64,000 nucleotides of DNA from an uncultured Thermoplasmata archaeon (GTDB lineage: Archaea > Thermoplasmatota > Thermoplasmata > UBA10834). Below, in pieces: positions 1-64,000 of the stretch. How positions within the stretch are numbered: the stretch's first letter is position 1; the number at the start of each line of letters is the position of its first letter. The translations under genes were made by a program, and so were the position numbers. The notes under the pieces were generated by a model. The model was not told the DNA's origin, did not search any database, and was given only the letters and a program-made list of their open reading frames with translations. Where the stretch lies: NCBI GenBank assembly GCA_964488505.1, contig CAZAUI010000002.1, positions 3,722 through 67,721 on the forward strand, written 5' to 3'.

Positions 1-1
1 G

Positions 2-208
2 GACGCCGTCCATCAGAAGGCGATGGAGCTCCGCGGGAAGGTCATCGAGATAAAGGAACAGAAGCGGGCCGAGGTCAGGGAGGAGAGGAACGCCATCAGG
101 GACGTCAACCTGGCGACCCGCAAGGCCCTAGACGACAAGGAGAAGAAGGACAAGGTGGCCGACGAGGCCCTCCAGACGCTCCTGAAGAAGGGCAAGATCG
201 AGATCTAG
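2..208 (+). CDS. C-terminal fragment of a charged coiled-coil-like protein (5' end lies outside the window)
   Basis: The frame is open from the window edge (phase from nt 2) to TAG at 206-208. The tail ...KVIEIKEQKRAEVREERNAIRDVNLATRKALDDKEKKDKVADEALQTLLKKGKIEI is K/E-rich and helical-looking. The product is not identifiable. Confidence 0.4.
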   Translation, partial: DAVHQKAMELRGKVIEIKEQKRAEVREERNAIRDVNLATRKALDDKEKKDKVADEALQTLLKKGKIEI

Positions 209-231
209 GCTCGGCCTGGACATCTCTCACT

Positions 232-2223
232 TCAGCGCTTCTTCTTTTTCTTCTTCCGCCCGCCGAACACGAGTATGGACGCCGTCGGCTCGAGCTCCTC
301 CTCGTCCTCCTCATCGGGCTCTGGCTCCGGCGCAGGTTCGGGGGCCCTCTCGGGGACCGGCTCGGACCGCGGCTGCGGCTCCGGGACCGGCGGCGGCACG
401 GGGATCACGGGCGCCTCGGGGGCCTTGCCCTGGGACACGTACACATCGTGCATGTCCATCCTCCTGAAGTGCAGGCGCTCGGTCTTCATCAGCAGGGCCA
501 TCGGCAGCACGAGCTGTTCGCTCGTGAGGCCCGTCCCCGTGATGATGCTGTCCAGGGTCGCGCCCTTGTCCGCCGTGACGTTCAGGATAGCCCTGATGGC
601 TGCGTTGACATCGAACTTGTCCTGGCCGCCGCCAACGACGAGCTGGGTCCTCTGCTCCACGATGCTCGTCAGGAACTCCTTCGACTTCCGGTCGAAGTCC
701 GTCGGGTCCTCCCTGAGCAGTGCCCTCAGGTAGGTCGTGTCGAGGCCCAGCTCCTCCCAGCCGCGGATCTGGTCCATGCACATGCCCTTGTAGAACTCCC
801 TCTGGAGGCCGTCCCTCGCCAGCTTGCTCCTGGGCCTCAGCTCGATCGCCTTCTGGAAGTACATGACCGCGTCGTCGCTCCTGCCGAGCTTGACGGAGGT
901 CTTGGCGAGGTTGATGTACGCGTCGAAGTTCTTCGGATCCAGGGCTACTGCGCGGTTGAAGCACGCCACGGCCTCCTCGGGCCATTCGAGGGTGCTGAAC
1001 ACCGCGCCCTTGTTATTCCACGCGACGGCGTTCTTCGGGTCCGCCTGTATGGACCTGTCGTACGAGCTCAGTGCGAGGGCCCTCTTGCCCTCGAAGGCGT
1101 ACATGTTGCCCAGATGGCACCACGTGGTGCTGTCCTCGGGGTCCATCTCCAGGGCCATGTCGTAGCTCGTCTTGGCCTTGGAGTACTCCTTCATGTGGTA
1201 TAGGACGTCACCCTTGACGTTCCACGGGAGCGAGAACTTGTGCGCGACGCCGGCCTCCGAGCTCTCCTGGACCGCGGCGTCCGCATGGACCAGCGCGGCG
1301 GGGAAGTCGCCCGTGTGCATCAGGTGCGCCGCCTTGCGCAGCTTGGTCCACATGGACAGGTACTCCTTCTCCTTCCACAGGTAGAGTATCAGCGGGACGA
1401 ACGAGAACACGATGCCGATGAGCGCGAGGCCGCGGTCGTACGGCTCGTAGGTCTCACTGGGCAGTATGCCGACCTGCTCGTGGAATGAGAGGAGGAACAC
1501 GGCCATGGCCCCTATGAGCCAGGCGCCCAGGTAGCCGTCCCTGGTCCTCATGAACTGGAGAGACACCAGGGCGGAGGTCATGCCGACGGCGAGGAGCACC
1601 AGGTTCAGGCCGGTGAAGGGGTACTCGCCCGGACGGCTCCTTGCGACATCGAAGGCCTCGTGGACCGGCATCAGGACCATCATGACGACGCCGAACCCGT
1701 ACACCGCGAGCCAGATGCTGTCCCTGTTCGAGATGGACTTCATGCCCATGACCATGAAGACGAATCCGGCGACCACGAGCACGCTCAGCAGCACCGCCCA
1801 TATGCCCACCTCGGAGCCCAGGGCCGCGAGGCCTGCGCCTGCGACGATCACGATTATGAGGCCCATTATCCAGAATGAGTCCTTCGAGAGCGGGAGTCTG
1901 ACGCCGTCATCGTAAGCCTTTCCGGTCGTCAGATAGAGCATCATGATGCCCATGAGCACGAAGAAGCCGGTCACGACGAACACGTAGGTGTTGTAGACCT
2001 CCCAGCTGCCGTACCACAGCTCCTGGCTGAGGAAGAACTCCACGGATGCGCCTATCACAACGGCGGCGTACAGGAGCAGGAGGTAGAGCCGGGGGCCTCC
2101 CAGGACCGGCATGAACGGCCTCACGGCCTCGGAGCGCGACCCCAGTGGTCTGAGCAGCTCCGCGAGGGAGACGCTCTCGTTCATGCGTTCGGGGCTGCTC
2201 TCGGGTGCATCAGGTACTTCCAT
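232..2223 (-). CDS. Polytopic membrane protein with cytoplasmic TPR repeats and a Pro/Glu-rich, poly-Lys C-terminal tail
   Basis: 663-aa ORF with ATG at 2221-2223. The N-terminal ~330 aa contain many hydrophobic helices. TPR-like units follow (GDVLYHMKEYSKAKTSYDMALEMDPEDSTTW..., AFEGKRALALSSYDRSIQADPKNAVAW..., STLEWPEEAVACFNRAVALDPKNFDAY..., GRSDDAVMYFQKAIELRPRS). The tail reads PEPAPEPEPDEEDEEELEP...GGRKKKKKKR. The start overlaps the stop of the upstream gene by 14 nt. Confidence 0.8.
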   Translation of the reverse strand: MEVPDAPESSPERMNESVSLAELLRPLGSRSEAVRPFMPVLGGPRLYLLLLYAAVVIGASVEFFLSQELWYGSWEVYNTYVFVVTGFFVLMGIMMLYLTTGKAYDDGVRLPLSKDSFWIMGLIIVIVAGAGLAALGSEVGIWAVLLSVLVVAGFVFMVMGMKSISNRDSIWLAVYGFGVVMMVLMPVHEAFDVARSRPGEYPFTGLNLVLLAVGMTSALVSLQFMRTRDGYLGAWLIGAMAVFLLSFHEQVGILPSETYEPYDRGLALIGIVFSFVPLILYLWKEKEYLSMWTKLRKAAHLMHTGDFPAALVHADAAVQESSEAGVAHKFSLPWNVKGDVLYHMKEYSKAKTSYDMALEMDPEDSTTWCHLGNMYAFEGKRALALSSYDRSIQADPKNAVAWNNKGAVFSTLEWPEEAVACFNRAVALDPKNFDAYINLAKTSVKLGRSDDAVMYFQKAIELRPRSKLARDGLQREFYKGMCMDQIRGWEELGLDTTYLRALLREDPTDFDRKSKEFLTSIVEQRTQLVVGGGQDKFDVNAAIRAILNVTADKGATLDSIITGTGLTSEQLVLPMALLMKTERLHFRRMDMHDVYVSQGKAPEAPVIPVPPPVPEPQPRSEPVPERAPEPAPEPEPDEEDEEELEPTASILVFGGRKKKKKKR

Positions 2224-4882
2224 CGGCCTTCCCTTCCGGATCCGCTTCCGTTTTCTTGCGCGCTGCCTGTCTACGCCGTATGACGAAGAAGATAATTGGT
2301 ACTATCGCTAACGGCGCTAATATGTCCCCGAACTCGGGGATTGGCACCTGGCCATCGTTTATCTCCCCTGGCGTGGGCTTCATGTAATCGTAATCGTCGT
2401 AGCCGTCGAGGGGGGAGCCGACCACGCCGTAGGATTTGACGGAATAGTCATCTGGCAGAATGACCTCGTCGACAATCGCGCCAGTGGGATCCAGCAGGAG
2501 GAAGGTGGTCGACGTCAGGAAGCTCAGCCTGGGCGTCACGAAGAACCCACCTGACTCGATGATGGTGCTCGTGGTGATCGTGTAGACGACATCGCCCACA
2601 ACGATGCTCCACCCCAAGAGGTCGATCGGCTCGCTGGATGTGTTGTACAGCTCTATCCAGTCAACGGTCCCGCGCGGCGCGGTCGAATATATCTCGTTGA
2701 TTATGATGCCGCCGATCTCCCTCGAACCCGACAACACACCCGCAGGCAGGGAGACGACCGCGCCGTCCTGGGACCCGCGCCAGTCCTGGGCCAGGAAGGT
2801 TATGTAGTAGGTGCCGTTGGCGGTCATGCCCAGGGCCTCGAAAGCCGCGCCCACCTCCAGCCGGTAGCTGTCAGCGGCCGCCTCGACCGTCCCCGTGAGC
2901 TCCCATGAGTCGTTTGAGAAAGAATAGGCGTTCGCCGACAGGATGTTACCGTTCTTCCCGACGACAGCCACAGCCGACTCCGCGCCCCCTATGTGGAAGC
3001 CGGTCGACTCGTTGCCGTCGAGGTCGACGAACATATATGCGAGGTCCGCCCCGTAGATGTGCTCCTCCTCCGTGGCGTTCGGCATGGACGCGCCCGGCTC
3101 CGGGGCATCGGCCCAGCGCACGAGCGTGCCAGGGACGCTCGAACCTCCGAGCATCCTGCCGTCGACGGACATATAGAACAGCGCGGTCGTCTCCTTGGAC
3201 CACGCCACCACGGAGGAGATGTCCACATCCTTGTTGGGGAAGACGCCTTCTCCCGCAAGGACCACATCTCCGAGGGAATCCTCCGCCATCATGAGGGCGT
3301 CCCAGTCCGCAAAGGCGCCGTCGATGGCGACGATATTGGGGGCGGAGCCGACATAGGTCGCTTTGTTATCGACCTGATGCGACGCCACAACGAATGTTGC
3401 GTTATCGGAGGTGATCATCCCGCTGGACCCGTTGAGTTCGATGCTGAAGGAGCGTGTCGCCAAACTTTCCGAGAAAGAAGCGAGCACTGATAGCTCAACG
3501 GGCTCGTCCGGGTTAAGCCGGACAGTTGCGGGGAAGATCACCTCCCGGCCCGTCCCCAGGCCAGCTTGAGTACTTCCTATCATTATCTTGATCTCAGACG
3601 GGACCGCGGTGCCTCCGAGCTCGAACCTGAGCCCTTCGAGGTCCACAGGCGACCCCTTCGAAGTGATTTCGAGCGTCAGCATCCGCTCGTCCGTGAAACC
3701 GGACGTGACGCCCGGGGCCACGAACTCCTGGACCACGCTCACCGCCGGGCCCGAATACCCGTAGTTGACCTCGGACCAGTCGTCGAGGACACCGGTGTGC
3801 CTAGCGCAGATCGCGACCTTGGAGACGGAGCTGGTGATCAGGGTAGTGCCGATCTCGATCTCCCCGTCGTTGAAGGCGACCGCGGGCTGCGAGGACTGCC
3901 GGAACCCGGCGAAGTCGTGCTGGTCCGCGCGCCTGTCGAACACGAATGAAGTTGACCGCTCGGCCGAGCCGTTCCAGCCGAGCACTGCGATCATGTGGTC
4001 CGCGCCCAGGCCCCTGACGATGTATCCCGTCGAGGTGTCGCCGTCGCGGTCGATGAAGATGTAGAACCCGTCGGCGCCGCCGTCCGCGCCGTTCATGATG
4101 GTGCCGTCTGTGGCGATGTAGAAATAGGATGCACGCGCGCTCGCTTGGACGGCGTAGGCAGATATGGACACGTCCGGGTTCTCGGAGTCCGGGATGTCCT
4201 CGTACACGGTCGCCTTGACCCAGTCCATGAAGTACCCGTCGATCTCGACGTCCTCAGGCGGGAACGCATGGACCAGCAGGTAGGGCACGGTCATGACGAA
4301 TGCGAACAGTAGGACGGCCACGACGACCTTCTTGCGCGCGACCGGGAACTGCTTCGACAACCTCCTGGCGGTCGAGGATATCCTGAAGCCGTTGACGGCG
4401 CCGGCGCCGTTCACGAAGCCGTTCGTGAGGCCGTTCGTCAGGCCGTTCGTGAGGCCGTTGGTGAGTCCGTTCGTCAAGCCGTTAGTGAGCCCGTTGACGA
4501 GCCCTGACCTGCGGGACCCGCGGGAGGAGCCGTTGGAGAAGCCGTTCGTGGCACCGTTCGTGCGGCCGTTCGTCCTGCCGTTGGTCCGTCCGTTGGTACG
4601 GCCGTTGACCCTGCCGTTCGTACGGCCGTTGGTCTTGCCGTTGGTTTTGCCGTTGGTGAGTCCGAAGAAGATCTGGTTGGAGCCGCTGTTCGCGGGCGGG
4701 TTCCCGAGGTTCCTCGAGCCGCCGTAGGCCGGGCCGTCGGCGACGCCGTCGAGACGACCCCTGTAGCCGGACTTGACGGCCACCATCGGCTTGCCCGTCA
4801 GCTGGTAAGCACTGCCGCTGGTGAGGCCCCTCGAACCGGGTGACGTGGGGGGTGACGTCTTCCCTCGGATGCCCTTCTGCAT
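2210..4882 (-). CDS. Surface protein with a cytoplasmic xTNG-repeat region, signal-anchor TM, two beta-rich 'DGxFxDW' ectodomain modules, a lamin-tail-like domain and a PEF-CTERM-like C-terminal anchor
   Basis: 890 aa with ATG at 4880-4882. It has (K/R)TNG x11 and LTNG x9 repeats, followed by RRLSKQFPVARKK and the TM VVVAVLLFAFVMTVPYLLVHAF. The two modules read IDGYFMDW...FYIFIDRDGDTSTGY...GADHMIAVLGWNGS and IDGAFADW...AYMFVDLDGNESTGF. An LTD-like stretch IIINEIYSTAPRGTVDWIELYNTSSEPIDLLGWSIV lies at about nt 2410-2715. The C-terminus is PIPEFGDILAPLAIVPIIFFVIRRRQ (nt 2267-2344). Confidence 0.85.
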   Translation of the reverse strand: MQKGIRGKTSPPTSPGSRGLTSGSAYQLTGKPMVAVKSGYRGRLDGVADGPAYGGSRNLGNPPANSGSNQIFFGLTNGKTNGKTNGRTNGRVNGRTNGRTNGRTNGRTNGATNGFSNGSSRGSRRSGLVNGLTNGLTNGLTNGLTNGLTNGLTNGFVNGAGAVNGFRISSTARRLSKQFPVARKKVVVAVLLFAFVMTVPYLLVHAFPPEDVEIDGYFMDWVKATVYEDIPDSENPDVSISAYAVQASARASYFYIATDGTIMNGADGGADGFYIFIDRDGDTSTGYIVRGLGADHMIAVLGWNGSAERSTSFVFDRRADQHDFAGFRQSSQPAVAFNDGEIEIGTTLITSSVSKVAICARHTGVLDDWSEVNYGYSGPAVSVVQEFVAPGVTSGFTDERMLTLEITSKGSPVDLEGLRFELGGTAVPSEIKIMIGSTQAGLGTGREVIFPATVRLNPDEPVELSVLASFSESLATRSFSIELNGSSGMITSDNATFVVASHQVDNKATYVGSAPNIVAIDGAFADWDALMMAEDSLGDVVLAGEGVFPNKDVDISSVVAWSKETTALFYMSVDGRMLGGSSVPGTLVRWADAPEPGASMPNATEEEHIYGADLAYMFVDLDGNESTGFHIGGAESAVAVVGKNGNILSANAYSFSNDSWELTGTVEAAADSYRLEVGAAFEALGMTANGTYYITFLAQDWRGSQDGAVVSLPAGVLSGSREIGGIIINEIYSTAPRGTVDWIELYNTSSEPIDLLGWSIVVGDVVYTITTSTIIESGGFFVTPRLSFLTSTTFLLLDPTGAIVDEVILPDDYSVKSYGVVGSPLDGYDDYDYMKPTPGEINDGQVPIPEFGDILAPLAIVPIIFFVIRRRQAARKKTEADPEGKADGST
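4388..4660 (-). repeat. Imperfect 12-nt tandem repeat in two blocks (4388-4503 and 4529-4660), in-frame and coding for x-T/V-N-G tetrapeptides
   Basis: The plus-strand unit gccgttNNNNNN recurs head-to-tail, e.g. gccgttcgtgag gccgttcgtcag gccgttcgtgag gccgttggtgag and gccgttcgtcct gccgttggtccg tccgttggtacg gccgttgaccct. It translates on the minus strand to LTNG x6 flanked by VNG units, and to (K/R)TNG x11. Confidence 0.9.
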
Positions 4883-5189
4883 CGCTTGTGCCTCTCCCGC
4901 GCATGCAGATAGCCAGGCCTACAACGTGCGGACCGCTAGCCCCCCTTAGACTCCCCCAGAAACACACTCTCTCTAAACAGACGGCACGCTGAGTAGCCGG
5001 CTAGCTGATGGCGGTTTGGCTACGCTCCTTCGAGATTAAGAGTGAGGTGTGGTTATAATACCCTTTCGCCTGAGGCGTCCGTGGGCTTACTGGCGGGCAC
5101 AATCCCGTTCTTATATGGCCTGACGATCGGAAGGAGTCAGTCGCGAGAAGAGAAGGAAAGTGGTTTGCGGGTCTCGGTACGGTCCCGGC

Positions 5190-5723
5190 TCAGTCCGCGA
5201 GCAACCAGTCGCCGAACGAGAGCTCTCCGTTGTTGTCGTCGTTCGGCAACAGGACCGTCTGGACCTCTATCACGTCGCCGATGTCGTACAGCTCCGAGAG
5301 GTTCTCGGGGGAGGACACGTCGATCCAGAACAACCCGTGGTTGACCGAGATGTACTCGTCCCCGTGCTCGGTCGAGGGAACGTTGAACAGTATCCCGGAT
5401 TCGGCGGAGGCCCACTTGTCATCCTCGTAGACGAAGTACATCCTCACCGTGTATACGGTCACGCCTCCCTCTACGATCTCGCTCCGCGGGTACATGTCCA
5501 CAATCCTGTCACTTACGGTCTTGATGTCCTGAGCCTCCCAATCCGACGGGAACTTCAGGTATTGGTCATAGGTCACGCTGGGGTTCGCGTTCTCCAGCTC
5601 GTTGAACAGCTTCGTGAAGCCCCCTGCAGTCCTGACGCCCCCGGCCGCTATCATGACGAAGGCGACCACGATGGCCGCCACAACCATGAGCGCCACCATT
5701 ATCGTGAGTATCTTCCTCTCCAT
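5190..5723 (-). CDS. Hypothetical N-terminally membrane-anchored extracytoplasmic protein
   Basis: An internal ATG (5721-5723) gives MERKILTIMVALMVVAAIVVAFVMIAAGG (signal anchor) followed by a soluble ~150-aa domain. No recognisable family. The longer ORF to 5834 adds a non-hydrophobic R/G-rich leader. Confidence 0.5.
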   Translation of the reverse strand: MERKILTIMVALMVVAAIVVAFVMIAAGGVRTAGGFTKLFNELENANPSVTYDQYLKFPSDWEAQDIKTVSDRIVDMYPRSEIVEGGVTVYTVRMYFVYEDDKWASAESGILFNVPSTEHGDEYISVNHGLFWIDVSSPENLSELYDIGDVIEVQTVLLPNDDNNGELSFGDWLLAD

Positions 5724-6141
5724 CCTTCTTACACTCCTGTCATACAGCTCTCGCTTGGGGGAGAGACACGTGCGTGAACGCTCTTCAGCGCCAGCTGGTC
5801 CATCCCTTCCGCTCGGCACCCCACATATGGACATAATGGTACATAATTATTTGGGGCCCGGAATACATGAGCGCTGGCTCGCCGGGAACACGCTCAGGAG
5901 CCGTCCGCGGGAAAAATGTTCCGAGGGGCGCCCATCACGCCGCCCCGACACTCTGCCTTGGCAACAATCCCACCACACCATCTACCGAGGGCTGCCGTCG
6001 CTTGTGTCCACCCTTCAACATCGACATCGTATATCAAATGTTGCGGAGTCGGACGTCGATGTACGAATTTCGTATCATGTCGAGGGTCAGAAAACGGTCC
6101 GAAGGGGTTTCCGGGTTTGCCGTCTGGGTGCTTGAGGCCGC

Positions 6142-7002
6142 TCAGTCGCAGGAGGCCTTCGAGGACGCGCGCCTCGAGCCCATGATGACGAGCACGATGC
6201 CGAGCACGAGGGCGACTGCGAACACGCCGGCGATCATCTCGCGGGAGTCCTGCATCGCCGAGTTGATCGGGTCCCAGAGCACGACGATTATGAGGGCGAG
6301 TATGCCGAACAGGAACAGCGACAGGGACAGGCCGGGCATGTTCCCGGAGACCTCCTTGCCGGACGACATCGCCTTCTTGATCAGCATGAACGCCAGCAGC
6401 CCGACCACGAGAAGGACGACCGGTATGACGATGAACATGGCGAGGTTGTCCTCGATCGGGGGCACCCAGCTCCAGTACCAGTCTATCATGAGCGCTATCT
6501 GCGTGCCCACGAGCCCGAGTATGATGAGCGCGACGCCTATGACCCTGAAGTCCATGATGCTCGAGGGCAGGCTGGCCTCGGGCGCCCTCTTCGGGGCGGC
6601 CCTGCTCGGCTTCGGTCTCGGCCTCTCCGGGGGCCTCGACGGCTTGGCGGCCGCCTTGGGCTTCTGCGCAGGCCTCGCCTTGGCCGGGGCGGGTTCGGGT
6701 TCGGCCTCGAAGACCGTCTTCTCCTCGACCTCGATGACCTCCTCGATCTCCTCTTCCTCGAACTCGGCGCCGCACTTCGGGCAGCTGACGACATCTATCC
6801 CGACCATGGCCCCGCAGACCGGGCATGCGACATCCTCGCTCTCGTCGGATGTGACGGGCTCAGCCTTCGCCTTCGAGGGCCTGACCGGCTCATCCTCGTC
6901 CTGCTCGAACTCGGCTCCGCAGTACGGACAGGAGGACACATCGACTCCGACTATCTTGCCGCAGACAGGGCACGCAATCTCATCATCTTGGTCTTTAGCC
7001 AT
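6142..7002 (-). CDS. Membrane protein with two N-terminal zinc ribbons, a Pro/Ala/Lys-rich linker and ~4 TM helices
   Basis: Ribbons are CPVCGKIVGVDVSSCPYCGAEFEQDEDE and CPVCGAMVGIDVVSCPKCGAEFEEEE. The linker is PAPAKARPAQKPKAAAKPSRPPERPRPKPSRAAPK. Hydrophobic helices follow (VIGVALIILGLVGTQIALMI, FIVIPVVLLVVGLLAFMLI, LSLSLFLFGILALIIVVLW, IAGVFAVALVLGIVLVIMG). Confidence 0.8.
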   Translation of the reverse strand: MAKDQDDEIACPVCGKIVGVDVSSCPYCGAEFEQDEDEPVRPSKAKAEPVTSDESEDVACPVCGAMVGIDVVSCPKCGAEFEEEEIEEVIEVEEKTVFEAEPEPAPAKARPAQKPKAAAKPSRPPERPRPKPSRAAPKRAPEASLPSSIMDFRVIGVALIILGLVGTQIALMIDWYWSWVPPIEDNLAMFIVIPVVLLVVGLLAFMLIKKAMSSGKEVSGNMPGLSLSLFLFGILALIIVVLWDPINSAMQDSREMIAGVFAVALVLGIVLVIMGSRRASSKASCD

Positions 7003-7193
7003 GGGGCCACCTCACAACGAAATGATAGTGCTGGCGCCAACAATTGGATTAGTCATTTAAAAAGGTATCTACAGGCCCGCCTGGCATGCGCACGCATGGG
7101 CCGAGCAAGGCCAGCCCGGCAGTGTACTGGCGCACCAACTGACAAACAGATATATGGACCTACACGTTTCGGCAGGACGAGGGCGGGAAAGGA

Positions 7194-8051
7194 TTGACCG
7201 AAGGCTCGGACGCGCTCGACAGACTCGTGGGGTTCCTAGAGACCCACAACGGACAGCGGGTCGCTATCGCGCTCTTCTCAGTCGTCGCGACCCTGGTCCT
7301 GGTGCTCCTGCCGGGGACGGCTGCCGCGTTCGCCTTCGGCCTGCCATACATGTTCTTCGTGCCCGGGTTCGCCGTAGTCCGGCTGTTCTTCTGGAAGGGC
7401 ACGACCCTGGAGGCCAGGTTCGTGCTCAGCCTCGGGATATCGATACTCGTCATAATCTTCCTCGGACTGTTCCTCGTGCTCACGCCGATCGGGCTCGACT
7501 CCAACACGACCAGGGTGTCCCTGATAGTCTTCGCCCTGGCCGCGGTGGCCGCGGAGATGGTGAAGAACAGGGACGCGAAGGACGAGCCCGCCCAGAAGGC
7601 GCCTGACGAGGACATCGAGCCGTTCAAGTTCGACAAGGTCGTCGCGGCGATGATAGGCACCGCGCTCGTCGTGTCCGGCATATGCCTCGCCCTGATCATC
7701 ACCGCGGAGTATCCGTCCCGGACATACTTCGCCATGACGGAGGACGGCAGCGCGAAGATCAACACGACCCGCATATTGGGGTCGAACATCACGCTCACGA
7801 TAGAGATGCACAACGGCGAGGACGGGCCCAGGAACTTCTCCATGGCCGCGTACTGCATGAACAGCACGCACTGGGGCACCAGATGGTACTACAACGAGAT
7901 GGAGGAGGGCGAGACATGGTTCGTCAACGTCACCTTCCCGATGGACCAGCTGGGGATATGGAGGTTCGACTTCGACCTCTACATCATGGAGGAGGGAGAG
8001 CCGCAGTACCTCTACGGGAACCTGCACGTGTGGGTCGCCGTGGCCGAGTAG
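7194..8051 (+). CDS. Membrane protein, DUF1616-like architecture (N-terminal TM helices plus C-terminal beta-rich domain)
   Basis: 285 aa with an apparent TTG start at 7194, so the start is uncertain. It has 3-4 TM helices (VAIALFSVVATLVLVLLPG, YMFFVPGFAVVRLFFW, FVLSLGISILVIIFLGLFLVL, VSLIVFALAAVAA), a further helix, then a soluble domain. The family call is from architecture only. Confidence 0.6.
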   Translation: MTEGSDALDRLVGFLETHNGQRVAIALFSVVATLVLVLLPGTAAAFAFGLPYMFFVPGFAVVRLFFWKGTTLEARFVLSLGISILVIIFLGLFLVLTPIGLDSNTTRVSLIVFALAAVAAEMVKNRDAKDEPAQKAPDEDIEPFKFDKVVAAMIGTALVVSGICLALIITAEYPSRTYFAMTEDGSAKINTTRILGSNITLTIEMHNGEDGPRNFSMAAYCMNSTHWGTRWYYNEMEEGETWFVNVTFPMDQLGIWRFDFDLYIMEEGEPQYLYGNLHVWVAVAE

Positions 8052-8057
8052 CCCAGG

Positions 8058-10097
8058 TCATTCGATCAGGGGCTCAGGGTCCTCCGGCTGCTGTCCGTCC
8101 TCCTCGGGGAGGTCGCGTATGGACGTCATGGCCGTCTCGCGGACCGCCAACTCGGCGGATGCGAGCGCGCTCACGAGGCTGATGGCGACCGCGCCTGCGA
8201 ATATGAGCATGGCGACGGCGGGCCCGAGGTCCAGCTCCAGCACGTGGCCGAAGACAACGAACATGTCCGAGCGGGCCAGGGCGACGGCCACGAGCAGGCC
8301 CGAGGCGACGCCTACGCTCGAGCCGATGAGCGACACCCCGAGCGCCTCCCGGAACACGATCGCCCGGATGCGGTCCCTGGACGCGCCGAGCGCGCGGATT
8401 ATCCCGAGCCTCTTCCGGCCGTCGCTGACCTCCTTCGAGAACGCGGACACGATCGCGAGGGTGGACAGGAGCGCGGCGACGACTCCCAGGGCGAACAGCG
8501 CGAGGGCGATGTTGCCCTCGGATATCTTGGCCGCCTCGTAGATCGGGATCGCGCCGGCCGACGAGAACGTGGCCGACCCGCCGTACCGGATCACGAGCTG
8601 TACAAGCTCCGGGTCGTCCGAGTACCACGGCGCCACATAGAACGACTCTGAGAACGAGCCGGCCTGGACGACGTGTTGGCTAGGGTCCAGGTCGAGCAGC
8701 TCGAAGCTGACGGTGACGGTCTCCGCCGGGCCGATGTAGACCTCCCGGGACGAATAGGGCATGCCGTCGAGCGTGAGGTTGACGGTGGTCGTGCCGCCCA
8801 TGGAACCACGGTTCTCCACGGTCACGAGCGCCGTGACGGCGTCACCTTCGACCGGCGACTCCGGGTCGACGGACAGGTCCACGGGGACCGGGAGGAACCA
8901 AGGTATCATCTCGGAGGTGTCCACGACCTCGACCGTGCGCGACGAGCCTTGGATGGGCATCCCGTCGAACTCTGTCCCGGCCGTGTCGAACTCGAGCGTA
9001 AAGGTGCCTTCCTCGTCAGCTGGCAACGCGCACCTGCCGAACGCGTCTGTGACATTCTCCGGGCTCGCGGAGTCCAGGAGCGTCACGCCGACGCCCGGTG
9101 CCGGGTCCCCTGAGTATGTCGATAGGGCCACCTCCAGGGACGAGCCCAATGCCACAGTGTCGTGGAACGATGCCACCAGGTACGGGGTGACGACGGAGAC
9201 GGACACGCTGAGCGTAACAGCGAAGTCACCCGATATCGTCGCGGAGATCTCGTGGACCATGACGACGTCGCTGCTGTACGTCGCGGACACGTTGGTCTCG
9301 CCGGACCCGTTGAGGGACACGGTCTCCTCATGGAACGATTCGCCCTGGTCCCTGAGGGATACGGTGACGGAGCCCGGTTCAGTGCCCCAGTTCCTCACGG
9401 CGACGGTGACCTCGCACTCCTCGCCCGGGACCAGCTGGCTGTCCGAGGCCGACAGGTCGTAAATGGCAAACCTTGCCCTGTCCGGTTCGAGCAGCGACTC
9501 CAGCCAAGCAGGGCTGGATGTGGACACGCGTATGATGGAGGCCTCGTCGGGAGCCATGCCCGACAGCGATCTCGCGACCTCGGACGATACCAGCATCTCA
9601 TCGTCCAGAGGCGAGTCCGAGCGGAACGTGCCGAGGACCTTGACGACCTCGACCCTGTAGTCGTAGCTTCCGGCCAGGGGGACGGTCCCAGGAAGAGGCA
9701 GGTCGAGCTTGTCGGCGAGCCTGTGGCCGACTATCGCGCATCCCGCGGAGAGCGTGCCAGACCCGTCTGCGAATTGCACGGTCAGGCTGGGCGGGACGGC
9801 CCTGACCCTGTCCCAATCCACCCCTCTCACGACGAACGAGTGGCCGTCCCAGGAGGAGAACGCGAAGACCTCGGGGCTCGCCCCGGTTATGTTCTCCATG
9901 CCCTCGAGTACGCGCGCCATGTCCATGTCGACCCTGCTCGAGAATATCGTGGGGGCGTCCGCGGACGCGATGACGTATCCTTCGCTCGCGGCGAACGCCG
10001 ACGGGGCGTCCCCTAGGCCGACGAGCACGGACACGGTCGCTGAGAATATCAAGACGGACAGCGCGATGACCGCCGTCACCCTGCGTCGGATGACCAT
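8058..10097 (-). CDS. FtsX/MacB-type ABC permease with a very large ectodomain containing CARDB-like modules
   Basis: 679 aa with an N-terminal TM (VTAVIALSVLIFSATVSVLVGL) and a ~480-aa ectodomain. CARDB-like stretches are VPGEECEVTVAVRNWGTEPGSVTVSL and VEGDAVTALVTVENRGSMGGTTTVNL. The C-terminal FtsX signature is GRKRLGIIRALGASRDRIRAIVFREALGVSLIGSSVGVASG followed by 3 TM helices. There is an ATGA start/stop overlap with the upstream permease at 10097. Confidence 0.8.
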   Translation of the reverse strand: MVIRRRVTAVIALSVLIFSATVSVLVGLGDAPSAFAASEGYVIASADAPTIFSSRVDMDMARVLEGMENITGASPEVFAFSSWDGHSFVVRGVDWDRVRAVPPSLTVQFADGSGTLSAGCAIVGHRLADKLDLPLPGTVPLAGSYDYRVEVVKVLGTFRSDSPLDDEMLVSSEVARSLSGMAPDEASIIRVSTSSPAWLESLLEPDRARFAIYDLSASDSQLVPGEECEVTVAVRNWGTEPGSVTVSLRDQGESFHEETVSLNGSGETNVSATYSSDVVMVHEISATISGDFAVTLSVSVSVVTPYLVASFHDTVALGSSLEVALSTYSGDPAPGVGVTLLDSASPENVTDAFGRCALPADEEGTFTLEFDTAGTEFDGMPIQGSSRTVEVVDTSEMIPWFLPVPVDLSVDPESPVEGDAVTALVTVENRGSMGGTTTVNLTLDGMPYSSREVYIGPAETVTVSFELLDLDPSQHVVQAGSFSESFYVAPWYSDDPELVQLVIRYGGSATFSSAGAIPIYEAAKISEGNIALALFALGVVAALLSTLAIVSAFSKEVSDGRKRLGIIRALGASRDRIRAIVFREALGVSLIGSSVGVASGLLVAVALARSDMFVVFGHVLELDLGPAVAMLIFAGAVAISLVSALASAELAVRETAMTSIRDLPEEDGQQPEDPEPLIE

Positions 10098-11140
10098 CAG
10101 AACGGTATCCCCTCCCTGAGGTCTGAGACAGGCGTGGAGATGGCCATCCTGGCCGCTGGCACGACCGAGCCGAGCACCGCGGCCGACACTGTGACCGCGA
10201 ACGAGACGACCAGCAACATCTCCTCGATCTCCACGACGAACACGGAGGTGAAGATGTGGGACGCGGCCGTGGAGACCGCGTAGGAGAGAACGATGCCCAG
10301 GGCGAGGCCGAGCGCCGCCCCGTACGCGCTAATCAGGAGCGCCTCGCCCAGGAGGTACGAGAGCACGCGTCTCCTGCCGGCCCCGAGAGTCTTGATGATG
10401 CCTATGTCGTGCCTCTTGTCCACGACCTCGGTGCCTATGAACCCGTACGCGAGGACGGCGATCACGAACGATGACGGTACCAGGACCCAGTAGGCGTCCG
10501 ATTCCAGCTCGTCCACGCCGGAGTCCAGGAACTCGACGATGGACACCATCGGCTGAACGGAGAACCCGTCGGACTCGAGGGCGGTCCTCTCAGCCGGGGA
10601 CAGGTCCTTCGACACCGCAAGGTTGCACGAGCCAGGCTCCTGCCCGGCCAACGAGAGGAGCAGCTCCTCGCTCCCCAGGATCCAAGCCGACGAGAACATC
10701 GAAGAGGAGAACGCGGACACGACCGTGACCTCCTGGGTCGTCTCGCCCACGAGCGTGAGGTTGCCGCTCAGGCCCAGCGATGTGCCGGTCCTGACCTCGC
10801 TCCCGGACGCTTCGAACGTCTCCACCAGGATGCCGTTCGGGTCGCTGACGCTGAAGACGGGCACGTCCGCCGAGCCCACCGACACGATTGTGATCACGCA
10901 CAAGGCGCTCGTCTGCTCAGCAGGCCCGAGAGAGGACGGGTCGAAGAAGTCCATGCCCGAGTCCCCGGGGCTCGAGACGATAGAGTACTCGGAGACGAAG
11001 TTGTCGGCGAGGGTGTCCATGGATGTCCTGAGGCCGGAGGCTATCGAGAAGCTGGCCACTATGAACATCGTGCACAGGGCGATCCCCCAGCTCGTGGACC
11101 GCGCCCGCTTGTCGAACTTGAACAGCGGGAGGGCGCGCAT
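10097..11140 (-). CDS. FtsX/MacB-type ABC permease
   Basis: 347 aa. It has a TM1 (WGIALCTMFIVASFSIASGL), a ~200-aa ectodomain, the FtsX signature KRHDIGIIKTLGAGRRRVLSYLLGEALLISAYGAALGLALG, and further TM helices. Confidence 0.8.
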   Translation of the reverse strand: MRALPLFKFDKRARSTSWGIALCTMFIVASFSIASGLRTSMDTLADNFVSEYSIVSSPGDSGMDFFDPSSLGPAEQTSALCVITIVSVGSADVPVFSVSDPNGILVETFEASGSEVRTGTSLGLSGNLTLVGETTQEVTVVSAFSSSMFSSAWILGSEELLLSLAGQEPGSCNLAVSKDLSPAERTALESDGFSVQPMVSIVEFLDSGVDELESDAYWVLVPSSFVIAVLAYGFIGTEVVDKRHDIGIIKTLGAGRRRVLSYLLGEALLISAYGAALGLALGIVLSYAVSTAASHIFTSVFVVEIEEMLLVVSFAVTVSAAVLGSVVPAARMAISTPVSDLREGIPF

Positions 11141-11192
11141 CGGATACGCGGCGAAGATGGCCTCGCCACGATTAAAAGGCTTCCAGTAGGAC

Positions 11193-12377
11193 TCACTCGA
11201 CGCTGTCGGCGACGAGCGACACGAGCTCGGCCACTGGCATGTCTATCCCGGCCTTCTTCGCGCCGCCCGTCAGGTTCGTCACGCAGAACGGACACGCGGA
11301 CACGAGCATCTCGGCGCCCGTGTCCTTCGCCTCCTGGACCCTGAGGGACGCGATGAACTCCGCGCGGTCGTTGAACTGTATCTTGTATCCCCCGCCGGCG
11401 CCGCAGCACTGCGAGTCGAGGCGGTTCCTCGGGAGCTCGAGGTACTTGGAGCCGGGGAAGGCTTTCAGTATCCGCCTGGGCTCCTCGAATATCCCGAAGT
11501 GGCGGCCTATGTGGCACGGGTCGTGGTACGCGACCTTCCTCGGTAGCGGCCGCTTCAGTTTGAGCCTCTTGTCCTTGATGAGCTTGTCTATGAACTGGGT
11601 CATGTGGAGCAGCTCGAAGTCGAGTTTGCCCGCGTAGACAGGGTAGTTGTGGCTCAGGGTCATGAAGCAGCCGGCGCACGCGGTGACCACCTTGGTCGCG
11701 CCGCGCTTCTCTATCTCTCGCAGGTTGTGCTTCACCAGGCCGTCCTTCTCGTCGGTGACGATGTCAGTCTGGCCGGTCCTTATCAGAGGGGAGCCGCAGC
11801 ACCATTCGTCCCTGCCGAGGACGTCGTATTCTATGCCCGCGGCCTCGAGGACTCGCAGGGCGTCCTGGGCGATCCTCTGCTGCCTGTAGCTCGCGGTGCA
11901 GCCCGTGAAGTACAGCACTTCGGGGTCCTTGGACCGCTTCGCGGTCTTGGGCACCCACGCATCCCTGTTCTCGTGCGGCTCGTCGTACGGGTTGTGCTTC
12001 GCGATGACCCTGGCCCTCAGGGCCTTGTGCTTGTCCAGGGGCCCGACGCCGTTCTTGACGAACCACTCCTTGACCTGCTCCCAGCGGTCGTTGAACTTTA
12101 TCTCGACATGGCACGCGACCTGGCAGTAGCCGCACGCCGTGCAGTTGTACACCCTCTCGACGAACTCGGGGGATATCTCCGGGGCGTTGCCCAGGAACCT
12201 CTGCATGAACCCCGGCCGGACGTACTTCTTGAGATGGTACATCTTGCCGCGGACGCGGTACGATTCGAACCCGCGGTCGGGGTTCAACTGGATAGGGCAC
12301 ACGAAGTTGCAGTACCCGCATTGGAGGCACGCGCGCAGGTCGCGCTCGACGTCCCCTGGCAGAGGCGACAGCCTCAT
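11193..12377 (-). CDS. HdrD/GlcF/GlpC-family iron-sulfur protein (two 4Fe-4S ferredoxin motifs plus two CCG domains); HdrD-like
   Basis: CLQCGYCNFVCP and CTACGYCQVACH are CxxCxxCxxxC(P/H) motifs. The CCG-domain cysteines are FTGCTASY...EWCCGSP...ACAGC and DPCHIGRH...SQCCGAGGG...ACPFC. 394 aa, ATG at 12375-12377. Confidence 0.8.
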   Translation of the reverse strand: MRLSPLPGDVERDLRACLQCGYCNFVCPIQLNPDRGFESYRVRGKMYHLKKYVRPGFMQRFLGNAPEISPEFVERVYNCTACGYCQVACHVEIKFNDRWEQVKEWFVKNGVGPLDKHKALRARVIAKHNPYDEPHENRDAWVPKTAKRSKDPEVLYFTGCTASYRQQRIAQDALRVLEAAGIEYDVLGRDEWCCGSPLIRTGQTDIVTDEKDGLVKHNLREIEKRGATKVVTACAGCFMTLSHNYPVYAGKLDFELLHMTQFIDKLIKDKRLKLKRPLPRKVAYHDPCHIGRHFGIFEEPRRILKAFPGSKYLELPRNRLDSQCCGAGGGYKIQFNDRAEFIASLRVQEAKDTGAEMLVSACPFCVTNLTGGAKKAGIDMPVAELVSLVADSVE

Positions 12378-12628
12378 GTCACCGTTATCAACGGGAGCCG
12401 TACTTTAAGTGATGGATGGCAGAGACCGCATTCAGGATCATCACGTCGCGAGGCGTGCACAGGTTCTGAAGTCTTGAACGCAGTAAAATGGAGACTTCGG
12501 GAGCGGTCTCGGAGTCCTCCTAGAGGGGTCATTGCCCGCTCCGCCGTCTCGTTCAGTTCTATGCGCCCCGCCCTTAAGTAACTATCTCGCGGACGTAGCG
12601 GGTCGGGCTCCGGCCCGACGCACCAAGT

Positions 12629-13021
12629 TCATGCCACGACGAGCTTCTTCTCGCTCTCCCATAGCCCGTGGATGTTGCAGAGCGAGACAGCGTACAGGGT
12701 CCCGGCCTTCTTGGTCTTCATCGACACGGTCGCCTTGTGGTGCGTGTATATGGTGCTCGTGTCGACGCCCTCGGCGCCCTCGCCGTGGGCCGTGAACTCC
12801 ACCCTCGCGATCTGGTAGCTGAACTTCGCCCCGTCAGGGTGGAAGTAGAGCGTTATCCACCGGATGTGATGGGCGGTCGTGTTCGGGTGCGCGATGTCCT
12901 TCCCCACCATGATGTCCACGTCGAACACCTGGTCCGGGGCGACGCTGTCAGGGCATTCGATGACCGGCACATGCTTCTCGGTCTTCCAATCTGCCTTGCC
13001 TAGATGCTCCTCTATCGGCAT
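12629..13021 (-). CDS. sor: Superoxide reductase (one-domain neelaredoxin / desulfoferrodoxin centre-II type)
   Basis: 130 aa with the metal-ligand pattern EKHVPVI, HPNTTAHHIRWI, and the C-terminal CNIHGLWE. Confidence 0.85.
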   Translation of the reverse strand: MPIEEHLGKADWKTEKHVPVIECPDSVAPDQVFDVDIMVGKDIAHPNTTAHHIRWITLYFHPDGAKFSYQIARVEFTAHGEGAEGVDTSTIYTHHKATVSMKTKKAGTLYAVSLCNIHGLWESEKKLVVA

Positions 13022-13115
13022 TTCTCCAATCCTCCTCTGTCCACGCTCGGGATTACAGACGGCCCTCGCACGTATCAGGGAGTTGATATCTCTTTCACCT
13101 GCGAGGTCAGGGTCG

Positions 13116-14294
13116 TCAGCGCTTCTTCCGTCTGTCCTGCTGCTTCTCCTTCTCGCGCCTGACCTTCGTCTCCAGGGTCTCGAGAAGGTCGGACATGGCC
13201 TTGTAGAGGTCCCAGCCGGCGCCGTGGACGTAGTACATCGCCTCGTCCGTGTTCAGCCTCGCCCTGAGGCTGAACTTGCTCGCCATGCCCTCGTGATCGT
13301 AAGTTGCGACATGTAGGTAGAACACCCTCGGCCGGTCCATCTTCGCGATCCTCTTCATCCCCTTGCCGATCAGGGAGTAAAGCCCGTCCAGGACATCGGG
13401 TTCGTGCATGGTCATGCCCGATATCTGGACGAAGACCTGGTCCCTCGGCCTGAGGCTGAGCAGCTGGGACATGAGGTCCGCCTGGTCGACGACTCCCACG
13501 AGCCTGTCCTCGTCGGTCACGAAGAGCGTGGACAGGCCGCGGTCGAGCATGAGGTCCACTATGCGCCCCAGGGTGTCGTCAGGGGAGACGGACACCACGT
13601 TCCTCGTCATCACGCTCCCGACCTTGATCTGCGCCCTCGTCCTGCCGTCGAACACCTTCCTCGGAGGCTTCGGGCTCCTCTGAGGCATGTCGCCCTTGGG
13701 CGACCACACCGTATCCATGATCTCGGTCATCCCCACGACGCCCACCAGCTTGCCGCCGTCGCCTACGACCGGAAGCGCCTTCTCGTTCAGGTCCTCCATG
13801 ATGACCTGCGCCTTGCTGATGGACTCGTCAGGCGTGACCGACTGCGGCTCCGCGGTCATGATGTCCCTGGCCTTCAGGAGCCTGAGCTCCGATATGCTAG
13901 GCATGAGCTTGATGAGGTCGGAACGGGACACGAACCCAACGAGCCTGTTCCCGCGCATGACTGGCGCGCCCCTGATGCCTGTGGCGACCAGGAGTTCGGC
14001 GATGTCCAGAACGCTGTCGTCCTCCTTGATCTTCGAGACGGGCAGCATGATGGAGGAGACCTTCGCGTTGATGGGGACGCTCCTGCGCTCGATGAACGAT
14101 GTGTAGCTCACGAGGCCTACTGGCACCCCCTTGGAGAGCACGGGCAGTTCCTTCACTCTGTGCCTCCTGATGGTCGCAATAGCGTCAGAGACCGAGTCGC
14201 CCACGTCGACGGTGACCGGTGAAGTCGTCATGACGGAACGTGCCTTGATGTCGTCAGTCCTTGTCATCTTCCTCTCCCACGGAACTCTATCCAT
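13116..14294 (-). CDS. Four-CBS-domain protein fused to a C-terminal HPF/RaiA (ribosomal S30AE)-like domain
   Basis: Four CBS-like units are present (ARSVMTTSPVTVDV..., VSSIMLPVSKIKED..., ARDIMTAEPQSVTP..., VGSVMTRNVVSVSP...). The last ~100 aa, VFVQISGMTMHEPDVLDGLYSLIGKGMKRIAKM...FYLHVATYD...FSLRARLN...GAGWDLYKAMSDLLETLETKVRREKEK, follow the HPF pattern (i.ItG.n.e.t..l..yv..Kl.kl....v.v.l.....e..l.......dmY.AID.l.dkLe.ql.k.Kek). Confidence 0.75.
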   Translation of the reverse strand: MDRVPWERKMTRTDDIKARSVMTTSPVTVDVGDSVSDAIATIRRHRVKELPVLSKGVPVGLVSYTSFIERRSVPINAKVSSIMLPVSKIKEDDSVLDIAELLVATGIRGAPVMRGNRLVGFVSRSDLIKLMPSISELRLLKARDIMTAEPQSVTPDESISKAQVIMEDLNEKALPVVGDGGKLVGVVGMTEIMDTVWSPKGDMPQRSPKPPRKVFDGRTRAQIKVGSVMTRNVVSVSPDDTLGRIVDLMLDRGLSTLFVTDEDRLVGVVDQADLMSQLLSLRPRDQVFVQISGMTMHEPDVLDGLYSLIGKGMKRIAKMDRPRVFYLHVATYDHEGMASKFSLRARLNTDEAMYYVHGAGWDLYKAMSDLLETLETKVRREKEKQQDRRKKR

Positions 14295-14568
14295 CGCATC
14301 ATATTTGCATCCTTGTATGGATGGGCCCGGACCATCTTAACGAGACGGCCGCTCAGACTGCGTTAGAGTGACAAAAAAGGTCGTTCCGTGCACATATATC
14401 CCTAGTATTGCGCGATAAAGACGATGTGCCCACCATGCTCTCCGGCCGGGCGCGGGCCCCGCTCGGGAAAGGTTCATATCCGACACCCGCCTTCACCCGC
14501 CCGAGGCATTGTTTTACCGTTTCCAGCCTCGCAATCCAGGAAACGCGGATGGTCCGGAGGCTGTTCGG

Positions 14569-14784
14569 ATGGTTCGCGTGCTGAGGAACAAGTGGTTCTG
14601 GGCGGCGGCGTTCTCGCTGCTCTTCGTCCTGTCGATAGACCTGTGGGCCTGGGACTGGTCCTTCCCGACGCTGTTCGGGCTGCCGTACATCATCACGTGG
14701 ATCGCGGTCCTCGAAGTCGGCCTGTTCGCGCTCTTCGCGCTCTTCGTCAAGTACTACTGGACCGAGGACGGGGGTGAGTCCTGA
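14569..14784 (+). CDS. Small two-TM membrane protein (DUF3311-like companion of solute:sodium symporters)
   Basis: MVRVLRNKWFWAAAFSLLFVLSIDLWAWDW...YIITWIAVLEVGLFALFALFV, with ATG at 14569. Its stop overlaps the symporter start (TGATG at 14782-14786). The 14509 start adds a non-hydrophobic leader. Confidence 0.6.
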   Translation: MVRVLRNKWFWAAAFSLLFVLSIDLWAWDWSFPTLFGLPYIITWIAVLEVGLFALFALFVKYYWTEDGGES

Positions 14785-16232
14785 TGGACATCGTCGCCGT
14801 CACGTTCTTCGCCGTCTACCTCGGCGTGATGCTCGCCATCGCGTTCTACGCGTACAGGAGGTCCAAGAAGACCTCGGAGGACTACTTCGTCGCTTCGAGG
14901 AGCATCGGGCCCGTCGTGCTGTTCCTGTCCCTGGCGGCCACGAACTTCAGCGCGTTCACGTTCTTCGGGTTCGCCGGGGCGGCGTACAAGTTCGGGCTGG
15001 CGTACTACGGCATCATGGCCTTCGGGACAGGCCTGATGGCCATCTCCTTCTTCCTGCTCGGGAGGAGGATATGGAGGCTCGGGAAGGAACGAGGGTACAT
15101 CACCCCGCCCGAGCTCATAGGGGACAGGTTCAACTCCGATTCGCTCAGGATGATCTTCCTAGCGGTCATGGTCGTGTTCACGCTCCCGTACATCGCCACG
15201 CAGGCGATCGGGGGAGGCATCGCGCTGACCCAGCTCACGGACGGCGAGGTGTCCTACGAGCTCGGCGCGATTCTGGTGACGGTCGTGGTCGTGGCGTATG
15301 TCACGATAGGCGGTATGAGGGCGGACGCGTACACGGACGTGCTCCAGGGCGTCATGATGCTCGTGACCCTGATCGCGGCCGTGGGGATAGTCTCGGCCGG
15401 CCTCGGAGGCTTCACGGAGGCGAACACCAGGCTCGCCGAGGAGTTCCCGGAGCTGGTGTCGAGGCCAGGCGGCGGGGACTTCTTCACGCCGCAGATATGG
15501 TTCAGCTACATGCTGCTCTGGCTGTTCTGCGACCCGATGTTCCCGCAGCTGTTCGTCAGGTTCTACAGCGCGAGGGACGAGAGGTCCATCAAGCTCTCCA
15601 TGGTCATGTACGCGCCCATCACGGCCATCGTGTTCCTCTGCCCGGTCCTCATAGGCGCCTGGGGCCACCTCCAGTTCCCCGGGCTCGCAGGCTCTGAGCC
15701 GGACCAGATACTGCCCATGATGGTCGGCGAGTTCGCGCCCGGGTGGATACTCGGGATCATGCTCGCCGGGGCCTTCGCCGCGCTGATGTCCACCGCGGAC
15801 TCGCAGCTCCTGGTGCTCAGCTCGATGCTCACCAGGGACGTGTACAAGAAGTGGTTCAAGAGTGACGCGAACCAGACGCACGAGTTCGTCGTCGGGAAGA
15901 TACTCGTGGTCGTGCTCGCGCTCATGAGCCTCGCGATAGCCCTGAGCTCCGTCGAGACGCTCTTCGAGACGCTCACCAAGACCACGTTCACCGGGCTCGC
16001 GGTGCTGTTCCCCACTACCGTCGCGGCGCTCTACTGGAAGCGCGCGAACAAGTGGGGCTGCATCGCGTCCATAGTCACGGGGGAGGCGGTCTATGTGGGG
16101 CTGTACTTCAAGGTGCTCCCGGCATCGCTGTCGTTCGGGTTCCTCCAGGTCGTGCCCGTCATGATCGCGGCCGTCGCGGCGCTGGTGGCCGTCTCGTTGC
16201 TGACATCGCCGAGGCCAAAGACCAACGTGTAA
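14784..16232 (+). CDS. Sodium:solute symporter family (SSF) transporter
   Basis: 482 aa with about 13 TM helices. The N-terminus is typical of the family (FFAVYLGVMLAIAFYAYRRSKKTSEDYFVASRSIGP...LAATNFSAFTFFGFAGAAY). The substrate is not assignable. Confidence 0.9.
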   Translation: MDIVAVTFFAVYLGVMLAIAFYAYRRSKKTSEDYFVASRSIGPVVLFLSLAATNFSAFTFFGFAGAAYKFGLAYYGIMAFGTGLMAISFFLLGRRIWRLGKERGYITPPELIGDRFNSDSLRMIFLAVMVVFTLPYIATQAIGGGIALTQLTDGEVSYELGAILVTVVVVAYVTIGGMRADAYTDVLQGVMMLVTLIAAVGIVSAGLGGFTEANTRLAEEFPELVSRPGGGDFFTPQIWFSYMLLWLFCDPMFPQLFVRFYSARDERSIKLSMVMYAPITAIVFLCPVLIGAWGHLQFPGLAGSEPDQILPMMVGEFAPGWILGIMLAGAFAALMSTADSQLLVLSSMLTRDVYKKWFKSDANQTHEFVVGKILVVVLALMSLAIALSSVETLFETLTKTTFTGLAVLFPTTVAALYWKRANKWGCIASIVTGEAVYVGLYFKVLPASLSFGFLQVVPVMIAAVAALVAVSLLTSPRPKTNV

Positions 16233-16241
16233 GAGCCCGGC

Positions 16242-16964
16242 TCAGCTCTTCATCATCATGAAAACGCGGTAGTCCATGTTGTACGTGAGGAACTCGGGCC
16301 AGTCCCACTGCTTGGACGCCACGAGCTGCTTCACGGTCCTGGTAAGGTCCGTCTGGCCGAGTATGATGAGGCCGGAGTTGAGCGCGAACGTTGAGAATTC
16401 GCTCACCGTTATGGCGCCGCCTATGCACTGCTCCCACGAGCCGTCCTGGGCGTCCCTGGTGGTCCTGAAGGCGTCGGAAACCGCGACCCGCGCGCCCGAC
16501 TTTGCGATCCTCGATATCTCGCTGAACACCGCGCGCTTGTCGGGTATGAGGTTGATGGTCGCCTGGCTCATGACCACGTCCGCGGAGCGCCTCGCGAGCG
16601 GGATCTGCTCCATGTCGCCCTTGACGAGCTCGACGTCCAGGTCCCTGAACCTGGAGTGGCGCGAGATGGTCCTCGCGACCTTCAGCCCGAGGGACGAGAA
16701 GTCCACTCCTATCACCCTGCCCGGAGGGGATACCTCCATCGCCCTGAACGCGAGGGTGCCCGTGCCCATGCCGAGGTCCACCACCGTCTTCCCCGTGAGC
16801 GGCACGACCATCGATATCAGGGGGTCCGAGACCGAGGCCAGCCTGTTCCTGCGGTCGGAGGCGGCCTTCTCGTCGTGGCGCCCCCACTGGGCATCGTACG
16901 CGGCCATCGTGCTGCGCTTGACGTCCCTGTCTCCCGAACATGCGGGGCACTTGTGCTCGTCCAT
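16242..16964 (-). CDS. Class I SAM-dependent methyltransferase
   Basis: Motif I is TVVDLGMGTGTLAF. Post-I is VIGVDFS. DVVMSQATINLIPDK is typical of the UbiE/ArsM-like Methyltransf_11/31 group. 240 aa. Confidence 0.8.
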   Translation of the reverse strand: MDEHKCPACSGDRDVKRSTMAAYDAQWGRHDEKAASDRRNRLASVSDPLISMVVPLTGKTVVDLGMGTGTLAFRAMEVSPPGRVIGVDFSSLGLKVARTISRHSRFRDLDVELVKGDMEQIPLARRSADVVMSQATINLIPDKRAVFSEISRIAKSGARVAVSDAFRTTRDAQDGSWEQCIGGAITVSEFSTFALNSGLIILGQTDLTRTVKQLVASKQWDWPEFLTYNMDYRVFMMMKS

Positions 16965-17107
16965 TCGTCGCTGGCTCCCGGGCGCTCCGGGACATGCATC
17001 GACGGGGCCGGCTAAAAGACTTCTTTAGGGCGTGCGACAGTACCTGTACCCTCGACAGGCTTCTAGCATCTATATCGGGAGAGGATGGTTTGGACCTCGC
17101 AAGGAAG

Positions 17108-18169
17108 ATGGTCACGCCCTCGCTCTATCTGCAGGGCAAGGGAGTCGTCTACTACCTGGGGCAGAAGGCGCAGTCGTACGGCAACCGCGCGTTCGTCATA
17201 GGCGGCAAGACCGCCCTGTCCCTGGTCGGGGACAAGGTCAGGAAATCGCTCGAGTCGAACGGGATAGACGTCGTGCTCTGGGAGGACGGCGTGAGCGAGT
17301 GCACATTGGCGACGATCAACCGGCTGGCCGCAGCGGGCAGGAAGGCGGACCCGCACTTCGTCGTGGGCGTCGGCGGAGGGAAGGCGGTCGACACGGCGAA
17401 GGCCGTCGCGTGGAAGCTCAAGGTCCCGTCCGTGATAGTAGGGACCCAGTGCGCGACGAACGCGGACACGAGCGCGGAGGTCGTGATATACGACGAGGAG
17501 CACGTGTTCGTCGAATGGCTCACGCTGCCCCGGAACCCCGTGCTGGTGATCGAGGACACGGAAGTGCTGGCGAAGGCGCCCGCGAAGTTCCTGGTCTGGG
17601 GCATGGGAGACGCGCTGTCGACGAAGTTCGAGGGCGAGGCGTATGCGAAGGCCCGCCTGAAGAAGAAGGACAAGGGTGTCCCGACCACAGCTGCGCTCGC
17701 GCTCTCAGACGCATGCTACAAGAGCCTCATGGAGAACGGGCTGAAGGCCCTCCACGACGTCGAGAGCGGCGTGCACTCGCGCGAGGTCGACGATGTGATC
17801 GAGGCGGTGAAACTCTCCTCGGGCATGGCGTTCGAGAACACAGGGTGCGCCCTCGCCCACGCGCTCCACAACGGCCTCAAGAAGACAGGGGAGGTCCACG
17901 GAGAGCACGGAGAGATCGTGGCTTACTGCACGATCGTCCAGATGATGTACGAGGGACGGCGCAAGGACGAGGTCATGGCGGTCAGGAACTGGTGTCAGAA
18001 GGTCGGCCTTCCGACCTCGCTCAAGACGCTGGGCGGTCCGTCGAAGACCGCGCTCCGAAAGGCTGCTGAGTACGCAGCGGACAAGGACCCGGACTCGAGG
18101 AACATGCCTGAGAAGATGAAGGCACAGGACATCCTGAAGGCGATCGAGGCAGTCGAATCGCTGCGATGA
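17108..18169 (+). CDS. gldA: Glycerol dehydrogenase family (iron-containing ADH superfamily, GldA-like)
   Basis: VGVGGGKAVDTAKAVA, VGTQCATNADTSAEVVIY and APAKFLVWGMGDALSTKFEGEA match the GldA blocks GGGKxxDTAKA / AS(T)DAPxS..vIY / AP.r...G.GDAl.t..Ea. ATG at 17108 was chosen because the longer ORF (16940) overlaps the convergent methyltransferase gene. Confidence 0.8.
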   Translation: MVTPSLYLQGKGVVYYLGQKAQSYGNRAFVIGGKTALSLVGDKVRKSLESNGIDVVLWEDGVSECTLATINRLAAAGRKADPHFVVGVGGGKAVDTAKAVAWKLKVPSVIVGTQCATNADTSAEVVIYDEEHVFVEWLTLPRNPVLVIEDTEVLAKAPAKFLVWGMGDALSTKFEGEAYAKARLKKKDKGVPTTAALALSDACYKSLMENGLKALHDVESGVHSREVDDVIEAVKLSSGMAFENTGCALAHALHNGLKKTGEVHGEHGEIVAYCTIVQMMYEGRRKDEVMAVRNWCQKVGLPTSLKTLGGPSKTALRKAAEYAADKDPDSRNMPEKMKAQDILKAIEAVESLR

Positions 18170-18253
18170 CGGCACCTCGCGCCCCCAGCATCCTGTCGAA
18201 ACGGAGAGGGTCGGGAACCGTTGGATGGGATCCGCGACTCTCCACGAAGGTGT

Positions 18254-18772
18254 TCACTTCTCCGGAATGTCTTGGCGGGAAGTGTTCCTCGCCGCTTCGC
18301 GCTCAAGCTTGATCAAGAGGGCCAAGACGTAGATGCCGAAGGCGGCGAACATCAAGACGAAGAACAGAGAGACCGACGATCCAGAGGCGACGTAGAGATA
18401 CAGGAACACCAGCGCGAGTCCTAAGAAGAACAAGGTCCCTGTGACCATCCCCAACATGAACTCGGACCTGGCCATTGTCGCGGAGACCCGGAGACTCGAC
18501 CACCGATAGTGTCGGTCGGCCACGACCTTGTCATCGTATACTCTGATATCGGCTTTCTCGAGCGGCAAGATCGTGACGTAGTCGTGAGACGACAGTGGCT
18601 TCGCGTCATCGATGTCGTCGGACGGACCACACACGTGGCAATCCGGGTTCATCACATCCCCGCACCAAGCGCAGTCTTCGTTCTCGCCTTGAGACGAGGT
18701 CCTCCGGCGTCCGCACATCCTGCATGTGACGCCGTCGTCCCCATACTCCCCGCCGCAGTCAGGACAGTTCAA
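18254..18772 (-). CDS. Double zinc-ribbon membrane protein, paralog A
   Basis: (L/M)NCPDCGGEYGDDGVTCRMCGRRR...CAWCGDVMNPDCHVCG, then a soluble ~70 aa and two TM helices (FMLGMVTGTLFFLGLALVFLYLYV, VSLFFVLMFAAFGIYVLALLI). The start was set at TTG 18770-18772 by homology with paralog B. The open frame extends to 18886, so the start is uncertain. Confidence 0.6.
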   Translation of the reverse strand: MNCPDCGGEYGDDGVTCRMCGRRRTSSQGENEDCAWCGDVMNPDCHVCGPSDDIDDAKPLSSHDYVTILPLEKADIRVYDDKVVADRHYRWSSLRVSATMARSEFMLGMVTGTLFFLGLALVFLYLYVASGSSVSLFFVLMFAAFGIYVLALLIKLEREAARNTSRQDIPEK

Positions 18773-18928
18773 TTCCGAACCTCTTCTGCGCGATGGAACG
18801 AGAAGGACAATATCCTTTCGGTGGAAGGCCTGGGCGAGGATTGCACCTGATACGCATCCTCGCTCAGAATCGAGCATACCTCCCAACCATTCGCCAAGGA
18901 GACAGTGCGAGGCATTGTTCCGAGCGCA

Positions 18929-18991
18929 ATGACGAGAGTGCGGTCCCAGAACATCCTTAAGGCGATCGAATCCGCAGAGTCGCTCCGGTGA
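18929..18991 (+). pseudogene. Orphan remnant of a gldA-like 3' end (21 codons including the stop)
   Basis: atg acg aga gtg cgg tcc cag aac atc ctt aag gcg atc gaa tcc gca gag tcg ctc cgg tga translates to MTRVRSQNILKAIESAESLR*. The true gldA end at 18104-18169 reads MPEKMKAQDILKAIEAVESLR*. The offset is ~822 nt and no upstream gldA body is present. Confidence 0.6.
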
Positions 18992-19054
18992 GCACCGTCC
19001 CGTGCCCGCAGTCGCAGTACGACGGCTTAGGCGAGCAACCTGCTCCGGTGTTCG

Positions 19055-19591
19055 CTACTTCTCCGAAGCTTGTTCGTCGGCGTTTCTTGCCGCCTCGGTC
19101 TCGAGCTTGACGAAGACGTACCACTGGTAGAGCCCGAGTGCAGCGAATAAAGCGAACGGCGCCAGAGTTATTGTCCAGCCAGTGAAAGCGTACAACGGCA
19201 AGAACAAGAACGCGATCACGAAGTACCAGACTACCCAAAATATGTTGCCTGCTCTCCAGACGGACCTGCGCATCGTCACGGAGGACTTGATGCCCGTGAG
19301 ACGCATCTCCTCGCTCATGACGACCTTGTCGTCGTAGACTCCTATCCCGGCGCTCTTCTGCGGAAACACTGTCGGATTGACGAGAGTGTCGAACTCGTAT
19401 GACGACAGAGGGGCCTCGTGAACAGTGTCATTGGGGGCGCCGCATTTCGGGCAGTCTCTCGCATCAGGGCTCATCCTGCTGCCACATTTGACGCAGTGCT
19501 TGTACTCGCCAGGGAACGACAGCCTCCGGCGTCCGCACTTGTCGCAGACACCGTCGTCCCCGTACTCCGTGCCACAGTCGGGACAGTCCAA
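19055..19591 (-). CDS. Double zinc-ribbon membrane protein, paralog B
   Basis: MDCPDCGTEYGDDGVCDKCGRRR...CVKCGSRMSPDARDCPKCG, a soluble region (GVYDDKVV, shared with paralog A), and two TM helices. The start is TTG (19589-19591). The C-terminal KLETEAARN matches KLEREAARN of paralog A. Confidence 0.65.
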   Translation of the reverse strand: MDCPDCGTEYGDDGVCDKCGRRRLSFPGEYKHCVKCGSRMSPDARDCPKCGAPNDTVHEAPLSSYEFDTLVNPTVFPQKSAGIGVYDDKVVMSEEMRLTGIKSSVTMRRSVWRAGNIFWVVWYFVIAFLFLPLYAFTGWTITLAPFALFAALGLYQWYVFVKLETEAARNADEQASEK

Positions 19592-19766
19592 TTCCGAACC
19601 TCGTCCGAGCGATTACCCGGGGCACATAATAGCCTTTCGCTGGATAGCCGGGCGGCAGAATCCAGGCCTGATAATGTATTTGTACTCAAAACCGAGTACG
19701 CCTCCCTACAACCCGCCCAGGGGACGGGGCGGGGCGTTGCGCTCGGCGCAAGGACGGGATTAGCAG

Positions 19767-20135
19767 ATGGTCGGGGACTCCAGTGGGCACGGAGAGGATT
19801 CTCCATCAAGGGACAACAACGGGAAGGTCTCGCGCAAGAGGGCCTCGGGCAACGGGGCGCCGAGCGGGGACCCGAGAGATGTCGTGATGAGGGCAGCGGA
19901 GCGGGGACGCCTCGACTCTGCTCAGGCCAAGGCGCTCCTGGACCTCACATCCCGCATGGGAGTGCTCGGCTTCGAGAACAGCCGGGTCGTGTCGGACCTG
20001 GTGATCGACATCGCCTACGAGGACTCCACACGCGAGAGGGCGAAGCTCGTCCGGAAGCTGAGGGAGTATCTCGAGAGCGACGGGCTCGCGAAAGACCTGG
20101 TGCCCGTCCTGTCTGGAGCGTTCAAACTTGAGTGA
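19767..20135 (+). CDS. Hypothetical small protein
   Basis: 122-aa ORF with ATG at 19767. Its stop overlaps the TTG start of the next gene by 8 nt. No recognisable motif. Confidence 0.4.
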   Translation: MVGDSSGHGEDSPSRDNNGKVSRKRASGNGAPSGDPRDVVMRAAERGRLDSAQAKALLDLTSRMGVLGFENSRVVSDLVIDIAYEDSTRERAKLVRKLREYLESDGLAKDLVPVLSGAFKLE

Positions 20136-20931
20136 AGAACCTGACCACGGGGAACCTCTGAAGGTCCACGGCAAGGATTATCTTGACGACCTCGCCAAGG
20201 TGAAGCTCGCCAAGGAAGCTTACGAGCTCGGGCTCGAGGTGGGCGAGCAGGGCCATGAGGAGTCGGCCGGATGGGTCGACGCCGAGCTGAAACACTTGAC
20301 ACAGCAGGCGGAAGAGCTCGAGATCATGGACGTGGTGAGGCGCAGGTACGAGTTCGGCAAGGAGAAGGGCCGCACCAGGAAACTGGGGAAGGAGCCCGAG
20401 GTCGTGCCGAACCAGTTAGTCAGGACCCGGAAGGCGGTCGACCGGCCCGAGGTCGCTGAGATCCCGAAGGAGGCGAGGCCGAGTGCGTTCGCCCCGCGCG
20501 TGTCCCCGGAAGAAGGCATCTGGTCCACGATATCCGTCATGAGATACGCCCGCGGGGACGAGCAGCTCCATTCGCACCTCGTGAACATGTTCGCGGGAGT
20601 CGGCGACCTGCACGACAGGATCATGAACTTGCAGCCGGGCAAGACCGCCGAGATCACTTTCGACTCTGCGCTCGACATGATCGCCGAGGTTGGCTGGCTC
20701 AGCACTTACGAGATCAAGTTCTTCGACGAGAGGAGCGCGATGGCGAGCATCGACGCCACCTCGATGCTGGCCAGGTCGTTCGGGAAATGCGCGACCCCGA
20801 TGTGCCTGCCCATAGTGAGCATGCTTGAGACGGCCGGGTTCAGGACCTTCGGCAAGCCCGTGCTGGCGGTCGAGGAGGCGTGCATGGCCCAGGGAAGGGA
20901 CCATTGCACGTTCAAGCTATTCCCGCGCTGA
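20128..20931 (+). CDS. Protein with a C-terminal V4R (4-vinyl reductase-type small-molecule-binding)-like domain
   Basis: The C-terminal ~130 aa end in GKCATPMCLPIVSMLETAGFRTFGKPVLAVEEACMAQGRDHCTFKLF. This fits the V4R pattern C....G.l.g......g....v.E..C...G...C.F. The N-terminal half is charged and coiled-coil-like. The TTG start is uncertain. Confidence 0.55.
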   Translation: MSEEPDHGEPLKVHGKDYLDDLAKVKLAKEAYELGLEVGEQGHEESAGWVDAELKHLTQQAEELEIMDVVRRRYEFGKEKGRTRKLGKEPEVVPNQLVRTRKAVDRPEVAEIPKEARPSAFAPRVSPEEGIWSTISVMRYARGDEQLHSHLVNMFAGVGDLHDRIMNLQPGKTAEITFDSALDMIAEVGWLSTYEIKFFDERSAMASIDATSMLARSFGKCATPMCLPIVSMLETAGFRTFGKPVLAVEEACMAQGRDHCTFKLFPR

Positions 20932-20940
20932 TGGCTTAGG

Positions 20941-21756
20941 TCACGCGGCCGAGGCGTCCTCGTGCCAGAACGGTCTTCTGAGGACGCTCACCTTGTGCCT
21001 GGATATCAGGACCGCCGCGGTGACTACGCCCGCGACGTCGAATATCAGGTCCCCGAGCGTGTCCACTCCCGGGTGGAAGTTGCTCCAGCCGAACAGCATG
21101 TCGGTTATGAACTCCGCGAACTCGAACGTGACCGAGACCGCGAGAAGGACCGCGACGGCGATCAACAGGTTCATCCGGCCGTTCTCTCGGGAAGGACCCG
21201 ACGGGCTGGCGGTCCAGCACATCAGGGACCACAGGAAGACCGTCAGGAACATCGTGCCCAGATAATGTGCCGCGAGGTCGTAGAAGGAGAGGTGCGAGGC
21301 GGAGTAGCCGAAGTACTGCGGCAGGCCCGCGCCGACTATGACCGCGGCCGCGAGCAGGAGAATCGCGCCTCCTGTGATGACCGCCTTCCGCTTCACCTCG
21401 ACCGCGACGAGCGGGAAGGCGATGCCGAGCGAGAACGCATAGGTCCAGGAGGACCACGTCCAGCCGCCGAGGTACATCGAGAGCATGAACAAGGACAGCA
21501 GCATCACGAGCACAGAGACGGATGCGAACGGCAGCTCGGAGGACCTGAGGAGCCTGCGCCTCCGGGCGAGCCAGACCACCGGCGCGCGCTCAGAATCCCT
21601 GCCGAGCATACGCCTGTTGAAGCGCTCGATGTTCGGAGCCTTCGGCGGGTCCGCGCCCCTGCCTCCAGACGGTGCTTCGCTCAGAGTCACTGGAAGCGCA
21701 GGGAATTCCGCCGGATATAGGGTTTGCGCCTCCCAGCTGGGTCCGCCGTTCGTCAC
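20941..21756 (-). CDS. Hypothetical multi-pass membrane protein (about 6 TM)
   Basis: 271-aa ORF with a GTG start that overlaps the stop of the upstream mttB-like gene (GTGA at 21753-21756). An alternative ATG lies at 21609. TM helices include FASVSVLVMLLSLFMLSMYL, AFSLGIAFPLVAV, GGAILLLAAAVIVGAGL, LGTMFLTVFLWSLMCW, LLIAVAVLLAVSVTF and LIFDVAGVVTAAVLI. Confidence 0.6.
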   Translation of the reverse strand: MTNGGPSWEAQTLYPAEFPALPVTLSEAPSGGRGADPPKAPNIERFNRRMLGRDSERAPVVWLARRRRLLRSSELPFASVSVLVMLLSLFMLSMYLGGWTWSSWTYAFSLGIAFPLVAVEVKRKAVITGGAILLLAAAVIVGAGLPQYFGYSASHLSFYDLAAHYLGTMFLTVFLWSLMCWTASPSGPSRENGRMNLLIAVAVLLAVSVTFEFAEFITDMLFGWSNFHPGVDTLGDLIFDVAGVVTAAVLISRHKVSVLRRPFWHEDASAA

Positions 21757-23213
21757 GCGCCGAGCGTCCTCATGTGTGAGGCCACGATCGAGTCGCCCTT
21801 CCTCGCGACCTCCGGGTCGACATCAGGGACGCGGTGTTCCGCGAGGACCTTCTTCGCGATCGCCTTCGCCTCAGGGACCATCGAGGTCGAGAGGGTCGCC
21901 TGCCAGTGCTTCCACTGCTGGTCCCTGAAGATGAGCTCCTTCTTGAAGTTCCGAAGGGTGTGCATGTGCCTGAGGAAAGTGTTCCCGTGGCCGACCGCCT
22001 CGACGATCTCCGTGGCCGCCGCAGCATCGTTGATCTCGAACCGGGTCATGTACTTCCTCGTGTCCATCCAGAGGTACGAATCTATCACGACCTGCTCGAG
22101 GGCCGCGCCCTTGGCCGCGTCGCAGCTCCCCGCGCCTGCAATCATGTCCGAGCCCGACATCGCCGCGAGGGACGTCGTGAGGAGCTCGGTGAAGGACGCC
22201 TGTATCCCCGGGACCTTCGTCTCGATGCCCCAGTTGCCCGTCTGGGACGGGAGGCCGTATCTCTTGGCCATCTGGGAGGCGCCTGACGCGATCATCGGCA
22301 GGTTGTGGGAAGCGTAGTCCATCACGCCCGTGGTCATGTCTATGGGAGCGGACTCGGAACTGTACACGAACGGCGCCCCGGGGGCGGCGGTCTGGGATAT
22401 CACCAGGCTCGCGAGGTTCTCCGCGTTGATGTTCACCAGGGTCCCGCAGGTCGTCACCGGGGATGACATCCCTGAGAGCGACATGGACATGCACACGACC
22501 GGTATGCCCGCTTTCGAGTACTCGACCTGCCCCTCGATGGACGCCTTCTCGAACTCGAGGGGTGCGATCGGGCAGCTGATGACGGAGAACAGCGGCTTCC
22601 GCCTGAGCTGTTCCGGGCCGCCGGCCACGAGCGCGCCGATGTCCACGAGCTTCTTGGCCTCCTCCGGGCCCTTCGGCGTCGGTATGACATGGATGTGCTT
22701 CGTGCAGTTCCTGATGGTCGTCCAGAGAGAGTGGAGCGCGAGTGCGTCCTGGGGGGCGTCGCCGGCCGTGACCGTCGTCCAGACGATGTCGACCGCGTCC
22801 ATGGCGTCCGCCATGCGCGAGAAGTTCGCGAGGTCCTTGCCCGTCGTCGGTCTCTTCTCCCCCGACTCGAGGTCGTATGTGTAGACTGCGAGCCCGGTCG
22901 TGGTCATGAGGGGCCACGACTCCACAGGTATGACCTTCTCGTTCTTCGGGTCCCTCGCGCCCAGGGTGATCTTCTTCGGGGCCTTCGAGACCGCGTCCTT
23001 CACCATGTCCTCGCTCATCTTCGCGATGCCTTTGTCGCGGTCCACGGAGGCGCCTGCCTGCTCCAACATGGCGAGCACCTTCTGGCTCTTCACCATCACC
23101 CCGATCTTCTCGAGCCACTTCAGGCTCGTTGCGTGCACTAGCTCCTCTTCTCCCCTGTCCAAGAACCTCAATCTGGCGACTGCCACAGGTGCCACCTCCA
23201 GCCCCGATTTCAT
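21753..23213 (-). CDS. MttB-superfamily (trimethylamine methyltransferase family) corrinoid methyltransferase, non-pyrrolysine type
   Basis: 486 aa from ATG 23211-23213, with end-to-end MttB-like sequence: RLRFLDRGEEELVHATSLKWLEKIGVMV..., SGEKRPTTGKDLANFSRMADAM, LRRKPLFSVISCPIAPLEF, GIPVVCMSMSLSGMSSPVT, APGAPFVYSSESAPIDMTTG, QMAKRYGLP, GHGNTFLRHMHTL. The frame is uninterrupted, with no in-frame TAG. Confidence 0.9.
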   Translation of the reverse strand: MKSGLEVAPVAVARLRFLDRGEEELVHATSLKWLEKIGVMVKSQKVLAMLEQAGASVDRDKGIAKMSEDMVKDAVSKAPKKITLGARDPKNEKVIPVESWPLMTTTGLAVYTYDLESGEKRPTTGKDLANFSRMADAMDAVDIVWTTVTAGDAPQDALALHSLWTTIRNCTKHIHVIPTPKGPEEAKKLVDIGALVAGGPEQLRRKPLFSVISCPIAPLEFEKASIEGQVEYSKAGIPVVCMSMSLSGMSSPVTTCGTLVNINAENLASLVISQTAAPGAPFVYSSESAPIDMTTGVMDYASHNLPMIASGASQMAKRYGLPSQTGNWGIETKVPGIQASFTELLTTSLAAMSGSDMIAGAGSCDAAKGAALEQVVIDSYLWMDTRKYMTRFEINDAAAATEIVEAVGHGNTFLRHMHTLRNFKKELIFRDQQWKHWQATLSTSMVPEAKAIAKKVLAEHRVPDVDPEVARKGDSIVASHMRTLGA

Positions 23214-23615
23214 CCGGGCCGGGGGAGCATACCCGCTTCTGTTCTTTAGGTTTTCCTGTGGAGATGCATGACAGTTAAGTATCTCGCGCTCGATACACCG
23301 GGCAGAGCTGCCACCTAGCACAGGAGGTAGCCGTGGGGAGAACGGACGATGGTCACATTCTACAGGCCCGAGGCGCACCGGTCATCGCTCATGCTTCCCG
23401 GCCGGAAGAGGGAGGCATCCTTAGACCAGGTGCTCATCAGGCTGCTTCTGCACCTCGGGGCAGGGCTGCAGGTCGGAAAGCCAGCCTGCTGATTCTCATC
23501 CGCTTGCGGCCGCAGGGTACGGCCGCGCAACATGTTTAGCCGCCGTCGAGTGCGGCACGCTGTTTGGGCCTGGGCCCGCGTGGCCCGGGGTTTGAGGTTC
23601 CATAGGAGGAATGAC

Positions 23616-24269
23616 ATGGCAAGTGACAAGGAGTCGATATTGGCAGAGCTCGAGAACGGAGTCAAGAACCTGCAGCAGGAGGTCGCGGTGGAGGCCGCGA
23701 AGAAGGCGTTGGCGGCCGGCGTGAGCCCCGTCGAGGCGATAGAGGAAGGCCTCTCGAAGGGGATACGCGCGGTAGGGGAGAAGTTCGCGAAGAAGGAGAT
23801 GTTCGTCGTCGAGCTGATCTACGCCGCCGAGATCATGAGCCTCGCGATACAGGTGCTGGAGCCGGAGCTGAAGAAGGTCTCGGCCCAGAGGAACGTCGTG
23901 GGCAGGATGGTGCTGGGGACCGTGGCCGGGGACATACACGACATCGGCAAGAACCTCGTGCGCATCATGCTCGAGGCGAGCGGGTTCGAGGTGCGCGACC
24001 TCGGGAAGGACGCGTCGACCGAGAGCTTCGTCTCCGCGGCGAAGGAGATGGGCGCGGACATCCTTGGGGCGTCCTCGCTCATGACGACGACGGTCGAGGT
24101 CCAGAAGGAGGTCGTGGACGCGCTCAGGGCCGCGGGGATAGACGCGCCGCTGCTGGTCGGCGGGGCCGCCGTGTCCGAGGAGTGGGCGAAGGAGATAGGG
24201 GCGCACTACGCCTCGGACGCCAACAACGCGACCGTCATCGCGAAGCAGGTCCTGGGCAAGGGAGGCTGA
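23616..24269 (+). CDS. Methyltransferase cognate corrinoid (B12-binding) protein, MttC/MtbC/MtgC-like
   Basis: 217 aa with ATG at 23616, preceded by ggagga at 23605-23610. It has an N-terminal helical cap and a B12-binding Rossmann domain with GDIHDIGKN (DxHxxG), GASSLMTTT (SxL) and LLVGGAAV (GG). Confidence 0.9.
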   Translation: MASDKESILAELENGVKNLQQEVAVEAAKKALAAGVSPVEAIEEGLSKGIRAVGEKFAKKEMFVVELIYAAEIMSLAIQVLEPELKKVSAQRNVVGRMVLGTVAGDIHDIGKNLVRIMLEASGFEVRDLGKDASTESFVSAAKEMGADILGASSLMTTTVEVQKEVVDALRAAGIDAPLLVGGAAVSEEWAKEIGAHYASDANNATVIAKQVLGKGG

Positions 24270-24273
24270 GCGG

Positions 24274-25737
24274 ATGGACGCGAAGTTCAAACCCGGCAAG
24301 TTCGGCATGAAGCGGCTCCAGGTCATGGACCCGAAGGACGCGGACGCGGTCCACCTCAAGTCCCTGCGGCTCCTGGAGAAGATGGGCATCAAGGTCGTGA
24401 GCGAGGAGGGCCGGAGGCTCCTCAAGGAGGCCGGGGCCGAGGTCGACGAGAAGACCCATGTCTGCAAGATACCCGGCAGCCTGGTCGAGGAGTCGCTCAG
24501 GAAGTGCCAGCGGCCCGTGAGGATGGCCGCGCGCAACCCGGAGTACGACTTCGTCCTGGACGGCGAGCACTGCTACGCGTGCACGGACGGCGTCGGCCTG
24601 GCGACCATAGACCTCGACACGGGCGAGAGGAGGCCGTCCACGCTCAAGGACGTCGCGGACTCCGCCAAGATAGTCGACAGCCTGCCGATGATGCACATGT
24701 ACAATCCTCTGGTCACGCCTCTGGACGTGCCGAAGCACGCGCACACGGTGCACGAGTACCTGGTCTCGCTGGAGAACTGCGAGAAGCACTACACGACCGG
24801 CTCCACCTACCAGAAGGAGGAGGCCGTTTACGAGATCGAGATGGCGAGGGCCGTCGTGGGCGGCGAGGAGGAACTGAGGAAGAGGCCGATCATATCGAGC
24901 CTCACGTGCACGACCTCACCGATGGTGCTGGGGATGACGACCGACGCGGCGTTAGAGTTCTCGCGCGCCGGCTGCCCGCCGCTGCTGATGGCCATGCCGC
25001 TGATAGGCGCGACCGCGCCGATGACCGTGGCCGGGGCCGTCGTCCTGGGGAACGCCCAGGTGATAGCCCTCGCGACCGTGCTCCAGCTCGCGGCCCCCGG
25101 GTCGCCGCTGTGCTACTCCAGCGAGCCGATGGCGATGGACGTCCAGAGCGGCCTGTTCGAGGGGCTGTTCCCCGCGGCGAACATGGTGCGGGCGGCGCAT
25201 GTGCAGATGGCGAAGCGCTACGGGATACCGATATTCATAGGCGGCTGGGGCACCTGCTCGAAGGCGCCGGACGCGCAGGCGGGGTACGAGAAGGCCTTCT
25301 CGGCGTTCATAGCGTACCTGAGCGGCGCGGACATGACCTCGGGTCCCGGGCTGCTGGAGAACTGGACCGTGCTGTCTTTCGAGCAGCTCCTGATAGACCA
25401 CGAGATGTTCACGATGATGGCGGACATGCTGAAAGGGTTCCCCGTGGACGACGACACCGTGCCCTTCGATGTGATAGCAGGGGTGGGGCACGAGGGACAC
25501 TACATGGGCAAGAAGCACACGCTGGACCACTTCAGGGAGATGTGGCAGCCCGTGGTCACGGACGGACGCACGTACAAGGAGTGGAAGGCCGGAGGAGGCA
25601 AGAACGCGGTCGACCACGCCCGGGACAGGGCCAAGGAGATATTGAGGACGCACGTGCCGGGACCTCTCGACGAGGACCTCAGGAAGGACCTGAAGGCGTT
25701 GGTCGCCGAGGCCGAGGTCGGGATACCGCACAAGTGA
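24274..25737 (+). CDS. MttB-superfamily corrinoid methyltransferase, non-pyrrolysine type (second, diverged paralog)
   Basis: 487 aa starting 4 nt after the corrinoid gene stop: LQVMDPKDADAVHLKSLRLLEKMGIKV..., TGERRPSTLKDVADSAKIVDSL, LRKRPIISSLTCTTSPMVL, GCPPLLMAMPLIGATAPMT, APGSPLCYSSEPMAMDVQSG, QMAKRYGIP, GHEGHYMGKKHTL. There is no in-frame TAG. Confidence 0.9.
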   Translation: MDAKFKPGKFGMKRLQVMDPKDADAVHLKSLRLLEKMGIKVVSEEGRRLLKEAGAEVDEKTHVCKIPGSLVEESLRKCQRPVRMAARNPEYDFVLDGEHCYACTDGVGLATIDLDTGERRPSTLKDVADSAKIVDSLPMMHMYNPLVTPLDVPKHAHTVHEYLVSLENCEKHYTTGSTYQKEEAVYEIEMARAVVGGEEELRKRPIISSLTCTTSPMVLGMTTDAALEFSRAGCPPLLMAMPLIGATAPMTVAGAVVLGNAQVIALATVLQLAAPGSPLCYSSEPMAMDVQSGLFEGLFPAANMVRAAHVQMAKRYGIPIFIGGWGTCSKAPDAQAGYEKAFSAFIAYLSGADMTSGPGLLENWTVLSFEQLLIDHEMFTMMADMLKGFPVDDDTVPFDVIAGVGHEGHYMGKKHTLDHFREMWQPVVTDGRTYKEWKAGGGKNAVDHARDRAKEILRTHVPGPLDEDLRKDLKALVAEAEVGIPHK

Positions 25738-25766
25738 GCGCCCCGCCCAAACCACTTCTCGAAACC

Positions 25767-27707
25767 CTAACCTGCCTTCTGTTCCTGCGGGGTTCCCGCG
25801 AGCCTGTAGCTGCCCTTGGGCACGATAATCTCGAACCTGGCGCCCTTGTCCGGCTCGCCGGTCTCCCTGATGGCGATGTTGGTCATCGCGAGGATCGCGC
25901 GCGACAGGTAAAGGCCGAAGCCCGCCCTGCCCGTGGTCTTGTTCTTGACGCGCTCGAATATCAGGTTCTTCATCTCGGTGGGGACCCCGACGCCGTCGTC
26001 CTCGACGAATACCGCGAGGCCCTCTGGACGCACCTCGTACGAGAAGGTTATCTTCGTCGTCCTCTCGCCGTGCTTGACCGCGTTCTCCGCGAGGTTCCTG
26101 AGCACCCTGGGGAACATCGGGTCGGCGAGGACCTCCAGGCCCTGGAGCCTGTTGGACACCTTCGCGCCCTTCAGGTCGAGCCCGGGCAGGTGGGTGTCCA
26201 GGGCCATCTTGGCGTCTATCCACTGCGGGCGGGTCATGCCTATCTTCTCGTACATCCCCGTGAACTTCAGCTGCGCCTCGAGGACGTCGGTGGACTGCTT
26301 CATCTTCCCGAAGTACTTCCGCGCGTTCTCGTCCGACCAGTCCTCCTCGAGTATGGACAGCCAGCCCCTGAGCACGGCCAGCTGGTTGAGCGCGTCGTGG
26401 CGCGTGATCGAACCGAGTATCTTGAGCTTGTCGTTAGCGGCCTCCAGCTCCTTCGTGCGCTCGCGGACCTTGGCCTCCAGGTCGGTATACAGTTCGTCGA
26501 GGTCGGCGGCCATCGTGTTGAACGCCTGGGCGAGGTCGCCAAGCTCGTCCTTGTTCCTGATGCTGACGCGCTCGTCCAGGTGCCCAGCGGCCATCCTCTC
26601 GGTCGCCTGCTTCAGCATCTCGACCGGCCTCGTCACGTTCGCGGACAGCGCCAGCGCGACCGCGAGGAACACAAGGAGCAGGAGGATGGACATCGCGAGT
26701 ATCTCGGACCTGAGCACTATCACGGGCTCGAGCACCTCGGCGGCGTCATGGCTCATGAGGAAGACCCAGCTGGAGCCCTCGTACTCGATGTATCCCGGGG
26801 AGACCGCGTACGAGTACAGCCTCTCGCGCCCGGCCTCCTGCGATATGAAGTAGCCGGACTCGCCCTCGACCTGCTGCACGTAGACGTCCTCCGACATGTC
26901 ATCGTATGTCCTGAACGCGTGCGTGGAATAGACCAGGCGCATATCCGAGGTGAGTATGTCGACCTCGGTGGTCTCGTAGACACGTGTCTCGAACTGGGCC
27001 TCCATGACTATCTCGGTCGCGCCCACGAAGGCACGCATCACGCCTAGGAACCGGTCATCCGAGTCGACGACCTTGATGCTGATCGGTATGCCGTAGGCAC
27101 CCGTGGCGGGGTCGAGCTCCACCTCGCCGACGCACTTGCCATCCTCGACCGTCTCCTGCCACCACGCCTCGTCGCTCTGGAGGTAGTCGGGAGACTTGGA
27201 GGTCATAGCGACAATCGCGCCGTATTCGTTGGACACCTGGACCTCCCCGTACACATCGATGCCGTGCTCCCGGATGTAGTGCTCGTCCAGTCTGTTCGCG
27301 AGGTCCGAGGACAGGTTGTTCGAGAGGATGTCGAGCATGAACGTGGACAGCTCGTCATCGTCGAAGGACGTCCAGTCATCCTCCTGTTGGTCGATGTACA
27401 GCTGAGGGTCCGCCATCGCGTCGAACTCCGCGTTCGAGTCCGCGAGGGAGTTCCTCATGTTGTTGCCCATGGCGATTATGATCATCTCATGCAGTTTCGA
27501 GTATATGCCCCGGTCCACGGTCAACGCGAAGTGCCTTGCGAGGTCGACCGACTCGGAGCCTATGGCCTCCTCGAGCGACTGGCGGCTCGCTTCAACGCTG
27601 TAGACGGCCAGGGACAGGAACACTATGGCCAGGACCAGGAGCGATGTCACGAGCTTGGTCGAGATCCTGCTGGACCTCCTCCTGAGCCCGTTCCTCAGAG
27701 ATACCAA
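25767..27707 (-). CDS. Sensor histidine kinase (TM, Cache-like ectodomain, TM, HAMP, His-kinase)
   Basis: TM1 is LVTSLLVLAIVFLSLAVYSV. The ectodomain has Cache-like blocks (DEAWWQETVEDGK..., LDPATGAYGIPISIKVVDSDDRFLGVMRAFV). TM2 is ILAMSILLLLVFLAVALALS. HAMP is VTRPVEMLKQATERMAAGHLDERVSIRNKDELGDLAQAFNTMAADL. The H-box is ITRHDALNQL. The ATP-binding domain has NLAENAVKHG...VEDDGVGVP...GFGLYLSRAI. The start is TTG at 27705-27707 and overlaps the upstream SBP gene by 13 nt. Confidence 0.85.
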   Translation of the reverse strand: MVSLRNGLRRRSSRISTKLVTSLLVLAIVFLSLAVYSVEASRQSLEEAIGSESVDLARHFALTVDRGIYSKLHEMIIIAMGNNMRNSLADSNAEFDAMADPQLYIDQQEDDWTSFDDDELSTFMLDILSNNLSSDLANRLDEHYIREHGIDVYGEVQVSNEYGAIVAMTSKSPDYLQSDEAWWQETVEDGKCVGEVELDPATGAYGIPISIKVVDSDDRFLGVMRAFVGATEIVMEAQFETRVYETTEVDILTSDMRLVYSTHAFRTYDDMSEDVYVQQVEGESGYFISQEAGRERLYSYAVSPGYIEYEGSSWVFLMSHDAAEVLEPVIVLRSEILAMSILLLLVFLAVALALSANVTRPVEMLKQATERMAAGHLDERVSIRNKDELGDLAQAFNTMAADLDELYTDLEAKVRERTKELEAANDKLKILGSITRHDALNQLAVLRGWLSILEEDWSDENARKYFGKMKQSTDVLEAQLKFTGMYEKIGMTRPQWIDAKMALDTHLPGLDLKGAKVSNRLQGLEVLADPMFPRVLRNLAENAVKHGERTTKITFSYEVRPEGLAVFVEDDGVGVPTEMKNLIFERVKNKTTGRAGFGLYLSRAILAMTNIAIRETGEPDKGARFEIIVPKGSYRLAGTPQEQKAG

Positions 27708-28891
27708 AGTTGGCCCTCCACGACCTGGGCCCGCAGGAGGTCGTATTGGATGTCGTGGGAACCAGCAGCGACGGCGACGGGCCCGAGCACGCTGGCGTAT
27801 GAGAAGCCCCCGTGGAGCTGCGCCCGCATGTTGTCCCTGGTGAGCTCCTTGCCCTTCATCAGGCCGTAGATGAGGTTGACCGCGTCGTACCCGCTCACGG
27901 CGTAGTGGGTCATGTTGCGCCCATAGACCTGCATGAACTCCTCGGTCAGGGACTGCGCCGGGATGTAGTTCGGGTTGTAGACCGCAGGCGCGGACACATA
28001 CAGGCCTTCGGCCTCCGGCATCGCCGTTATGGTGGGGGTCGACGCGGCGCTGGACCCGAAGATATGGCCCGAGTAGCCGGACTCGCGCACAGCGACGAGA
28101 CCTGCGATGGTGGCCTTGAAGTCCGCCGCGATGTATATCGCTTCGTTGTCCGCCAGCTGGTCGACCTTGGCCGTTATGTCTTCATCCTTGCAGCAGTAGT
28201 CGACCACCTCGGCGGTCCCTCCGGCCAGCTCGAAGGCCTCGGCCAGATGAGCGGCGATCTCTTCACCCATGACGTTGTCGGACCGCATGATGCCCAGAGT
28301 GGTCACGTTGAGAGAGTCGAGCATGGACAGAGCGGGCGCCACCTCCTTCTCCGTCCCGGGGTAGTACCTGAAAGACCAGTTGCTCTCCTCGAACCCTAGC
28401 GCGTTCGCGGTCGCGATCCCCACCAGGGGGACCTCGTACTGCTCCGCGAGAGGGATCAAGGGCCTCGTGCAGCTGCACGCGGCGGATATGTAGATGAGAG
28501 GATGCTCGTCGCGCTCAAGCTCCTCGAAGAGCGCGACCGATACGTTCGGGTCGGAGCCGCTGTCCCTGACGACGATCTCTATCATCGCGCCGTTGAGGCC
28601 GCCCCACCTGTTCAGCTTGTCCGCCGCTAGGTTCATGCCGTCCACGACGTCCGCCAGGTGCACGCTCGAGCCAGTCAGGGGAGCTATGACGCCTATCTTG
28701 ACCGTCTCCTCGGCCGCGAAGAAGCCCTGGAGGTACACCGCGACGATGATCGCGGAGACGACCACGGCCAGTATGGCCACACGATATGTCCGTAGGGTGC
28801 GCGGCGGGCCGCGAACGGGGCTCGCAGCGGGCGCTGTGGGCTCTTCCATGACCAAGTCTGTCCCCTCCATCACCGACTCATCCCTGGCCAA
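27695..28891 (-). CDS. Membrane-anchored type-1 periplasmic-binding-protein fold solute-binding protein (LivK/Peripla_BP_6-like)
   Basis: It has an N-terminal anchor (YRVAILAVVVSAIIVAVYLQGFFA). This is followed by VKIGVIAPLTGSSVHLADVVDGMNLAADKLNRWGGLNGAMIEIVVRDSGSDPNVSVALFEELER...PLVGIATANAL, typical of branched-chain amino acid / amide-type SBPs. The start is either TTG 28891 or ATG 28870. Confidence 0.8.
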   Translation of the reverse strand: MARDESVMEGTDLVMEEPTAPAASPVRGPPRTLRTYRVAILAVVVSAIIVAVYLQGFFAAEETVKIGVIAPLTGSSVHLADVVDGMNLAADKLNRWGGLNGAMIEIVVRDSGSDPNVSVALFEELERDEHPLIYISAACSCTRPLIPLAEQYEVPLVGIATANALGFEESNWSFRYYPGTEKEVAPALSMLDSLNVTTLGIMRSDNVMGEEIAAHLAEAFELAGGTAEVVDYCCKDEDITAKVDQLADNEAIYIAADFKATIAGLVAVRESGYSGHIFGSSAASTPTITAMPEAEGLYVSAPAVYNPNYIPAQSLTEEFMQVYGRNMTHYAVSGYDAVNLIYGLMKGKELTRDNMRAQLHGGFSYASVLGPVAVAAGSHDIQYDLLRAQVVEGQLWYL

Positions 28892-29020
28892 CGCATGACT
28901 GATGCTGGGAGGGAGGTCGGCATCACTGAATGTACATGTGGGAAATAAAGCCTTAGCGCCGTTTTATCCTTGGAAGGCGCACTCAGGGCACGGCCCCTGG
29001 AGAGGGCCGGCGAACGATGC

Positions 29021-29530
29021 TCAGAACTTGGCGAACTTGTCCTTCTTTGCACCGCAGATCGGACAGGCGTCCGGCGCCTCGCCCTCCATGGTGTAGCCGC
29101 AGACAGGGCACACGTGCAGCTGGCCCATGTCCACGTCCTTGCCCGCCTTGGCCGCCTCGAGGGCCCGCTCGTACTTCTTCACATGCACCTTTTCCGTTTC
29201 AAGCGCCCAGTGCATCGTCCTCACGGCAGCCTTTTCCTGCTGAAGGTTCGCGACCGCCTCGAACGCGGGGTACATCTCCTCGATCTCGTGGTTCTCGCCC
29301 TCGACCGCGTGCTCCAGGTTGGAGGCGGTGTCGAGCACGTTGCCCAGGACCTTCCAGTGGTTGACGGCGTGGACCTTCTCCGCCGCCGCGACGGCCCTGA
29401 ACAGCCTCGCCGTGTTGGGCTTCCCCTCGGTCTCGGCCTTGTCCGCCCATGCGCTGTACTTCATGTACGCCTGGCTCTCGCCTGCGTACGCCTCGCTCAG
29501 GTTGCGTTGGGTCATGTCGTGCATCTTCAT
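29021..29530 (-). CDS. rbr: Rubrerythrin
   Basis: The di-iron four-helix region has NLSEAYAGESQAYMKY, ...AAEKVHA..., EGENHEIEEMYP and LETEKVHVKKY. A C-terminal rubredoxin-like CPVCGYTMEGEAPDACPICGAKKDKF follows. Confidence 0.9.
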   Translation of the reverse strand: MKMHDMTQRNLSEAYAGESQAYMKYSAWADKAETEGKPNTARLFRAVAAAEKVHAVNHWKVLGNVLDTASNLEHAVEGENHEIEEMYPAFEAVANLQQEKAAVRTMHWALETEKVHVKKYERALEAAKAGKDVDMGQLHVCPVCGYTMEGEAPDACPICGAKKDKFAKF

Positions 29531-29657
29531 CGTCCTCCCTGTGGGAACCAGTGGCCGATTGAACGGGAAGGTGGCATAAAGAGGTTTTCCCGGCCTGGGA
29601 ACACTCAGGCAGAATGCTTACATAGTCCGCGGGGCCTCATCGGTGCCGGACGACCAC

Positions 29658-30206
29658 ATGGACCCGTTGATGCACCTGGTGCTGCCGCTCCTGTTCCTCC
29701 TCGCCATCAAGGTGGACGCCAGGAGGGCCGTCCTGCTGGCGCCCTTGGCTGTGCTGCCGGACCTGGACGCGCTGTTCGGGCTCCACAGGGCGCTCGGGCA
29801 CAGCTTCATACCCATACTCGTGGTGCCGATGGCGATCCTGGCGTTCTCGCATTTCAAGAGACCTGAGTGGATGCCTGCGGCAATCATAGCGCAGTTCTAC
29901 CTGGCCTCGCACGTGGTCCTCGACCTAGGAGGCGTCGCGTTCCTGTGGCCCTTTGTGGAGGACCAGTTCTTCCTCAGGTTCGCCGTGACCCTGAACGCCT
30001 CGGACGGGTTCGACATAGGCTTCGATGCGGACTGGGGCATGCAGGAGCTGGCCGAGATGGAGACGACCTACATCCTGTCGGAGTTCGGGTTCGCGCTGAT
30101 CCTGCTCGCCGTTCTGTCGGCAGCCGTGTTCAGGAAGGAGGTCGCCGCTGCCCTCGCGAAGGCGTGGTCCTTCGTCAGGACCCTGCCGGGGCTGCTCAAG
30201 CGCTGA
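29658..30206 (+). CDS. Membrane-bound metal-dependent hydrolase, YdjM/DUF457-like
   Basis: MDPLMHLVLPLLFLLAI...LAVLPDLDALFGLHRALGHSF...SHVVLDLGG, with 4-5 TM helices. ATG 29658 is preferred over GTG 29643. Confidence 0.7.
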   Translation: MDPLMHLVLPLLFLLAIKVDARRAVLLAPLAVLPDLDALFGLHRALGHSFIPILVVPMAILAFSHFKRPEWMPAAIIAQFYLASHVVLDLGGVAFLWPFVEDQFFLRFAVTLNASDGFDIGFDADWGMQELAEMETTYILSEFGFALILLAVLSAAVFRKEVAAALAKAWSFVRTLPGLLKR

Positions 30207-30330
30207 CCCGTGCCCGGACGTATATGAACCTATGCAGAGCCCGGGCGTGCTGGCCCCTCGAGAGGTTACCGCGCTGGAATGCCTGAGAGGGCCAGTAGCG
30301 TTATCAGAACCGATAACTCTGGGCCGACCG

Positions 30331-30338
30331 TATATATA
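30331..30338 (+). promoter_or_regulatory. TATA-box-like element upstream of the giant + strand gene
   Basis: tatatata at 30331-30338 lies ~55 nt upstream of the ATG at 30393. It is inside the longer 30279 ORF, which argues for the 30393 start. Confidence 0.4.
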
Positions 30339-30392
30339 GACCCGGCACGAGTTCTAACTAGATGCCGGCCAGCGGCATCGGTGTCACCTTCC

Positions 30393-33300
30393 ATGTCAAT
30401 CCCTTCGGAACATGCGGGCACGCACGAGGCCAAGACCACGCCCTCGGAGGCCCTCGCATCGTTCCTCGTCTGCGCGTTCATGCTGCTGTCCTCGCTCTCC
30501 ATCTTCTCAGGGGACGCGGTCTCCGACCCCGTGGTCGTGGACAACCCCGATGACACCCGCACGGTCGTCTGGGACTTCGACTCCCCGGACGGCTACCTGA
30601 TGACCGGCACCGAGCTGGTCGGCGGGGACGCCGTGCTGGAGTACCTGAACCTGACGGACGGCGACCACGAGTACGAGGACTACTCCGCCGGCACGCTGAC
30701 GAACGTGGACGTCGAGAGCATCCCCGGGTCGGCCATCATCGGCAGCGGGGGCCCTGTCGAAACCTATGTCTCCGAGCCGGGGCCGAACGTGACCGACTCA
30801 TACATCTCCGAGAACTGGCCGAACGACAACTACGGGGACGCCTCGGGCCTGTACCTGGACTCGGAGGCTGATAAGATGATGCGCATCGTCATGCAGTTCG
30901 ACGTATCCTCGATCCCGAGCATCGCGCACATAACGAACGCGACGCTCTGGCTGTACCAGCAGTCGGGGTCCAGGGGCGACGACATCGTGTGCAACGTGTA
31001 CAGCCTCTCCGTGCCCTTCGTCGAGTCCGAGGTGTCCTGGACCAGGAACGCGACGGCCTCCCCGTGGACGAACGCAGGCGGAGACTACGACAACTACTCT
31101 TACGGGACCCTCACGATCCCGATCCGACTCGGATGGCATGGCGCGGACCTATCCGAGCTCGTCGAGGCCTGGACCGACGGCGCTGTGACCAACAACGGGT
31201 TCATCCTGGTCCCAGAGCCCACGGTCAGCGACTGTCAGAAGGTCTTCCAGAGCTCGGACGACAACGAGCCCATCGAGCACGGACCCTGGCTCATAGTCAA
31301 CTACACGGTCCCTGCGAACGCGGGCATCATGGAGTCCAGGGTGATTGGCCCGGGCACCAACTCGACATTCACATCGGCATCCTACTACACATCGGCGCTC
31401 TCGCGCCTGGACGATGACTTCTCGGGCACGGCGGCCTTCCCCGAATGGAACTGGATGAACACACCCGCCGCTTACGACATCAACTCGACCACGCCGGGCA
31501 GGCTACACGTGACGGGTTCGCCGGAGACCGAGGCGCAGGACACGACGGTCACCTGCAACTTCATCCACCAGTCCGTCACCGGAGACTTCTCCGCGTCCAC
31601 GTACCTCGAGGACGGGTTCACGGAGATGACCATGGGTGCGGGCCTGCTGCTGTACGAGAGCAGCTCCGACTGGATGTACGTGGCAAAGGCGCAGTTCGCG
31701 ATGAACAGCAGGGTACAGGCGGTCGTCTGCCAGGGCGGCACGAGCACCTTGATGTCCGATATCGTCTGGCCGGAGTACTACAGCGCCCATCTGAAGATGG
31801 AGAGGAACTCGACAGGCGTATGGTTCTACGCGAGCACGGACGGTGAGTCGTACCAGCTGGTGTACAGCCATGAGTCCGGGACGCCGCTCGCTGACTGGCT
31901 GTCGGTCGGCCTCTTCGTATACTCCAACTCGTTGACCCAACCGGTCGTCGAGTTCGACCACTTCACAGTGGCGTTCTCCGAGATGCCTTCGGTGGAGGTC
32001 AAGGTGAGGTACGGCAACTCGACCCTGCTCTCTGACCCGTCCTGGGAGGACTGGGAGTCCGCATCGACCATCTCGAGCCCGGCGACCCTGGGCCAGACGG
32101 GCAAATACCTCCAGTACAGGGCATCCATATCATCCCCCGAGGACTGGTACACCCCGGTGTTCTCTGACTTCGACTGCTGGTACGGTATGTACCGCGACAG
32201 CGGGGTGATCACGACCCCTGAGCACGTGCCCACGGACTTCAGCTACTGGATAGGCATGACCACGAACGAGACGGACGACGGCGGGTATGTCATGTACAGG
32301 TACTCGACCGACGGCGGGGACACATGGCTCCCGGCCGGAACCGGCGGCTCGTACTCCATATCATCGATCGAACCGTCCTTCATGATAAGGGCCGAGGTCT
32401 ACACGTACGACACGCTGAGGTCCCCGCGCGTGCACTCCGTCTCCGCGACGCATGTGACGGCCGTGTCGTACCTCGAGGTCGTCGCGCCGTCCCAGGTCGT
32501 CGCCGGCGCGTCCTTCTCTGTCACCATCACGGCCAAGGACGGCTCGGACGACACGATGGTGCACTGGGACGGCGGCCTGCAGCTCATGGCGGTCGACCTC
32601 GACGGTACCACGCCCCTGCATCCGGACCTGGCAGAGACCGAGGCCTGGATCACGGATTACGGCTCGGTCACCATCCTGAACGAGCGGTACACGCAGGCCG
32701 GGGCCATCCTCATCAGGGTCGAGACGGAAGAGGGCGCGTTCGGGCTCAGCGGGGCCATCGAGGTCGTCCCGAGCACGATATCGTCCCTGCACATCGAGCC
32801 CACGGTTGACACGCTCCTGGAGGGCGCGCAGCAGGTGTTCACGGGGGTGGCTAGGGACGCGTACGGGAACACGCTCACGGACGTCAACTACTCGTGGTCC
32901 GTGGACGAGGACATAGGATCGCTCAACACCTACAACGGCAGCACGGTGATATTCACGGCAGGGGAGGCGGGGAACTCGGGATACCTGAGCGTGTCCGTCG
33001 AGGGGCTCACAGCGTCCCTGCTCATCACGATCACGCACACGGCGAACGCGCCTGTGTTCACTGAGGACCCGGCGGACCAGAGCGTCTACGAGGATGCGGG
33101 CTCGTGGACCATCGACCTGGCCCCGATCGTCGTGGACGCCGTCCACCAGGACTACGAACTCAGGTGGTACGCGACCGGAGAGAACGTCATCGACGTGAGC
33201 GGCGAGAACAGGACGGGGAACCTGGTCATGACGCTTAGCACGCTGCCCGACATCTCGGGGACGGATGTGCTCAACGTGGTCGTCGTGGACCCGGACGGCC

Positions 33301-35318
33301 TCTGGTCCTCGACCAGCTTCTCGGTCGAGGTCGAGGCCGTGAACGACTGGCCGGTCATATCGCTGATAGACCCGCTGGTCGTGCACTACGAGGTGCTATA
33401 CATCTACAACCTGAGGTACTACATCGAGGACGTGGACAACACGCAGGACGAGCTGTCCATGTGGGTCGATGACGAGAACGCGCCCTATGTGACCGTCCAG
33501 GACCTCGCGCTGCACATCACCTATCCGGCCGAGATGGACGGGATGACGCAGACCGTGATCGTCACCGTGAGCGACGGCATGGCGGGCACATCCACGGTCA
33601 TACAGGTGACGGTCTCGGACAACAACGTGCCGGTGACGGCGGACACCATCCCGGGGGTCGACATATACCAGGGCGAGGCGCTGCTGGACGTGTTCGACCT
33701 CGACGACTACTTCACGGACCCTGACGGGGACGACCTCTCATTCGCGTACTGGTACAGCCACGTGCTCGTGAACGTGAGCGCGGACCACGAGGTCAGCTTC
33801 TTCGCGCCCACGGACTGGTGGGGCAGCGAGTATGTCATATTCAGCGCGACGGACGAGTACGGCGCCAGGGTCGAGAGCGCGGCGACCGTCCTGGTCCACC
33901 GGGTGAACCAGGCGCCGGTCGTAGAGGGCGTGCCCGACCTCGTGGTGAGGTACGACCTCGAGTACAGGTTCGACCTGACCTGGTACGTCTCGGACCCGGA
34001 CAACGACGTGGACGACCTGCATATCACCACGAACGACCCGCACGCGGTGCCGTCAGGGATGATTCTCTCCCTGGAGTACCCGTTCAGCATGACCGGCACA
34101 TCCGTGTTCGTCACGATAACCGTCAGCGACGGGGAACTCCACGACAACGACACCGTCAAGGTCACCATAGGCGACAACACGCCGCCGAGCGCGACCGCCC
34201 TGCCGTTCCATTCGTTCCAGGAGGACCTGCCGGTGCCGTATCCCTCCACGGGAGGGCTGGAGGCGTACTTCGACGATGAGGACGGCGAACAGCTCACGTT
34301 CGAGGCCTTCTCGCTCACGGACGGGGTCTCCGCCAGCGCATCCGCGGATCCCCAGGACGAGTGGAGCGTCGCGTTCACCACGACGGCCAACTGGAACGGG
34401 TACGCCTGGTTCGTGGTCCGAGGCACGGACCCCGGAGGGGCGATCGTCGAGACGGTGGCCGAGCTGACGGTCTTCTCGGTCCCCGACGCGCCCGCGATCG
34501 CATTCAACGAGACGATAGAGGTCTACACGGGCGTGCAGAGGGCCGTGGACCTGTACGAGTGGGCGAGCGACCCCGACCTGCACGCGCAGGGGCTGGAATT
34601 CACCGTGTCGAGCACGTACGCGGCCTACGCGACCGTGATAGAGGGCGTGCTCATCCTGGAGTTCCCGCACGAGTTCCTGGACGGCGGCGAGGAGCAGAGG
34701 GCGATCGGCATATCCATATCGGTGTCGGACCCGGACGGGCTCCACGGGACCGACGTCCTGTCGGTCGTGGTCGTGGGGACGCTCGAGCCCGGGAACGACG
34801 AGTGGCTCATCGTGGGCATGGTCGCCATGGCTGCGGTGGCCGCAGGCTCCTTCGTGGTCGCCATGAGGCTCAGGAAGAGGCCGTTCGTCATCAAGGACAT
34901 CATGGTCATTCACAACGACGGCTTCCTGATAGGCAGGGCCGCGGCGAAGACGGAGGGCGAGATAGACGAGGACGTCCTGAGCGGCATGCTCACGGCGGTG
35001 CTCAACTTCGTCGAGGACTCGATGGCGAAGACGCAGGACGGCCTCAGGAGCTTCGGCTTCAAGCACTACAAGGCCCTCGTCAAGAGGGGCAGGATGACCT
35101 ACATGGCGGTCGTGTACGAGGGAGACGCACCCGAGGCGGTCGAGGACAGGCTCGCGGAGTTCCTGGCCAAGGTGGAGAAGATCTACCGCAAGAGGATAGA
35201 GAACTGGACCGGGGACATGGACACCGACTTCGCCGGGATAGAGGTGCTCCTGAAGGCGTTCGTGAAGGAGAACAGCAGGAAGGCGAACGGCCTGAACGGC
35301 AAGGGGAAGGCCGCCTGA
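30393..35318 (+). CDS. Giant single-pass surface protein (~1641 aa): signal/TM, DNRLRE-like domain, ConA-like lectin/glucanase domain, Ig-like (Big_2-type) domain, ~7 cadherin-like modules, TM, cytoplasmic Roadblock/LC7-like domain
   Basis: The N-terminal hydrophobic segment is ALASFLVCAFMLLSSLSIFSG. A DNRLRE-type stretch (SYISENWPNDNYGDASGLYL...MRIVMQFDVSSIP...ATLWLYQ...SEVSWTRNA) lies at about nt 30790-31095. A ConA-like region (PEWNWMN...GRLHVTG...AGLLLYESSSDWMYVAK...YASTDGESYQLV...VGLFVYS) lies at about 31420-31980. Module ends are cadherin-like (VEVEAVNDWPV, VTVSDNNVPV, VLVHRVNQAPV, VTIGDNTPP, LTVFSVPDAPA). The TM WLIVGMVAMAAVAAGSFVVAM starts at nt 34803, followed by RLRKRP. The cytoplasmic tail spans 34866-35315. 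Confidence 0.85.
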   Translation: MSIPSEHAGTHEAKTTPSEALASFLVCAFMLLSSLSIFSGDAVSDPVVVDNPDDTRTVVWDFDSPDGYLMTGTELVGGDAVLEYLNLTDGDHEYEDYSAGTLTNVDVESIPGSAIIGSGGPVETYVSEPGPNVTDSYISENWPNDNYGDASGLYLDSEADKMMRIVMQFDVSSIPSIAHITNATLWLYQQSGSRGDDIVCNVYSLSVPFVESEVSWTRNATASPWTNAGGDYDNYSYGTLTIPIRLGWHGADLSELVEAWTDGAVTNNGFILVPEPTVSDCQKVFQSSDDNEPIEHGPWLIVNYTVPANAGIMESRVIGPGTNSTFTSASYYTSALSRLDDDFSGTAAFPEWNWMNTPAAYDINSTTPGRLHVTGSPETEAQDTTVTCNFIHQSVTGDFSASTYLEDGFTEMTMGAGLLLYESSSDWMYVAKAQFAMNSRVQAVVCQGGTSTLMSDIVWPEYYSAHLKMERNSTGVWFYASTDGESYQLVYSHESGTPLADWLSVGLFVYSNSLTQPVVEFDHFTVAFSEMPSVEVKVRYGNSTLLSDPSWEDWESASTISSPATLGQTGKYLQYRASISSPEDWYTPVFSDFDCWYGMYRDSGVITTPEHVPTDFSYWIGMTTNETDDGGYVMYRYSTDGGDTWLPAGTGGSYSISSIEPSFMIRAEVYTYDTLRSPRVHSVSATHVTAVSYLEVVAPSQVVAGASFSVTITAKDGSDDTMVHWDGGLQLMAVDLDGTTPLHPDLAETEAWITDYGSVTILNERYTQAGAILIRVETEEGAFGLSGAIEVVPSTISSLHIEPTVDTLLEGAQQVFTGVARDAYGNTLTDVNYSWSVDEDIGSLNTYNGSTVIFTAGEAGNSGYLSVSVEGLTASLLITITHTANAPVFTEDPADQSVYEDAGSWTIDLAPIVVDAVHQDYELRWYATGENVIDVSGENRTGNLVMTLSTLPDISGTDVLNVVVVDPDGLWSSTSFSVEVEAVNDWPVISLIDPLVVHYEVLYIYNLRYYIEDVDNTQDELSMWVDDENAPYVTVQDLALHITYPAEMDGMTQTVIVTVSDGMAGTSTVIQVTVSDNNVPVTADTIPGVDIYQGEALLDVFDLDDYFTDPDGDDLSFAYWYSHVLVNVSADHEVSFFAPTDWWGSEYVIFSATDEYGARVESAATVLVHRVNQAPVVEGVPDLVVRYDLEYRFDLTWYVSDPDNDVDDLHITTNDPHAVPSGMILSLEYPFSMTGTSVFVTITVSDGELHDNDTVKVTIGDNTPPSATALPFHSFQEDLPVPYPSTGGLEAYFDDEDGEQLTFEAFSLTDGVSASASADPQDEWSVAFTTTANWNGYAWFVVRGTDPGGAIVETVAELTVFSVPDAPAIAFNETIEVYTGVQRAVDLYEWASDPDLHAQGLEFTVSSTYAAYATVIEGVLILEFPHEFLDGGEEQRAIGISISVSDPDGLHGTDVLSVVVVGTLEPGNDEWLIVGMVAMAAVAAGSFVVAMRLRKRPFVIKDIMVIHNDGFLIGRAAAKTEGEIDEDVLSGMLTAVLNFVEDSMAKTQDGLRSFGFKHYKALVKRGRMTYMAVVYEGDAPEAVEDRLAEFLAKVEKIYRKRIENWTGDMDTDFAGIEVLLKAFVKENSRKANGLNGKGKAA

Positions 35319-35348
35319 GCATCTGAGGGATGAAAAGTCGAGGGGCGG

Positions 35349-35368
35349 GGGCCGCTCACATGCGGCCC
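35349..35368. terminator. GC-rich hairpin between the convergent giant genes (candidate bidirectional terminator element)
   Basis: gggccgc-tcacat-gcggccc forms a 7-bp stem with a 6-nt loop in the 81-nt convergent gap. Archaeal termination normally relies on T-tracts, so the function is uncertain. Confidence 0.25.
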
Positions 35369-35399
35369 GGGCCCTGTTCGGGTTTGTCGTCTGTACGTC

Positions 35400-38300
35400 C
35401 TAGCGCGGAGGTGGCGGTGGCTCCTCGCCCTGCGGAGGCTGCTGTCCTCCCTGCGGGGGGCTCTCTTCCAGCATCTGGACCGAGTACCCGGTCATCTGAT
35501 TCATCTTAGAGAGCTCCTCGGACCTGGTCGCCTTCTTCCGCATCCCGAATATGAAGCCGATCGAGATGATGGCTATCAGGGCGAGGATCAGTATGACCAT
35601 CCACCAGTCGAAGCTGAACGTCGTCGCGCCCTTCACGATCACGGTCTTCACCGTCTCGTTGAGCCCGGCCTCGTCCACGGAGTAGTACTCGAGCGTGTGG
35701 TCGCCGCTGCCCCTGACCTCGAACTCGCCGTTGTACACGACCCAGTCGCCGCCGTCTATGCGGTACATGGTGACGGACACGCCTGAGCCGTTCCCGTCTA
35801 CCGCCACCAGCGTCACGTCTGAGCCGTCGACCGTCGCCGTCGTCGTGGGAGCCGCGAGGTCCACCTTCACGGTGTATGTGGAAGTCTCGCCCTCGTGGCC
35901 CGCGACATCGACGGCGTAGAACTCGAGCTCGTACGAGCCATCCTCGGCCACGGGGACCGTCAGCCCGGTCAGCTCCGTCCACTCGCCGCCGTCCATGCGG
36001 TACATGATCATCGCGAGGCCGGACGACTCGTCCGTGACCTCGAACGTCACGACCGCGTTCGCCGTGACCCAGCCGTCCAGGCCTTCGGTGCCCGCGACGG
36101 AGACCGAGGCCACAGGCGCGACCGTGTCTATCATGACCAGGAAGGTCCTGACAGGCTCCGCGTTGCCCGCCATGTCGGTCGAGTAGTACTGGAGCGTGTG
36201 GATGCCGTCCCCGGCCACGTCGAACGGGGCCGAGTATGTCTGCCAGCCCTGGCCGTCCAGGTTGTAGGATGTGTTCGCTACGCCGCCGGTGCCTCCGGTC
36301 GCGACCATGGAGACCTCGACATCGGACACGAACCATCCCTCGAGGCCCTCGTCGCCTGTGATCTCCAGGGTCGTCAGCGGGCGCTCCTCGGATATCAGGA
36401 GGTCGCCGAACAGGTCAAGGTCGTACGTGTCGAGCCCCATCACAGGCCATGTGCTGGATGCGCCGTCTTCCGCGTCGTACGCCAGCCGCGCACCCAGTCC
36501 GATGACCTCGCCCATGGATGCGTCCACGAGCGCCAGCGGGATGCAGAACTCGTACACCCTGTGTCCGTCCGCGAGCGCCTCAGACGGGCCGAACCCTAAC
36601 GCGCCCGCAAGGCCCTCGTGGTCCGACAGGGTCGGGTCGAAGGGCGCACAGTAGTCGTCGTAGTCGTAGTGCGTGGTCAGTGTGCCTATGAACAACGACT
36701 CGATGACGAACATGTCATCCTCGCCAGGGACCTGGTACTCGTCGTTCCAGGTGTCGAATGCCAACCCCGAGCCGTCCCCGACGGACTCCGTGAGGTCGCC
36801 GGTCGCGTCCATGAGCACGAACAGGTGCGTCGCGTTGTTCATCACATACATGGACGCCTCGACCTCGTTCGTGCTGTCGGCGGCCATGGCGCCGACCTCG
36901 GTCGCGCCGAACCACTCGCCGGCATCGACGGAGCCGTCCACGGACGGCGACTCGTACGCCCAGCCCGACTCCAGCAGAGGCGGAGACGGGTCGAAGTCGT
37001 CCTGGTCGTACGCGCTCAGATAGTGGGTGTCCGTGTCCATCGGCGAGCCCGCAGCGTCGTACAGCGTCAGCAGGACATAGTACGGCCAGTACTCCGCGTT
37101 TTCCACGAGCCACGCGTCGAAGGACAGCTCGACATGCTGCACGCCCTCGACGAGCGTCACCTGGGTGAGGTACCCGTCCACGAAGTCGTAGTCGGCGTCG
37201 CGGAGCTCCCCGTACACCCAGAAGACCCCTCCGTACGTCACATAGACCGCCGCGTCCACCGTGAGGTAGTCGTACAGGAGGTCGCCGTCATCGTCCACCG
37301 CCTCGTCGGTGTGGGGTGGATAGAACCAGGCTGGCGGGCCCTCGAAGTCGTCGTATACGTAGTAGTTGTTCGTGTAGAGATCCTCGCTGGACTGGACCAT
37401 GCCCTCGGCGTCGTAGGCCGTCAGCTCGACCTCGAAGTAGTCGTACCAGCAGTAGGTGTTGTATATCTTCCAGCCCTCGAACATAAGCGTGACCACATTG
37501 TTCCCCGCGCTGAGGGCCCTGGTCTCGCTCACGCTCGCGTAGTACCAGCCGTAGAGATACAGGTCTGCCTCGACGGTGTACTCTCCAGGCTCGTAGCAGT
37601 AGACCCCGATCTCAAGGACGAGGTAGTCGTACAGGATGTCCGAGTCCCAGTCATCGCCGTAGTCGTCATGGATCCAGTAGTCGAGTTCCACGCCCAGCGG
37701 GTCGAAGTCTTCCGGATAGTAGTAAGTCGACGTCCCGTAGGAGCCGTAGTCGTACATGAAGGACGAAATGGCGTCGTATGCGTACATGTCGAAGTACCAG
37801 TACCCGCCATAATACGATTCCATCTGGATCTCGTTCGACGGTATCGCGACCTCCAGCATGGTCCTCTCGCCCTCGAGCAGGTACATCGAGAACAGGAACT
37901 CGTCGTTGAAGTACCCGTAGTAGTCCTGGGCATAGACCCAGATGTCGTAGTAGCCGTCCGAAGACGCGTTCACGTAGAACGTCATCACGAGCCAGTCGTA
38001 GAGACCGTTGCCGTCGTCGTCCCTGCCGTAGTCGGCGTACGGCTCCTCGAAGTACGCTCCCACGGGGTCGAATTCGTCCAGGTAGTACCAGTCCGAATAA
38101 TAGTAGACGGAATCGAGGATGACGGTCTCGTCCTCGTCGAACACATACATCTCGATGTATATCTGGCCGTCCAATCCGTTCATGACGAAGTCCTCGCCGC
38201 TCACCACGATCTCCCAGTAGTAGGTCACACCCTCCTCGATGAGGACCGCGTCCTCGACCCAGTACAGGTAGTAGTAGCCGTAGTTGTACACGTACACATC

Positions 38301-40901
38301 CGCCCCCAGGGAGTAGTTCCATGTGGGATCGGCGTCGACGGGCACCGTGAGGACAATCCCGTTGTAGTACCCGTCGGCGTCCGTGTCGACGCCCTCGTCG
38401 GTGACGGTCCCTATGGTCGCTCCTACGGGGTCGAAGTCCCCTGGATAGTAGTAGGCGGTGTTGTAGCTCTCATAATCGAAGTAGTAGGACGTGGCCTCGT
38501 CCCGCAGGTCCATGTCGAGGTAGAACGGGGAGTCGAGCCAGTTCACGTATATCTCGTACCCCGGGATCACGATCTCCCAGTAGTACGGCACGGCCTCCTC
38601 GAGGTGCACGGTCTCGGTGACCTCCATGTCCCACCCGCCGTAGTAGTCATAGACCCATGTGTGAAGGACGAAATCGCCGTCGGATACAGGGTCGACGGTC
38701 ACGTTGACCACGACCTCGTTGTAATACCCGTCCGAATCGGTGTCCCGGGCGCTGTCGGTCATCGTGCCGAAGTACGCCCCGTAGGGGTCGAAGTCGTAGT
38801 AGTAGTAGTACGAGGTGGTGTAGAACGAATTGTCGTTCTCGACCTCGGACTCAGAATCCCAGAGATGCATGTCGAAGTACCAGTTGCCTGATATCCCGGT
38901 CAAGTAGATGACCTTGGACGGGACGGAGATGTTGTACGCTATCGTCGTGCCCTCCGTCAGGCTCAGTGTTTCACTGACATGTTGCACTTGATTGTACCAC
39001 GGGTCGTAGACCCCCGCCTCGAACACATAAGTGTCTGTCTCGAAGCACTCTATGTACGCCGTGACCACGAGCGAGTTGTACAGGGTGTCGCCGTCAGAGT
39101 CCACTGTGGCCTCGTCCGGAGGCTCGACGAATGACGTCCGCGGACCCTCGAACTCGTCCGCGAGATATGTGGCCGTATAGTGCAAGTCGAAGTCCAGCCA
39201 ATCCCCGATTTCCGTGTAGAGGTCCATGTAGACGACGTACGGGCCGTCGAGGCCCGTCAGGTTGATCGCCATCGCGTCGAAGATGAGGTCGACCGTCTGG
39301 AGGCCGGCGTCCAAGGTGACCTCCACGCTCATCTCCTCTATGAACGTGCCCCAGTTGACTTCGTGCAGATTGACCTCCAGGACGAAGATGCCGGCTTCCT
39401 CCACCGCCACTGATGCGGACACCACGAGCGCGTCGTATTGGGTGTTCGAGTCGTCGTCGTCGACCGGGCTGTCCGAGTGGGGTGGCGCGAAATAGGCCGC
39501 GGGCGGGTCGAAGTCGTCGTACAGGTATCCGTAGGTCTCGAAGCCGTAGTAGGTGTCAATCAACTCGCCATAGTAATCGTACAGGTAGATGTCGACGAAG
39601 TACGGCCCGTCGGCGCCGTATGTGAATATCTCTTCGCCGGAGAAGCCGACGGTCACGTATGACGTCCCTGTCGGGAGCAACCAGTACCCGCCGGAGTACG
39701 ATATCGTGTTCGTGTATGCGTCGTTCAAGGACGCTGACAGGTACACGTATTCGTTCACGATTGACTCCAACTCGACGTCGACCATGAGGTAATCGAAGTC
39801 CCCGTCGGAGTCCGTGTCGTCGCCGTAGTCGTAGTAGGTCGTGCCGAGCTGCGCCTGGAACGTCTCCGTCCAAAGGAACGACATCGCCATCACGCCCGGG
39901 TCGGCGTACGAGTACAAGGTCAGGTTCGTGGCGTCGAAGAGCGTCGTCGGCGATGCGGGCACATCGACCAGGACGTATATCGTGGTCGACTCCCCCGCGA
40001 GCAGGTCGCCCGTGTCCGGGAACCCGTTCAGGTTGTTGTCATCGAGCGGGAACATCGAGCTGTCGAGGAGCGTGACGGTCCACCCGTACATCGACGTGTA
40101 CTCGATGTCGAACGAGTCCGTGAACGCCTGGCCGTTCCTGACCATGAGCGTGTGCATGGCGGTGGCGTCCCAGCTGGCCGTCTCCTCGCTGTAGGGCGTG
40201 AACCCTATCGGGCCCGTGTCGAACATGATGGCGAGGCCGGCGTAGAGCACATCCTGGTTGTAGGAGTACTCGGTCCCCAGTTCGCCCGTGGAGTCCTCGA
40301 TGCCCACGGTCACCATGTCCCCGCCCCAGCCGTCCGTGTACTGGTACTGGAACCATATCTCGCCGGTCTCGTGGAGGATGATCTCGAATGTCAGGTAGTA
40401 GTAGTACGAGTACCTGTAGACGTTGTAGTACTCGATGACGATGTACTGGTCAGGGTCGCTCTCGTTCCCGAAGGTCTGATAGTACAGGGAGTATGTTGGC
40501 ACGTAGAGGTCGTCCCAGCACGCCGCTACGATGTTGTTGGGGGTGTTCGTGCTGGGTATCGGGTCGTTGCTGAGGTCGGACGACCCGCCATCGAACTGTA
40601 GGAAGCCGTTCGTCGAGAGGTTGAACGCTGAATAGGAATTGCCGTAGAAGTCGAACGAGAAGCCGATCGGGTACGGCCCGCCGTAGGTGTCGTCTCCGGA
40701 CAGGCTCGTGTATGTGCCGGTGCCCGCTATCTCTATCCAGTTGTACGTGACGGTCGGTTCGGGGGAGTTGCTGTCGACCCAGTAGTACCCGTATCCGTCC
40801 TGGGCGCTCTGGTTCGCCCATGCCCCGTAGGACACGATGGCGAACGCCGAGACCGTCAACAAAACCACAAGCATGCAGGCTGAGAGCTTTCTAGCAATCA
40901 T
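35400..40901 (-). CDS. Giant single-pass surface protein (1833 aa): signal peptide, NIDO-like N-terminal domain, eight ~120-aa Tyr/Asp-rich repeats with DxDxDG loops, beta-sandwich domain, three Ig-like 'YxxDG...YYSxDxAGN' modules, TM, Pro/Gln-rich cytoplasmic tail
   Basis: The signal peptide is MIARKLSACMLVVLLTVSAFAIVSYGAWA. The N-terminal domain has IGFSFDFYGNSYSAFNLSTNGFLQFDG. For the repeats, see the repeat feature below. The C-terminal modules are SYNLDGQGWQTYSAPFDVAGDGIHTLQYYSTDMAGNAEP, MYRMDGGEWTEL...GSYELEFYAVDVAGHE and MYRIDGGDWVVY...GDHTLEYYSVDEAGLNE. The TM is WWMVILILALIAIISIGFIFG, and the tail ends PPQGGQQPPQGEEPPPPPR. Confidence 0.85.
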   Translation of the reverse strand: MIARKLSACMLVVLLTVSAFAIVSYGAWANQSAQDGYGYYWVDSNSPEPTVTYNWIEIAGTGTYTSLSGDDTYGGPYPIGFSFDFYGNSYSAFNLSTNGFLQFDGGSSDLSNDPIPSTNTPNNIVAACWDDLYVPTYSLYYQTFGNESDPDQYIVIEYYNVYRYSYYYYLTFEIILHETGEIWFQYQYTDGWGGDMVTVGIEDSTGELGTEYSYNQDVLYAGLAIMFDTGPIGFTPYSEETASWDATAMHTLMVRNGQAFTDSFDIEYTSMYGWTVTLLDSSMFPLDDNNLNGFPDTGDLLAGESTTIYVLVDVPASPTTLFDATNLTLYSYADPGVMAMSFLWTETFQAQLGTTYYDYGDDTDSDGDFDYLMVDVELESIVNEYVYLSASLNDAYTNTISYSGGYWLLPTGTSYVTVGFSGEEIFTYGADGPYFVDIYLYDYYGELIDTYYGFETYGYLYDDFDPPAAYFAPPHSDSPVDDDDSNTQYDALVVSASVAVEEAGIFVLEVNLHEVNWGTFIEEMSVEVTLDAGLQTVDLIFDAMAINLTGLDGPYVVYMDLYTEIGDWLDFDLHYTATYLADEFEGPRTSFVEPPDEATVDSDGDTLYNSLVVTAYIECFETDTYVFEAGVYDPWYNQVQHVSETLSLTEGTTIAYNISVPSKVIYLTGISGNWYFDMHLWDSESEVENDNSFYTTSYYYYYDFDPYGAYFGTMTDSARDTDSDGYYNEVVVNVTVDPVSDGDFVLHTWVYDYYGGWDMEVTETVHLEEAVPYYWEIVIPGYEIYVNWLDSPFYLDMDLRDEATSYYFDYESYNTAYYYPGDFDPVGATIGTVTDEGVDTDADGYYNGIVLTVPVDADPTWNYSLGADVYVYNYGYYYLYWVEDAVLIEEGVTYYWEIVVSGEDFVMNGLDGQIYIEMYVFDEDETVILDSVYYYSDWYYLDEFDPVGAYFEEPYADYGRDDDGNGLYDWLVMTFYVNASSDGYYDIWVYAQDYYGYFNDEFLFSMYLLEGERTMLEVAIPSNEIQMESYYGGYWYFDMYAYDAISSFMYDYGSYGTSTYYYPEDFDPLGVELDYWIHDDYGDDWDSDILYDYLVLEIGVYCYEPGEYTVEADLYLYGWYYASVSETRALSAGNNVVTLMFEGWKIYNTYCWYDYFEVELTAYDAEGMVQSSEDLYTNNYYVYDDFEGPPAWFYPPHTDEAVDDDGDLLYDYLTVDAAVYVTYGGVFWVYGELRDADYDFVDGYLTQVTLVEGVQHVELSFDAWLVENAEYWPYYVLLTLYDAAGSPMDTDTHYLSAYDQDDFDPSPPLLESGWAYESPSVDGSVDAGEWFGATEVGAMAADSTNEVEASMYVMNNATHLFVLMDATGDLTESVGDGSGLAFDTWNDEYQVPGEDDMFVIESLFIGTLTTHYDYDDYCAPFDPTLSDHEGLAGALGFGPSEALADGHRVYEFCIPLALVDASMGEVIGLGARLAYDAEDGASSTWPVMGLDTYDLDLFGDLLISEERPLTTLEITGDEGLEGWFVSDVEVSMVATGGTGGVANTSYNLDGQGWQTYSAPFDVAGDGIHTLQYYSTDMAGNAEPVRTFLVMIDTVAPVASVSVAGTEGLDGWVTANAVVTFEVTDESSGLAMIMYRMDGGEWTELTGLTVPVAEDGSYELEFYAVDVAGHEGETSTYTVKVDLAAPTTTATVDGSDVTLVAVDGNGSGVSVTMYRIDGGDWVVYNGEFEVRGSGDHTLEYYSVDEAGLNETVKTVIVKGATTFSFDWWMVILILALIAIISIGFIFGMRKKATRSEELSKMNQMTGYSVQMLEESPPQGGQQPPQGEEPPPPPR
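36999..39872 (-). repeat. Eight tandem ~120-aa (~360-nt) protein-level repeats inside the 1833-aa gene
   Basis: The anchor motif D/E-F-D/E-(G)-P recurs at aa 463, 583, 703, 822, 943, 1065, 1185 and 1302, with spacings of 117-122 aa. Each is followed ~18 aa later by an acidic loop (DDDDSNTQYD, DSDGDTLYNS, DTDSDGYYNE, DTDADGYYNG, DDDGNGLYDW, DDWDSDILYDY, DDDGDLLYDY). A first loop, DDTDSDGDFDY, lies at aa 361-371. Confidence 0.8.
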
Positions 40902-40965
40902 TGTTACTGACTCCTCTCACTGACCGGGGGGATGGTCAATGTGTTCGGATGTCATTCGGCTGGCG

Positions 40966-40976
40966 GATATAAATAG
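40966..40976 (-). promoter_or_regulatory. TATA-box-like element upstream of the 1833-aa gene
   Basis: The minus strand reads ctatttatatc, ~65-75 nt upstream of the ATG at 40899-40901. Confidence 0.35.
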
Positions 40977-40980
40977 ACTA

Positions 40981-41002
40981 CCCCTTTCGTCGTCGAAAGG
41001 GG
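40981..41002 (-). terminator. Perfect 9-bp hairpin downstream of the zinc-finger membrane gene
   Basis: cccctttcg-tcgt-cgaaagggg lies ~47 nt after the stop at 41049. It is followed on the minus strand by the T-rich tagtctatttatat. Confidence 0.35.
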
Positions 41003-41048
41003 AATCCCCTGGGCCGCAGGTGTGATGAAGGATTTGCGCGGGCGGAGG

Positions 41049-41753
41049 TCACCCGTCCTTCCTGTACCTGTCCGACCACTCCTTGGACAGCCTCTCCATG
41101 CGCGGGAGATAGTAGAGCCTCTCGAACAGTAACCCTGACGCCACGCCCACGACTATGGCGAGCACGGACAGGGCGCCGATAAGAATGACGGCGTCATTTG
41201 ACAGTATGTCCTCGTCGTACAGGAGGAAGGCCGCGAACGCCCCCGCGAAGCCGAGTATGACGAGGGATAGCATGATGACGGCCATGGGGGCGTAGACCGT
41301 GCTTGCCTTGGCATGCTCCTCGGGGTGATGCGCCTCCGTATGGGCGAAGGAGTCCCTCAAGGCCATCCTCCGTCCGCATATGTCGCAGTCGACGAATAGG
41401 TCCATGATTATCTCCTCGCCTTTCTTCTCCCCCTTTCTCGAATAGACCTCGGAAGACGCGGACAGGCCGAGCATGCCGGCTATCACGAGCGATATCATGG
41501 TCAGGGCCTGGACGCTGTCAGGCTCGGGGTTGATCACGAACAGATAGAGGGCCATGGACGCGATGATGAGCGCGTATCCGGCTGCCTCAAAGACGATGGC
41601 GCGCTTCTTGCGGCCCGGGTCGAAATCCCCCGGGCCCACATGCACCTTCTCCCCGTGCTCACGAACGACATGCGTGTAGGCCTCGCGGCCGAACGTGAGT
41701 CCTTCCCCGCAGTAGTTGCAGAAGAGCCACTTCCCGTCCGCCTCCCGAACCAT
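41049..41753 (-). CDS. Membrane protein with two C2H2-like zinc-finger motifs
   Basis: The motifs are CNYCGEGLTFGREAYTHVVREH at the N-terminus and CDICGRRMALRDSFAHTEAHH in a central loop. They are separated and followed by TM helices (FEAAGYALIIASMALYLFVI, LTMISLVIAGMLGLSA, MAVIMLSLVILGFAGAFAAFLL, VILIGALSVLAIVVGVASGLL). Confidence 0.65.
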   Translation of the reverse strand: MVREADGKWLFCNYCGEGLTFGREAYTHVVREHGEKVHVGPGDFDPGRKKRAIVFEAAGYALIIASMALYLFVINPEPDSVQALTMISLVIAGMLGLSASSEVYSRKGEKKGEEIIMDLFVDCDICGRRMALRDSFAHTEAHHPEEHAKASTVYAPMAVIMLSLVILGFAGAFAAFLLYDEDILSNDAVILIGALSVLAIVVGVASGLLFERLYYLPRMERLSKEWSDRYRKDG

Positions 41754-41834
41754 GCTGAGGGTGACTGCGCACGGCGTTCATATAGGATTGCGCGGACTGC
41801 CGCCTTGCCGGGGGAAGCGAGCTGACATCCATCC

Positions 41835-43454
41835 TCAGCGCGTCATAAAGAGGACGAGCGGGTTGTCCGTAGGCCCGCCGACATATACGACGCTCCCCTC
41901 GTCGGCTACGGCGTCCAAGACCGCCTGGTCGACTACCACGACCCCGAACGGGAACTCCTGGGCGCCGTTGTATGTCCATTGGCCTTCAGTCACGAAGAAC
42001 GAGCCCTGGTCAAGGGAGATGCCCTCCCTGAGGTCGTAAGGCAGCCCACGCTCGTAATCGATGTCGAACAGCCTCCACCCGGTCTCCCCAAGCCTCTGAT
42101 CAGAGGTGTAGGAGTCGACGCCGTTCACTGAGAACCACTCGACGGCGTCGTACTCGAACTCGTATGTGTGATTCTGCACGCCGAACAGCTCCTGGGTCTG
42201 ATAGGCCACGGGGAGCGTCGAGGCGCATACGACGACGAGCGATATGCCGGCTATGATCCCGAGGCGCTCCCTGCCCTTGACGAGGTATGCGAAGCCTGCG
42301 CCCACGAGGAGCGCGAAGGGTATCATGAGGAAGTCGAACGTGCGGTAGATGATGAGGTGGGACGTGGCGTCGTTCGCCCTCAGGAAGGCGAACAGGACCA
42401 GGGAGAGCGGCCCGAGGAGCATGGCGAGGAGGAGGTTCTTGGGAGGCCCGTTCTTCCCCAGGAGTACCTCGGAGCCGTACCATGCAGGGACCACCAGGAT
42501 CAGATAGGCGATGAACGGGACCATGACGGACACGGAGGGTGCGGGTATGCCGGGGAAGACGGGGTCGTGGAAGTTGTAGAGCATGAAGGAGACGCCGAGG
42601 ACGGGGACTATCACCCCCAAGGGCAGACGGGAGACGAGGTACGCCCTTCGGGAGGCGTAGATGCCTATCAGGAGCGTCAGGAACGCGACGGCGATGTAGA
42701 GGTAGAGGTCGGTCGAGGGTGAGAGGTAGTCTAGGTACGGGAGGGAGACGGAGGAGTAGTAGAGGACGGCCACGGTCCAGATAGTCAGGAGCATGAGTGC
42801 GTCCGCTTGGAGTGTGCGTTTATGTTCATCGCGGGAGCGGGAGTGGTATGCGCTGATCAGGACGGCGAAGGTCGTGAGGACGAAGGTGACCACGGCCGCG
42901 TGGTGGTGGGTGAAGACGAGGACGATGAGGGAGGTCGAGAGGAGGACCCGGTACCTGGGCTCTTTCCTTGAGAGGAACGAGAGCAGGACTAGGCCGAGCA
43001 GGAATATGCCCAGAGTTTCCTTCCAGGTGCAGCCTGCGCTGAAGGCGAAGGAGCCGAGGAGGGCCAGGGAGAGCGCGGAGGCGGTGAAGGAGCGGGGCCC
43101 GGGGAGGAACCTGAGGAGGGCGGTGGCTATGATTGAGACGGCAATCCCACCTATGAGGGCGGTGATGAAGAGGGCCGAGGTTGATGCGTTCGTACCGAGA
43201 GCTGTCGATACGAAGGCTATGAAAAGACCGAGGATCGGCATGTCCGTGACGTAGTCCTCCGAATGAGATGTGGCGGAGGGGAAGCGGAGATTGCCCCCGG
43301 CGATGATGTCATCAGCGACTCGGAGCTCGCTCAGGCCGTCGATGTTGTAGGGAAGGGACGACCAGGCATAAGGGAGGAGCCGGACCGCCATTGATATAGT
43401 CAGGATTGCGAGAATCACGACCGGGATCCGGTTCCTGAGAGACGGGGCGGGCAT
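41835..43454 (-). CDS. Polytopic (about 12-13 TM) membrane protein with a C-terminal soluble domain; GT-C-like architecture (putative lipid-linked-sugar-dependent glycosyltransferase or polymerase)
   Basis: 539 aa. It has a long series of TM helices, a first loop with an acidic motif (LSELRVADDIIAGG), and a ~150-aa C-terminal soluble domain. The call rests on architecture and glycosylation-cluster context; no WWDYG motif is present. Confidence 0.55.
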   Translation of the reverse strand: MPAPSLRNRIPVVILAILTISMAVRLLPYAWSSLPYNIDGLSELRVADDIIAGGNLRFPSATSHSEDYVTDMPILGLFIAFVSTALGTNASTSALFITALIGGIAVSIIATALLRFLPGPRSFTASALSLALLGSFAFSAGCTWKETLGIFLLGLVLLSFLSRKEPRYRVLLSTSLIVLVFTHHHAAVVTFVLTTFAVLISAYHSRSRDEHKRTLQADALMLLTIWTVAVLYYSSVSLPYLDYLSPSTDLYLYIAVAFLTLLIGIYASRRAYLVSRLPLGVIVPVLGVSFMLYNFHDPVFPGIPAPSVSVMVPFIAYLILVVPAWYGSEVLLGKNGPPKNLLLAMLLGPLSLVLFAFLRANDATSHLIIYRTFDFLMIPFALLVGAGFAYLVKGRERLGIIAGISLVVVCASTLPVAYQTQELFGVQNHTYEFEYDAVEWFSVNGVDSYTSDQRLGETGWRLFDIDYERGLPYDLREGISLDQGSFFVTEGQWTYNGAQEFPFGVVVVDQAVLDAVADEGSVVYVGGPTDNPLVLFMTR

Positions 43455-43700
43455 CGCGAGATACCTGCTGTCGTAGCCGAGGGAGAGTAGATAAACCCTC
43501 GGGAATGTTAGAAGGATTCACAGACTGGACCTTGATTCGATTGTCACTTCCTGTACACATTCGGCGTTTTGACCATATCGTATCATTTTGCATCAATCAT
43601 CCAAGACAAAGTATATGAAGGTCCGTGGCAATCGGTGACATCCTCAGGGTATCTGGAGGAGAGGCCATGAGGGTATTCCATCTTCGGAGTTAGAGAATCG

Positions 43701-44627
43701 ATGAATGACATCCCTCGAGAGCATATTGCCGCAGTCATACCCGCATTCAACGAAGCGAAGACCATCTCTATGGTCATCCACGGAGTGAGCAAGTATGCGG
43801 GAGAGGTCATCGTCGTAGATGACGGAAGCAGCGACGGCACCGCTGACCTTGCCGTTTCTGCGGGAGCTAATGTGATTCGCATTCCCCGGAACGTAGGAAA
43901 GGGAAATGCTCTCGGAATAGGACTCACGACTGCTGCCCTCAATGGTAGCAGAGTCGTCGTGTGTCTAGATGCGGATGGACAGCACAATCCCGACGACATG
44001 CCGAGGATAGTAGCCCCGGTACTAGACGGTCGAGCAGACATGGTCATAGGATCGAGATTCTTGGACGCGAGCTCCAGAGAGCTCATTCCCACATACAGAC
44101 GCATGGGACAGAACATACTCACTTATGCGACCAACATAGGGAACACCGTCAGAATCACCGATTCACAGAGCGGGTACCGGGCTTTCAGGAAGGATGTCCT
44201 GAGAGGCTTCGAATACGCTGAATCCGGGATGGGTGTGGAGTCTGAGATGGTCCGCATGGCTGTGAGAAACGGACTCAGAGTCGAAGAGGTCCCAATCACG
44301 GCGCGATACGATGGATTGGACACTTCCAGCATAAGGCCAGGCAGGCATGGCATCGGAGTTCTGAATTCCGTTCTGAGATCTGTTAGGTCAGAACACCCGC
44401 TGCTCTACTTCGGAGTCGGTGGTCTTTTCCTCATGATCATTGGCCTGATACTTGGAGTGTACTCAGTCGAGCAGTACATTACAGTCAGCCAACTACCTTT
44501 CGGACCGAGTCTGCTGGCCACTCTGTTCACGGCGATGGGGACTGTGTTCCTCTTGGTCGGACTAATACTAAACGCGATAAGCAGTGTTGCCGCGTCGGAT
44601 CGTAACGGACGCATGAACGGTCGATGA
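43701..44627 (+). CDS. GT2-family glycosyltransferase, polyprenyl/dolichyl-phosphate hexose synthase-like, with two C-terminal TM helices
   Basis: AAVIPAFNEAKTISMVI...VIVVDDGSSDGTADLA...RNVGKGNALGIGL...VCLDADGQHNPDDMPRIV...DMVIGSRF. The C-terminal TMs are LLYFGVGGLFLMIIGLILGVY and LATLFTAMGTVFLLVGLILNAI. Confidence 0.85.
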   Translation: MNDIPREHIAAVIPAFNEAKTISMVIHGVSKYAGEVIVVDDGSSDGTADLAVSAGANVIRIPRNVGKGNALGIGLTTAALNGSRVVVCLDADGQHNPDDMPRIVAPVLDGRADMVIGSRFLDASSRELIPTYRRMGQNILTYATNIGNTVRITDSQSGYRAFRKDVLRGFEYAESGMGVESEMVRMAVRNGLRVEEVPITARYDGLDTSSIRPGRHGIGVLNSVLRSVRSEHPLLYFGVGGLFLMIIGLILGVYSVEQYITVSQLPFGPSLLATLFTAMGTVFLLVGLILNAISSVAASDRNGRMNGR

Positions 44628-44694
44628 AATACTTGACACAGTATTGACGATACGGTAGCAGTCATATCAATCACGCGCAATCAGGATAGATTAC

Positions 44695-45861
44695 ATGAAA
44701 CTGTTAGTTGTTGTCTCGGCCCTGGATTTCAAATATCGCCTCGGATGCACCCCTGCCTGGTGGCAGTTGTTGAAAGGCGTGTATGAGACGGACAACGAAG
44801 TCGTCGTGGTCCCGTACCTCGGTTACGACGTGGAGAGCCCTTGGTGGAGAACCTACCCGAACGCATGGAGGTTGCCCGGGGATTTGTTCTACGTGTATGC
44901 GAGAATGCTCAATCCCAAGAAACCTCGCCAGTCGTACAAATGGCGGGACGGTCTGGCCCGCCTCATCTCGAATGGAACCACGAACCGTGTTTGGCTTAGG
45001 CACCTCTCAAAGATACTGAGAGAAGAGAAGGATTTCGATGCTGTCGTCTTCTTCAACGTCCCACTGAACCAGATCTCTGGGATTCCCACAGAGCTGAAGA
45101 ACGAGTTCGGAGTTAAGACCGCGTTCTACGACGGTGACATGCCGACGATCCTGCCCGAGAATGCCTCTGACAGAGGATTCATGTTCGACTACTACAAGGG
45201 GGCGGCTCCAGAGGAGTTCGACGTGTTCTTCGTCAATTCCGAGGGAGTAATCAAAGACTTGGAGGAGAGGGGGGCGCGGAACGTGACCCCTCTGCATTAC
45301 GGAGCTGACCCGCAATTGTTCAATCCGGTACCGGCCGAGAAGAAATGGGACGTGGCGTTCTTTGGATACGGTAGCCAGACCCGGGAGAAGTGGATGACCA
45401 AAATGATAACACACCCTTCATCGCTGATGCCTAACACTTTTGTCGTCGGAGGTCTAGGATTCGATGTTCCGCTAGGGAAAGCAGAGCTCATCGGAGATGT
45501 CCCAATGAGCGGGTTCAGAAGATTCTGTTGCTCAGCGAAGTTGAACTTGAACATAACGAGAGAGTCCCACACCAGCGTCTATGCGTCGTCTACGGCTAGA
45601 CCGTTCGAACTTGCGGCAATGGGGTGCTGCATCGTATCTTGTCCGTACAGTGGTTTAGAGAAGTGGTTTGACCCCGACAAAGAGATTATCATCCTGTCCC
45701 GGGAAGACGACCCTGTGCGAACATATTCTGAACTTCTGGCCGACGAGGAGAGAATGCGAAAGATCGGCGAGGCAGCACACGGCAGAGTTGTGAAGGATCA
45801 CACCTACAGCAAGCGAGCGATTCAACTCTGCAACCGTCTTGAGGGCAATGTCAAAGAGTAG
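44695..45861 (+). CDS. Glycosyltransferase, CgeB/DUF3880-type (Glyco_trans_1_2-like C-terminal domain)
   Basis: WDVAFFGYGSQTREKWM...AKLNLNITRESHTSVYASSTARPFELAAMGCCIVSCPYSGLEKWFDPDKEIIIL...ELLADEERMRKIGEAAHGRVVKDHTYSKRA. Confidence 0.65.
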   Translation: MKLLVVVSALDFKYRLGCTPAWWQLLKGVYETDNEVVVVPYLGYDVESPWWRTYPNAWRLPGDLFYVYARMLNPKKPRQSYKWRDGLARLISNGTTNRVWLRHLSKILREEKDFDAVVFFNVPLNQISGIPTELKNEFGVKTAFYDGDMPTILPENASDRGFMFDYYKGAAPEEFDVFFVNSEGVIKDLEERGARNVTPLHYGADPQLFNPVPAEKKWDVAFFGYGSQTREKWMTKMITHPSSLMPNTFVVGGLGFDVPLGKAELIGDVPMSGFRRFCCSAKLNLNITRESHTSVYASSTARPFELAAMGCCIVSCPYSGLEKWFDPDKEIIILSREDDPVRTYSELLADEERMRKIGEAAHGRVVKDHTYSKRAIQLCNRLEGNVKE

Positions 45862-45867
45862 GTCCAG

Positions 45868-47076
45868 ATGTCAGTATTCAGAGAGAAGCTTGATAATTCA
45901 GATATAGAAGATGCGGAGAAGCAGTTTAAAGTCTCTCTGATACACTACATTCTCACTCCGTATCGAATACCATTGTTCAATGAACTGGCAAGTCGCGACT
46001 CTCTCGATCTGACCGTTTACTCAATGGCTGACACTGAGAGTAACAGGATGTGGAAGAACAACGACAAACTGAAGTTCAAACATCATGTTCTGCGGGGAAT
46101 TCACTCGGAATTTGGGTCTAAAGACACCTACACAATTCACACGAATCCGGAAGTCATGAGGAGATTACGAATCGACCGGCCAGACCTTGTGATATCTGGA
46201 GGTTACTCGTCGACGACTAATCAATTCGGTCTGATGTTTGCCAAACTATCCGGCATCCCATTTGTACTATGGTCGGGATCCACCGCGAATGAGAAGATAC
46301 CTATGAGGAACTTGGTCCGACCGTATCTGCGATGGGTCGTTTCCCAAACCGATTGGTTTGTTACCTACGGGACGGCATCGGCAGAGTATCTAGCAGGGTT
46401 GGGCGCATGTCGAGATAGAATATCATTAGCCTACAACACAGTCGACGTTGAGTTCTTTGTACGGGAAACTTCAGATGTTCTCCGCAATTCGGATAAGAAT
46501 GAACGAAGAAGGAGACTAGGAATTGACGCGGAAATCGTCGTCCTTTTCGTGGGACAACTCATCGAGAGGAAGGGACTAGACACTCTCATCAATGCTATTG
46601 CCCTGGTCCAGAACGAATTGGACATCGCTCTGCTCGTTGTGGGAACGGGAAGAGAGGAGGCGTCTCTGAGAAGAAAGGCAAGATGCCTCCGAAAGGCACA
46701 CTTCGCAGGTCACATCGACTACGATCACTTGCCCGAATACTACGGGGTTTCAGACATATTCGTTCTGCCTTCGAAGGAAGAAGTCTGGGGACTTGTTGTC
46801 AATGAGGCAATGGCCTGCGGCTTGCCCGTCATTTCATCGAATTCCGCGGGTTGTTCGCAGGATGTAATAAGAGAGGGTGTCAATGGTTACGTCTTTGACC
46901 CTGAGGATACCCATGGACTGTCACGCAGGATACATGAACTGTCCGAGGACAAGCAACTCCGTCTCGCACTTGGGTCAAGGGCAAAGGAGATTGTGCGCGG
47001 AGAGTTCTCAATTGAGAGGTGTGCGGATGCAATGGAAGATGCAATCCTGAATGCCTTGCGACTTCGAGTTAGATAG
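45868..47076 (+). CDS. GT4-family (GT-B fold) glycosyltransferase
   Basis: LFVGQLIERKGLDTLINA...GTGREEASLRR...FAGHIDYDHLPEYYGVSDIFVLPSKEEVWGLVVNEAMACGLPVISSNSAGCSQDVIREGVNGYVFDPED contains the EX7E-type motif. Confidence 0.85.
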   Translation: MSVFREKLDNSDIEDAEKQFKVSLIHYILTPYRIPLFNELASRDSLDLTVYSMADTESNRMWKNNDKLKFKHHVLRGIHSEFGSKDTYTIHTNPEVMRRLRIDRPDLVISGGYSSTTNQFGLMFAKLSGIPFVLWSGSTANEKIPMRNLVRPYLRWVVSQTDWFVTYGTASAEYLAGLGACRDRISLAYNTVDVEFFVRETSDVLRNSDKNERRRRLGIDAEIVVLFVGQLIERKGLDTLINAIALVQNELDIALLVVGTGREEASLRRKARCLRKAHFAGHIDYDHLPEYYGVSDIFVLPSKEEVWGLVVNEAMACGLPVISSNSAGCSQDVIREGVNGYVFDPEDTHGLSRRIHELSEDKQLRLALGSRAKEIVRGEFSIERCADAMEDAILNALRLRVR

Positions 47077-47522
47077 AACACTTGAACCCAGAAAGGAATG
47101 TGCGTAATTTGTAGTCTCGCATCAACCACCAATCTAATGACACGACCTGGAGAGAGACCTGTGCATGGAAAGAAATCTCCATATCAATTGCCCGTTGCTT
47201 TTCCCTTTCGTCGGGATTACTATTTGTGCTACAAGCACATTAACCGTCGGAACCGATTCGACTCCTCAGAAGTGCCCCTGATTCATATCATGACACACAT
47301 CGACGTCAGGTTGGTGATTTGTCTTCAAGTCGAAGAACACCGAGCCAAGAAAGAATCTAGTTGGATCGTAGAGCCGTCTGGGAATTACAGGAATCTAAGA
47401 GTTGAAGATGATTTGATTTCAAATGACTCGGGCGTCAATTACGAACACGATGAGTGTAGGTGCCAGAATCTCAACAAACTGAGGGTGAGGACAAGTTGAC
47501 AAGAACAAGCCCTTTCCTCGGA

Positions 47523-49193
47523 ATGTTAGCACTTGAGACGACTGGAATAGCGCTATTCTTCGTCAATTCGATTGGACTCTTAGAATTTAGCGGACTATTG
47601 ATTGTGGCAATCTCGATGATGATCCTGCCTCCAACGACAGTACTCTTGAAGGGCGACTCCAGTGGAATTGGCAGCAGCGGGGCATTCTTGCTGACGATTA
47701 TGCCAATCGCTCTTCTCAACTATGTGTATTCTATCAGGTTCGGCGTCCCTGTTGGGCTCGGTGACACTCACGTCCATATGCTCCAATACACGGAGATCCT
47801 GTCAGGGCAGAGTAGAATTGACTTTGCAGATACACAAGGGTTATCCTTCAATTTCGTTGGATTGTACGTCCTTTACGGGTTCGTAGAAATTGCTGGAAAT
47901 ATGGGAATTCACCAAATGGCATGCATTATCCCGCCACTGATGAATTTGGGCGTTGTAACGCTCGTGTATGTGATTGTCAGAAGAGTCCACTCTCACAGGA
48001 TTGCCCTTCTTTCGATGTTGTTCTTTGGATTGGAGAATCAAGTGTTGATCTTCGGACAGGAAATGAGAACTCAGACACTCGGAACTCTACTGATTTTCTG
48101 TGCCCTGGCAATAACTGTGATGATGGTCAAACTGAATAGAAATCGCATGTTACATTGTAAGATTGCACTAATCACGCTTATTTTCGCGATTCCAATCGCA
48201 TCATTCGTATCATTCATTCTCGCAATCGTGATTTTCGTCCCCCTTCTCGTTGTTCCCTCAATCATAAACCAAACGGTGAAATGGCCAAATTCAGTCACGA
48301 TAGTAGATTCAAAACTTGTGCTTCTCTTGATTACATTCTTCGCGTTCTATCTGGTCTATCTCAGCAAAGGCCTTGAGTACATAATGCCAGTGGTCATAAG
48401 TCTGATTGAGGATATGCTTGCCAAGACCGGAAATCCGACATTTAGCACAGGCCATGCAGCATACGGAGTATTTGTCCAATTGGCTGCTTACGGCATGTGG
48501 ATTGTTTTTGGTGTAGCAGCACTTCTCTTCCTTCGCCGTACAATAAGGAACAGAGACTCCGCAGAGTTGTCTATCGCAGTCTCACTCAGCGGAATTCTAG
48601 TCTTCGCCGTCATTAATAGCATGATTGGTGTACTGTCAGCGGGAAGAGTCTACGCTGTAGCATTCATCTTGATATCCACTGTAATTTCTTTCACACTTAT
48701 ACGTATCCATGACTCTACACAAATGTCCAAACGGAAATTGCTGAGAACCGCAATCCCATGCATGGTCGTCCTCGTATTTGCACTTTCATCAGTGGCTAAG
48801 ATGCCTCAATACGTTGTCGGCGAAACGCAACCTTTGAGATCGGAAGAACCCATAGATTCCGTCACGTGGTGGAGTCCAGACTATCCGCAATACGCAGTAG
48901 CTGCTTACGTCCAGGAAACCGTATACTGTGTGCCAATCAGCGTTCAGATAATCTTCCCTAACTACAACATGCTTCACGCAATCACGTCGAATCAGTTGAC
49001 CGTCGTTGACGACGTCGCATCAGACGATGACTCGGGCAATGGGATGGAAACTCTAGCCAATTTAATCATACTGCACGACAAATTCAATGGCGGCAATTAT
49101 ACGTTTAGGGAAACTTATCTTGATTCTGGAGCCTACTCGGGACTCTCCTCAATTTATGCGAATGGCGATTATGCAATATATCTATGCTGCTAA
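47523..49193 (+). CDS. Polytopic membrane protein with a C-terminal soluble domain; GT-C-like / oligosaccharide polymerase-like
   Basis: About 13 TM helices are followed by a ~130-aa soluble tail. The architecture is similar to the 41835-43454 product. The start is uncertain (GTG 47460 or ATG 47523). The stop overlaps the convergent GT2 gene stop. Confidence 0.6.
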   Translation: MLALETTGIALFFVNSIGLLEFSGLLIVAISMMILPPTTVLLKGDSSGIGSSGAFLLTIMPIALLNYVYSIRFGVPVGLGDTHVHMLQYTEILSGQSRIDFADTQGLSFNFVGLYVLYGFVEIAGNMGIHQMACIIPPLMNLGVVTLVYVIVRRVHSHRIALLSMLFFGLENQVLIFGQEMRTQTLGTLLIFCALAITVMMVKLNRNRMLHCKIALITLIFAIPIASFVSFILAIVIFVPLLVVPSIINQTVKWPNSVTIVDSKLVLLLITFFAFYLVYLSKGLEYIMPVVISLIEDMLAKTGNPTFSTGHAAYGVFVQLAAYGMWIVFGVAALLFLRRTIRNRDSAELSIAVSLSGILVFAVINSMIGVLSAGRVYAVAFILISTVISFTLIRIHDSTQMSKRKLLRTAIPCMVVLVFALSSVAKMPQYVVGETQPLRSEEPIDSVTWWSPDYPQYAVAAYVQETVYCVPISVQIIFPNYNMLHAITSNQLTVVDDVASDDDSGNGMETLANLIILHDKFNGGNYTFRETYLDSGAYSGLSSIYANGDYAIYLCC

Positions 49194-50275
49194 CTGTTGC
49201 CATCAGGTTCTTTAAATCTGCCGACTCCTATTGTACCACAATACAGACCGGAAAATATCTTTAATGAAAAACTGAAGAAGCTTCTCCAGCTGCGTAATTC
49301 CCCTCTGTTCGCAGTTAGCAGTCTCGCAATATTGTAAGGCAAGTCAAGACATGAGTAGTAAATAGCGAACGCGAAAATTTGCCGTGTGCGTCCATACTTG
49401 CGAATGAAGAGAAGACGATTCCGAGTGAGAGCGTCAATGCGAATCTTGGATGTCGAGTTTGAAGAAGCGGACCCTTTGTGATAAATGACAGACTGTTGCA
49501 CGCAGTAGATGCGCCAACCGTTCATGAGAAAGCGATACTCCAAATCGGTTTCTTCCCGGTATGCGAAATATGCGGGATCCATGAGGCCCACGTTGCGGAG
49601 CGATTGGACTCTGACCAATAATGCAGCACCTTCGACCCAACCAGTCCTAATTGTCAATGATGAATCTGGCGATGATTTGAAAGGCGGAGATCTCGGAATG
49701 ACGGCACTGCGCCATACGGATATGGTACCGCCGGCCGTTAGTATCTTGGTTCTGTCATAGAAATCGAAGATAATAGGCCCATACACCGCGCCATCAGGAT
49801 TATTCCTTGCCGCGTCCATCAACTTCTCGATAGCGTAATGACTCAATTCAATGTCATTGTTCAGCAGCAAAACGAATTCTGCGTTTCGCTCCATAGCCAC
49901 CCGCATTCCAAGATTGCATCCAGCTGCGAACCCTGTATTCCTAGAAAGTCGAATGGTATCTACTTCTCCGTTGGTGTATTTGTCCACGAGTAGCGCTTCG
50001 TTGACGATTGACCCATTATCAATGACAAGTACCTCGTCGACTTCGTAGCTCGAGTTCTGCAGACTATCGAGACAGACCAGGGTATCGCCAATTCCATTCC
50101 AGTTCAGAATCACTGCAATGACGCTAGGACCCTTTCTGCACGTCCGAGAAACCTCAACGTCTTGACTTCTAGCGACGTGTAATCCATCATGGTAAGAAGG
50201 ATCTGGTGACACAGTATCGATACCCTCACAAAGTCCATACTCATGAACATTCCGTCTGAGATAATGTAGAGTCAC
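49190..50275 (-). CDS. GT2-family glycosyltransferase (rhamnosyltransferase-like)
   Basis: VIAVILNWNGIGDTLVCLDSLQNS...VLVIDNGSIVNEA...LSRNTGFAAGCNLGMRVAMERNAEFVLLLNNDIE...GAALLVR. The start is GTG and its position is uncertain. Confidence 0.8.
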   Translation of the reverse strand: MTLHYLRRNVHEYGLCEGIDTVSPDPSYHDGLHVARSQDVEVSRTCRKGPSVIAVILNWNGIGDTLVCLDSLQNSSYEVDEVLVIDNGSIVNEALLVDKYTNGEVDTIRLSRNTGFAAGCNLGMRVAMERNAEFVLLLNNDIELSHYAIEKLMDAARNNPDGAVYGPIIFDFYDRTKILTAGGTISVWRSAVIPRSPPFKSSPDSSLTIRTGWVEGAALLVRVQSLRNVGLMDPAYFAYREETDLEYRFLMNGWRIYCVQQSVIYHKGSASSNSTSKIRIDALTRNRLLFIRKYGRTRQIFAFAIYYSCLDLPYNIARLLTANRGELRSWRSFFSFSLKIFSGLYCGTIGVGRFKEPDGNS

Positions 50276-50479
50276 CTTTGGAGATGAGCCGATTGACGCT
50301 TCAGCAATTCCGACTCGGCCCCGGATAAATGCACATATCTAGGCACTCTTACCTAACTAGCGCTAAACGACGGAGGGATGGGGGCCTCCCACCGTAGCCA
50401 CTGGTCTCAAATGCCTTCGGTCCCGTGGACAACTTGCACGGTGACCCGAAACGCATGTAGGAAACGGTTCCGCCTAAAC

Positions 50480-51446
50480 CAAAGGGTGATTCGAATCTAT
50501 CAGGGCATTCGCGGGATTCGGTCATCTTCCCAAAGAGTCTCATACGCTTCGGGCCAAAACGACTGCCTTGGGGATTCACCGCGTAGCTCTCAGTGGAAGT
50601 CATACATGCCCGCCTTGGACACTGCTCACTTCCCCAGAACGGGAACTCCGTTGAATCGTATATCACTTTTCTCAATACGAACCCACTCGCCGCGGACAAT
50701 TCCCTAGAACCTCGCACCGCCCGGTCAATTTCGCTACCGAGAGACATGCCGACATGAGCATCGCAACTCCTGAAAACTTCCTGGTGACAGATGTGCTTGG
50801 AGTCTTTACACTTCTTGAAGAAGTAAGAAGGCAGGACGTCAAGAGGTTCGTGCAGACATCCACGGATGAAGTGTACAGATCCGTAACTAGCGGTCCATTC
50901 CCTGAGAACGACATGCTTGACCCGTCCCACCCATATTCCGCTAGCAGGGCAAGGGGAAGTTGCTCGCTGGGTCTTACGTTAGAACATGCAATCTCGACGA
51001 GGTCGTAACGCGTTCATCGAACGACTGCGGCCCGTTCCAGTATCCAGAGAGACTGATACCCGTCCTCATAATCGAGGCCCTCAAGAATGAACCTTCATCA
51101 ATACATGGTAGAGGGCTCAATGTGCGCGATTGCCACACGTCCAAGACAACTGCAGAGCGATAGACCTTGTGCTCCGAGAGGCGAAGGCAGGAGACATAAT
51201 CAACGTCGGTTCGGGGAACGAGGTGGCGAACATTAATGTCACCAAACTCATCCTGAACACATGAACAAACCGGAGAGCCTCATTACATACGTGAGGGACC
51301 GCCCCGGGCACGACTTCAGATACTCGCTAGAATGGAGTCGCCTCAAAGACCTGGGTTGGAAACCTCAGGTCAGGTTTGAGGACGGCATCAGGAGCACCGT
51401 GGACTGGTATCTGAGCCACGAGGACTGGCGGAATCCTCTGTTTTGA
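50480..51446 (+). pseudogene. rfbB: Frameshifted, decayed dTDP-glucose 4,6-dehydratase gene
   Basis: RfbB-like blocks lie in different frames and are separated by stops. They are FATERHADMSIATPENFLVTDVLG (compare AAESHVDRSI..P..F..TNv.GT), RFVQTSTDEVY...PSHPYSAS, a shift to YVRTCNLDEVVTRSSNDCGPFQYPERLIPVLIIEAL...GLNVRDC, a shift to AIDLVLREAKAGDIINVGSGNEVANINVTKLIL, a TGA stop, then ITYVRDRPGHDFRYSLEWSRLKDLGWKPQVRFEDGIRSTVDWYLSHEDW. A GxxGxxG remnant (gcgggattcggtcat = AGFGH) lies near 50510. The 5' boundary is approximate. Confidence 0.75.
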
Positions 51447-51519
51447 GGAGATGCGCCGGTACCCGACTGCAAGAGCATCTCATCAATCAGGTTGCGGTTC
51501 GGTCTTCACCTCTTTTAAG

Positions 51520-54500
51520 CTACTGCCTCCGCCTCCGAGCTAGGACGATGAAAATCACCAACACGAAGATGACCGGCATTGCCATGTCTCCGAACTCTGG
51601 GAGACTCTCAGTTGTTGGCCAGGGATATGCAGCAATGACTTCCATCTCATCCAAAGACCTGCCCCCGGAAACGTCATAATCCGAGAAGAACAGCGCAAGG
51701 TCCTCGGCTCGCCTCCAGTCGGTTGTGATTACCAAGAAATCGAAGTCGCCATCTCCCCCGACATCTGTAGAATCCAACCCCAGTTCAATCGCAGATTCTC
51801 GGGCCTCTACATCAATCCAAGCCTCCGTGTCAGCCCAGTAACCATCTACATACACACTGAGTGTGGCCTCCTTGATCTCACCACACAGGCCCGAGATCTC
51901 TATCAACCGTTCAGCCCCAACTACAGAGGAGCCTGCGTTCACCGTGAACCCGGTCGCTGAGGACTTGTCGCAGTCGATGTAAATCTTCATGAAGTCCTCG
52001 CCCGTTCTCCGAACCGGAACCACGGTTCCGTTCCCAGCTGCCGTAGGACGAGAACATGTCACGGGCGCATAGTCTCCCGCGAATATCTCACCACGCACGC
52101 TGACGAAGACATACGAGTTGTCAGTGTCATTTGCCCCTCCCACATCATCGATGTCGATGTTCGGATTGGTGACTATATCAGAATCGACGTCGGTCGCCGT
52201 CCGCCCTATCCAATCGGCGAAAGCACCGTCGATGGCAACACTCTCCGGCGGTATGTCGACATAAGCCCTTGCACCTCCGCCTACAACACTGACTTGGCTG
52301 AACGAAGACTGGATTCCTTCCGAAGTCACAAACGCGGATACGAACTGACCCGATGGGATAGATGATGCATCAGAGAGCAGGTCGACCTCGACCTCCTCCC
52401 CTAGCTCCAGAGAGAACGGTTCCACGGACCCCAGCAAATCGATACCGATCAGTTCTGGAGACACCGATAAAACATCGCCTCCGGCTCTCAAACACGAGAA
52501 TTTCAGTGTCGAAACGAGTACTTCAGAGCCTGGTTCCAGGATACCGTCTGAGGTGATGTCGACCGAGGGGGTTTGTTCCACGACCAACATCCCGCCCACG
52601 ACAGGGACTGGATGGCTCCTGCACCCAGGCCCATCTTCATCAATCGACGTCAGGAGCACCTTCGAAGCGTCTCCCAAGTCTGCGAACAATTCAGCAGACG
52701 CCTCCAACTGAGATCCATCCAAAAAGCAAGTCACGCCACAACGAGGTGTCCATGCATTCCAGTCCAGGCGATCATCAGAAGAACCGAAGACATAGCAGGT
52801 AGACTTGGAAACGGATTGATTCCAACCCAAGATCTCAATCATGGCGTCCGCGCCAATCTCGGCCAAATTGTATCCTGTTTCAACTGAACCATCTGCGTCT
52901 ATGAAAAGGATGAATCCTTCTACAGTTTCGCTCGCCATCATAGGAGCCTCAGTCTCAACGTACAGGTAAATGGCCCTTGAGTGGGTCGCGACCGACCATT
53001 CGGTCACATCAATCGTGGGTGAAAACGCGGAGGTTGTAGTCGTAAATCGAGCCTCATCATCCCAGTCATCGAATTCTCCGTTCACCGAAAAAGGAGGTTC
53101 GTCCCTTCCCAGTGTAGTGAAGTAGACCGCTGGAATCACAAGCACGCATGCGACGACGATTGCCATCAGCTGCCATCGCCTTAGCAAGAGATTGCGCCGA
53201 CCGCGAGTGACTTGCCTTCTTCCGTTAACAGCGCCCCCGTTCGAAAGCCCCCTCCCGTTGACGAGGTCCATGCCGTTCGTGGCCCCAGTCCCGTTTATCC
53301 GGCTTGGAGCGGTCGCCTGTCCCAACCCGTTCACGAGGCTGACGCCGTTTATTGCGCTTGCACCATTCGAGATGCCCCTCCTAGAATCTCCCCTGCGACG
53401 GCCCACCGGTGGTCTCAGAATGCCTGGCGCGACCGCCTTCGCTTTCGACGGCCCGCTCCAACTGAGTGCTGTGGCCTGAGTAGTCTCTTCAGTCTCGAAC
53501 TCTGTTCCGCAGTGAGGGCAGACCGGGACAAGGAGGCCTACGCTGTTCCCGCATACCGGGCACGACACCTCGTCTTCAATCGCAGTGACACCTGTCACTG
53601 GGCCGACTGCTGGAGGCTTGGGAACCTCCTCCTCAGGCTCGAACTCGGCTCCGCAACGCGGACAGACTTGAACGGATGTTCCAACGGCCTCGCCACAGAC
53701 CGGACATGAGACGCTTTCGTCCACCTCTTGTGCTGAAGGAGATGAGACGGCGAGCAGTGCGTTGGTTGTCTCCTTCGCCAATCCCACTGGCTCGAACTCC
53801 GCCCCACAGAACGGGCAGGATTTGTTGGCGACGTTCGAAACTGAACCGCAAATCGGACACTCGGCATCCTCCTCACTCTCCGCAGCCGTTTCAGAGACCC
53901 GGGTTGCCCCCTGCTCCGGAAGACCAGATACCTCCCCTGGAGCTTCGACTTCGAACTCGGTGCCGCACTTGGGACACCGGGTGGCATCGATGCTGACCGT
54001 TGCGCCGCACACAGGACAATCGGACAGTTCGGTGTCCATCACGACGAGGCCGCCTTTCGGCGGCCCGTCTCCAGCCTTAGGGGTGTCCCAACCTGATTGA
54101 TCATCCTCTGGCTCGAATTCTGTCCCGCAGACGTTGCAACGAAGATCCTTTGCCGAAACCTTCTTCCCGCAAACAGGGCACTCGGAACTGTCATCCGTGA
54201 GTTCGTCAGCTGCAGGGATTCTCTTCTTCGGCGCAGGTGCGCTCTTGTTAGTCTTCGCCCGTTCCGTCTTAGCCTTAGATTGAGGCTTCTTCACGAACTT
54301 CGGGAGGTTCATCCCACAAACTGAGCAGGTGGCCTCGGATTGTAGAACTGGATTGCTGCAGTAAGGGCACTTCAGCTGAGCGTCTTCCGTCAATTTGCGG
54401 CCGCATTTGGGGCAGGTGCCCTGCTGCCCTGACACACGGCTTCCGCAGTGGGGGCATACTGTCGTCTTCTTACGCCCTGATGTCATGGAGGGAGTACCTT

Positions 54501-54528
54501 GGCCTTCATCTGAGCCTGAGCGAGTCAC
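51520..54528 (-). CDS. Surface protein: seven cytoplasmic zinc ribbons, xxNG-repeat region, signal-anchor TM, two 'DGxFxDW' ectodomain modules and Ig-like regions, PEF-CTERM-like anchor
   Basis: 1002 aa from GTG 54528; an alternative ATG lies at 54486. There are seven CPxCG...CxxCG units (Cys pairs at aa 25/28-39/42, 54/57-68/71, 117/120-131/134, 171/174-185/188, 224/227-238/241, 275/278-289/292 and 323/326-337/340). The NG-rich region is ISNGASAINGVSLVNG...INGTGATNGMDLVNGRGLSNGGAVNG. The TM is LMAIVVACVLVIPAVYFTTL. The modules are VNGEFDDW...FILFIDADGSVETGY...GADAMIEILGWNQS and IDGAFADW...MKIYIDCDKSSATGF. The C-terminus is LPEFGDMAMPVIFVLVIFIVLARRRRQ (nt 51523-51603). Confidence 0.85.
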   Translation of the reverse strand: MTRSGSDEGQGTPSMTSGRKKTTVCPHCGSRVSGQQGTCPKCGRKLTEDAQLKCPYCSNPVLQSEATCSVCGMNLPKFVKKPQSKAKTERAKTNKSAPAPKKRIPAADELTDDSSECPVCGKKVSAKDLRCNVCGTEFEPEDDQSGWDTPKAGDGPPKGGLVVMDTELSDCPVCGATVSIDATRCPKCGTEFEVEAPGEVSGLPEQGATRVSETAAESEEDAECPICGSVSNVANKSCPFCGAEFEPVGLAKETTNALLAVSSPSAQEVDESVSCPVCGEAVGTSVQVCPRCGAEFEPEEEVPKPPAVGPVTGVTAIEDEVSCPVCGNSVGLLVPVCPHCGTEFETEETTQATALSWSGPSKAKAVAPGILRPPVGRRRGDSRRGISNGASAINGVSLVNGLGQATAPSRINGTGATNGMDLVNGRGLSNGGAVNGRRQVTRGRRNLLLRRWQLMAIVVACVLVIPAVYFTTLGRDEPPFSVNGEFDDWDDEARFTTTTSAFSPTIDVTEWSVATHSRAIYLYVETEAPMMASETVEGFILFIDADGSVETGYNLAEIGADAMIEILGWNQSVSKSTCYVFGSSDDRLDWNAWTPRCGVTCFLDGSQLEASAELFADLGDASKVLLTSIDEDGPGCRSHPVPVVGGMLVVEQTPSVDITSDGILEPGSEVLVSTLKFSCLRAGGDVLSVSPELIGIDLLGSVEPFSLELGEEVEVDLLSDASSIPSGQFVSAFVTSEGIQSSFSQVSVVGGGARAYVDIPPESVAIDGAFADWIGRTATDVDSDIVTNPNIDIDDVGGANDTDNSYVFVSVRGEIFAGDYAPVTCSRPTAAGNGTVVPVRRTGEDFMKIYIDCDKSSATGFTVNAGSSVVGAERLIEISGLCGEIKEATLSVYVDGYWADTEAWIDVEARESAIELGLDSTDVGGDGDFDFLVITTDWRRAEDLALFFSDYDVSGGRSLDEMEVIAAYPWPTTESLPEFGDMAMPVIFVLVIFIVLARRRRQ

Positions 54529-54694
54529 ACTGTGACCTGATGTGCAGCGGTTCCGCGCAGGTTCGCGCCTTCGGGGGATGATGACTCAGATGCGTGCCGA
54601 TGAGAATATGGTCTAGAGCTATATTAATTCAGAGCCACGGTACTCATTCCGAAGCGTTTACGGACGGAAAGGCCGTCTCGTGGCCTCCTCGGGA

Positions 54695-56717
<2,023 letters not shown>

Positions 56718-56754
56718 GCAGAGCAGCAGTCACTCCAAATGCCTTCGGGCTATT

Positions 56755-57951
56755 TCATCTATTCCGTTCGGAGGCCATCCTGACCATCTCACGGGCGGCG
56801 CTCGAATACGCGTCCGTGAACGCCTTCCGGGAATGCCTCTCGTTGACGGCCGAATGCGCCTGCATCGCCCTCGAGCGCAGTTCTGCGGCACCCAGCCGGG
56901 CGATTCCTCTGACGGCATCCTGGACCGACTTCACGCTAGCTTCCTGCAGAACCGTCCCGAACGGCGATATCTCAATCCCTGATTGTGGCGTGGCTATGGG
57001 GATCAGGCCCGCTGACATGCACGTGAGCACTGCTATGCTCGCGCCCTCGGAGGCTGAAGGATATACCATGCCCACAGCGTCCTTCGCAATCGACCTGAAC
57101 CTGTCGCTGTCCACGTCTACCCATCCGACTGTATCGATGTTCGGGGAATGCCGCAGCTCCTTCTCGTAGGCCCTCGCGAAATCCTCCTCCGCGTCCACTG
57201 GTCCGCAAACCGTTAGATGCAGGTCGGGCATGCCCGCGAACGCCTCCAGCACCAAGTCGAGTCCCTTCAAGGCCAACCCCGAGCTGCCGAGCCAGACGAA
57301 CCGGCTCTTGCATGATTCGAAGTCCTTGGCCTGGTCGAACAGCGGGTATATCGGCGATGTGGCGGGTATCCTGAACATCTTCTTGCCCGCGTACTTCCAC
57401 GTCTCGAGAGTCGTGTCGTTCCCGAGCACGGTCGCGCAATCCGCAACCTCGATTCCCCGGACAGGCGGGACCTGCCTCCTGGGCCGCAGCGAGACCCTGC
57501 GCCTCTGTTTGATGGACTCCAGCCTCTCGTACTCCGCCCTGTTCTGGTGGAGCCAGTGCGAGCCCGTCACGTGCAGGACCTTGAGACACCCCTCCCCGAC
57601 GAACGGGGCGAACCTTTCCATGTTGCCGTGTATGTCAATGAAGATATCGTATCGCTTCTTCGGCACGAAGTCGGCGTCGTCCCAGTCGATGACGTCGACT
57701 GCGTAGCCCATGCCCTGGAATATCCTGACGATCTCCGAGCACTCCCACAGGTTCGAGTGGTTGGCCGACCCGGCCTCGAACCCGGATGAGAACGGTGCGG
57801 TGATGTAGGAAAGTAACAACCGGCCGGTGGCCTCACCGCTGGGTGGCAGGGAGACCGTCCTGTGCCTCACAAGGTCCCATACCAGGCCTTTACCAGCATC
57901 CTTGGCCCTTGAGACAGTCATACTCGCTCTAGAAGGCATGGAAACGCACAA
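56755..57951 (-). CDS. GT-B fold glycosyltransferase (GT4-like)
   Basis: The C-terminal half has FVWLGSSGLALKGLDLVLEAF...LTVCGPV...GMVYPSASEGASIAVLTCMSAGLIPIATPQSGI, a donor-binding E-x7-type block. The N-terminal half is not diagnostic. Confidence 0.6.
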   Translation of the reverse strand: MCVSMPSRASMTVSRAKDAGKGLVWDLVRHRTVSLPPSGEATGRLLLSYITAPFSSGFEAGSANHSNLWECSEIVRIFQGMGYAVDVIDWDDADFVPKKRYDIFIDIHGNMERFAPFVGEGCLKVLHVTGSHWLHQNRAEYERLESIKQRRRVSLRPRRQVPPVRGIEVADCATVLGNDTTLETWKYAGKKMFRIPATSPIYPLFDQAKDFESCKSRFVWLGSSGLALKGLDLVLEAFAGMPDLHLTVCGPVDAEEDFARAYEKELRHSPNIDTVGWVDVDSDRFRSIAKDAVGMVYPSASEGASIAVLTCMSAGLIPIATPQSGIEISPFGTVLQEASVKSVQDAVRGIARLGAAELRSRAMQAHSAVNERHSRKAFTDAYSSAAREMVRMASERNR

Positions 57952-58018
57952 CCAGTCGGACAGACGCCTGTGGATGCCCCTATCGTTTATTCAAAGCTTC
58001 GGGCAGGGTACGTGCCCG

Positions 58019-59221
58019 TCAGGCCTTCCTGACGGCTTCGAACAGCCGCTCCATCCTCGCGCCGTACGCATCCCAGGTGATGTTCTCCTCGACGAACTTC
58101 CGTCCGGCGACGCTTAGCCTGTCGTACATGCCCGGCTCTGTCAGGAGCCTGGTGACGCACTCCGCGATCCTGTCAGGCCTCGCAGGGGGTACGATTAGGG
58201 CGTTCTCGTTGTCCTTGAGCACGGAGGCCGCGCCCGCGGCCTCGCAGACGACGGCGGGCGTACCCGACGCCATCGCCTCGAACGGGGCCAGCCCCCAGGT
58301 CTGCGGGAAGTTTGGGAACACGAACACCTCCGAGGACGCATACAGCTCCCTGAGCTCCGAATCGCTCATCTCGCCCAGGAACCGGACCCTGTCCGAGAGG
58401 CCTTTCGAGTCCACCAGGGTCTTGATGCGGGAGGAGTACCCGGGGTCGTACCTATCGGAACCCACGATTGTCAGGGATGGGTCGAAACCGTCCTTTACGA
58501 GGATATCGAGCGCGAGCACGATGTCCTCGAACCGTCTGTGGGGATAGTACACCCCCACGGCGAGGAGTTTGACGCCTTTCTGGCCCGGCTGGACGGTCTT
58601 CTTGCGGAACGAGAATGACGATATGTCCAGGCCGCTGCCCATCTTCTCGGGTCTGGTGCCGGTCCTGCGTTCGAACGCACGCACGGTCGGCTCGTCGAAC
58701 ACGACAGAGCGGTCCATGGCAGACATCCTCCTCCTGTCGACATGCAACCCAAGCGGGCCCATGAGGAGGTAGTAGTGGAGAGTCTGTACGAGCTTCTTCC
58801 TGGTCAAGCCGCCTTCAGGCACCCTGAGGCTCCTAGGGAGGTCGTTGACCATCCAGACCGCGGGGGTCTGGTGTTTCGTCTTGTAGTGATGGGCGACCCT
58901 GTACGACCTGTGCTCGTGGGGGTTGAGGACATCGTAGCCGGGAGGGATCATGTCCGCTATGTTCCGCTCCTCGCGCGCGAAGAGGGGCTCCATCGGGTAG
59001 AGTGACCATCGTCTCGAAAGGCCATCTCTCTTGCATCCTGGAGAGGAGCACTTGTCCATCGCAACCACGTTCAACCCCTTGAGCAGCTCCGGGTAGCACC
59101 TACATTCATCCAGTGAGTGACAGAACAGGTCCACGACGTGGCCCTTCCTCATGAGATACCGAGCGAGCTCCAGGGCCTGCCTCTGCGTGCCCCCGCTCGT
59201 CGTCATGTCCCAGACTATCAT
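58019..59221 (-). CDS. GT4-family glycosyltransferase
   Basis: From the internal ATG at 59219-59221: MIVWDMTTSGGTQRQALELARYLMRKGHVVDLF...LLAVGVYYPHRRFEDIVLAL...IVGSDRYDPGYSSRIKTLV...RFLGEMSDSELRELYASSEVFVFPNFPQTWGLAPFEAMASGTPAVVCEAAGAASVLKDNENALIVPP. The upstream 205 codons of the long ORF are R/G-rich and overlap the methyltransferase gene. Confidence 0.8.
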   Translation of the reverse strand: MIVWDMTTSGGTQRQALELARYLMRKGHVVDLFCHSLDECRCYPELLKGLNVVAMDKCSSPGCKRDGLSRRWSLYPMEPLFAREERNIADMIPPGYDVLNPHEHRSYRVAHHYKTKHQTPAVWMVNDLPRSLRVPEGGLTRKKLVQTLHYYLLMGPLGLHVDRRRMSAMDRSVVFDEPTVRAFERRTGTRPEKMGSGLDISSFSFRKKTVQPGQKGVKLLAVGVYYPHRRFEDIVLALDILVKDGFDPSLTIVGSDRYDPGYSSRIKTLVDSKGLSDRVRFLGEMSDSELRELYASSEVFVFPNFPQTWGLAPFEAMASGTPAVVCEAAGAASVLKDNENALIVPPARPDRIAECVTRLLTEPGMYDRLSVAGRKFVEENITWDAYGARMERLFEAVRKA

Positions 59222-59223
59222 CG

Positions 59224-59898
59224 CTATCTTGATGATCTCACGACCTCGCACCAGATACCACAGTGGTATTCCCTTGAGGAGAAGATCCTGTCCATGGCGT
59301 ACGCCATCTTCTTCGCGAACCATCCCCTCCACAGGTTCACGCCTATGGTCGCGCTCACCCTGCCAAGGTACTCCAGTCGCACGACCTGCCCTCCGCTCGC
59401 GGAGACGATGTTCCTCAACTCCACCTCTGTGAACCCGCAGTGCATGTGCGTCCTGTCCAGCTGGTGCGGCTCTACCACCCCCAGGGCCCACATCTCCTCG
59501 TTCCTGAGCGGTACGGACACGAGCACGTTGTGCCTCGACACCCTCACCGCTTTCGACAGGAGGCCGACCGGGTCCCTCGTGTGCTCGAGGATGTCGTACA
59601 GAACGACCGTGTCCGCCTGCGGCAGCTCCAGGTCCAAGGCGTCGCCCACGAGGAGCTCGACGCCCTCGGGGTACGCATACCCTTCGTATCTCTTGACATC
59701 CACGCCCGTGTACCTGCCCTTCCAGCCGTTGTCCCTTAGGAAGGTCGACAGCTGGCATGTGGCGCAGCCTATGTCGAGCACATCCCCCTTCTGATGCTCG
59801 AGGACCTTCCTGGCGAGCTCGGGAACGGACTTCCATCTCTTCCAGCCGAAGTCAAAGTCAGTCTTGACATAGCCGCAGGACCCGTCCCTGGATGTCAT
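59224..59898 (-). CDS. Class I SAM-dependent methyltransferase
   Basis: GDVLDIGCATCQLSTFL (motif I), YTGVDV, ADTVVLYDILEHTRDPVGLL. The stop lies 2 nt before the GT4 start. Confidence 0.75.
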   Translation of the reverse strand: MTSRDGSCGYVKTDFDFGWKRWKSVPELARKVLEHQKGDVLDIGCATCQLSTFLRDNGWKGRYTGVDVKRYEGYAYPEGVELLVGDALDLELPQADTVVLYDILEHTRDPVGLLSKAVRVSRHNVLVSVPLRNEEMWALGVVEPHQLDRTHMHCGFTEVELRNIVSASGGQVVRLEYLGRVSATIGVNLWRGWFAKKMAYAMDRIFSSREYHCGIWCEVVRSSR

Positions 59899-60008
59899 GG
59901 AGTATGCGACTCGATTATTGTTCCGGGCATTAAAGGTAGCGAACGGCCGGGAGACAGGACGCGAGGGATTAAGAGGGCTCGGGTCTTTCCGAAGCCCAGG
60001 AGACTCAG

Positions 60009-60968
60009 ATGTCCAAGCGCGCGCTAATCACGGGCGTCACCGGCCAGGACGGGTCGTACCTCGCCGAGCTGCTCCTGTCGAAGGGCTACGAGGTCCACGG
60101 GATGGTCAGGAGGCTCGGTCCTGCGCACCTGGAGAGGCTCTCCGAATCGAAGTTATCGATACACTTCGTGGAGGGTGACCTACTGGACCAGACCTCGCTG
60201 GAGAACGCGGTCAGGAAGTCCAAGCCGGACGAGGTGTACAACCTCGCTGCGCCCTCGTTCGTCGCGAGCTCCTTCTCGCAACCCGTACTGACAGGGGAGA
60301 TCGTCGGGATAGGCGCTGTACGCATGTTCGAAGCCGTCAGGACGCAGGCGCCAGGTGCGCGCGTTTACCAGGCCTCGTCGAGCGAGATGTTCGGGGCGGT
60401 CACGGCCTCGCCTCAGAACGAGAGTACGCCGTTCAACCCGCGGACCCCGTACGGCGTCGCGAAGACCTTCGCTTTCTGGACAGGGGTGAACTGCAGGAGG
60501 AATTCGGGCATGTTCGTCTCGAACGGCATCCTGTACAACCATGAGAGCCCCAGGAGGGGGCCGGAGTACGTCACCCGGAAGATATCCCTCGGGGTCGCGA
60601 GGATCGCGAAGGGATTGCAGGACAGGATAGAGCTCGGGAACCTCGACGGGAGGAGGGACTGGGGCTACGCCCCGGAGTACGTCGATGCCATGTGGAGGAT
60701 GCTGCAGAGGGACGAGGGCGATGACTTCGTCATAGCCACGGGGGAGACGCACACTGTCAGGGAGTTCCTGGAAGAGGCGTGCAGGGTCGCCGAGATAGAG
60801 GACCCCATGTCGGTCGTGTTTGTGAGCGAGGGACAGATGCGCCCCGCGGATTTCGTGTACCTGAAGGGAGATGCGACGAAGGCGAAAGAGAAACTGGGAT
60901 GGCAGCCGAAGACCCGGTTCAAGGAGCTCGTCGGGATAATGGTCAGGGCGGACCTGGAACGCGTCTGA
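60009..60968 (+). CDS. gmd: GDP-mannose 4,6-dehydratase (short type, second copy)
   Basis: [33 protein letters not shown]...VYNLAAPSFVASSF...[46 protein letters not shown]. It lacks the STFNT...RI.H insertion region of the long copy. Confidence 0.85.
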   Translation: MSKRALITGVTGQDGSYLAELLLSKGYEVHGMVRRLGPAHLERLSESKLSIHFVEGDLLDQTSLENAVRKSKPDEVYNLAAPSFVASSFSQPVLTGEIVGIGAVRMFEAVRTQAPGARVYQASSSEMFGAVTASPQNESTPFNPRTPYGVAKTFAFWTGVNCRRNSGMFVSNGILYNHESPRRGPEYVTRKISLGVARIAKGLQDRIELGNLDGRRDWGYAPEYVDAMWRMLQRDEGDDFVIATGETHTVREFLEEACRVAEIEDPMSVVFVSEGQMRPADFVYLKGDATKAKEKLGWQPKTRFKELVGIMVRADLERV

Positions 60969-60995
60969 GAAGCGTCCAAGCATGCGCGGACTGGT

Positions 60996-61484
60996 TCACT
61001 TGTCCTTCTGGTTCTGGCGTATGTACTCGTAGACCTCGTCGACGTCCTGCTTCAGGATCGGGTCGTCCTTGTACAGCTTCCTCAGCCACGCGTCAAGGTC
61101 CGCGTGGGACGACTTCAGCTGCGGGTCGGTCTCGCCCATCTTCTTGAGCATGGGGAGCCATAATATCTCGTACAGGGCGACCTCCTTGGCCGCCATCTTC
61201 TCCTTGGCGTACGGGTTCCTCTCGGTTAGGACCGTCATCTGCTCGCGCCACATCTTCATGCGCAGGTCCCAGAAGATCGCGAAGAGCCATATCGCGGCCA
61301 CGAGGACCAGCAGGATCACCGGCACGCCAGTGTAAGGCGTCTCGAACAGCGTGCCCCTCCAGCTCATGAAGTTGTACAGCTGCAGGGCGAGGTTCAGCGC
61401 GAGGAGCACGAGCGTCGCGATCTGGGCGATCTGCTGCAGTCTCCACATCTGCAGCATGAACCACTTCTTCGGACCACCGTTCAC
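60996..61484 (-). CDS. Hypothetical two-TM membrane protein
   Basis: 162 aa with TMs IAQIATLVLLALNLALQLYNF and VPVILLVLVAAIWLFAIFW, then a charged C-terminal domain. No family recognised. Confidence 0.5.
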   Translation of the reverse strand: MNGGPKKWFMLQMWRLQQIAQIATLVLLALNLALQLYNFMSWRGTLFETPYTGVPVILLVLVAAIWLFAIFWDLRMKMWREQMTVLTERNPYAKEKMAAKEVALYEILWLPMLKKMGETDPQLKSSHADLDAWLRKLYKDDPILKQDVDEVYEYIRQNQKDK

Positions 61485-61675
61485 GAGATGTCTCCCCTAG
61501 ACATACGAGTCGAATCGTTTCACAGTATTTGATGATTCCCCGAGCCTGCAGACACGGCCCCGGATCCCTGCCCAACTGTAGCGGCCCCGTCTCGGGAGAA
61601 CGCCCTTTTATCCAACACAACATGGTATATCAGTCGGCAATTGACCTTAATTCGGCAAATCGTGACCAATGAGAC

Positions 61676-62875
61676 TCAGAGAATGCCGAGGTCGTCCATG
61701 AGCCGCGAGGCGACTGCATTGCTGTCATGCAGTAGTGCGTGGTCCTTCGCCGCCTTCACGAGCGCATCTGCGCGCGAAGGAGAAGCGCAGACGGCCTCTA
61801 CGGCCTTCAGGACGGCCTCCGAGCCTCTCTCGGTCACGGCGACCGCGTAGCCGTCCCTCGCGGCCTTCGTGACGAAGGCGTATTCGTCCGGCCCGTAGAC
61901 GATAATCGGCCTCTGGGCTAGCCAGTAGTCGGTAACCTTCGTCGGGAATATCGTGAGGAGGTCCTTCTTCGCCTTCGACTCGAAGCTCATGGGTATCACG
62001 AGCATGTCGCATCCTGCGAGGAAGTCGAGGACCTCCTCCCTGCGGCCCAGGGTCATCGCGGAATCGAACGCATCCAGTAGCTCGGCTGCCCTCATGAGAT
62101 CCAGGGACTGTCCTGGGCATCTCACATGCAGTTCAAGCCTGCCCTTCGAGCGCTCCTTGGCCTCCGCCAGGTCCCTCATCGCGCCCAGGTTGGTCTCGTA
62201 GACCATCCCGGCGAACCCGAGCTTCACTCTCGCGCAGTCGACGGGGCCTCTGGGGGGGCGCATCAAGGAGATGTCGACCCCGTGGGGCAGCACCTCCGTC
62301 TCCATCGAGCGCGAGCGCAGGTAGTATTTCATCGGTTCGCTCATGGAGTACACCTTCCGCGCATGCGAGAGCGACCATCTCTCGACCATCCGGGCCAAGG
62401 TCCGTTCGATAGGGTTTGCCGCTGTCTCCAAGACGCAGTCATGCAGGTACACGGACACAGGGACCCTTATGAGCCTGGAAACGACCAGGGACACCGCGAG
62501 GAAGTCGAGCGACGGGAACACGGCCAGCACGCTCGAGGGCCGCCTCCCCATCTTCCTGACCGCAGACATCGTCGACAGGAGCGTCAGCGGCAGCGTGATG
62601 ACCTGGAATAGGCTGTGATAGGTGAACGAGGACAGTCTCCCGACCTTGTATTGCTCCACATCGAGCTTACGGTCGTCCTCGGAGTGGCGCGCGCTCTGGA
62701 CCTTCGAGACGAGCACGACCGAATCCCGAGGGAAATGCCGGAGCAGCTCATATATGACGGTCGGCGTGCCGCCTATCTGCGGGGGTGCTCTCGCGCACAT
62801 GACGAGGACGGGGCCCTCGCCGTGATGGGGCTGGCCTTGATTGCGCGGCTCACCGTGCGTGGGCGTGACCATCAC
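61676..62875 (-). CDS. Putative GT-B fold glycosyltransferase
   Basis: PPQIGGTPTVIYELL near the N-terminus, LPHGVD mid-protein, and a C-terminal FPTKVTDYWLAQRPIIVYGP block resemble GT4-like enzymes. Support is weak and the start is uncertain. Confidence 0.5.
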   Translation of the reverse strand: MMVTPTHGEPRNQGQPHHGEGPVLVMCARAPPQIGGTPTVIYELLRHFPRDSVVLVSKVQSARHSEDDRKLDVEQYKVGRLSSFTYHSLFQVITLPLTLLSTMSAVRKMGRRPSSVLAVFPSLDFLAVSLVVSRLIRVPVSVYLHDCVLETAANPIERTLARMVERWSLSHARKVYSMSEPMKYYLRSRSMETEVLPHGVDISLMRPPRGPVDCARVKLGFAGMVYETNLGAMRDLAEAKERSKGRLELHVRCPGQSLDLMRAAELLDAFDSAMTLGRREEVLDFLAGCDMLVIPMSFESKAKKDLLTIFPTKVTDYWLAQRPIIVYGPDEYAFVTKAARDGYAVAVTERGSEAVLKAVEAVCASPSRADALVKAAKDHALLHDSNAVASRLMDDLGIL

Positions 62876-63029
62876 CGGGGGATTGTGCGTGTCGGCTTAT
62901 TATGTTGCTGGCACCGGAGCAAGCCCTTCCAGCCATGGGCGCGCACAGGGTGAAAAGCGCTGTGGGCGGACGAACATTTATTCTACCGTCTCCGCAATGT
63001 GCCACCTGACAGCGTAAGGAGTTGACGAC

Positions 63030-63992
63030 ATGGGATATTTCGTGACCGGAGGAGCGGGGTTCATAGGCAGCTTCGTCGTCGACAGGCTCGCGCTCGTGGA
63101 CGGCGTGACGGTCTACGACAACCTCAGCTCTGGCAAGAAGGACTTCATCCTGCACCACATCGGCGACAAGGGTTTCAGGTTCGTCAAGGCGGATTTGCTC
63201 GATGTCGGCAGGCTCGTGAAGGAGATGAAGGGGCACGAATCAGTCTGGCACATGGCGGCCAACCCCGACATCCGGAAAGGGACGCAGTCCACCATGGTCG
63301 ACCTCGAGCAGAACACCATCGCCACGTTCAACGTCCTCGAGTGCGCGAGGAGGTGCGATGTCGAGAGCGTCGTGTTCTCGTCCACATCGACGGTCTACGG
63401 AAGGGCGAGGACGGTACCGACCACCGAGGACTACGGCCCTCTGCTCCCGATATCGCTGTACGGCGCCTCGAAACTGGCCTGCGAGGCGCTCGTGTCCGCA
63501 TATGCCGAGCTGTACGGCATCAGGGGATACATCTACAGGTTCGCGAACATCATCGGGCCGAGGAGCACGCACGGGATACTCTTCGACCTCGTCCAGAAGC
63601 TGAACAGGGACCCGAAGAGGCTAGAGGTGCTCGGGGACGGCAAGCAGAGGAAGTCATACCTGCTCGTGGACGAGTGCGTCGGCGGCATGTTATACGGATT
63701 CGAACACGTTAAGGACAAACTGAACTACTTCAACCTCGGCGCGGAGGACCAGATCTCCGTGAAGAGGATAGTCGAGATACTGCTCGAGGAGACGAAACTG
63801 AAGGGCGTCAAAGTCGTCTACACGGGCGGCGAGAGCGGCTGGAAAGGCGATGTGTCCAGGTTCCTCCTGTCGACCAAGAAGATGGCCGAGTTGGGGTGGA
63901 AGGCGGAGCGGTCGAGCGAGGAGGCCGTCAGAGAGGCCGCGAAGATGGTCGTGGCCGAGCATCTGAAGAAGCGCAGGCCCGCGAAGGCCTAG
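63030..63992 (+). CDS. NAD-dependent nucleotide-sugar epimerase/dehydratase/reductase (extended SDR)
   Basis: MGYFVTGGAGFIGSFVVDRL (GxxGxxG), SSTSTVYG, and the YGASKLACEAL catalytic YxxxK. 320 aa. The substrate is not assignable (GalE-like or GDP-4-keto-6-deoxymannose reductase-like). Confidence 0.85.
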   Translation: MGYFVTGGAGFIGSFVVDRLALVDGVTVYDNLSSGKKDFILHHIGDKGFRFVKADLLDVGRLVKEMKGHESVWHMAANPDIRKGTQSTMVDLEQNTIATFNVLECARRCDVESVVFSSTSTVYGRARTVPTTEDYGPLLPISLYGASKLACEALVSAYAELYGIRGYIYRFANIIGPRSTHGILFDLVQKLNRDPKRLEVLGDGKQRKSYLLVDECVGGMLYGFEHVKDKLNYFNLGAEDQISVKRIVEILLEETKLKGVKVVYTGGESGWKGDVSRFLLSTKKMAELGWKAERSSEEAVREAAKMVVAEHLKKRRPAKA

Positions 63993-64000
63993 GTGCGGGA

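What the first reader, a model, noticed from the sequence alone, without database searches (positions are those of the whole stretch)
2210..4882. PEF-CTERM-type surface protein family with a long cytoplasmic N-terminus: proteins anchored at both ends
Seen: this 890-aa protein and the 1002-aa product of 51520-54528 share one architecture. It comprises a cytoplasmic N-region ending in xxNG repeats and a basic patch, one signal-anchor TM, and paralogous ectodomain modules (IDGYFMDW...FYIFIDRDGDTSTGY...GADHMIAVLGWNGS vs VNGEFDDW...FILFIDADGSVETGY...GADAMIEILGWNQS). Both end in the tripartite C-terminus P-E-F-G-D, hydrophobic helix, RRRQ. Established: PEF-CTERM is the archaeal sorting signal associated with archaeosortase C. 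Sortase-type substrates normally begin with a cleavable signal peptide. Inference: here the N-terminus cannot be a cleaved signal, since 190-450 cytoplasmic residues precede the TM. After C-terminal processing the ectodomain would stay tethered by its N-terminal TM to a cytoplasmic repeat or zinc-ribbon domain. This topology is unusual for this sorting system. No archaeosortase gene is in the window.
Basis: partly seen in the sequence, partly recalled or inferred. Interest (0 to 1): 0.65.

Follow-up and report, generated by a model that had tools for sequence, protein, structure and literature searches.

The report
Doubly anchored Thermoplasmata surface protein family
Two genes in this window belong to a large, undescribed family of archaeal (Thermoplasmata) surface glycoproteins that have a conserved cytoplasmic head, a membrane helix, a large outer domain and a second short helix resembling a known archaeal sorting signal, so the outer domain is probably tied to the membrane at both ends.

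Summary
P1 (2210-4882, 890 aa) and P2 (51520-54528, up to 1002 aa) are paralogues (26% identity over 620 aa, E 4e-36). They share one layout: a cytoplasmic N-region with xNG repeats and a basic patch, a 22-24-residue helix, two DGxFxDW beta-sandwich modules, then [IL]PEFGD, a 15-16-residue hydrophobic stretch and RRR. This layout defines a family of at least 393 loci, named almost only for Thermoplasmata-type MAGs. The N-region is translated: its GC3 is 0.87-0.93, and the pre-helix motif NGFVNGxGAVNGFR is one of the two most conserved segments of P1, alongside IPEF. The C-terminus is PEF-CTERM-like but borderline. P2 scores 20.1 bits against a cutoff of 23 and P1 gives no hit; 40 of 80 family C-termini match TIGR03024, few above cutoff. 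No archaeosortase gene lies in the window or in 84 related loci, and whole genomes could not be searched. My best reading (about 0.45) is a retained N-terminal signal-anchor plus a sortase-type C-terminal signal. The main rival (about 0.35) is that both helices are permanent. It is a new variant of a known kind, of moderate interest.

The parts
2210..4882 (-). P1 coding sequence, 890 aa (LTD-containing family member)
   Evidence: ORF. GC3 is 0.71-0.93 along its whole length. 398 homologues with E<=1e-3.
4328..4882 (-). P1 cytoplasmic N-region (aa 1-185), predicted disordered
   Evidence: GC3 is 0.87-0.93 in frame. AF2 pLDDT is about 31. There is 1 sequon against 4.6 expected. An SD-like GGGAGAGG lies 10 nt before the ATG.
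4385..4663 (-). P1 xxNG tetrapeptide repeats (aa 74-166; (T/V)NG(R/K/L) units)
   Evidence: 12-nt tandem arrays at 4406-4495 and 4554-4657. In the 85 loci, runs of >=4 xNG units occur only in family members, 62 of 62.
4358..4420 (-). Conserved cytoplasmic motif before the helix, GFVNGAGAVNGFRISSTARRL (aa 155-175)
   Evidence: N158 G159 G161 N164 G165 F166 R167 S169 R173 are >=90% conserved in 55 orthologues. Mean top-residue frequency is 0.82, second only to IPEF at 0.83.
4262..4327 (-). P1 helix 1 (aa 186-207), signal-anchor, N-in
   Evidence: Hydropathy. AF2 helix 182-206. P200 is invariant. ARKK precedes it and PPEDVE follows.
3728..4243 (-). P1 ectodomain module 1 (IDGYFMDW...FIDRDGDTSTGY...GADHMIAVLGWNGS), a beta-sandwich
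   Evidence: AF2 domain model has pLDDT 84 and pTM 0.84. No PDB match with E<1e-3. Sequon N304 is kept in 52 of 55 orthologues.
2738..3328 (-). P1 ectodomain module 2 (AIDGAFADW...FVDLDGNESTGF...)
   Evidence: Internal repeat of module 1. It aligns with P2 765-946. pLDDT is >90 for most of it.
2468..2716 (-). P1 lamin tail domain (aa 723-805)
   Evidence: Pfam PF00932, 43.5 bits against a cutoff of 34.3.
2324..2341 (-). P1 IPEFGD motif (aa 848-853)
   Evidence: I848 P849 E850 are invariant and F851 is >=90% conserved in 55 orthologues. P and E are invariant in 80 family C-termini.
2279..2323 (-). P1 helix 2 / hydrophobic part of the C-terminal signal (aa 854-868, 15 residues, 2 Pro)
   Evidence: Across the family the uncharged run is 14-19 residues, median 15.
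2213..2278 (-). P1 basic cluster RRRQAARKK and acidic tail TEADPEGKADGST (aa 869-890)
   Evidence: A similar SEG.xDGST tail is seen in the closest orthologues.
232..2223 (-). Partner gene: 8-TM + cytoplasmic TPR protein, 663 aa, overlapping the P1 stop by 14 nt
   Evidence: Pfam TPR_1 E 1e-28. Directly downstream of P1-type genes in 32 loci. Fused to a P1-like protein in P0051.
5190..5834 (-). Conserved upstream neighbour, 214 aa, one TM, no family hit
   Evidence: Present in 33 P1-type loci. No Pfam or NCBIfam hit.
6142..7002 (-). Conserved neighbour: zinc-ribbon + 4-TM protein, 286 aa
   Evidence: Pfam Zn_ribbon_3 E 2.5e-10. Present in 29 loci.
51520..54528 (-). P2 coding sequence, up to 1002 aa (public aa)
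   Evidence: ORF. P0121 is 100% identical at 930 aa. Orthologues reach 61% identity with the same layout.
53497..54459 (-). P2 seven zinc ribbons (aa 24-344), cytoplasmic
   Evidence: Pfam Zn_ribbon_3 E 2.1e-21 and DZR E 3.5e-21. 14 CxxC pairs.
53215..53373 (-). P2 NG-rich stretch ending in GGAVNGRR (aa 386-438)
   Evidence: Aligns with the P1 xNG region. Conserved in P2 orthologues.
53107..53178 (-). P2 helix 1 (aa 451-474)
   Evidence: Hydropathy. RGRRNLLLRR precedes it and GRDEPP follows.
52579..53088 (-). P2 ectodomain module 1 (VNGEFDDW...FIDADGSVETGY...GADAMIEILGWNQS)
   Evidence: BLASTP alignment with P1 module 1.
51691..52236 (-). P2 ectodomain module 2 (AIDGAFADW...YIDCDKSSATGF)
   Evidence: BLASTP alignment with P1 module 2.
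51523..51603 (-). P2 C-terminal tripartite signal: LPEFGD + MAMPVIFVLVIFIVLA + RRRRQ
   Evidence: TIGR03024 19.7-20.1 bits (cutoff 23) and TIGR04296 19.5-19.9 bits (cutoff 25), aligned over model positions 2-25 of 25.

Best explanation
P1 and P2 are paralogous members of a large family of surface glycoproteins that has turned up almost only in Thermoplasmata-type MAGs. In this family the outer domain is bracketed by two conserved membrane modules.

Shown or directly readable:
- The N-terminal part is translated and stays on the cytoplasmic side. In P1 it is a disordered basic xNG-repeat region; in P2 it is seven zinc ribbons plus an NG-rich stretch. Both end in a GAVNG(F)R motif and a basic patch.
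- A 22-24-residue helix follows and acts as an N-in signal-anchor.
- The beta-sandwich ectodomain lies outside and carries conserved N-glycosylation sequons. It has two DGxFxDW modules, plus an LTD in P1.
- The chain ends with [IL]PEF-G-D, a short 15-16-residue proline-containing hydrophobic stretch and an Arg cluster on the cytoplasmic side.

Inferred:
- The C-terminal module is a sortase-type, PEF-CTERM-like signal. It holds the chain only transiently and is cut near PEF by an archaeosortase-like transpeptidase, which adds a lipid.
- Because helix 1 is not removed, the mature ectodomain is tethered at both ends: by a protein helix at the N-end and by lipid at the C-end.
- The ectodomain is thereby coupled to cytoplasmic domains. 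These are zinc ribbons in P2. For P1 it is the TPR domain of the translationally coupled 8-TM neighbour. In paralogues they are fused TPR, HhH or KaiC-like domains.

I put the topology and retention of the N-region at about 0.85. I put the processing step at about 0.45.
For: Architecture and family
- Searches show the shared layout in P1 and P2.
- There are 398 protein clusters and at least 393 genomic loci, nearly all named as Thermoplasmata-type MAGs.
- Nearly every full-length listed homologue has a single helix about 10 residues before DGxFxDW and a C-terminal PE[FL]-helix-basic end.

The N-region is real
- GC3 is 0.87-0.93, as in the rest of P1.
- The pre-helix motif is nearly invariant. 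With IPEF it is the most conserved segment: 0.82 and 0.83, against 0.63-0.65 for the folded modules.
- Orthologues called 'short' start inside this motif.
- P2's zinc ribbons are in frame.

Topology
- There are basic patches on the cytoplasmic side of both helices and acidic residues outside.
- The ectodomain has 8 sequons against 3.4 expected (P=0.015), and N304 is kept in 52 of 55 orthologues. The N-region has 1 against 4.6 expected.

The C-terminus looks like a sorting signal
- P and E are invariant in 80 diverse C-termini, whatever ectodomain precedes them.
- TIGR03024 is the model hit most often: 40 of 80, best E 9.6e-7, and one of ten re-scanned reaches 24.9 bits against a cutoff of 23. 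Alignments cover the whole 25-position model.
- The hydrophobic stretch is tightly held at 14-19 residues (median 15). Helix 1 has a median of 24, and plain C-terminal anchors of two other giant surface proteins in the window have 21-22.
- Many members end 0-5 residues after the basic cluster.

Literature
- PEF-CTERM pairs with archaeosortase C (PMC5244752; PMC9723798).
- ArtA can process a tripartite signal that is not at the very C-terminus (PMC6098224).
Against: - Neither window protein reaches the curated cutoff of TIGR03024 or TIGR04296, and P1 gives no hit at all. Other CTERM models (Heimdall, Loki, JDVT, PEP-CTERM) also score 12-19 bits, so much of the score is generic helix plus Arg.
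- No exosortase/archaeosortase-like gene was found in the window or in 84 related loci, 1.34 Mb in all, using a profile of 114 archaeosortases (best E 0.18). Conserved multi-TM neighbours gave none either.
- I do not know whether any genome with this family has such an enzyme.
- In those loci 71 of 74 PE[FL] C-termini sit on proteins with the DGxFxDW N-module. None sits on a protein with an ordinary signal peptide. This fits a joint N/C membrane module better than a portable signal.
- Tails after the basic pair have a median of 8 residues and reach 40; P1 has 18 after RRRQ.
- Ten paralogues keep EEGVADSVPWTDGR at the extreme C-terminus. Identity there is 79%, against 52% overall. That is odd for a piece that would be thrown away.
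- Helix 2 is as conserved as the folded domains.
Confidence: 0.45

Rival explanations
1. Permanent two-helix protein. Both helices stay in the mature protein (N-in, C-in, one large outer loop). On this view IPEF and the pre-helix motif belong to a family-specific membrane module, for example helix 1 pairing with helix 2 or docking to a shared partner. The likeness to PEF-CTERM would then be convergent, and the cytoplasmic tail would be functional, for example as a C-terminal peptide bound by the cytoplasmic TPR domains.
For: - The N-module and C-module are inherited together: 71 of 74, and xNG repeats occur only in family members, 62 of 62.
- Helices 1 and 2 are as conserved as the folded domains.
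- The extreme C-terminal motif EEGVADSVPWTDGR is conserved while the linker before it varies from 5 to 45 residues.
- TPR domains are either fused at the N-terminus or supplied by the coupled 8-TM neighbour.
- In P0051 the tail of a P1-like protein runs straight into the N-terminus of the 8-TM TPR protein, which is topologically consistent.
- No archaeosortase lies in 1.34 Mb of family loci.
- HMM scores are below the cutoffs.
Against: - A 14-19-residue (median 15) uncharged stretch with one or two prolines is short for a permanent span. Helix 1 and the other C-terminal anchors of the same organism have 21-24 residues.
- Invariant P-E at the outer face, regardless of the preceding domain, is typical of an enzyme recognition motif.
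- Many members have almost no tail.
- The tail is not conserved across P1 orthologues as a whole: top-residue frequency 0.26.
- P0051 could be a frameshift artefact of two overlapping genes.
Confidence: 0.35
2. N-terminal release. Helix 1 works as an internal signal sequence that signal peptidase cuts after it (P1 ...LLVHA|FPP; orthologues ...LVYA|FP). The cytoplasmic head plus helix 1 would be separated from the ectodomain, which would then hang only by its C-terminal module.
For: P1-type orthologues keep a small residue at -1 and V/L at -3 directly after the helix (VYA/VYS/VHA then FP).
Against: - P2 and the large paralogues have no such site after helix 1.
- The head region and its motif are conserved together with the ectodomain, and cytoplasmic domains are repeatedly fused to it. 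That makes little sense if the two parts separate at once.
- Helix 1 at 22-24 residues is long for a cleaved signal.
Confidence: 0.1
3. Annotation artefact. Translation really starts just before helix 1 (TTG codon 175 in P1), giving an ordinary signal peptide, and the upstream ORF is a non-coding extension in a GC-rich genome.
For: An in-frame TTG at codon 175 is abutted by AGGAGG. Long spurious ORFs are common at 60.6% GC.
Against: - The AGGAGG has zero spacing to the TTG.
- GC3 upstream is 0.87-0.93 in this frame.
- The motif just upstream of codon 175 is the best-conserved protein segment in 55 orthologues.
- In P2 and the paralogues the region holds zinc-ribbon, TPR, HhH and KaiC domains with strong Pfam hits, in frame.
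Confidence: 0.03

Closest known systems
PEF-CTERM / archaeosortase C system (TIGR03024, IPR017474; ArtC IPR022504) of Methanosarcinales and ANME-2
   Same: Both have the C-terminal tripartite signal: P-E-F at the outer membrane face, about 15-17 hydrophobic residues, then an Arg/Lys cluster. The family C-termini align over the whole 25-position model, and TIGR03024 is the model they hit most often.
   Different: - Scores are mostly below the curated cutoff; P2 scores 20.1 against 23 and P1 gives no hit.
- The lineage is Thermoplasmata.
- Tails reach 40 residues.
- The signal sits on proteins with a long cytoplasmic N-region and an uncleaved signal-anchor, not on Sec/Tat substrates with a cleavable signal peptide.
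- No cognate ArtC has been found so far.
PGF-CTERM / archaeosortase A (Haloferax volcanii S-layer glycoprotein)
   Same: It is the model for what the C-terminal module would do: the helix is cut off and a lipid is attached, on N-glycosylated surface proteins. ArtA also tolerates extra sequence after the signal (PMC6098224).
   Different: The motif differs (PGF, not PEF). ArtA substrates keep no N-terminal anchor. ArtA-like genes were not found in any family locus.
PEFG-CTERM (TIGR04296)
   Same: The P-E-F-G start of the signal. P2 scores 19.5-19.9 bits.
   Different: That is below the cutoff of 25. Only 10 of 80 family C-termini match. My recollection, not tested here, is that this model was built for another archaeal lineage.
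Zinc-ribbon / single-helix / ectodomain membrane proteins (e.g. TcaA-type, 'zinc ribbon domain-containing protein')
   Same: Both have N-terminal cytoplasmic zinc ribbon(s) followed by one helix and an outer domain. P2 gives a weak TcaA N-terminal hit (29 bits).
   Different: Those proteins lack the xNG/GAVNGFR motif, the DGxFxDW modules and any C-terminal sorting-type signal.
Firmicu-CTERM domain proteins (TIGR04145)
   Same: The start of the DGxFxDW module gives a weak match to the first 47 positions of that model (P2 26.4 bits, P1 13.6).
   Different: These scores are far below the cutoff of 50. Only the N-terminal part of the model is matched, and the lineage differs.

Membership tests
PEF-CTERM sorting domain (TIGR03024) | HMM score at or above the curated cutoff of 23 bits | tested here: not met
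   P2 C-terminus scores 19.7-20.1 bits. P1 gives no hit, either as the whole protein or as the C-terminus alone. At family level 40 of 80 match at E<=10. Of ten re-scanned, seven score 13.5-24.9 bits, one of them above the cutoff, and three give no TIGR03024 hit. The best of the 80 has E 9.6e-7.
PEF-CTERM sorting domain (TIGR03024) | Tripartite C-terminus: signature motif, short hydrophobic helix, basic cluster at or near the end | tested here: met
   P1 has IPEFGD + 15 hydrophobic residues + RRRQAARKK, followed by a 13-residue acidic tail. P2 has LPEFGD + 16 + RRRRQ-end. In the family, P and E are invariant and the hydrophobic run is 14-19 residues.
PEF-CTERM / archaeosortase C system | A cognate archaeosortase (ArtC, exosortase/archaeosortase family) encoded in the same genome | not testable with these tools
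   None was found in the 64-kb window, in 84 related loci totalling 1.34 Mb, or among conserved multi-TM neighbours.
Archaeosortase/sortase substrates in general | N-terminal cleavable Sec or Tat signal peptide | tested here: not met
   185 residues (P1) or about 450 residues (P2) precede the helix. They are translated and conserved.
Archaeosortase substrates | The C-terminal helix is absent from the mature protein and a lipid is attached | not testable with these tools
   This needs proteomics or lipid labelling.
PEFG-CTERM (TIGR04296) | HMM score at or above 25 bits | tested here: not met
   P2 scores 19.5-19.9 bits and P1 gives no hit. 10 of 80 family C-termini match at E<=10.
Lamin tail domain (PF00932) | Pfam gathering score of 34.3 bits | tested here: met
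   P1 residues 723-805 score 43.5 bits, E 4.5e-11. P2 has no LTD.
Zinc-ribbon domains (PF13248, PF12773, PF13240) | Pfam gathering scores of 25-27.3 bits; CxxC...CxxC pairs | tested here: met
   P2 scores 72-75 bits with seven ribbons. P1 has none.

The most novel reading that the evidence does not exclude
The two conserved ends ((xNG)n-GAVNGFR-helix 1-DGxFxDW, and IPEF-short helix-Arg-tail) form one sortase-independent membrane module found almost only in Thermoplasmata. It staples a glycosylated outer domain to the membrane at both ends and couples it to cytoplasmic zinc-ribbon, TPR, HhH or KaiC-like domains. The cytoplasmic C-terminal peptide (for example ...GVADSVPWTDGR-COOH, or the acidic ...SEGxxDGST-COOH of P1) would be bound by the TPR domains in cis or in trans. 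This would be an envelope-to-cytoplasm linker system in archaea, many of which lack a rigid wall.
Probability: 0.2. Interest if true: 0.75.

Novelty: new variant of a known kind. Interest (0 to 1): 0.55.

Why it matters
Archaeosortase substrates are thought of as secreted proteins whose only tie to the cell is the C-terminal lipid. Here a PEF-CTERM-like signal is welded, across hundreds of Thermoplasmata genes, to a retained N-terminal signal-anchor and a conserved cytoplasmic head.

If the signal is processed, these would be surface proteins tethered at both ends and wired to cytoplasmic zinc-ribbon, TPR or KaiC domains. That topology has not been described for this sorting system, and it is a candidate building block of the poorly known Thermoplasmata cell envelope. 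If it is not processed, then short PEF-type C-termini are not reliable markers of archaeosortase substrates, which matters for automated annotation.

Either way the family is large and multi-copy per genome. It is currently annotated only as 'lamin tail / zinc ribbon / DUF11 domain-containing' or hypothetical. The competing models can be told apart with simple proteomics and a genome-wide HMM search.

Tried and rejected
1. Start just before helix 1. This is rejected: GC3 and the conserved pre-helix motif show the N-region is coding.
2. Archaeosortase next to the genes. None of these searches found one:
   - Pfam and NCBIfam scans of window membrane proteins;
   - phmmer with a recalled H. volcanii ArtA sequence, which I validated at 338 bits on TIGR04125;
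   - a profile of 114 diverse archaeosortases against every ORF of 85 loci;
   - NCBIfam on ten multi-TM neighbours.
3. Finding out which lineages the archaeosortase representatives come from. Two cluster look-ups returned mostly unnamed metagenome entries, plus haloarchaeal and Methanosarcinaceae names and nothing from Thermoplasmata. This was uninformative.
4. The 8-TM domain of the TPR neighbour as a hidden sortase. The TM part has no Cys and there is no exosortase hit. Rejected.
5. Structural identity of the ectodomain. The whole-protein model gave only generic multi-beta-sandwich matches with TM <=0.22. The module-1 model (pTM 0.84) had no PDB match with E<1e-3; the best were CrdA and glucodextranase at E 5e-3 to 8e-3.
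6. Literature. No paper links Thermoplasmatota with archaeosortases or with this architecture. The founding paper (Haft 2012) is not held.
7. An exact look-up of P1 in the assembly collection found nothing, because the public gene call uses a different start.
Full report
**1. What is there**

The window is 60.6% G+C. On the minus strand, 2210-4882 encodes P1 (890 aa, ATG) and 51520-54528 encodes P2 (up to 1002 aa, GTG).

BLASTP of the two gives 26% identity over 620 residues, E 4e-36. The alignment runs from the NG-rich stretch through the first helix and both DGxFxDW modules. The last 25 residues (IPEFGD/LPEFGD, hydrophobic stretch, RRR) align separately.

Hydropathy places one helix at P1 about 186-206 and one at 850-868, and in P2 at about 451-474 and 982-997. 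AlphaFold2 on P1 with 55 orthologues gives:
- a disordered N-region, residues 1-177, pLDDT about 31;
- a helix at 182-206;
- a confident all-beta ectodomain;
- a helix at 852-879.

Pfam finds a lamin tail domain in P1 (43.5 bits) and seven zinc ribbons in P2 (E 2e-21). The xxNG repeats of P1 are two 12-nt tandem arrays. No other ORF in the window ends in PEF + helix + basic cluster. P1 has 18 more residues after RRRQ. The public call of P2 (930 aa) starts inside the zinc ribbons and is probably too short.

**2. It is a family, not a pair**

P1 has 398 homologous protein clusters. A scan of one genome per species found at least 393 loci. Nearly all are named Thermoplasmata, Thermoplasmatota, Methanobacteriota or Methanomassiliicoccales MAGs; two records (Paceibacterota, Coriobacteriia) are probably mis-binned. 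Some chromosomes carry several copies, for example four listed loci each on CP070739.1 and CP070751.1.

Nearly every full-length listed member has the same skeleton:
- an N-region that ranges from about 30 to 800 residues;
- one helix;
- DGxFxDW about 10 residues later;
- a variable ectodomain;
- [IV]PE[FL], a short helix, basic residues and a tail.

The N-regions carry zinc ribbons, TPR, helix-hairpin-helix or KaiC-like ATPase domains, always before the helix. LTD, DUF11 and beta-helix domains always come after it. Runs of four or more xNG units occur in 62 of 903 genes of the fetched loci, and all 62 are family members.

**3. Is the N-region translated?**

Yes, on four lines of evidence:
- Third-position GC is 0.87-0.93 in P1 codons 1-200, as in the rest of the gene.
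- In 55 orthologues the segment just before the helix (NGFVNGxGAVNGFRLSYQQR; P1 155-175) is nearly invariant. Together with IPEF it is the most conserved part of the protein. Mean top-residue frequencies are 0.82 and 0.83, against 0.63-0.65 for the folded modules.
- Orthologues annotated as short start inside this motif (MNGSGAVNGFRL...), so they are truncated gene calls.
- The only in-frame start near the helix is TTG codon 175, with AGGAGG abutting it at zero spacing. The ATG at 4882 has a GGGAGAGG about 10 nt upstream, with TATA-like boxes further up.

**4. Topology**

Basic patches lie before helix 1 (ARKK; RGRRNLLLRR) and after helix 2 (RRRQAARKK; RRRRQ). Acidic residues lie on the other sides (PPEDVE; PEFGD).

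N-glycosylation sequons are enriched in the P1 ectodomain: 8 against 3.4 expected, P=0.015. Several are conserved: N304 in 52 of 55 orthologues, N624 in 47 of 55. The Asn-rich N-region has only one sequon against 4.6 expected. This supports N-in, ectodomain out, C-tail in. The topology rests on hydropathy, AF2 helices and these rules, not on a dedicated predictor.

**5. Is the C-terminus a PEF-CTERM signal?**

As whole proteins neither P1 nor P2 hits TIGR03024. Alone, the P2 C-terminus scores 19.7-20.1 bits on TIGR03024 (cutoff 23) and 19.5-19.9 on PEFG-CTERM TIGR04296 (cutoff 25). P1 gives nothing.

Of 80 diverse family C-termini:
- 40 match TIGR03024 (best E 9.6e-7);
- 12 match Heimdall-CTERM;
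- 10 match PEFG-CTERM.

Ten were re-scanned. Seven score 13.5-24.9 bits on TIGR03024 and three give no hit, with alignments covering the full 25 positions. So the likeness is real but borderline, and part of the score is generic helix plus Arg.

Two further features fit a sorting signal. P and E are invariant whatever domain precedes them. The uncharged stretch is held at 14-19 residues (median 15, with 1-2 prolines) in 177 members. Helix 1 has a median of 24, and the plain C-terminal anchors of the window's other two giant surface proteins have 21-22.

**6. What speaks against simple sortase processing**

- No exosortase/archaeosortase gene lies in the window. None lies in 84 related loci (1.34 Mb), searched with ArtA and with a profile of 114 archaeosortase representatives (best E 0.18). 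None is among the conserved multi-TM neighbours.
- In the loci, 71 of 74 PE[FL]-type C-termini belong to proteins with the DGxFxDW N-module. Two of the other three look like spurious ORFs, and the N-terminus of the third is masked.
- Tails after the basic pair have a median of 8 residues and reach 40.
- Ten large paralogues end in EEGVADSVPWTDGR. Identity there is 79% against 52% overall, behind linkers that vary from 5 to 45 residues.
- Helix 2 is as conserved as the folded domains.

**7. Context**

P1-type genes sit in a conserved cluster:
- an FtsX-like pair;
- DUF1616;
- a zinc-ribbon 4-TM protein (6142-7002);
- a ~200-aa one-TM protein (5190-5834);
- P1;
- an 8-TM protein with a cytoplasmic TPR domain (232-2223) whose start overlaps the P1 stop by 14 nt.

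One database entry (P0051) fuses a P1-like protein to this neighbour. The fusion is topologically consistent but may be a frameshift artefact. Large paralogues are instead preceded by KaiC-like and MarR-like genes and often followed by a FlaK/A24-like peptidase. P2 lies in a glycosyltransferase island of low GC3, 0.49-0.67 against 0.7-0.93 in the rest of the window.

**8. The ectodomain**

It is a string of beta-sandwiches. The whole model gives only generic matches: alpha-2-macroglobulin-like proteins, sialidases, RTX adhesin repeats and SbsC, all with TM <=0.22. A separate model of module 1 (pLDDT 84, pTM 0.84) has no PDB match with E<1e-3. The fold says 'surface or adhesin-like', and nothing more.

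**9. Verdict**

The topology and the retained cytoplasmic N-region are well supported, at about 0.85. 'PEF-CTERM-type' is a fair description of the shape but fails the curated membership test for both window proteins. Processing by an archaeosortase is an inference, at about 0.45. It is favoured by the short, length-constrained hydrophobic stretch and the invariant P-E. It is opposed by the missing enzyme, the co-inheritance with the N-module and the conserved tails. The main rival, a permanent two-helix protein, stands at about 0.35.

I found no description of this architecture in the searched literature. The link between PEF-CTERM and ArtC is established only for Methanosarcinales and ANME-2.

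I rate this a new variant of a known kind, with interest 0.55.

Noticed in passing
window 43700-54530: This block has GC3 of 0.49-0.67, against 0.7-0.93 in the rest of the window. It holds four glycosyltransferases, a 13-TM protein (47460-49193) with no family hit, and P2. It looks like a compositionally foreign glycosylation and surface island.
   Followed up: partly
window 30279-35318 (+) and 35400-40901 (-): Two more giant surface proteins. The 1679-aa one has CBM96/disaggregatase-like, ConA-like and Big_9 domains, a C-terminal helix and a ~170-aa cytoplasmic domain. The 1833-aa one has a classical signal peptide, Big_13, a 22-residue C-terminal anchor and a Pro/Gln-rich tail. Neither has a PEF motif.
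   Followed up: partly
window 232-2223 (-): An 8-TM + TPR protein with no Cys in its membrane part, ending in GGRKKKKKKR. Its start overlaps the P1 stop by 14 nt. It lies directly downstream of P1-type genes in 32 loci and is fused to one in P0051.
   Followed up: partly
P0060, P0064, P0069, P0070, P0072, P0083-P0085, P0111; L048 7775-12175: The motif EEGVADSVPWTDGR sits at the extreme C-terminus of large paralogues, behind linkers of 5-45 residues. Identity there is 79%, against 52% overall. It may be a ligand for the cytoplasmic TPR domains.
   Followed up: partly
L003 14645-15601, L081 13683-14621 and 9 further loci: A FlaK/peptidase A24-like membrane protease gene (PF06847; FlaK_Arch 54 bits) lies next to the large paralogues in 11 loci.
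   Followed up: no
L005/L006 14374-16275; L001 691-1974: A Peptidase_C11 (clostripain-family) gene lies directly after the P1-type gene pair, or within 8 kb of it, in 7 loci. It is a cysteine protease that could in principle act on surface proteins.
   Followed up: no
L003 8349-9915 and about 20 further loci; P0086: KaiC-like ATPase (289 aa) and MarR/HTH-like (231 aa) genes precede the large paralogues in 18-21 loci. In other members a KaiC-like domain is fused at the N-terminus.
   Followed up: no
window 4293-4727 (+), 4482-4967 (-): Long spurious ORFs overlap the xNG repeat region in other frames and on the other strand (PFVRPFV... and QRQDQR... translations). These are artefacts of the 12-nt repeats in GC-rich DNA.
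   Followed up: yes
L019 (DATEYD010000064.1), L078 (CAVYJL010000005.1): Family members sit on contigs binned as Paceibacterota and Coriobacteriia MAGs. Given the otherwise exclusive Thermoplasmata distribution, these are most likely mis-binned contigs.
   Followed up: no

What the first reader, a model, noticed from the sequence alone, without database searches (positions are those of the whole stretch)
21753..25737. Two diverged non-pyrrolysine MttB-superfamily methyltransferases flanking one corrinoid protein
Seen: 21753-23213(-) and 24274-25737(+) each encode about 487 aa of end-to-end MttB-like sequence. They share blocks with each other (SGEKRPTTGKDL / TGERRPSTLKDV; QMAKRYGLP / QMAKRYGIP; GHGNTFLRHMHTL / GHEGHYMGKKHTL) but are otherwise strongly diverged. 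Neither has an in-frame TAG. A B12-binding corrinoid protein (DxHxxG = GDIHDIGKN) sits between them, 4 nt upstream of the + strand copy. Established: genuine trimethylamine methyltransferase MttB carries pyrrolysine at an in-frame UAG. The characterised non-Pyl members (MtgB, MtpB, MtcB, MtyB) demethylate quaternary amines (glycine betaine, proline betaine, carnitine, gamma-butyrobetaine) onto a cognate corrinoid protein. Inference: this is a two-substrate quaternary-amine:corrinoid methyl-transfer module in an apparently methyl-reducing archaeon. The substrates are unknown and cannot be read from sequence. The methylcorrinoid:CoM (or THF) methyltransferase and a RamA-type activase are not in this window.
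Basis: partly seen in the sequence, partly recalled or inferred. Interest (0 to 1): 0.7.

Follow-up and report, generated by a model that had tools for sequence, protein, structure and literature searches.

The report
Two non-pyrrolysine MttB genes, one corrinoid
Two distantly related copies of a vitamin-B12-dependent MttB-type methyl-removing enzyme flank their B12-carrier protein in an uncultured Thermoplasmata archaeon that is probably not a methane producer; the locus is real and conserved, this kind of locus has already been reported from these archaea, and its substrates are unknown.

Summary
21753-23213(-) and 24274-25737(+) are full-length PF06253 (MttB) proteins (E 3e-69 and 5e-95), 30% identical to each other, with no internal stop codon. 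23616-24269(+) is an MttC-like corrinoid protein with DIHDIG, and it ends 4 nt before the + copy.

- Both enzymes are non-pyrrolysine. The Pyl-equivalent codon is GGC (Gly), preceded by an invariant Trp.
- Both lack the glycine-betaine residues of MtgB. This includes Arg312, which is reported as conserved in every characterised quaternary-amine member. A betaine-type substrate is therefore unlikely.
- The host is not shown to be methyl-reducing. All 35 related loci come from unnamed Thermoplasmata MAGs, including UBA10834, UBA9653 and RBG_13_57_23. Together with RBG_16_62_10 (a protein-search hit), these are four of the five MAGs of order UBA10834 / Ca. Gimiplasmatales, published as lacking mcr, pyl genes and MtaA.
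- Non-Pyl mttB and mttC in that order are already described.

Additions from this work:
- The minus copy probably starts at GTG 23186.
- A 47-aa ORF under purifying selection lies in the divergent spacer.
- A conserved membrane protein lies downstream of the minus copy.
- A binding-protein plus histidine-kinase sensor pair is linked to the locus.

Verdict: new member of a known kind, modest interest.

The parts
21753..23186 (-). MttB-superfamily methyltransferase, 'minus' subfamily. 477 aa from GTG 23186. The upstream ATG at 23213 would give 486 aa.
   Evidence: PF06253 2.7e-69 over profile positions 29-492 of 500. TIGR02369 377 bits, below the cutoff of 525. A conserved SD box plus GTG, and homologues of 477 aa. 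The Pyl-equivalent codon is GGC at 22227-22229, preceded by TGG.
23616..24269 (+). Corrinoid (B12-binding) protein, MttC/MtgC-like, 217 aa, with the DxHxxG motif DIHDIG
   Evidence: PF02607 and PF02310. TIGR02370 179 bits, below the cutoff of 215. Best solved structure is M. barkeri MttC, 7xcn_M, 1e-46. It lies directly upstream of the + copy in all 30 related loci that have upstream DNA.
24274..25737 (+). MttB-superfamily methyltransferase, 'plus' subfamily, 487 aa, starting 4 nt after the corrinoid gene
   Evidence: PF06253 4.7e-95. TIGR02369 438 bits, below 525. Best PDB matches are 7xcl MttB at 2e-70 and MtgB at 8e-63. The Pyl-equivalent codon is GGC at 25249-25251. F321, W325 and W364 occupy pocket positions.
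23349..23492 (+). Conserved 47-aa small ORF in the divergent spacer: MVTFYRPEAHRSSLMLPGRKREASLDQVLIRLLLHLGAGLQVGKPAC. Function unknown.
   Evidence: The C-terminal motif RLL[LM]H[LS]GAGLQ[VA]G is found in 14 loci. All 19 third codon positions vary, against 10 first and 7 second positions. It is called as a 47-aa hypothetical protein on 21 contigs and has no Pfam match. The AF2 model shows one helix at residues 25-42, pLDDT 66.
23275..23281 (.). Invariant TTAAGTA box in the divergent intergenic region. Candidate archaeal TATA-like promoter element (inference).
   Evidence: Identical in all 14 aligned intergenic regions, about 68 nt upstream of the small ORF.
23566..23590 (+). G+C-rich hairpin between the small ORF and the corrinoid gene
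   Evidence: More distant relatives carry a hairpin of different sequence (AAGGCGG...CGCCTT) at the equivalent position. Covariation was not tested.
20941..21756 (-). Conserved multi-pass membrane protein downstream of the minus MttB gene. Start uncertain: GTG 21756 would overlap the MttB stop by 4 nt.
   Evidence: Orthologues follow the minus copy in 14 loci at 46-73% identity, with motifs GGWTWSSWTYA and FHxGxDTxGDxxFDxAG. No significant family match; DUF2238 at E 0.018 only. The AF2 model is all-helical at pLDDT 55.
25767..27707 (-). Membrane histidine kinase (2 TM, dCache-like, HAMP, HATPase), convergent with the + copy
   Evidence: Pfam and sequence. It lies downstream of the + copy orthologue in 17 of 24 loci with enough DNA. 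In L028 and L029 it stays linked in the opposite orientation.
27695..28891 (-). Membrane-anchored Peripla_BP_6 solute-binding protein. Its 3' end overlaps the kinase start by 13 nt, so the two are probably co-transcribed.
   Evidence: PF13458 2.9e-40. N-terminal TM anchor. Co-occurs with the kinase across loci.
20128..20931 (+). V4R-domain protein (weak match), preceded by the 122-aa ORF 19767-20135. Possible ligand-binding regulator. Present only in the closest relatives.
   Evidence: PF02830 5.4e-5, below the gathering score. Found in L001, L007, L008, L009 and L032 only.

Best explanation
The locus encodes two substrate-specific, corrinoid-dependent methyltransferases of the MttB superfamily (MT1 type). 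They belong to two deeply separated non-pyrrolysine subfamilies and share one MttC-like corrinoid protein.

Proposed mechanism. Each enzyme binds a methylated, probably cationic, donor in its TIM-barrel pocket. It passes one methyl group to the Co(I) corrinoid of the carrier protein encoded between the two genes. The methyl-Co(III) carrier is then unloaded by a second methyltransferase encoded elsewhere in the genome.

Host. The host is a member of order UBA10834 / Ca. Gimiplasmatales, a non-methanogenic sister lineage of the Methanomassiliicoccales. The likely sink is therefore a C1 carrier such as tetrahydrofolate, used for assimilation or acetogenesis-like energy metabolism. It is not methyl-CoM.

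Substrates. They are unknown and are unlikely to be glycine betaine or the other acidic quaternary amines handled by characterised family members. In the + subfamily, F321, W325 and W/Y364 occupy pocket positions. This suggests an aromatic box for a trimethylammonium-type cation that has no carboxylate.

Regulation. Expression is probably controlled from the 430-bp divergent spacer, and probably by the adjacent extracytoplasmic solute-binding protein and histidine kinase pair.

Shown here: family membership, absence of Pyl, residue states, synteny and lineage. Inferred: direction of methyl flow, the sink, the substrate class and the regulation.
For: Family and fold:
- Full-length PF06253 matches.
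- Best solved relatives are M. barkeri MttB and D. hafniense MtgB.
- The corrinoid protein is most similar to MttC and carries DIHDIG.

Two old subfamilies:
- Plus to minus identity is 29.8%. Each copy is 27-31% identical to MttB and to MtgB, and MttB to MtgB is 30.5%.
- Each copy has its own set of orthologues at 55-93% identity.

Non-Pyl:
- No internal stop codon. The Pyl-equivalent codon is GGC in both copies.
- Gly is invariant at that position in all 21 orthologues aligned.
- TAG ends 9 of 44 window genes.

Not betaine-type:
- At MtgB positions Y97, R312, H348 and F356, the + clade has V/T/S, F(L), S and W/Y. The minus clade has L, Q/M/H/L, A/S and A.
- Arg312 is reported as conserved in all characterised members.

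Module conservation:
- Corrinoid gene followed by the + copy in 30 of 30 loci.
- Divergent minus copy in 18 of 28 loci.
- Kinase downstream in 17 of 24 loci.
- Other Thermoplasmata carry 3-5 MttB paralogues around one corrinoid gene. That is the pattern expected for several MT1s sharing one carrier.

Host:
- The loci include UBA10834, UBA9653 and RBG_13_57_23, and RBG_16_62_10 appears as a protein hit.
- These MAGs are published as lacking mcr, pylBCDS and MtaA.
- An H4F methyl branch is reported in Ca. Gimiplasmatales and acsA-E in one of its genera, and methylotrophy has been proposed for the order.
Against: - No enzyme of either subfamily has been assayed, so the donor could be something other than an amine.
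- No MT2 or activase is linked to the locus in any of about 38 loci inspected. The published MAG surveys also found none, so the downstream half of the pathway is hypothetical.
- The pocket reading rests on alignment to MtgB and MttB, not on a structure of these proteins.
- Among the 150 nearest superfamily representatives, only 7 have Arg at the R312 column. Lack of Arg is therefore the norm for uncharacterised members and is not a specific clue.
- The window genome itself could not be retrieved. Its lack of mcr is inferred from relatives.
Confidence: 0.6

Rival explanations
1. First reader's reading. The locus is a two-substrate quaternary-amine:corrinoid module that feeds methyl-CoM in an H2-dependent methyl-reducing methanogen (Methanomassiliicoccales-like).
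For: MttB-family proteins and an MttC-like protein are the front end of methylamine methanogenesis. An HdrD/TfrB-like CCG iron-sulfur protein lies at 11193-12404.
Against: All 35 related loci are from unnamed Thermoplasmata MAGs, including members of order UBA10834. None is from a named Methanomassiliicoccales genome. That order is reported to lack mcr, pyl genes, MtaA and most methanogenesis markers while retaining hdrABCD. No mcr, mtaA/mtbA or mtr gene is in the window.
Confidence: 0.04
2. Both enzymes demethylate acidic quaternary amines (glycine betaine, proline betaine, carnitine, gamma-butyrobetaine or phosphocholine), like the characterised MtgB, MtpB, MtcB, MtyB and MthB.
For: All characterised non-Pyl members use such substrates. 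An SSF-family Na+/solute symporter lies nearby at 14784-16232.
Against: Arg312 and His348, which bind the carboxylate, are replaced by F/L and S in the + clade and by Q/M/H/L and A/S in the minus clade. Y97 is lost in both. Identity to MtgB is only 27-28%. The SSF gene is syntenic only in the closest relatives.
Confidence: 0.1
3. The module is biosynthetic rather than catabolic. The corrinoid protein is shared with a homocysteine or other acceptor methyltransferase, as in the split MtgBCDE methionine synthase of marine bacteria, so the MttB paralogues supply methyl groups for methionine or SAM.
For: In R. pomeroyi, MtgC serves both glycine-betaine demethylation and methionine synthesis. The locus is a stable single-copy core feature across a whole order.
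Against: No Hcy-binding or pterin-binding methyltransferase gene is linked in any locus. The linkage to an extracytoplasmic solute sensor fits an inducible nutrient pathway better.
Confidence: 0.1
4. One of the two MttB paralogues works in reverse as the missing MT2 and unloads the methyl-corrinoid onto an acceptor, so the pair plus carrier forms a self-contained methyl relay.
For: The pair is conserved around one carrier in 18 loci. No recognisable MT2 is linked to the locus here or was reported in published surveys of this order. The two copies are as different from each other as MttB is from MtgB.
Against: The corrinoid gene plus the + copy occurs without the minus copy in 10 of 28 loci. 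Other lineages have 3-5 paralogues per carrier, which fits multiple donors. No MttB-family member is known to act as MT2.
Confidence: 0.06

Closest known systems
mttB/mttC-like genes reported in MAGs of order UBA10834 / Ca. Gimiplasmatales (Zinke et al., bioRxiv 10.1101/2020.03.09.984617; Slate River MAGs, PMC11264602)
   Same: Orthologous locus. UBA9653 (L032), RBG_13_57_23 (L016) and UBA10834 (L024) carry the same minus copy, corrinoid gene and + copy arrangement at 58-88% protein identity, with the same flanking genes. The genes are published as non-Pyl, distinct from methanogen MttB, without MtaA, and of unknown function.
   Different: The passages read from those papers discuss only mttB and mttC annotations. 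They do not mention the paired architecture, the active-site residue states, the 47-aa ORF, the membrane protein or the sensor pair.
Methanosarcina barkeri MttB-MttC (PDB 7xcl, 7xcn)
   Same: Same fold family and full-length alignment (E 2e-70 and 1e-58). Met249 and Gly110 are conserved. The corrinoid protein matches MttC at E 1e-46.
   Different: Pyl334 is Gly. Tyr364 is Ser or Ala. Thr111 is Val or Leu. Scores are below the TIGR02369 cutoff. Identity is 29-31%. Without Pyl there is no known way to activate a neutral amine.
Desulfitobacterium hafniense MtgB-MtgC-MtgA (PDB 2qne, 9yce)
   Same: A non-Pyl MttB member that works with a separate corrinoid protein. Full-length alignment at E 8e-63 and 7e-54.
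   Different: The glycine-betaine residues Y97, R312 and H348 are all replaced, and F356 is kept as an aromatic only in the + copy. The residue at the Pyl position is Gly after Trp instead of Leu. No MtgA-type pterin-binding MT2 lies next to the genes.
Eubacterium limosum MtpB, MtcB, MtyB and MthB
   Same: Several MttB paralogues of different specificity in one organism, using corrinoid carriers.
   Different: Those enzymes keep Arg312 for acidic substrates.
Split MtgBCDE system of Ruegeria pomeroyi and other marine bacteria (PMC12478193)
   Same: PF06253 proteins plus a stand-alone corrinoid protein that can serve more than one methyltransferase.
   Different: That system has identified MT2 partners (MtgD, MtgE) and glycine betaine as substrate. 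Neither applies here.

Membership tests
MttB superfamily (Pfam PF06253 / COG5598) | Full-length match to the family HMM above the gathering score | tested here: met
   233.9 and 318.9 bits against a cutoff of 25, covering profile positions 29-492 and 28-496 of 500.
Pyrrolysine-type trimethylamine methyltransferase MttB (TIGR02369 equivalog) | In-frame UAG encoding Pyl at the position of M. barkeri Pyl334 | tested here: not met
   No internal stop codon. The aligned codon is GGC (Gly) in both copies, three changes away from TAG. Gly is found there in all 21 orthologues aligned.
Pyrrolysine-type trimethylamine methyltransferase MttB (TIGR02369 equivalog) | Score at or above the curated equivalog cutoff (525 bits) | tested here: not met
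   438.2 bits (+ copy) and 377.1 bits (minus copy).
Pyrrolysine-type trimethylamine methyltransferase MttB (TIGR02369 equivalog) | Catalytic Tyr364 and the Gly110-Thr111 cis-peptide, reported as 100% conserved in Pyl-MttBs (PMC9842639) | tested here: not met
   At the Tyr364 position the + copy has Ser356 and the minus copy has Ala359. Gly110 is kept. Thr111 is Val107 in the + copy and Leu108 in the minus copy.
Pyrrolysine-type trimethylamine methyltransferase MttB (TIGR02369 equivalog) | pylTSBCD genes in the genome | not testable with these tools
   None is in the 64-kb window. The rest of the genome was not retrievable. pylBCDS is reported as absent from UBA10834-order MAGs. TAG ends 9 of 44 window genes.
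Glycine betaine methyltransferase MtgB | Glycine-betaine-binding residues Y97, F356 (cation-pi) and R312, H348 (carboxylate) (PMC13080624) | tested here: not met
   The + copy has V107, W364, F321 and S356. The minus copy has L108, A367, Q324 and A359. The states are conserved within each clade.
Characterised acidic-quaternary-amine members (MtpB, MtcB, MtyB, MthB) | Conserved Arg at MtgB position 312, which salt-bridges the acidic group | tested here: not met
   No Arg in any of the 23 sequences of the two clades. The conservation claim is taken from PMC13080624. The four reference sequences themselves were not available for alignment.
Methyltransferase cognate corrinoid protein (TIGR02370; MttC, MtbC, MtgC type) | B12-binding_2 cap, Rossmann B12-binding domain and the DxHxxG His-on motif | tested here: met
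   PF02607 1.9e-15 and PF02310 1.7e-24. DIHDIG at residue 106. MttC 7xcn_M at 1e-46. The TIGR02370 score of 179 is below the curated 215, and no specific equivalog (MtgC, MtbC, MtaC) is reached.
Complete three-component MT1-corrinoid-MT2 system with reductive activase | A linked methylcorrinoid:acceptor methyltransferase (URO-D/MtaA, MtrH or pterin-binding type) and a RamA-type activase | tested here: not met
   None was found among about 49 window ORFs, nor in the flanks of the related loci whose genes carry Pfam calls or were scanned. They may be encoded elsewhere in the genome.
Methyl-reducing methanogen (Methanomassiliicoccales) | mcrABG and methyl-CoM-forming MtaA/MtbA in the genome; phylogenetic placement in the order | tested here: inconclusive
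   Neither gene set is in the window. The locus is orthologous and syntenic to loci in UBA10834-order MAGs, which are reported to have no mcr. The whole source genome could not be examined.

The most novel reading that the evidence does not exclude
In an archaeal order with no recognisable MT2, the conserved trio of minus-type MttB, corrinoid protein and plus-type MttB, with its dedicated 47-aa protein and membrane protein, is a self-contained methyl relay. One MttB-fold enzyme loads the corrinoid from a non-acidic methylated cation and the other unloads it onto an acceptor. This would be the first MttB-family protein acting as a methylcorrinoid:acceptor methyltransferase, and it would define a non-methanogenic archaeal methylotrophy route. 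A weaker and much more likely version (about 0.5) is simply that the two subfamilies have substrates outside the six known for the superfamily.
Probability: 0.06. Interest if true: 0.75.

Novelty: new member of a known kind. Interest (0 to 1): 0.3.

Why it matters
Non-pyrrolysine MttB homologues are among the most commonly annotated 'methylotrophy' genes in anoxic-sediment MAGs. They were called in 17% of MAGs in one survey, and the superfamily has about 7,500 representatives at 50% clustering. Only six substrates are known for the family. Annotation pipelines call these genes trimethylamine or glycine betaine methyltransferases, and carbon-cycle inferences are built on those calls.

This locus shows two subfamilies that fit neither label. 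They sit in a lineage next to the methanogens but outside them, in a conserved context that gives concrete handles for assays: a sensor pair, a small protein and a membrane protein. Identifying their donors and the missing acceptor methyltransferase would show whether these abundant Thermoplasmata compete with methylotrophic methanogens for methylated compounds. As a genome-scan finding it is nonetheless an expected feature of this lineage.

Tried and rejected
- Source genome retrieval. The exact minus-copy protein (P0121) is in the protein collection on a 167.5-kb NCBI contig, but it is not in the contig index. The small ORF led only to a 1.6-kb Logan contig. The genome could therefore not be searched for mcr, pyl, MT2 or RamA.
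- Accession numbers of related assemblies gave no hit in the paper library.
- Rfam and tRNA scans of the window found nothing, so there is no pylT and no riboswitch.
- Membrane protein 20941-21756. There was no PDB, NCBIfam or significant Pfam match, and it is unrelated to the nearby YdjM-like gene. Single-sequence AF2 gave pLDDT 54.6, so no fold search was run.
- Small ORF. The AF2 model shows one helix at moderate confidence, too little for a fold search.
- Chloromethane system CdmB (PMC13222342). I checked whether it extends the MttB superfamily to non-amine donors. The term appears there only in the reference list, so this lead was dropped.
- Neighbour-joining tree of 179 superfamily sequences. 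Neither copy sits next to M. barkeri MttB or MtgB, but at 30% identity the tree has no usable support. I use it only for pairwise distances.
- Neighbouring genes. The nearby SAM methyltransferase matches 'corrinoid protein-associated methyltransferase CpaM' only weakly (41 bits against a cutoff of 180). The Fe-ADH is glycerol-dehydrogenase-like. Neither is counted as part of the module.
- The sigma-70 promoter and terminator scan does not apply to an archaeon and gave nothing above background.

Full report
**1. Observation**

- 24274-25737(+) is 487 aa (ATG to TGA). 21753-23213(-) is 486 aa (ATG to TGA). Neither has an internal stop codon.
- Both match Pfam PF06253 (MTTB) over essentially the whole profile, at 4.7e-95 and 2.7e-69.
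- They are 30% identical to each other over 481 residues.
- 23616-24269(+) encodes 217 aa with B12-binding_2 and B12-binding domains and the His-on motif DIHDIG. Its best solved relative is M. barkeri MttC (7xcn_M, 1e-46).
- The corrinoid gene's TGA ends at 24269 and the + copy starts at 24274, leaving 4 nt between them.

One correction: the minus gene very probably starts at the GTG at 23186, giving 477 aa.
- A GGAGGTG box 6 nt upstream of that GTG is conserved in all aligned orthologous loci.
- Most homologues are 477 aa and begin MAVARL.

**2. Family placement**

Neither protein reaches the NCBIfam equivalog for Pyl-type MttB. TIGR02369 scores are 438 and 377 bits against a cutoff of 525.

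I aligned both proteins to M. barkeri MttB (7xcl) and D. hafniense MtgB (9yce), together with ten orthologues of the + copy and nine of the minus copy.
- Pyl334 corresponds to an invariant Gly preceded by an invariant Trp in both clades (GGWGTCSK and GNWGIETK). MtgB has Leu at this position.
- The codon is GGC in both window genes (25249-25251 and 22227-22229). That is three changes away from TAG, and the same residue is seen in many independent assemblies, so a sequencing error hiding a TAG is excluded.
- Of the residues highlighted in the MttB structure paper (PMC9842639), Tyr364 becomes Ser or Ala and Thr111 becomes Val or Leu. Gly110 and Met249 are kept.
- The glycine-betaine site of MtgB is defined in PMC13080624. 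Y97 and F356 make cation-pi contacts, and R312 and H348 hold the carboxylate.
  - The + clade has V/T/S, W/Y, F(L) and S at these positions.
  - The minus clade has L, A, Q/M/H/L and A/S.

The same paper states that Arg312 is conserved in all members of known function, and that their substrates are all acidic quaternary amines. Neither window protein is therefore an MttB or an MtgB in the strict sense, and neither looks like the other characterised members. A betaine-type donor is unlikely.

In the + clade, aromatic residues occupy three pocket positions: F321, W325 and W/Y364. This is compatible with an aromatic box for a trimethylammonium-type cation without an acidic group. That reading is inference from alignment only.

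A caution applies. Among the 150 nearest representatives of the superfamily, only 7 have Arg at that column, and the dipeptide at the Pyl site is very variable. Departure from the MtgB pattern is thus the rule among uncharacterised members. The superfamily has 7,544 representatives at E<1e-3 in the 50%-clustered library.

Pairwise identities over trimmed columns are as follows:

| Pair | Identity |
|---|---|
| plus / minus | 29.8% |
| plus / MttB | 31.0% |
| plus / MtgB | 27.9% |
| minus / MttB | 28.5% |
| minus / MtgB | 26.7% |
| MttB / MtgB | 30.5% |

The two copies are therefore separate old subfamilies, not a recent duplication.

**3. Organism**

The window has 62-64% G+C. Every named hit to either protein is a Thermoplasmata, Thermoplasmatota, Methanobacteriota or Euryarchaeota MAG.

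A scan of one genome per GTDB species gave 35 loci. All come from unnamed Thermoplasmata MAGs and none from a named Methanomassiliicoccales genome. The loci include:
- isolate UBA10834 (L024);
- UBA9653 (L032), at 85-88% identity and with the same gene order as the window from the SSF gene onwards;
- RBG_13_57_23 (L016).

RBG_16_62_10 appears among the hits to the minus copy (P0212). These are four of the five MAGs that Zinke et al. assign to order UBA10834, now called Ca. Gimiplasmatales.

That study reports for these MAGs:
- no mcr or mcr-like ORFs;
- no pyrrolysine genes;
- no MtaA-type methyltransferase;
- non-Pyl mttB plus mttC/mtbC genes that are phylogenetically distinct from methanogen MttB and of unclear role.

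A later study proposes methylotrophic acetogenesis for this order through an H4F methyl branch, with an undescribed corrinoid:THF methyltransferase.

Window-level evidence agrees with this.
- TAG terminates 9 of 44 predicted genes.
- There is no tRNA or Rfam hit.
- There is no mcr, mtr, mtaA, pyl or ramA among the scanned ORFs.
- The HdrD/TfrB-like CCG protein at 11193-12404 is not diagnostic, because these non-methanogenic lineages retain hdr genes.

I could not retrieve the source genome itself, so this point rests on orthology and synteny with published MAGs.

**4. Anatomy and conservation of the locus**

I tabulated 38 related loci.
- The corrinoid gene directly precedes the + copy orthologue in all 30 loci that have upstream DNA.
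- An orthologue of the minus copy lies divergently upstream in 18 of 28 loci.
- In more distant Thermoplasmata, the corrinoid gene and + copy occur alone (L011, L013, L014, L023, L028, L029).
- Others carry 3-5 MttB paralogues around the corrinoid gene, next to an Opp/Dpp-type ABC importer (L025, L026, L030).

This pattern is what is expected for several donor-specific MT1 enzymes sharing one carrier.

A membrane-anchored Peripla_BP_6 binding protein (27695-28891) and a dCache-HAMP histidine kinase (25767-27707) overlap by 13 nt.
- The kinase follows the + copy in 17 of 24 loci.
- The pair stays attached in the opposite orientation in L028 and L029.
- This argues for a functional link, probably substrate sensing (inference).

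No MT2 or RamA-type gene appears in any flank that was inspected.

**5.

(a) A small ORF in the spacer.
- The divergent spacer keeps a length of 423-450 bp in 14 of the 16 distinct loci measured, the window included.
- It contains a 47-aa ORF at 23349-23492(+).
- Its C-terminal motif RLL[LM]H[LS]GAGLQ[VA]G is conserved in 14 loci. All 19 third codon positions vary, against 10 first and 7 second positions. There are 670 synonymous and 421 non-synonymous codon differences in pairwise comparisons.
- It is therefore a translated gene under purifying selection.
- It is annotated as a hypothetical protein on 21 contigs, has no family match, and models as a basic disordered N-terminus plus one helix.
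- It was found only where the minus copy is present or where the upstream DNA is too short to tell.

(b) An invariant TTAAGTA box at 23275-23281, and a hairpin between the small ORF and the corrinoid gene. The hairpin is kept in position but not in sequence.

(c) A conserved multi-pass membrane protein (20941-21756) immediately downstream of the minus copy in 14 loci. It has no family assignment.

The functions of all three are unknown.

**6. Mechanism and rivals**

Best explanation (confidence 0.6): two MT1-type methyltransferases of distinct specificity load one corrinoid carrier. The methyl group then goes to a C1 carrier through an unlinked second methyltransferase in a non-methanogenic archaeon. 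The donors are probably cationic but not betaines.

Rivals:

| Rival reading | Confidence |
|---|---|
| Methyl-CoM formation in a methanogen | 0.04 |
| Betaine-type substrates | 0.1 |
| Biosynthetic, split-methionine-synthase-like role, by analogy with MtgBCDE | 0.1 |
| One paralogue acting as the missing MT2 | 0.06 |

**7. Novelty**

The family, its non-Pyl nature, its presence with mttC in this archaeal order, and the absence of MT2 and mcr are all in the literature. What is new here is descriptive:
- the paired architecture;
- the residue states, which exclude both MttB-type and MtgB-type chemistry;
- the conserved accessory genes.

I rate the finding as a new member of a known kind, with interest 0.3.

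Noticed in passing
window 23349-23492 (+): A 47-aa ORF in the divergent spacer, conserved in 14 loci with clear third-position wobble. It is called as a hypothetical protein on 21 contigs, has no family match, and is found only where the minus MttB copy is present or where the upstream DNA is too short to tell. Function unknown.
   Followed up: yes
window 23505-23590 (+); equivalent positions in L015-L033: Hairpins between the small ORF and the corrinoid gene (GCGGCCG...CGGCCGC and GGGCC...GGCCC). Distant relatives have AAGGCGG...CGCCTT at the same place, so position is conserved but sequence is not. This could be a terminator, attenuator or processing site. Covariation was not tested.
   Followed up: partly
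window 20941-21756 (-): A conserved multi-pass membrane protein directly downstream of the minus MttB copy in 14 loci, possibly translationally coupled through a GTGA overlap. No Pfam, NCBIfam or PDB assignment (DUF2238 at E 0.018). The AF2 model has low confidence.
   Followed up: partly
window 43500-54700: A low-G+C stretch (0.46-0.57 against about 0.62 elsewhere) with strong GC-skew changes. It carries GT2 and GT4 glycosyltransferases and ORFs with no family match, and is flanked by GDP-mannose dehydratase/epimerase genes. It looks like a variable, possibly horizontally acquired, cell-surface glycosylation island.
   Followed up: no
window 30279-35318 (+) and 35400-40916 (-): Two convergent giant proteins of 1679 and about 1838 aa with CBM96, disaggregatase-repeat, GH43_C2/DUF1349 and Ig-like domains. 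They are probably surface proteins. The first is syntenic across the order.
   Followed up: no
L002 10001-10897 (GCA_041320395.1, JBGLNF010000001.1): A close relative keeps only a 298-aa remnant of the + copy (93% identical) next to the kinase. It has no corrinoid gene and no minus copy there, so the locus has apparently been lost or rearranged in that genome.
   Followed up: partly
L025, L026, L030: In more distant Thermoplasmata, 3-5 MttB paralogues are arrayed around one or two corrinoid genes. They lie next to an Opp/Dpp-type ABC importer (SBP_bac_5 plus two permeases) and an amidohydrolase, which hints at a peptide-like or opine-like methylated substrate there.
   Followed up: partly
window 11193-12404 (-), 12629-13252 (-), 29021-29617 (-): An HdrD/TfrB-like CCG iron-sulfur protein, a desulfoferrodoxin (superoxide reductase) and a rubrerythrin. 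This is an anaerobe's oxidative-stress and electron-transfer set. The HdrD-like gene may have prompted the 'methyl-reducing' guess, but it is not diagnostic.
   Followed up: partly
window 51520-54528 (-), 6142-7011 (-), 19055-19591 (-): Several proteins built from repeated zinc-ribbon / double-zinc-ribbon modules, including one of 1002 aa. Function unknown.
   Followed up: no

Follow-up and report, generated by a model that had tools for sequence, protein, structure and literature searches.

Platforms made of longin and Roadblock domains, together with GTPases of the Rab, Rag and Arf types, are central to eukaryotic membrane traffic, and in the known systems it is the dimer that constitutes the GTPase platform. 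The prokaryotic roots of such domain-GTPase pairs have mostly been discussed for the Asgard archaea and for MglA/MglB. In the gliding focal-adhesion machinery of Myxococcus xanthus the cytoplasmic part of GltJ, whose cytoplasmic domains are of the zinc-ribbon and GYF types, binds MglA-GTP directly. GltJ is reported to be one of the membrane proteins of this machinery, the assembly of which follows the MglA-GTP gradient (PMC11135422). Longin and Roadblock domains can be told apart by topology, an N-terminal helix being the mark of Roadblock, and many longins act on Rab-type GTPases, either as platforms or as GEFs (PMC10933270). Rab-like GTPases have been reported from Thermoplasmatales-type Euryarchaeota (PMC4915359). 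Within the gene neighbourhoods of Group 1 Rup GTPases, Wuichet and Sogaard-Andersen (2014) recorded a component named 'Unc', in which a conserved unknown domain is followed by a TM helix and OmpA; the accessible portion of that paper gives the domain as being of unknown function and without a fold assignment (PMC4316618). No work on Rup systems after 2014 was found in the literature searched.

The protein considered here is encoded in a 64-kb stretch of DNA (the window) from an uncultured Thermoplasmata archaeon. Its gene is an intact ORF at 30279..35318 (+ strand, as are all features located below), with a stop codon that ends at 35318, and it specifies a type-I surface protein of 1679 aa, or of ~1641 aa if the possible alternative start M39 is used, which agrees with the adhesin-like protein of ~1640 aa proposed in an initial annotation. 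A hydrophobic signal or anchor segment, ALASFLVCAFMLLSSLSIFSG, lies near the N-terminus (aa 58-78; 30450..30512), and such a segment is also present in most large relatives. The ectodomain carries a carbohydrate-binding-type domain resembling DNRLRE, CBM96 and disaggregatase repeats (aa 172-340; 30792..31298; NCBIfam NF033679, E 7.7e-22; Pfam CBM96, E 3.1e-10; Disaggr_repeat, E 3e-10), a Concanavalin-A-like domain of the GH43_C2/DUF1349 kind (aa 379-564; 31413..31970; Pfam PF17851, E 4.6e-13; PF07081, E 9.9e-9) and a series of Ig/cadherin-like repeats (aa ~1115-1407; 33621..34499). In these repeats Pfam Big_9 matches three stretches (E 2.2e-5) and the NCBIfam tandem-95 repeat scores E 8.8e-16, under its curated cutoff; Pfam matches to Cadherin_4/5 were found in relatives. 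Because the ectodomain matches these families, the earlier wording 'glycan-binding and cadherin-like' is reasonable.

A single C-terminal TM helix, WLIVGMVAMAAVAAGSFVVAM (aa 1509-1529; 34803..34865), is followed by a 150-aa tail that opens with the basic stop-transfer linker RLRKRP (34866..34883), six residues that separate the helix from the first strand of the tail; the tail sequence quoted in the initial annotation agrees exactly with the ORF. A hydrophobic stretch just ahead of the domain also occurs in most relatives, and the linker is conserved in homologues as R/K-R-K-K/R-P-F. Since a hydrophobic segment is present at the N-terminus, acidic residues precede the TM helix and four basic residues come after it, the tail should face the cytoplasm by the positive-inside rule. 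A gene for a YdjM-like membrane protein (29643..30206; Pfam YdjM, E 2.4e-7) ends 72 nt upstream of the surface-protein gene, on the same strand in the window, and is syntenic in orthologous loci, a gene of this kind being the immediate upstream neighbour in at least 18 of the related loci. The 539-aa and 234-aa genes downstream in the window show no similarity to the genes beside a related surface protein at locus L032, which include an archaeosortase-like gene.

The tail is the best-conserved part of the surface protein. Among orthologues it is 53-86% identical, whereas the ectodomain is 37-58% identical, and full-length orthologues with conserved synteny occupy 23 MAG loci of Thermoplasmata/Thermoplasmatota. 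Beyond 16 close homologues, the tail has 3,836 relatives at E<=1e-3 among representatives of 50%-identity clusters (1,342 at E<=1e-10), spread over Archaea and Bacteria, and with numbers so far beyond chance it is a genuine domain; many other surface proteins carry such a tail, a recurrence that the initial annotation had proposed to survey. A comparison of 92 archaeal and bacterial members shows residues common to all of them. Conservation across the family peaks in helix a1, DEDVLSGMLTAVLNFVEDSMAKTQ (34965..35036), where M41 and T43 (tail numbering) are invariant and D34, D36, G40, L42, A44 and F48 are at least 90% conserved. The second conserved element is a W-x-G-D ... G motif between helices a2 and a3 (35205..35237), with G116 invariant and W114 and G124 nearly so. 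Together they give the family a signature of its own, D.D..SGMLTA..F..DS and W.GD; an invariant Arg or Gln suited as a catalytic finger was not present across the 92 members. The basic, low-complexity C-terminal end (35280..35315) is conserved in neither length nor sequence and is probably disordered (pLDDT <50 for tail residues 141-150). No Pfam or NCBIfam model matched the tail, whether it was scanned by itself or within the whole protein, which is the one observation in favour of a tail without function, either a C-terminal extension under little constraint or a reading frame called in error. Such a reading has next to no probability and is refuted by the conservation data, as there are thousands of homologues with invariant motifs in two domains of life, the tail outdoes the ectodomain in conservation, and its fold prediction is confident and reproducible.

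Two independent AlphaFold2 models of the tail (pLDDT 79.2 and 79.0; pTM 0.74 and 0.71) have the same order of strands and helices, a b-b-a-b-b-b-a-a sandwich, which DSSP places in both at E8-16, E21-26, H35-54, E61-65, E68-74, E78-85, H92-112 and H125-136. The folded domain thus comprises b1 b2 a1 b3 b4 b5 a2 a3 (aa 1536-1667; 34884..35279), with a five-stranded antiparallel sheet between helices; within this folded part the lowest pLDDT, 58-70, is that of helix a1. The initial annotation had described the tail as a Roadblock/LC7-like domain. As far as class is concerned this was sound, the models being alpha-beta-alpha sandwiches of the longin/Roadblock type. The Roadblock/LC7 label itself does not hold, as the order a1-b1-b2-a2-b3-b4-b5(-a3) that defines it is absent and the models open with b1 and close with a2 and a3. 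Because an N-terminal helix is lacking and C-terminal helices are found instead, the topology is that of a longin under the published rule (PMC10933270), and the tail is, on these models, a domain of longin topology within the longin/Roadblock class.

Structural searches against the PDB with Foldseek returned 11 and 44 matches at E<=1e-3 for the two models, and the best 50 matches listed for each were all longin or Roadblock proteins, with modest E-values (2e-5 to 1e-3) and TM-scores of 0.45-0.68. The highest TM-scores were those of longins: Ykt6 (0.63/0.68; rmsd 4.2 over 140 columns), SYBL1 (0.61/0.68), Sec22b (0.58/0.66), sedlin (0.59/0.61) and the TRAPP core (0.58/0.62), superposition values that are moderate rather than high. 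Matches of the Roadblock class, namely MglB, MglC, LAMTOR, dynein LC7 and Asgard Roadblock proteins, had E-values of 3e-4 to 2e-3 and TM-scores of 0.30-0.58; in superpositions over 76-135 columns the scores of the Roadblock/LC7/MglB family were 0.30-0.50, below those of the longins. GTPase-binding proteins among the matches listed include MglB, LAMTOR, TRAPP longins, Mon1-Ccz1 and SRX.

The lowest Foldseek E-values were obtained with AP-complex sigma subunits and zeta-COP. This might indicate a tag for sorting or cargo selection, which machinery of the coat-adaptor type would recognise or which would itself behave like such machinery, so that the giant protein is targeted to a cell pole, to a patch of membrane or into extracellular vesicles; a small GTPase does drive vesicle formation in Euryarchaeota (PMC10927574). 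We regard such a role as improbable, given that coat-like genes were not seen near any member and that the AP-sigma similarity is that of the common longin fold. In that process the GTPase, ArvA, has ArvB and ArvC as its partners (PMC10927574), and as these are DUF2073 and DUF2072 proteins, respectively, unrelated to the tail domain, the ArvA/ArvB/ArvC system was rejected as a partner. A sensor of small molecules or metabolites, reporting the state of the cytoplasm to the ectodomain from the inside out, would also suit a domain that sits directly against the membrane, and longins have been placed in a broad PAS/GAF-like superfamily that includes ligand sensors (PMC4917890). There is little likelihood of this, as no PAS, GAF or other sensor was among the 50 Foldseek matches listed per model, neither PAS nor GAF was among the top 25 Pfam families when 32 or 92 members were scanned, and conservation is highest in a helix rather than in a set of pocket-lining residues.

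At the level of sequence no match to a longin or Roadblock profile rises above threshold. Pfam PF19036 (Fuz_longin_1), the first longin domain of the FUZ/MON1/HPS1 Rab-GEFs, was matched by 8 of the 92 members, with a best E of 7.8e-4 and always under its curated threshold (members examined singly score 13-15 bits, where the cutoff is 26.1), and the match is collinear with a1-b5-a2; the window tail gave no hit to PF19036 and no significant match to any other longin Pfam model. With Robl_LC7 (PF03259) the window tail gave nothing at E<=1 or E<=10, two of 32 relatives matched (best E 0.015), and the model was absent from the 25 most-matched families in a Pfam scan of the 92 members. The tail had originally been aligned by eye with dynein LC7. 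That alignment is without statistical backing, since hhalign assigns a probability of 0.1% to the tail profile against human DYNLRB1, for which the query sequence was identical to the PDB entry. PDB searches by phmmer and by profile with the tail, A1 and A3 yielded designed proteins or noise only, with no solved structure and no longin. The structural comparison that had been proposed as a check finds a predicted sandwich of longin/Roadblock type, and profile searches assign the tail to no other family. In the literature searched there was no published account of the domain as longin or Roadblock, and no binding or activity was reported for any member of the family.

Evidence for a partner comes from the genes beside relatives of the tail, and GTPase adjacency was seen in clusters 3, 5, 6, 14 and 15 of the family and in part of cluster 2. 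Small proteins consisting of two TM helices and the domain are followed, 34-57 nt downstream and on the same strand, by a gene for a GTPase of the Ras/Arf/Roc type in 6/6 loci. In the closest non-orthologous group, whose tails are 40-46% identical to that of the window and whose full-length members are surface proteins of 1900-2010 aa, a convergent GTPase gene lies 3-61 nt away in 4/4 loci. Two GTPase genes are directly upstream at L059/L072 and one is 105 nt downstream at L102; another large subfamily has a GTPase in only 1/30 loci. Bacterial members with OmpA or SH3_3 belong to an operon that encodes a coiled-coil protein, the domain-TM-OmpA/SH3 protein, a GTPase and a histidine kinase, and in Terriglobales this GTPase is Ras-like and without the G3 glutamine. 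BLASTP aligns the window tail with a Terriglobales OmpA protein at E 2e-14 (29% identity over 127 aa, covering the SGMLTAV..FV.DS signature), and P0247 and P0248, annotated 'OmpA family protein' in Terriglobales, score E about 1e-29 against the family profile. The connection to small GTPases that had been guessed from the supposed Roadblock fold is thus supported independently, by the gene neighbourhoods of homologues and by the 2014 survey (PMC4316618).

As had been observed, the window contains no GTPase gene: a P-loop GTPase motif was not found in any frame of the 64 kb, a GTPase or Roadblock Pfam match was absent from the 30 neighbouring ORFs scanned, and the window holds no second copy of the tail domain. 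None of the 42 loci in the orthologue cluster (the window's and 41 others, with flanks of mostly ~1-10 kb on each side) has a GTPase gene within these flanks, so that for this subfamily the GTPase link rests on homology. One complete chromosome, CP070732.1, carries an orthologue (L016) and also encodes a full-length GTPase of the same family, P0371, which is 48-51% identical to the GTPases beside related tails; it lies ~840 kb from the orthologue, with no tail-domain gene adjoining. At L115, tail-domain profiles detected no tail domain in any reading frame, including the 382-aa gene beside the bin41 GTPase.

The fold of longin/Roadblock type and the proximity of Ras/Rab-like GTPase genes to relatives together make it probable that the surface protein connects the outside of the cell with a GTPase switch. 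More specifically, we lean towards the view that the tail is a membrane-tethered longin-fold partner of Ras/Rab-like ('Rup') GTPases, through which the cell surface would be coupled to the GTPase. The tail would be the membrane-proximal longin-fold domain of a large, unnamed archaeal and bacterial family, always placed on the cytoplasmic side of a membrane anchor, whose members may act as a membrane-tethered platform for Rup small GTPases and probably as a regulator of their nucleotide state; binding of the GTPase and any GEF, GAP or effector activity are inferred, whereas the architecture, the conservation, the predicted fold, the homology with proteins encoded beside GTPases and the GTPase family in one orthologue-bearing genome are observed. 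One TM helix and the 6-residue linker join the domain to a lectin/Ig-like ectodomain of ~1500 aa, so that the protein would couple surface events to a Rab-like GTPase whose gene lies at another place in the genome. In keeping with this, the domain is also fused to DUF835, TIR and DnaJ domains, as would suit signalling or an adaptor, and DUF835 is listed among signalling domains as a KaiC NTPase-like one that has been inactivated (PMC5847659). The direction of signalling could be outside-in, where binding or clustering of a ligand alters the recruitment or state of the GTPase, or inside-out, where the state of the GTPase positions or clusters the adhesin. Outside-in signalling through a GTPase is, for the window protein, something that we infer, because no GTPase gene is near its gene or the orthologues.

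The same family data admit a GTPase-independent module for dimerisation or scaffolding, which would pair or cluster surface proteins or tie them to a KaiC-like/DUF835 or cytoskeletal partner, the GTPase-linked relatives being one specialisation. Longin and Roadblock domains are typically dimeric (PMC10933270), some relatives have two tandem copies of the domain after four TM helices, and soluble giant relatives have 2-3 copies each. Fusions with DUF835, TIR, DnaJ, RING-type and zinc-ribbon domains point to partners other than GTPases, and the two largest subfamilies sampled, the window's included, are without adjoining GTPases. We consider such a module possible, though doubtful, as dimerisation and GTPase binding are not mutually exclusive and a genome with an orthologue does encode the GTPase family. 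Moreover, the window tail conserves to the same degree the residues that are conserved in members beside GTPases, which argues for a shared molecular function.

What emerges is a family of more than 3,800 representatives, lacking a Pfam model, with a membrane-tethered predicted longin fold and a repeated position beside Rab-like ('Rup') GTPases. Its domain is a candidate partner for Rab-like GTPases such as those known from Thermoplasmatales-type Euryarchaeota. This points to the giant surface proteins of archaea as receptors or adhesins that are connected to a GTPase switch. A bolder and decidedly tentative proposal is that the domain is the ancestral membrane-anchored regulator of Rup/Rab-like GTPases, longin in type and most probably a platform or an exchange factor, which was present in Bacteria as well as in non-Asgard Archaea and is distantly homologous to the Rab-contacting first longin of Mon1/Fuz/HPS1, and that the Thermoplasmata connected many different giant receptors or adhesins of the surface to a single Rab-like switch. 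If so, there would be a prokaryotic signalling system from receptor to small GTPase, and the longin-Rab partnership would be older than eukaryogenesis.

In relation to known systems, the resemblance to GltJ is one of functional analogy only, as the cytoplasmic domains are unrelated, the GTPase is MglA rather than a Rup/Rab-like protein, and the system is bacterial. With the Roadblock/LC7/MglB proteins (MglB, the GAP/GEF of MglA; CvnB of actinobacterial conservons; LAMTOR2/3; dynein LC7) the tail shares the five-stranded alpha-beta-alpha core, and its relatives share a genomic pairing with Ras-like GTPases and histidine kinases like that of the conservon (PMC4316618); it differs in having extra C-terminal helices and no N-terminal one. 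The order of secondary structure is that of longins (Ykt6, Sec22b and VAMP7; TRAPP Bet5, Trs23 and sedlin; AP sigma and zeta-COP; the first longin of Mon1, Fuz and HPS1). In contrast to these, the domain is anchored covalently in the membrane through the adjoining TM helix, is found in non-Asgard prokaryotes and bears its own signature, without a significant sequence match to longin Pfam models or PDB longins. As for Rup Unc, the arrangement in the window protein is ectodomain-TM-domain rather than the bacterial domain-TM-OmpA, the part outside the cell is a ~1500-aa lectin/Ig-like array and not a peptidoglycan-binding module, and no GTPase, coiled-coil protein or output kinase adjoins the gene. 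Yet the tail is homologous to the domain of the Terriglobales domain-TM-OmpA protein, which was matched by architecture to Unc as published (PMC4316618), and the Terriglobales operon, with its coiled-coil protein, GTPase and histidine kinase, fits the Group 1 Rup neighbourhood outlined there. In the bacterial members the domain stops ~20 residues before the TM helix, beyond which OmpA or SH3_3 follows, and in both systems a single TM helix joins a cytoplasmic, membrane-proximal domain to a binding domain outside the cytoplasm. The component that was 'unknown' in the Rup systems of 2014 can thus be given a proposed fold and, on that basis, a proposed biochemical role.

The giant gene forms an intact reading frame on the forward strand (30279-35318), in a window with a G+C content of about 62%, and encodes a product of 1679 aa. 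Reading of the sequence places a hydrophobic N-terminal segment at aa 58-78 and a transmembrane (TM) helix, WLIVGMVAMAAVAAGSFVVAM, at aa 1509-1529 (nt 34803-34865, +), followed by RLRKRP (nt 34866-34883, +) and then by the tail, which continues on the same strand through to the stop codon ending at 35318. When the TM helix, RLRKRP, tail and stop were re-derived from the sequence, the coordinates given for them in the initial annotation proved exact. Since acidic residues precede the TM helix and four basic residues follow it, and a hydrophobic segment lies near the N-terminus, the positive-inside rule predicts a type I topology in which the tail is cytoplasmic. The ectodomain matches a DNRLRE/CBM96-type domain, a ConA-like domain (GH43_C2/DUF1349) and Big_9/tandem-95 Ig-like repeats in Pfam and NCBIfam, and these CBM96-type, ConA-like and Ig-like matches make the earlier wording "adhesin-like, glycan-binding and cadherin-like" a fair label. 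Orthologues of the giant gene were found at 23 genome loci, every one from an uncultured Thermoplasmata/Thermoplasmatota MAG (some of the record titles read "Methanobacteriota" or Euryarchaeota). Identity among them is 53-86% in the tail, whereas it is only 37-58% in the ectodomain, so the tail is the part of the giant protein that is conserved best.

A word-indexed search returned 16 close homologues of the tail, each a C-terminal fragment of a larger protein, among which MLTAVL.F.EDS is invariant. The family as a whole is far larger: an exhaustive profile search covering 1.84 billion cluster representatives recovered 3,836 proteins at E<=1e-3, of which 1,342 reach E<=1e-10, with the domain present as a single copy within the window. 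Pfam and NCBIfam scans of the tail matched no model, and a search of solved structures (PDB) with the tail sequence and profile found no sequence relative. Across 92 members G19, L21, M41, T43 and G116 are invariant, and D34, D36, G40, L42, A44, F48, L60 and A81 nearly so. The tail is a real domain under strong constraint, and these conservation data exclude the alternative that it is an artefact.

The fold was modelled with AlphaFold2 twice, from a 17-sequence alignment and from one of 92 sequences, bacterial members among them, and the two models agree (mean pLDDT 79.2 and 79.0; pTM 0.74 and 0.71). Both have the arrangement described for longins in PMC10933270, b1(8-16) b2(21-26) a1(35-54) b3(61-65) b4(68-74) b5(78-85) a2(92-112) a3(125-136) with a disordered end, and b1 starts six residues past the TM helix. 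Foldseek comparison with the PDB gave 11 and 44 matches at E<=1e-3 for the two models, and among the 50 matches listed per model all are longin or Roadblock proteins. The longins listed include AP sigma subunits, zeta-COP and the longin domains of Ykt6, Sec22b and VAMP7, with further matches to TRAPP longin subunits, Tca17, Mon1-Ccz1 and SRX; the Roadblock-type matches listed include MglB, MglC, LAMTOR, Asgard Roadblock proteins and dynein LC7. The top superpositions are longins (TM-scores for Ykt6 0.63/0.68, SYBL1 0.61/0.68 and Sec22b 0.58/0.66, over 130-141 columns), whereas the Roadblock superpositions among the matches listed reach TM-scores of 0.30-0.50 over just 76-135 columns. The tail is thereby predicted to be a longin-topology domain belonging to an unnamed, very large prokaryotic family.

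The tail had been read initially, from an alignment by eye, as Roadblock/LC7-like. The core of that alignment is topologically sensible but lacks statistical support, as hhalign of the tail profile against human DYNLRB1 (the sequence used was confirmed to be exact) found nothing. The Robl_LC7 profile left the tail unmatched and matched two of 32 relatives, with a best E of 0.015; given this and the longin topology, membership of the Roadblock/LC7 family is rejected. Over the 92 members (25 families listed) a single GTPase-platform family recurs: PF19036, which models the first longin domain of FUZ/MON1/HPS1 Rab-GEFs and is matched by 8 of the 92 with a best E of 7.8e-4. Those matches that were inspected singly fall under the curated cutoff, lie in a subfamily of small proteins with two TM helices and are collinear with a1-b5-a2; they offer a hint towards the Rab-GEF longins. 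A PAS/GAF-like ligand sensor, a rival reading of the tail, finds neither structural nor profile support among the matches listed.

The initial annotation had asked whether homologous tails recur on other surface proteins, and they do. Among the best 150 of the 3,836 representatives the dominant layout consists of an N-terminal signal or anchor, 500-2300 aa of extracytoplasmic repeats (Big_9, cadherin-like, PKD, DUF11 and CARDB types among them), a TM helix and the C-terminal domain. Smaller members of about 190 aa in total comprise two TM helices and the domain, and proteins of about 570 aa carry four TM helices and then two domain copies in tandem, possibly as built-in pseudo-dimers. Soluble giants of 1100-2400 aa contain two or three copies, and in most of them a hydropathy scan finds no TM helix; Pfam matches in P0032 and P0046 are CARDB, TPR repeat and a C-terminal DUF5915. 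The representatives P0032, P0034-P0037 and P0040-P0049 and the loci L088, L099 and L102 stand for these multi-copy layouts (soluble giants or 4TM proteins). The domain is also fused to TIR, DnaJ, RING-type, zinc-ribbon and DUF835 modules, the last of which is listed as an inactivated KaiC-type signalling domain (PMC5847659). Bacterial members are Terriglobales "OmpA family proteins" of about 530 aa, SH3_3 proteins and one Planctomycetota protein, in which the domain lies about 20 residues ahead of a single TM helix, with an OmpA or SH3_3 module outside. Wherever a layout with a membrane anchor was examined, the domain is cytoplasmic and adjoins that anchor. In some Thermoplasmata genomes the giant gene itself is in tandem duplicate (L012 5426-15527, L042 219-10235, and L040), as two full-length paralogues head to tail with one longin-like tail apiece. 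Elsewhere in the window, a 1002-aa protein (51520-54528, -) is dense in zinc-ribbon and double-zinc-ribbon motifs in its N-terminal third (the Pfam matches listed span about aa 24-343), and a zinc-ribbon fusion occurs within the tail-domain family too (P0219). Two adjoining FtsX-like permease genes lie at 8058-11140 (-), the larger with an extracytoplasmic CARDB, a domain it has in common with tail-domain family members.

Gene neighbourhoods were surveyed at 80 metagenome loci of diverse members, each searched with a profile built from the GTPases encountered, and the tail domains were grouped by 50% identity clustering. At all six loci of small 2TM proteins a co-directional gene for a Ras/Arf/Roc-type GTPase of 271-275 aa follows 34-57 nt downstream. 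In the group closest to the window's orthologue cluster (tails 40-46% identical, full-length members being surface proteins of 1900-2010 aa) a convergent GTPase gene lies at 3-61 nt in 4/4 loci. A tandem pair of GTPase genes is found directly upstream at L059 and L072, and single genes are found 105 nt downstream at L102 and 4.9 kb downstream in the L090 group. At both bacterial loci the operon encodes a coiled-coil protein, a domain-TM-OmpA/SH3 protein, the GTPase and a histidine kinase. The neighbouring GTPases constitute one family with canonical G1, G4 and G5 motifs and a mutual identity of 31-85%. Those of archaeal type (L024 5766-6581; L055 6481-7341 (-); L115 8001-8822) have a conserved C-terminal helical extension of about 100 aa, with the motif ..D.I..DFC.Q.G.. 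and the ending ..EVNKLRRWK., that is absent in bacterial Rup proteins. As a rough control, the window's orthologue cluster was searched at its 42 loci, over flanks of mostly about 1-10 kb per side, and no GTPase of the family was found, which makes chance an unlikely explanation for the adjacency seen in five or more independent subfamilies.

The bacterial arrangement has a published counterpart. According to the account of Group 1 Rup GTPases by Wuichet and Sogaard-Andersen (PMC4316618), these proteins have a conserved gene neighbourhood, likened there to the actinobacterial conservon, a Roadblock-protein user, and their G3 glutamine is missing. It is likewise missing from both bacterial GTPases of the present survey (WDLAGED and WDLAGSE). 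The tail aligns with the OmpA protein of a Rup operon at E 2e-14, with the family signature inside the alignment; this alignment, read with the description in that study, places the tail in the family of its "Unc" domain, the unknown domain of domain-TM-OmpA proteins, for which a longin fold is now predicted. The tie of bacterial members to Rup GTPases was thus already published in 2014 (PMC4316618); as far as can be told from the literature searched, what is new is the fold assignment, the reach of the family into archaeal surface proteins by the thousand and its link to archaeal Rab-like GTPases. The coiled-coil proteins upstream in the bacterial Rup operons (L027 5360-5995; L028 4369-4992) have in common the N-terminal motif E(K/R)IRDI(L/I)FGP(Q/K)(I/M)(K/R)(N/D)YE.RF, possibly a peptide on which the longin-like domain or the GTPase docks.

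The window's own locus has a conserved gene order: MttB, histidine kinase, periplasmic binding protein, rubrerythrin, YdjM-like protein, giant gene and a second, convergent giant surface protein. The kinase (Cache-HAMP) and binding-protein genes (25767-28891, -) overlap by 13 nt, and at no fewer than 10 orthologous loci the pair is retained, upstream of the giant gene by two genes. Two paralogues of the MttB methyltransferase superfamily (21753-23378, -; 24274-25737, +) have uninterrupted reading frames and so presumably belong to the non-pyrrolysine members; at many Thermoplasmata loci one of them keeps synteny with the giant gene. The convergent surface protein (35400-40901, -; 1833 aa), with homologues in the same position at several orthologous loci, contains Tyr/Asp repeats in extreme abundance, with Big_13-type Ig domains towards its C-terminus. 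It has a single TM helix, and its tail is just a short Pro/Gln-rich stretch that lacks the longin-like domain. From about 44000 to 52000 the G+C content falls from about 0.62 to 0.46-0.52 over a glycosyltransferase cluster (GT2, GT4), possibly a surface-glycosylation island gained by lateral transfer; the stretch also bears an unannotated 577-aa ORF, and GDP-mannose dehydratase and epimerase genes follow the cluster at 54695-56717.

The earlier statement that the window holds no GTPase gene stands, none having been found across the 64 kb. The GTPase of the closest outside group, used as a query, recovered a "Rab family GTPase [Thermoplasmata archaeon]" at 85% identity and the protein P0371, encoded on CP070732.1 (1,966,570 bp), the chromosome that also bears the orthologue locus L016. 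P0371 represents the GTPase family at full length and is 48-51% identical to the GTPases adjoining related tails; its gene lies about 840 kb from the giant-gene orthologue, and no tail-domain gene was found beside it. A candidate GTPase partner is thus encoded in trans in at least one orthologue-bearing genome. Both Aciduliprofundum and a Thermoplasmatales archaeon have earlier been reported to possess Rab-like GTPases, and the passages of PMC4915359 on them name no partner.

In the giant protein, a surface-exposed lectin/Ig-like array connects, through a single TM helix and a linker of six residues, to the conserved cytoplasmic domain of predicted longin fold, and homologues that adjoin Rab-like GTPase genes have the tail's invariant residues. 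We propose that the tail would bind a Rab-like GTPase on the cytoplasmic side of the membrane, probably as a dimer like longin/Roadblock platforms, and would shift its nucleotide state or recruit the active GTPase, such that ligand binding or clustering outside could be coupled to a switch inside, or vice versa. The invariant set is without an Arg or Gln finger and two acidic residues cap a1, which tentatively suggests a platform or exchange factor in preference to a finger-type GAP. Helix a1 has the highest conservation and yet the lowest model confidence inside the fold, a combination that would fit an interface ordered only with a bound partner. The main alternative is a dimerisation or scaffold module that acts independently of any GTPase; in its favour are the varied fusion partners and the two largest sampled subfamilies, which lack GTPase neighbours; against it, the invariant residues are common to the tail and the GTPase-adjacent members, and the GTPase family co-occurs with an orthologue in one genome. 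A role of the tail as a sorting tag is speculative. As to the function of this protein, we lean modestly towards a tail that is at least wired like the longin/Roadblock GTPase platforms, which it resembles in its predicted fold and in the adjacency of GTPase genes to members of its family.
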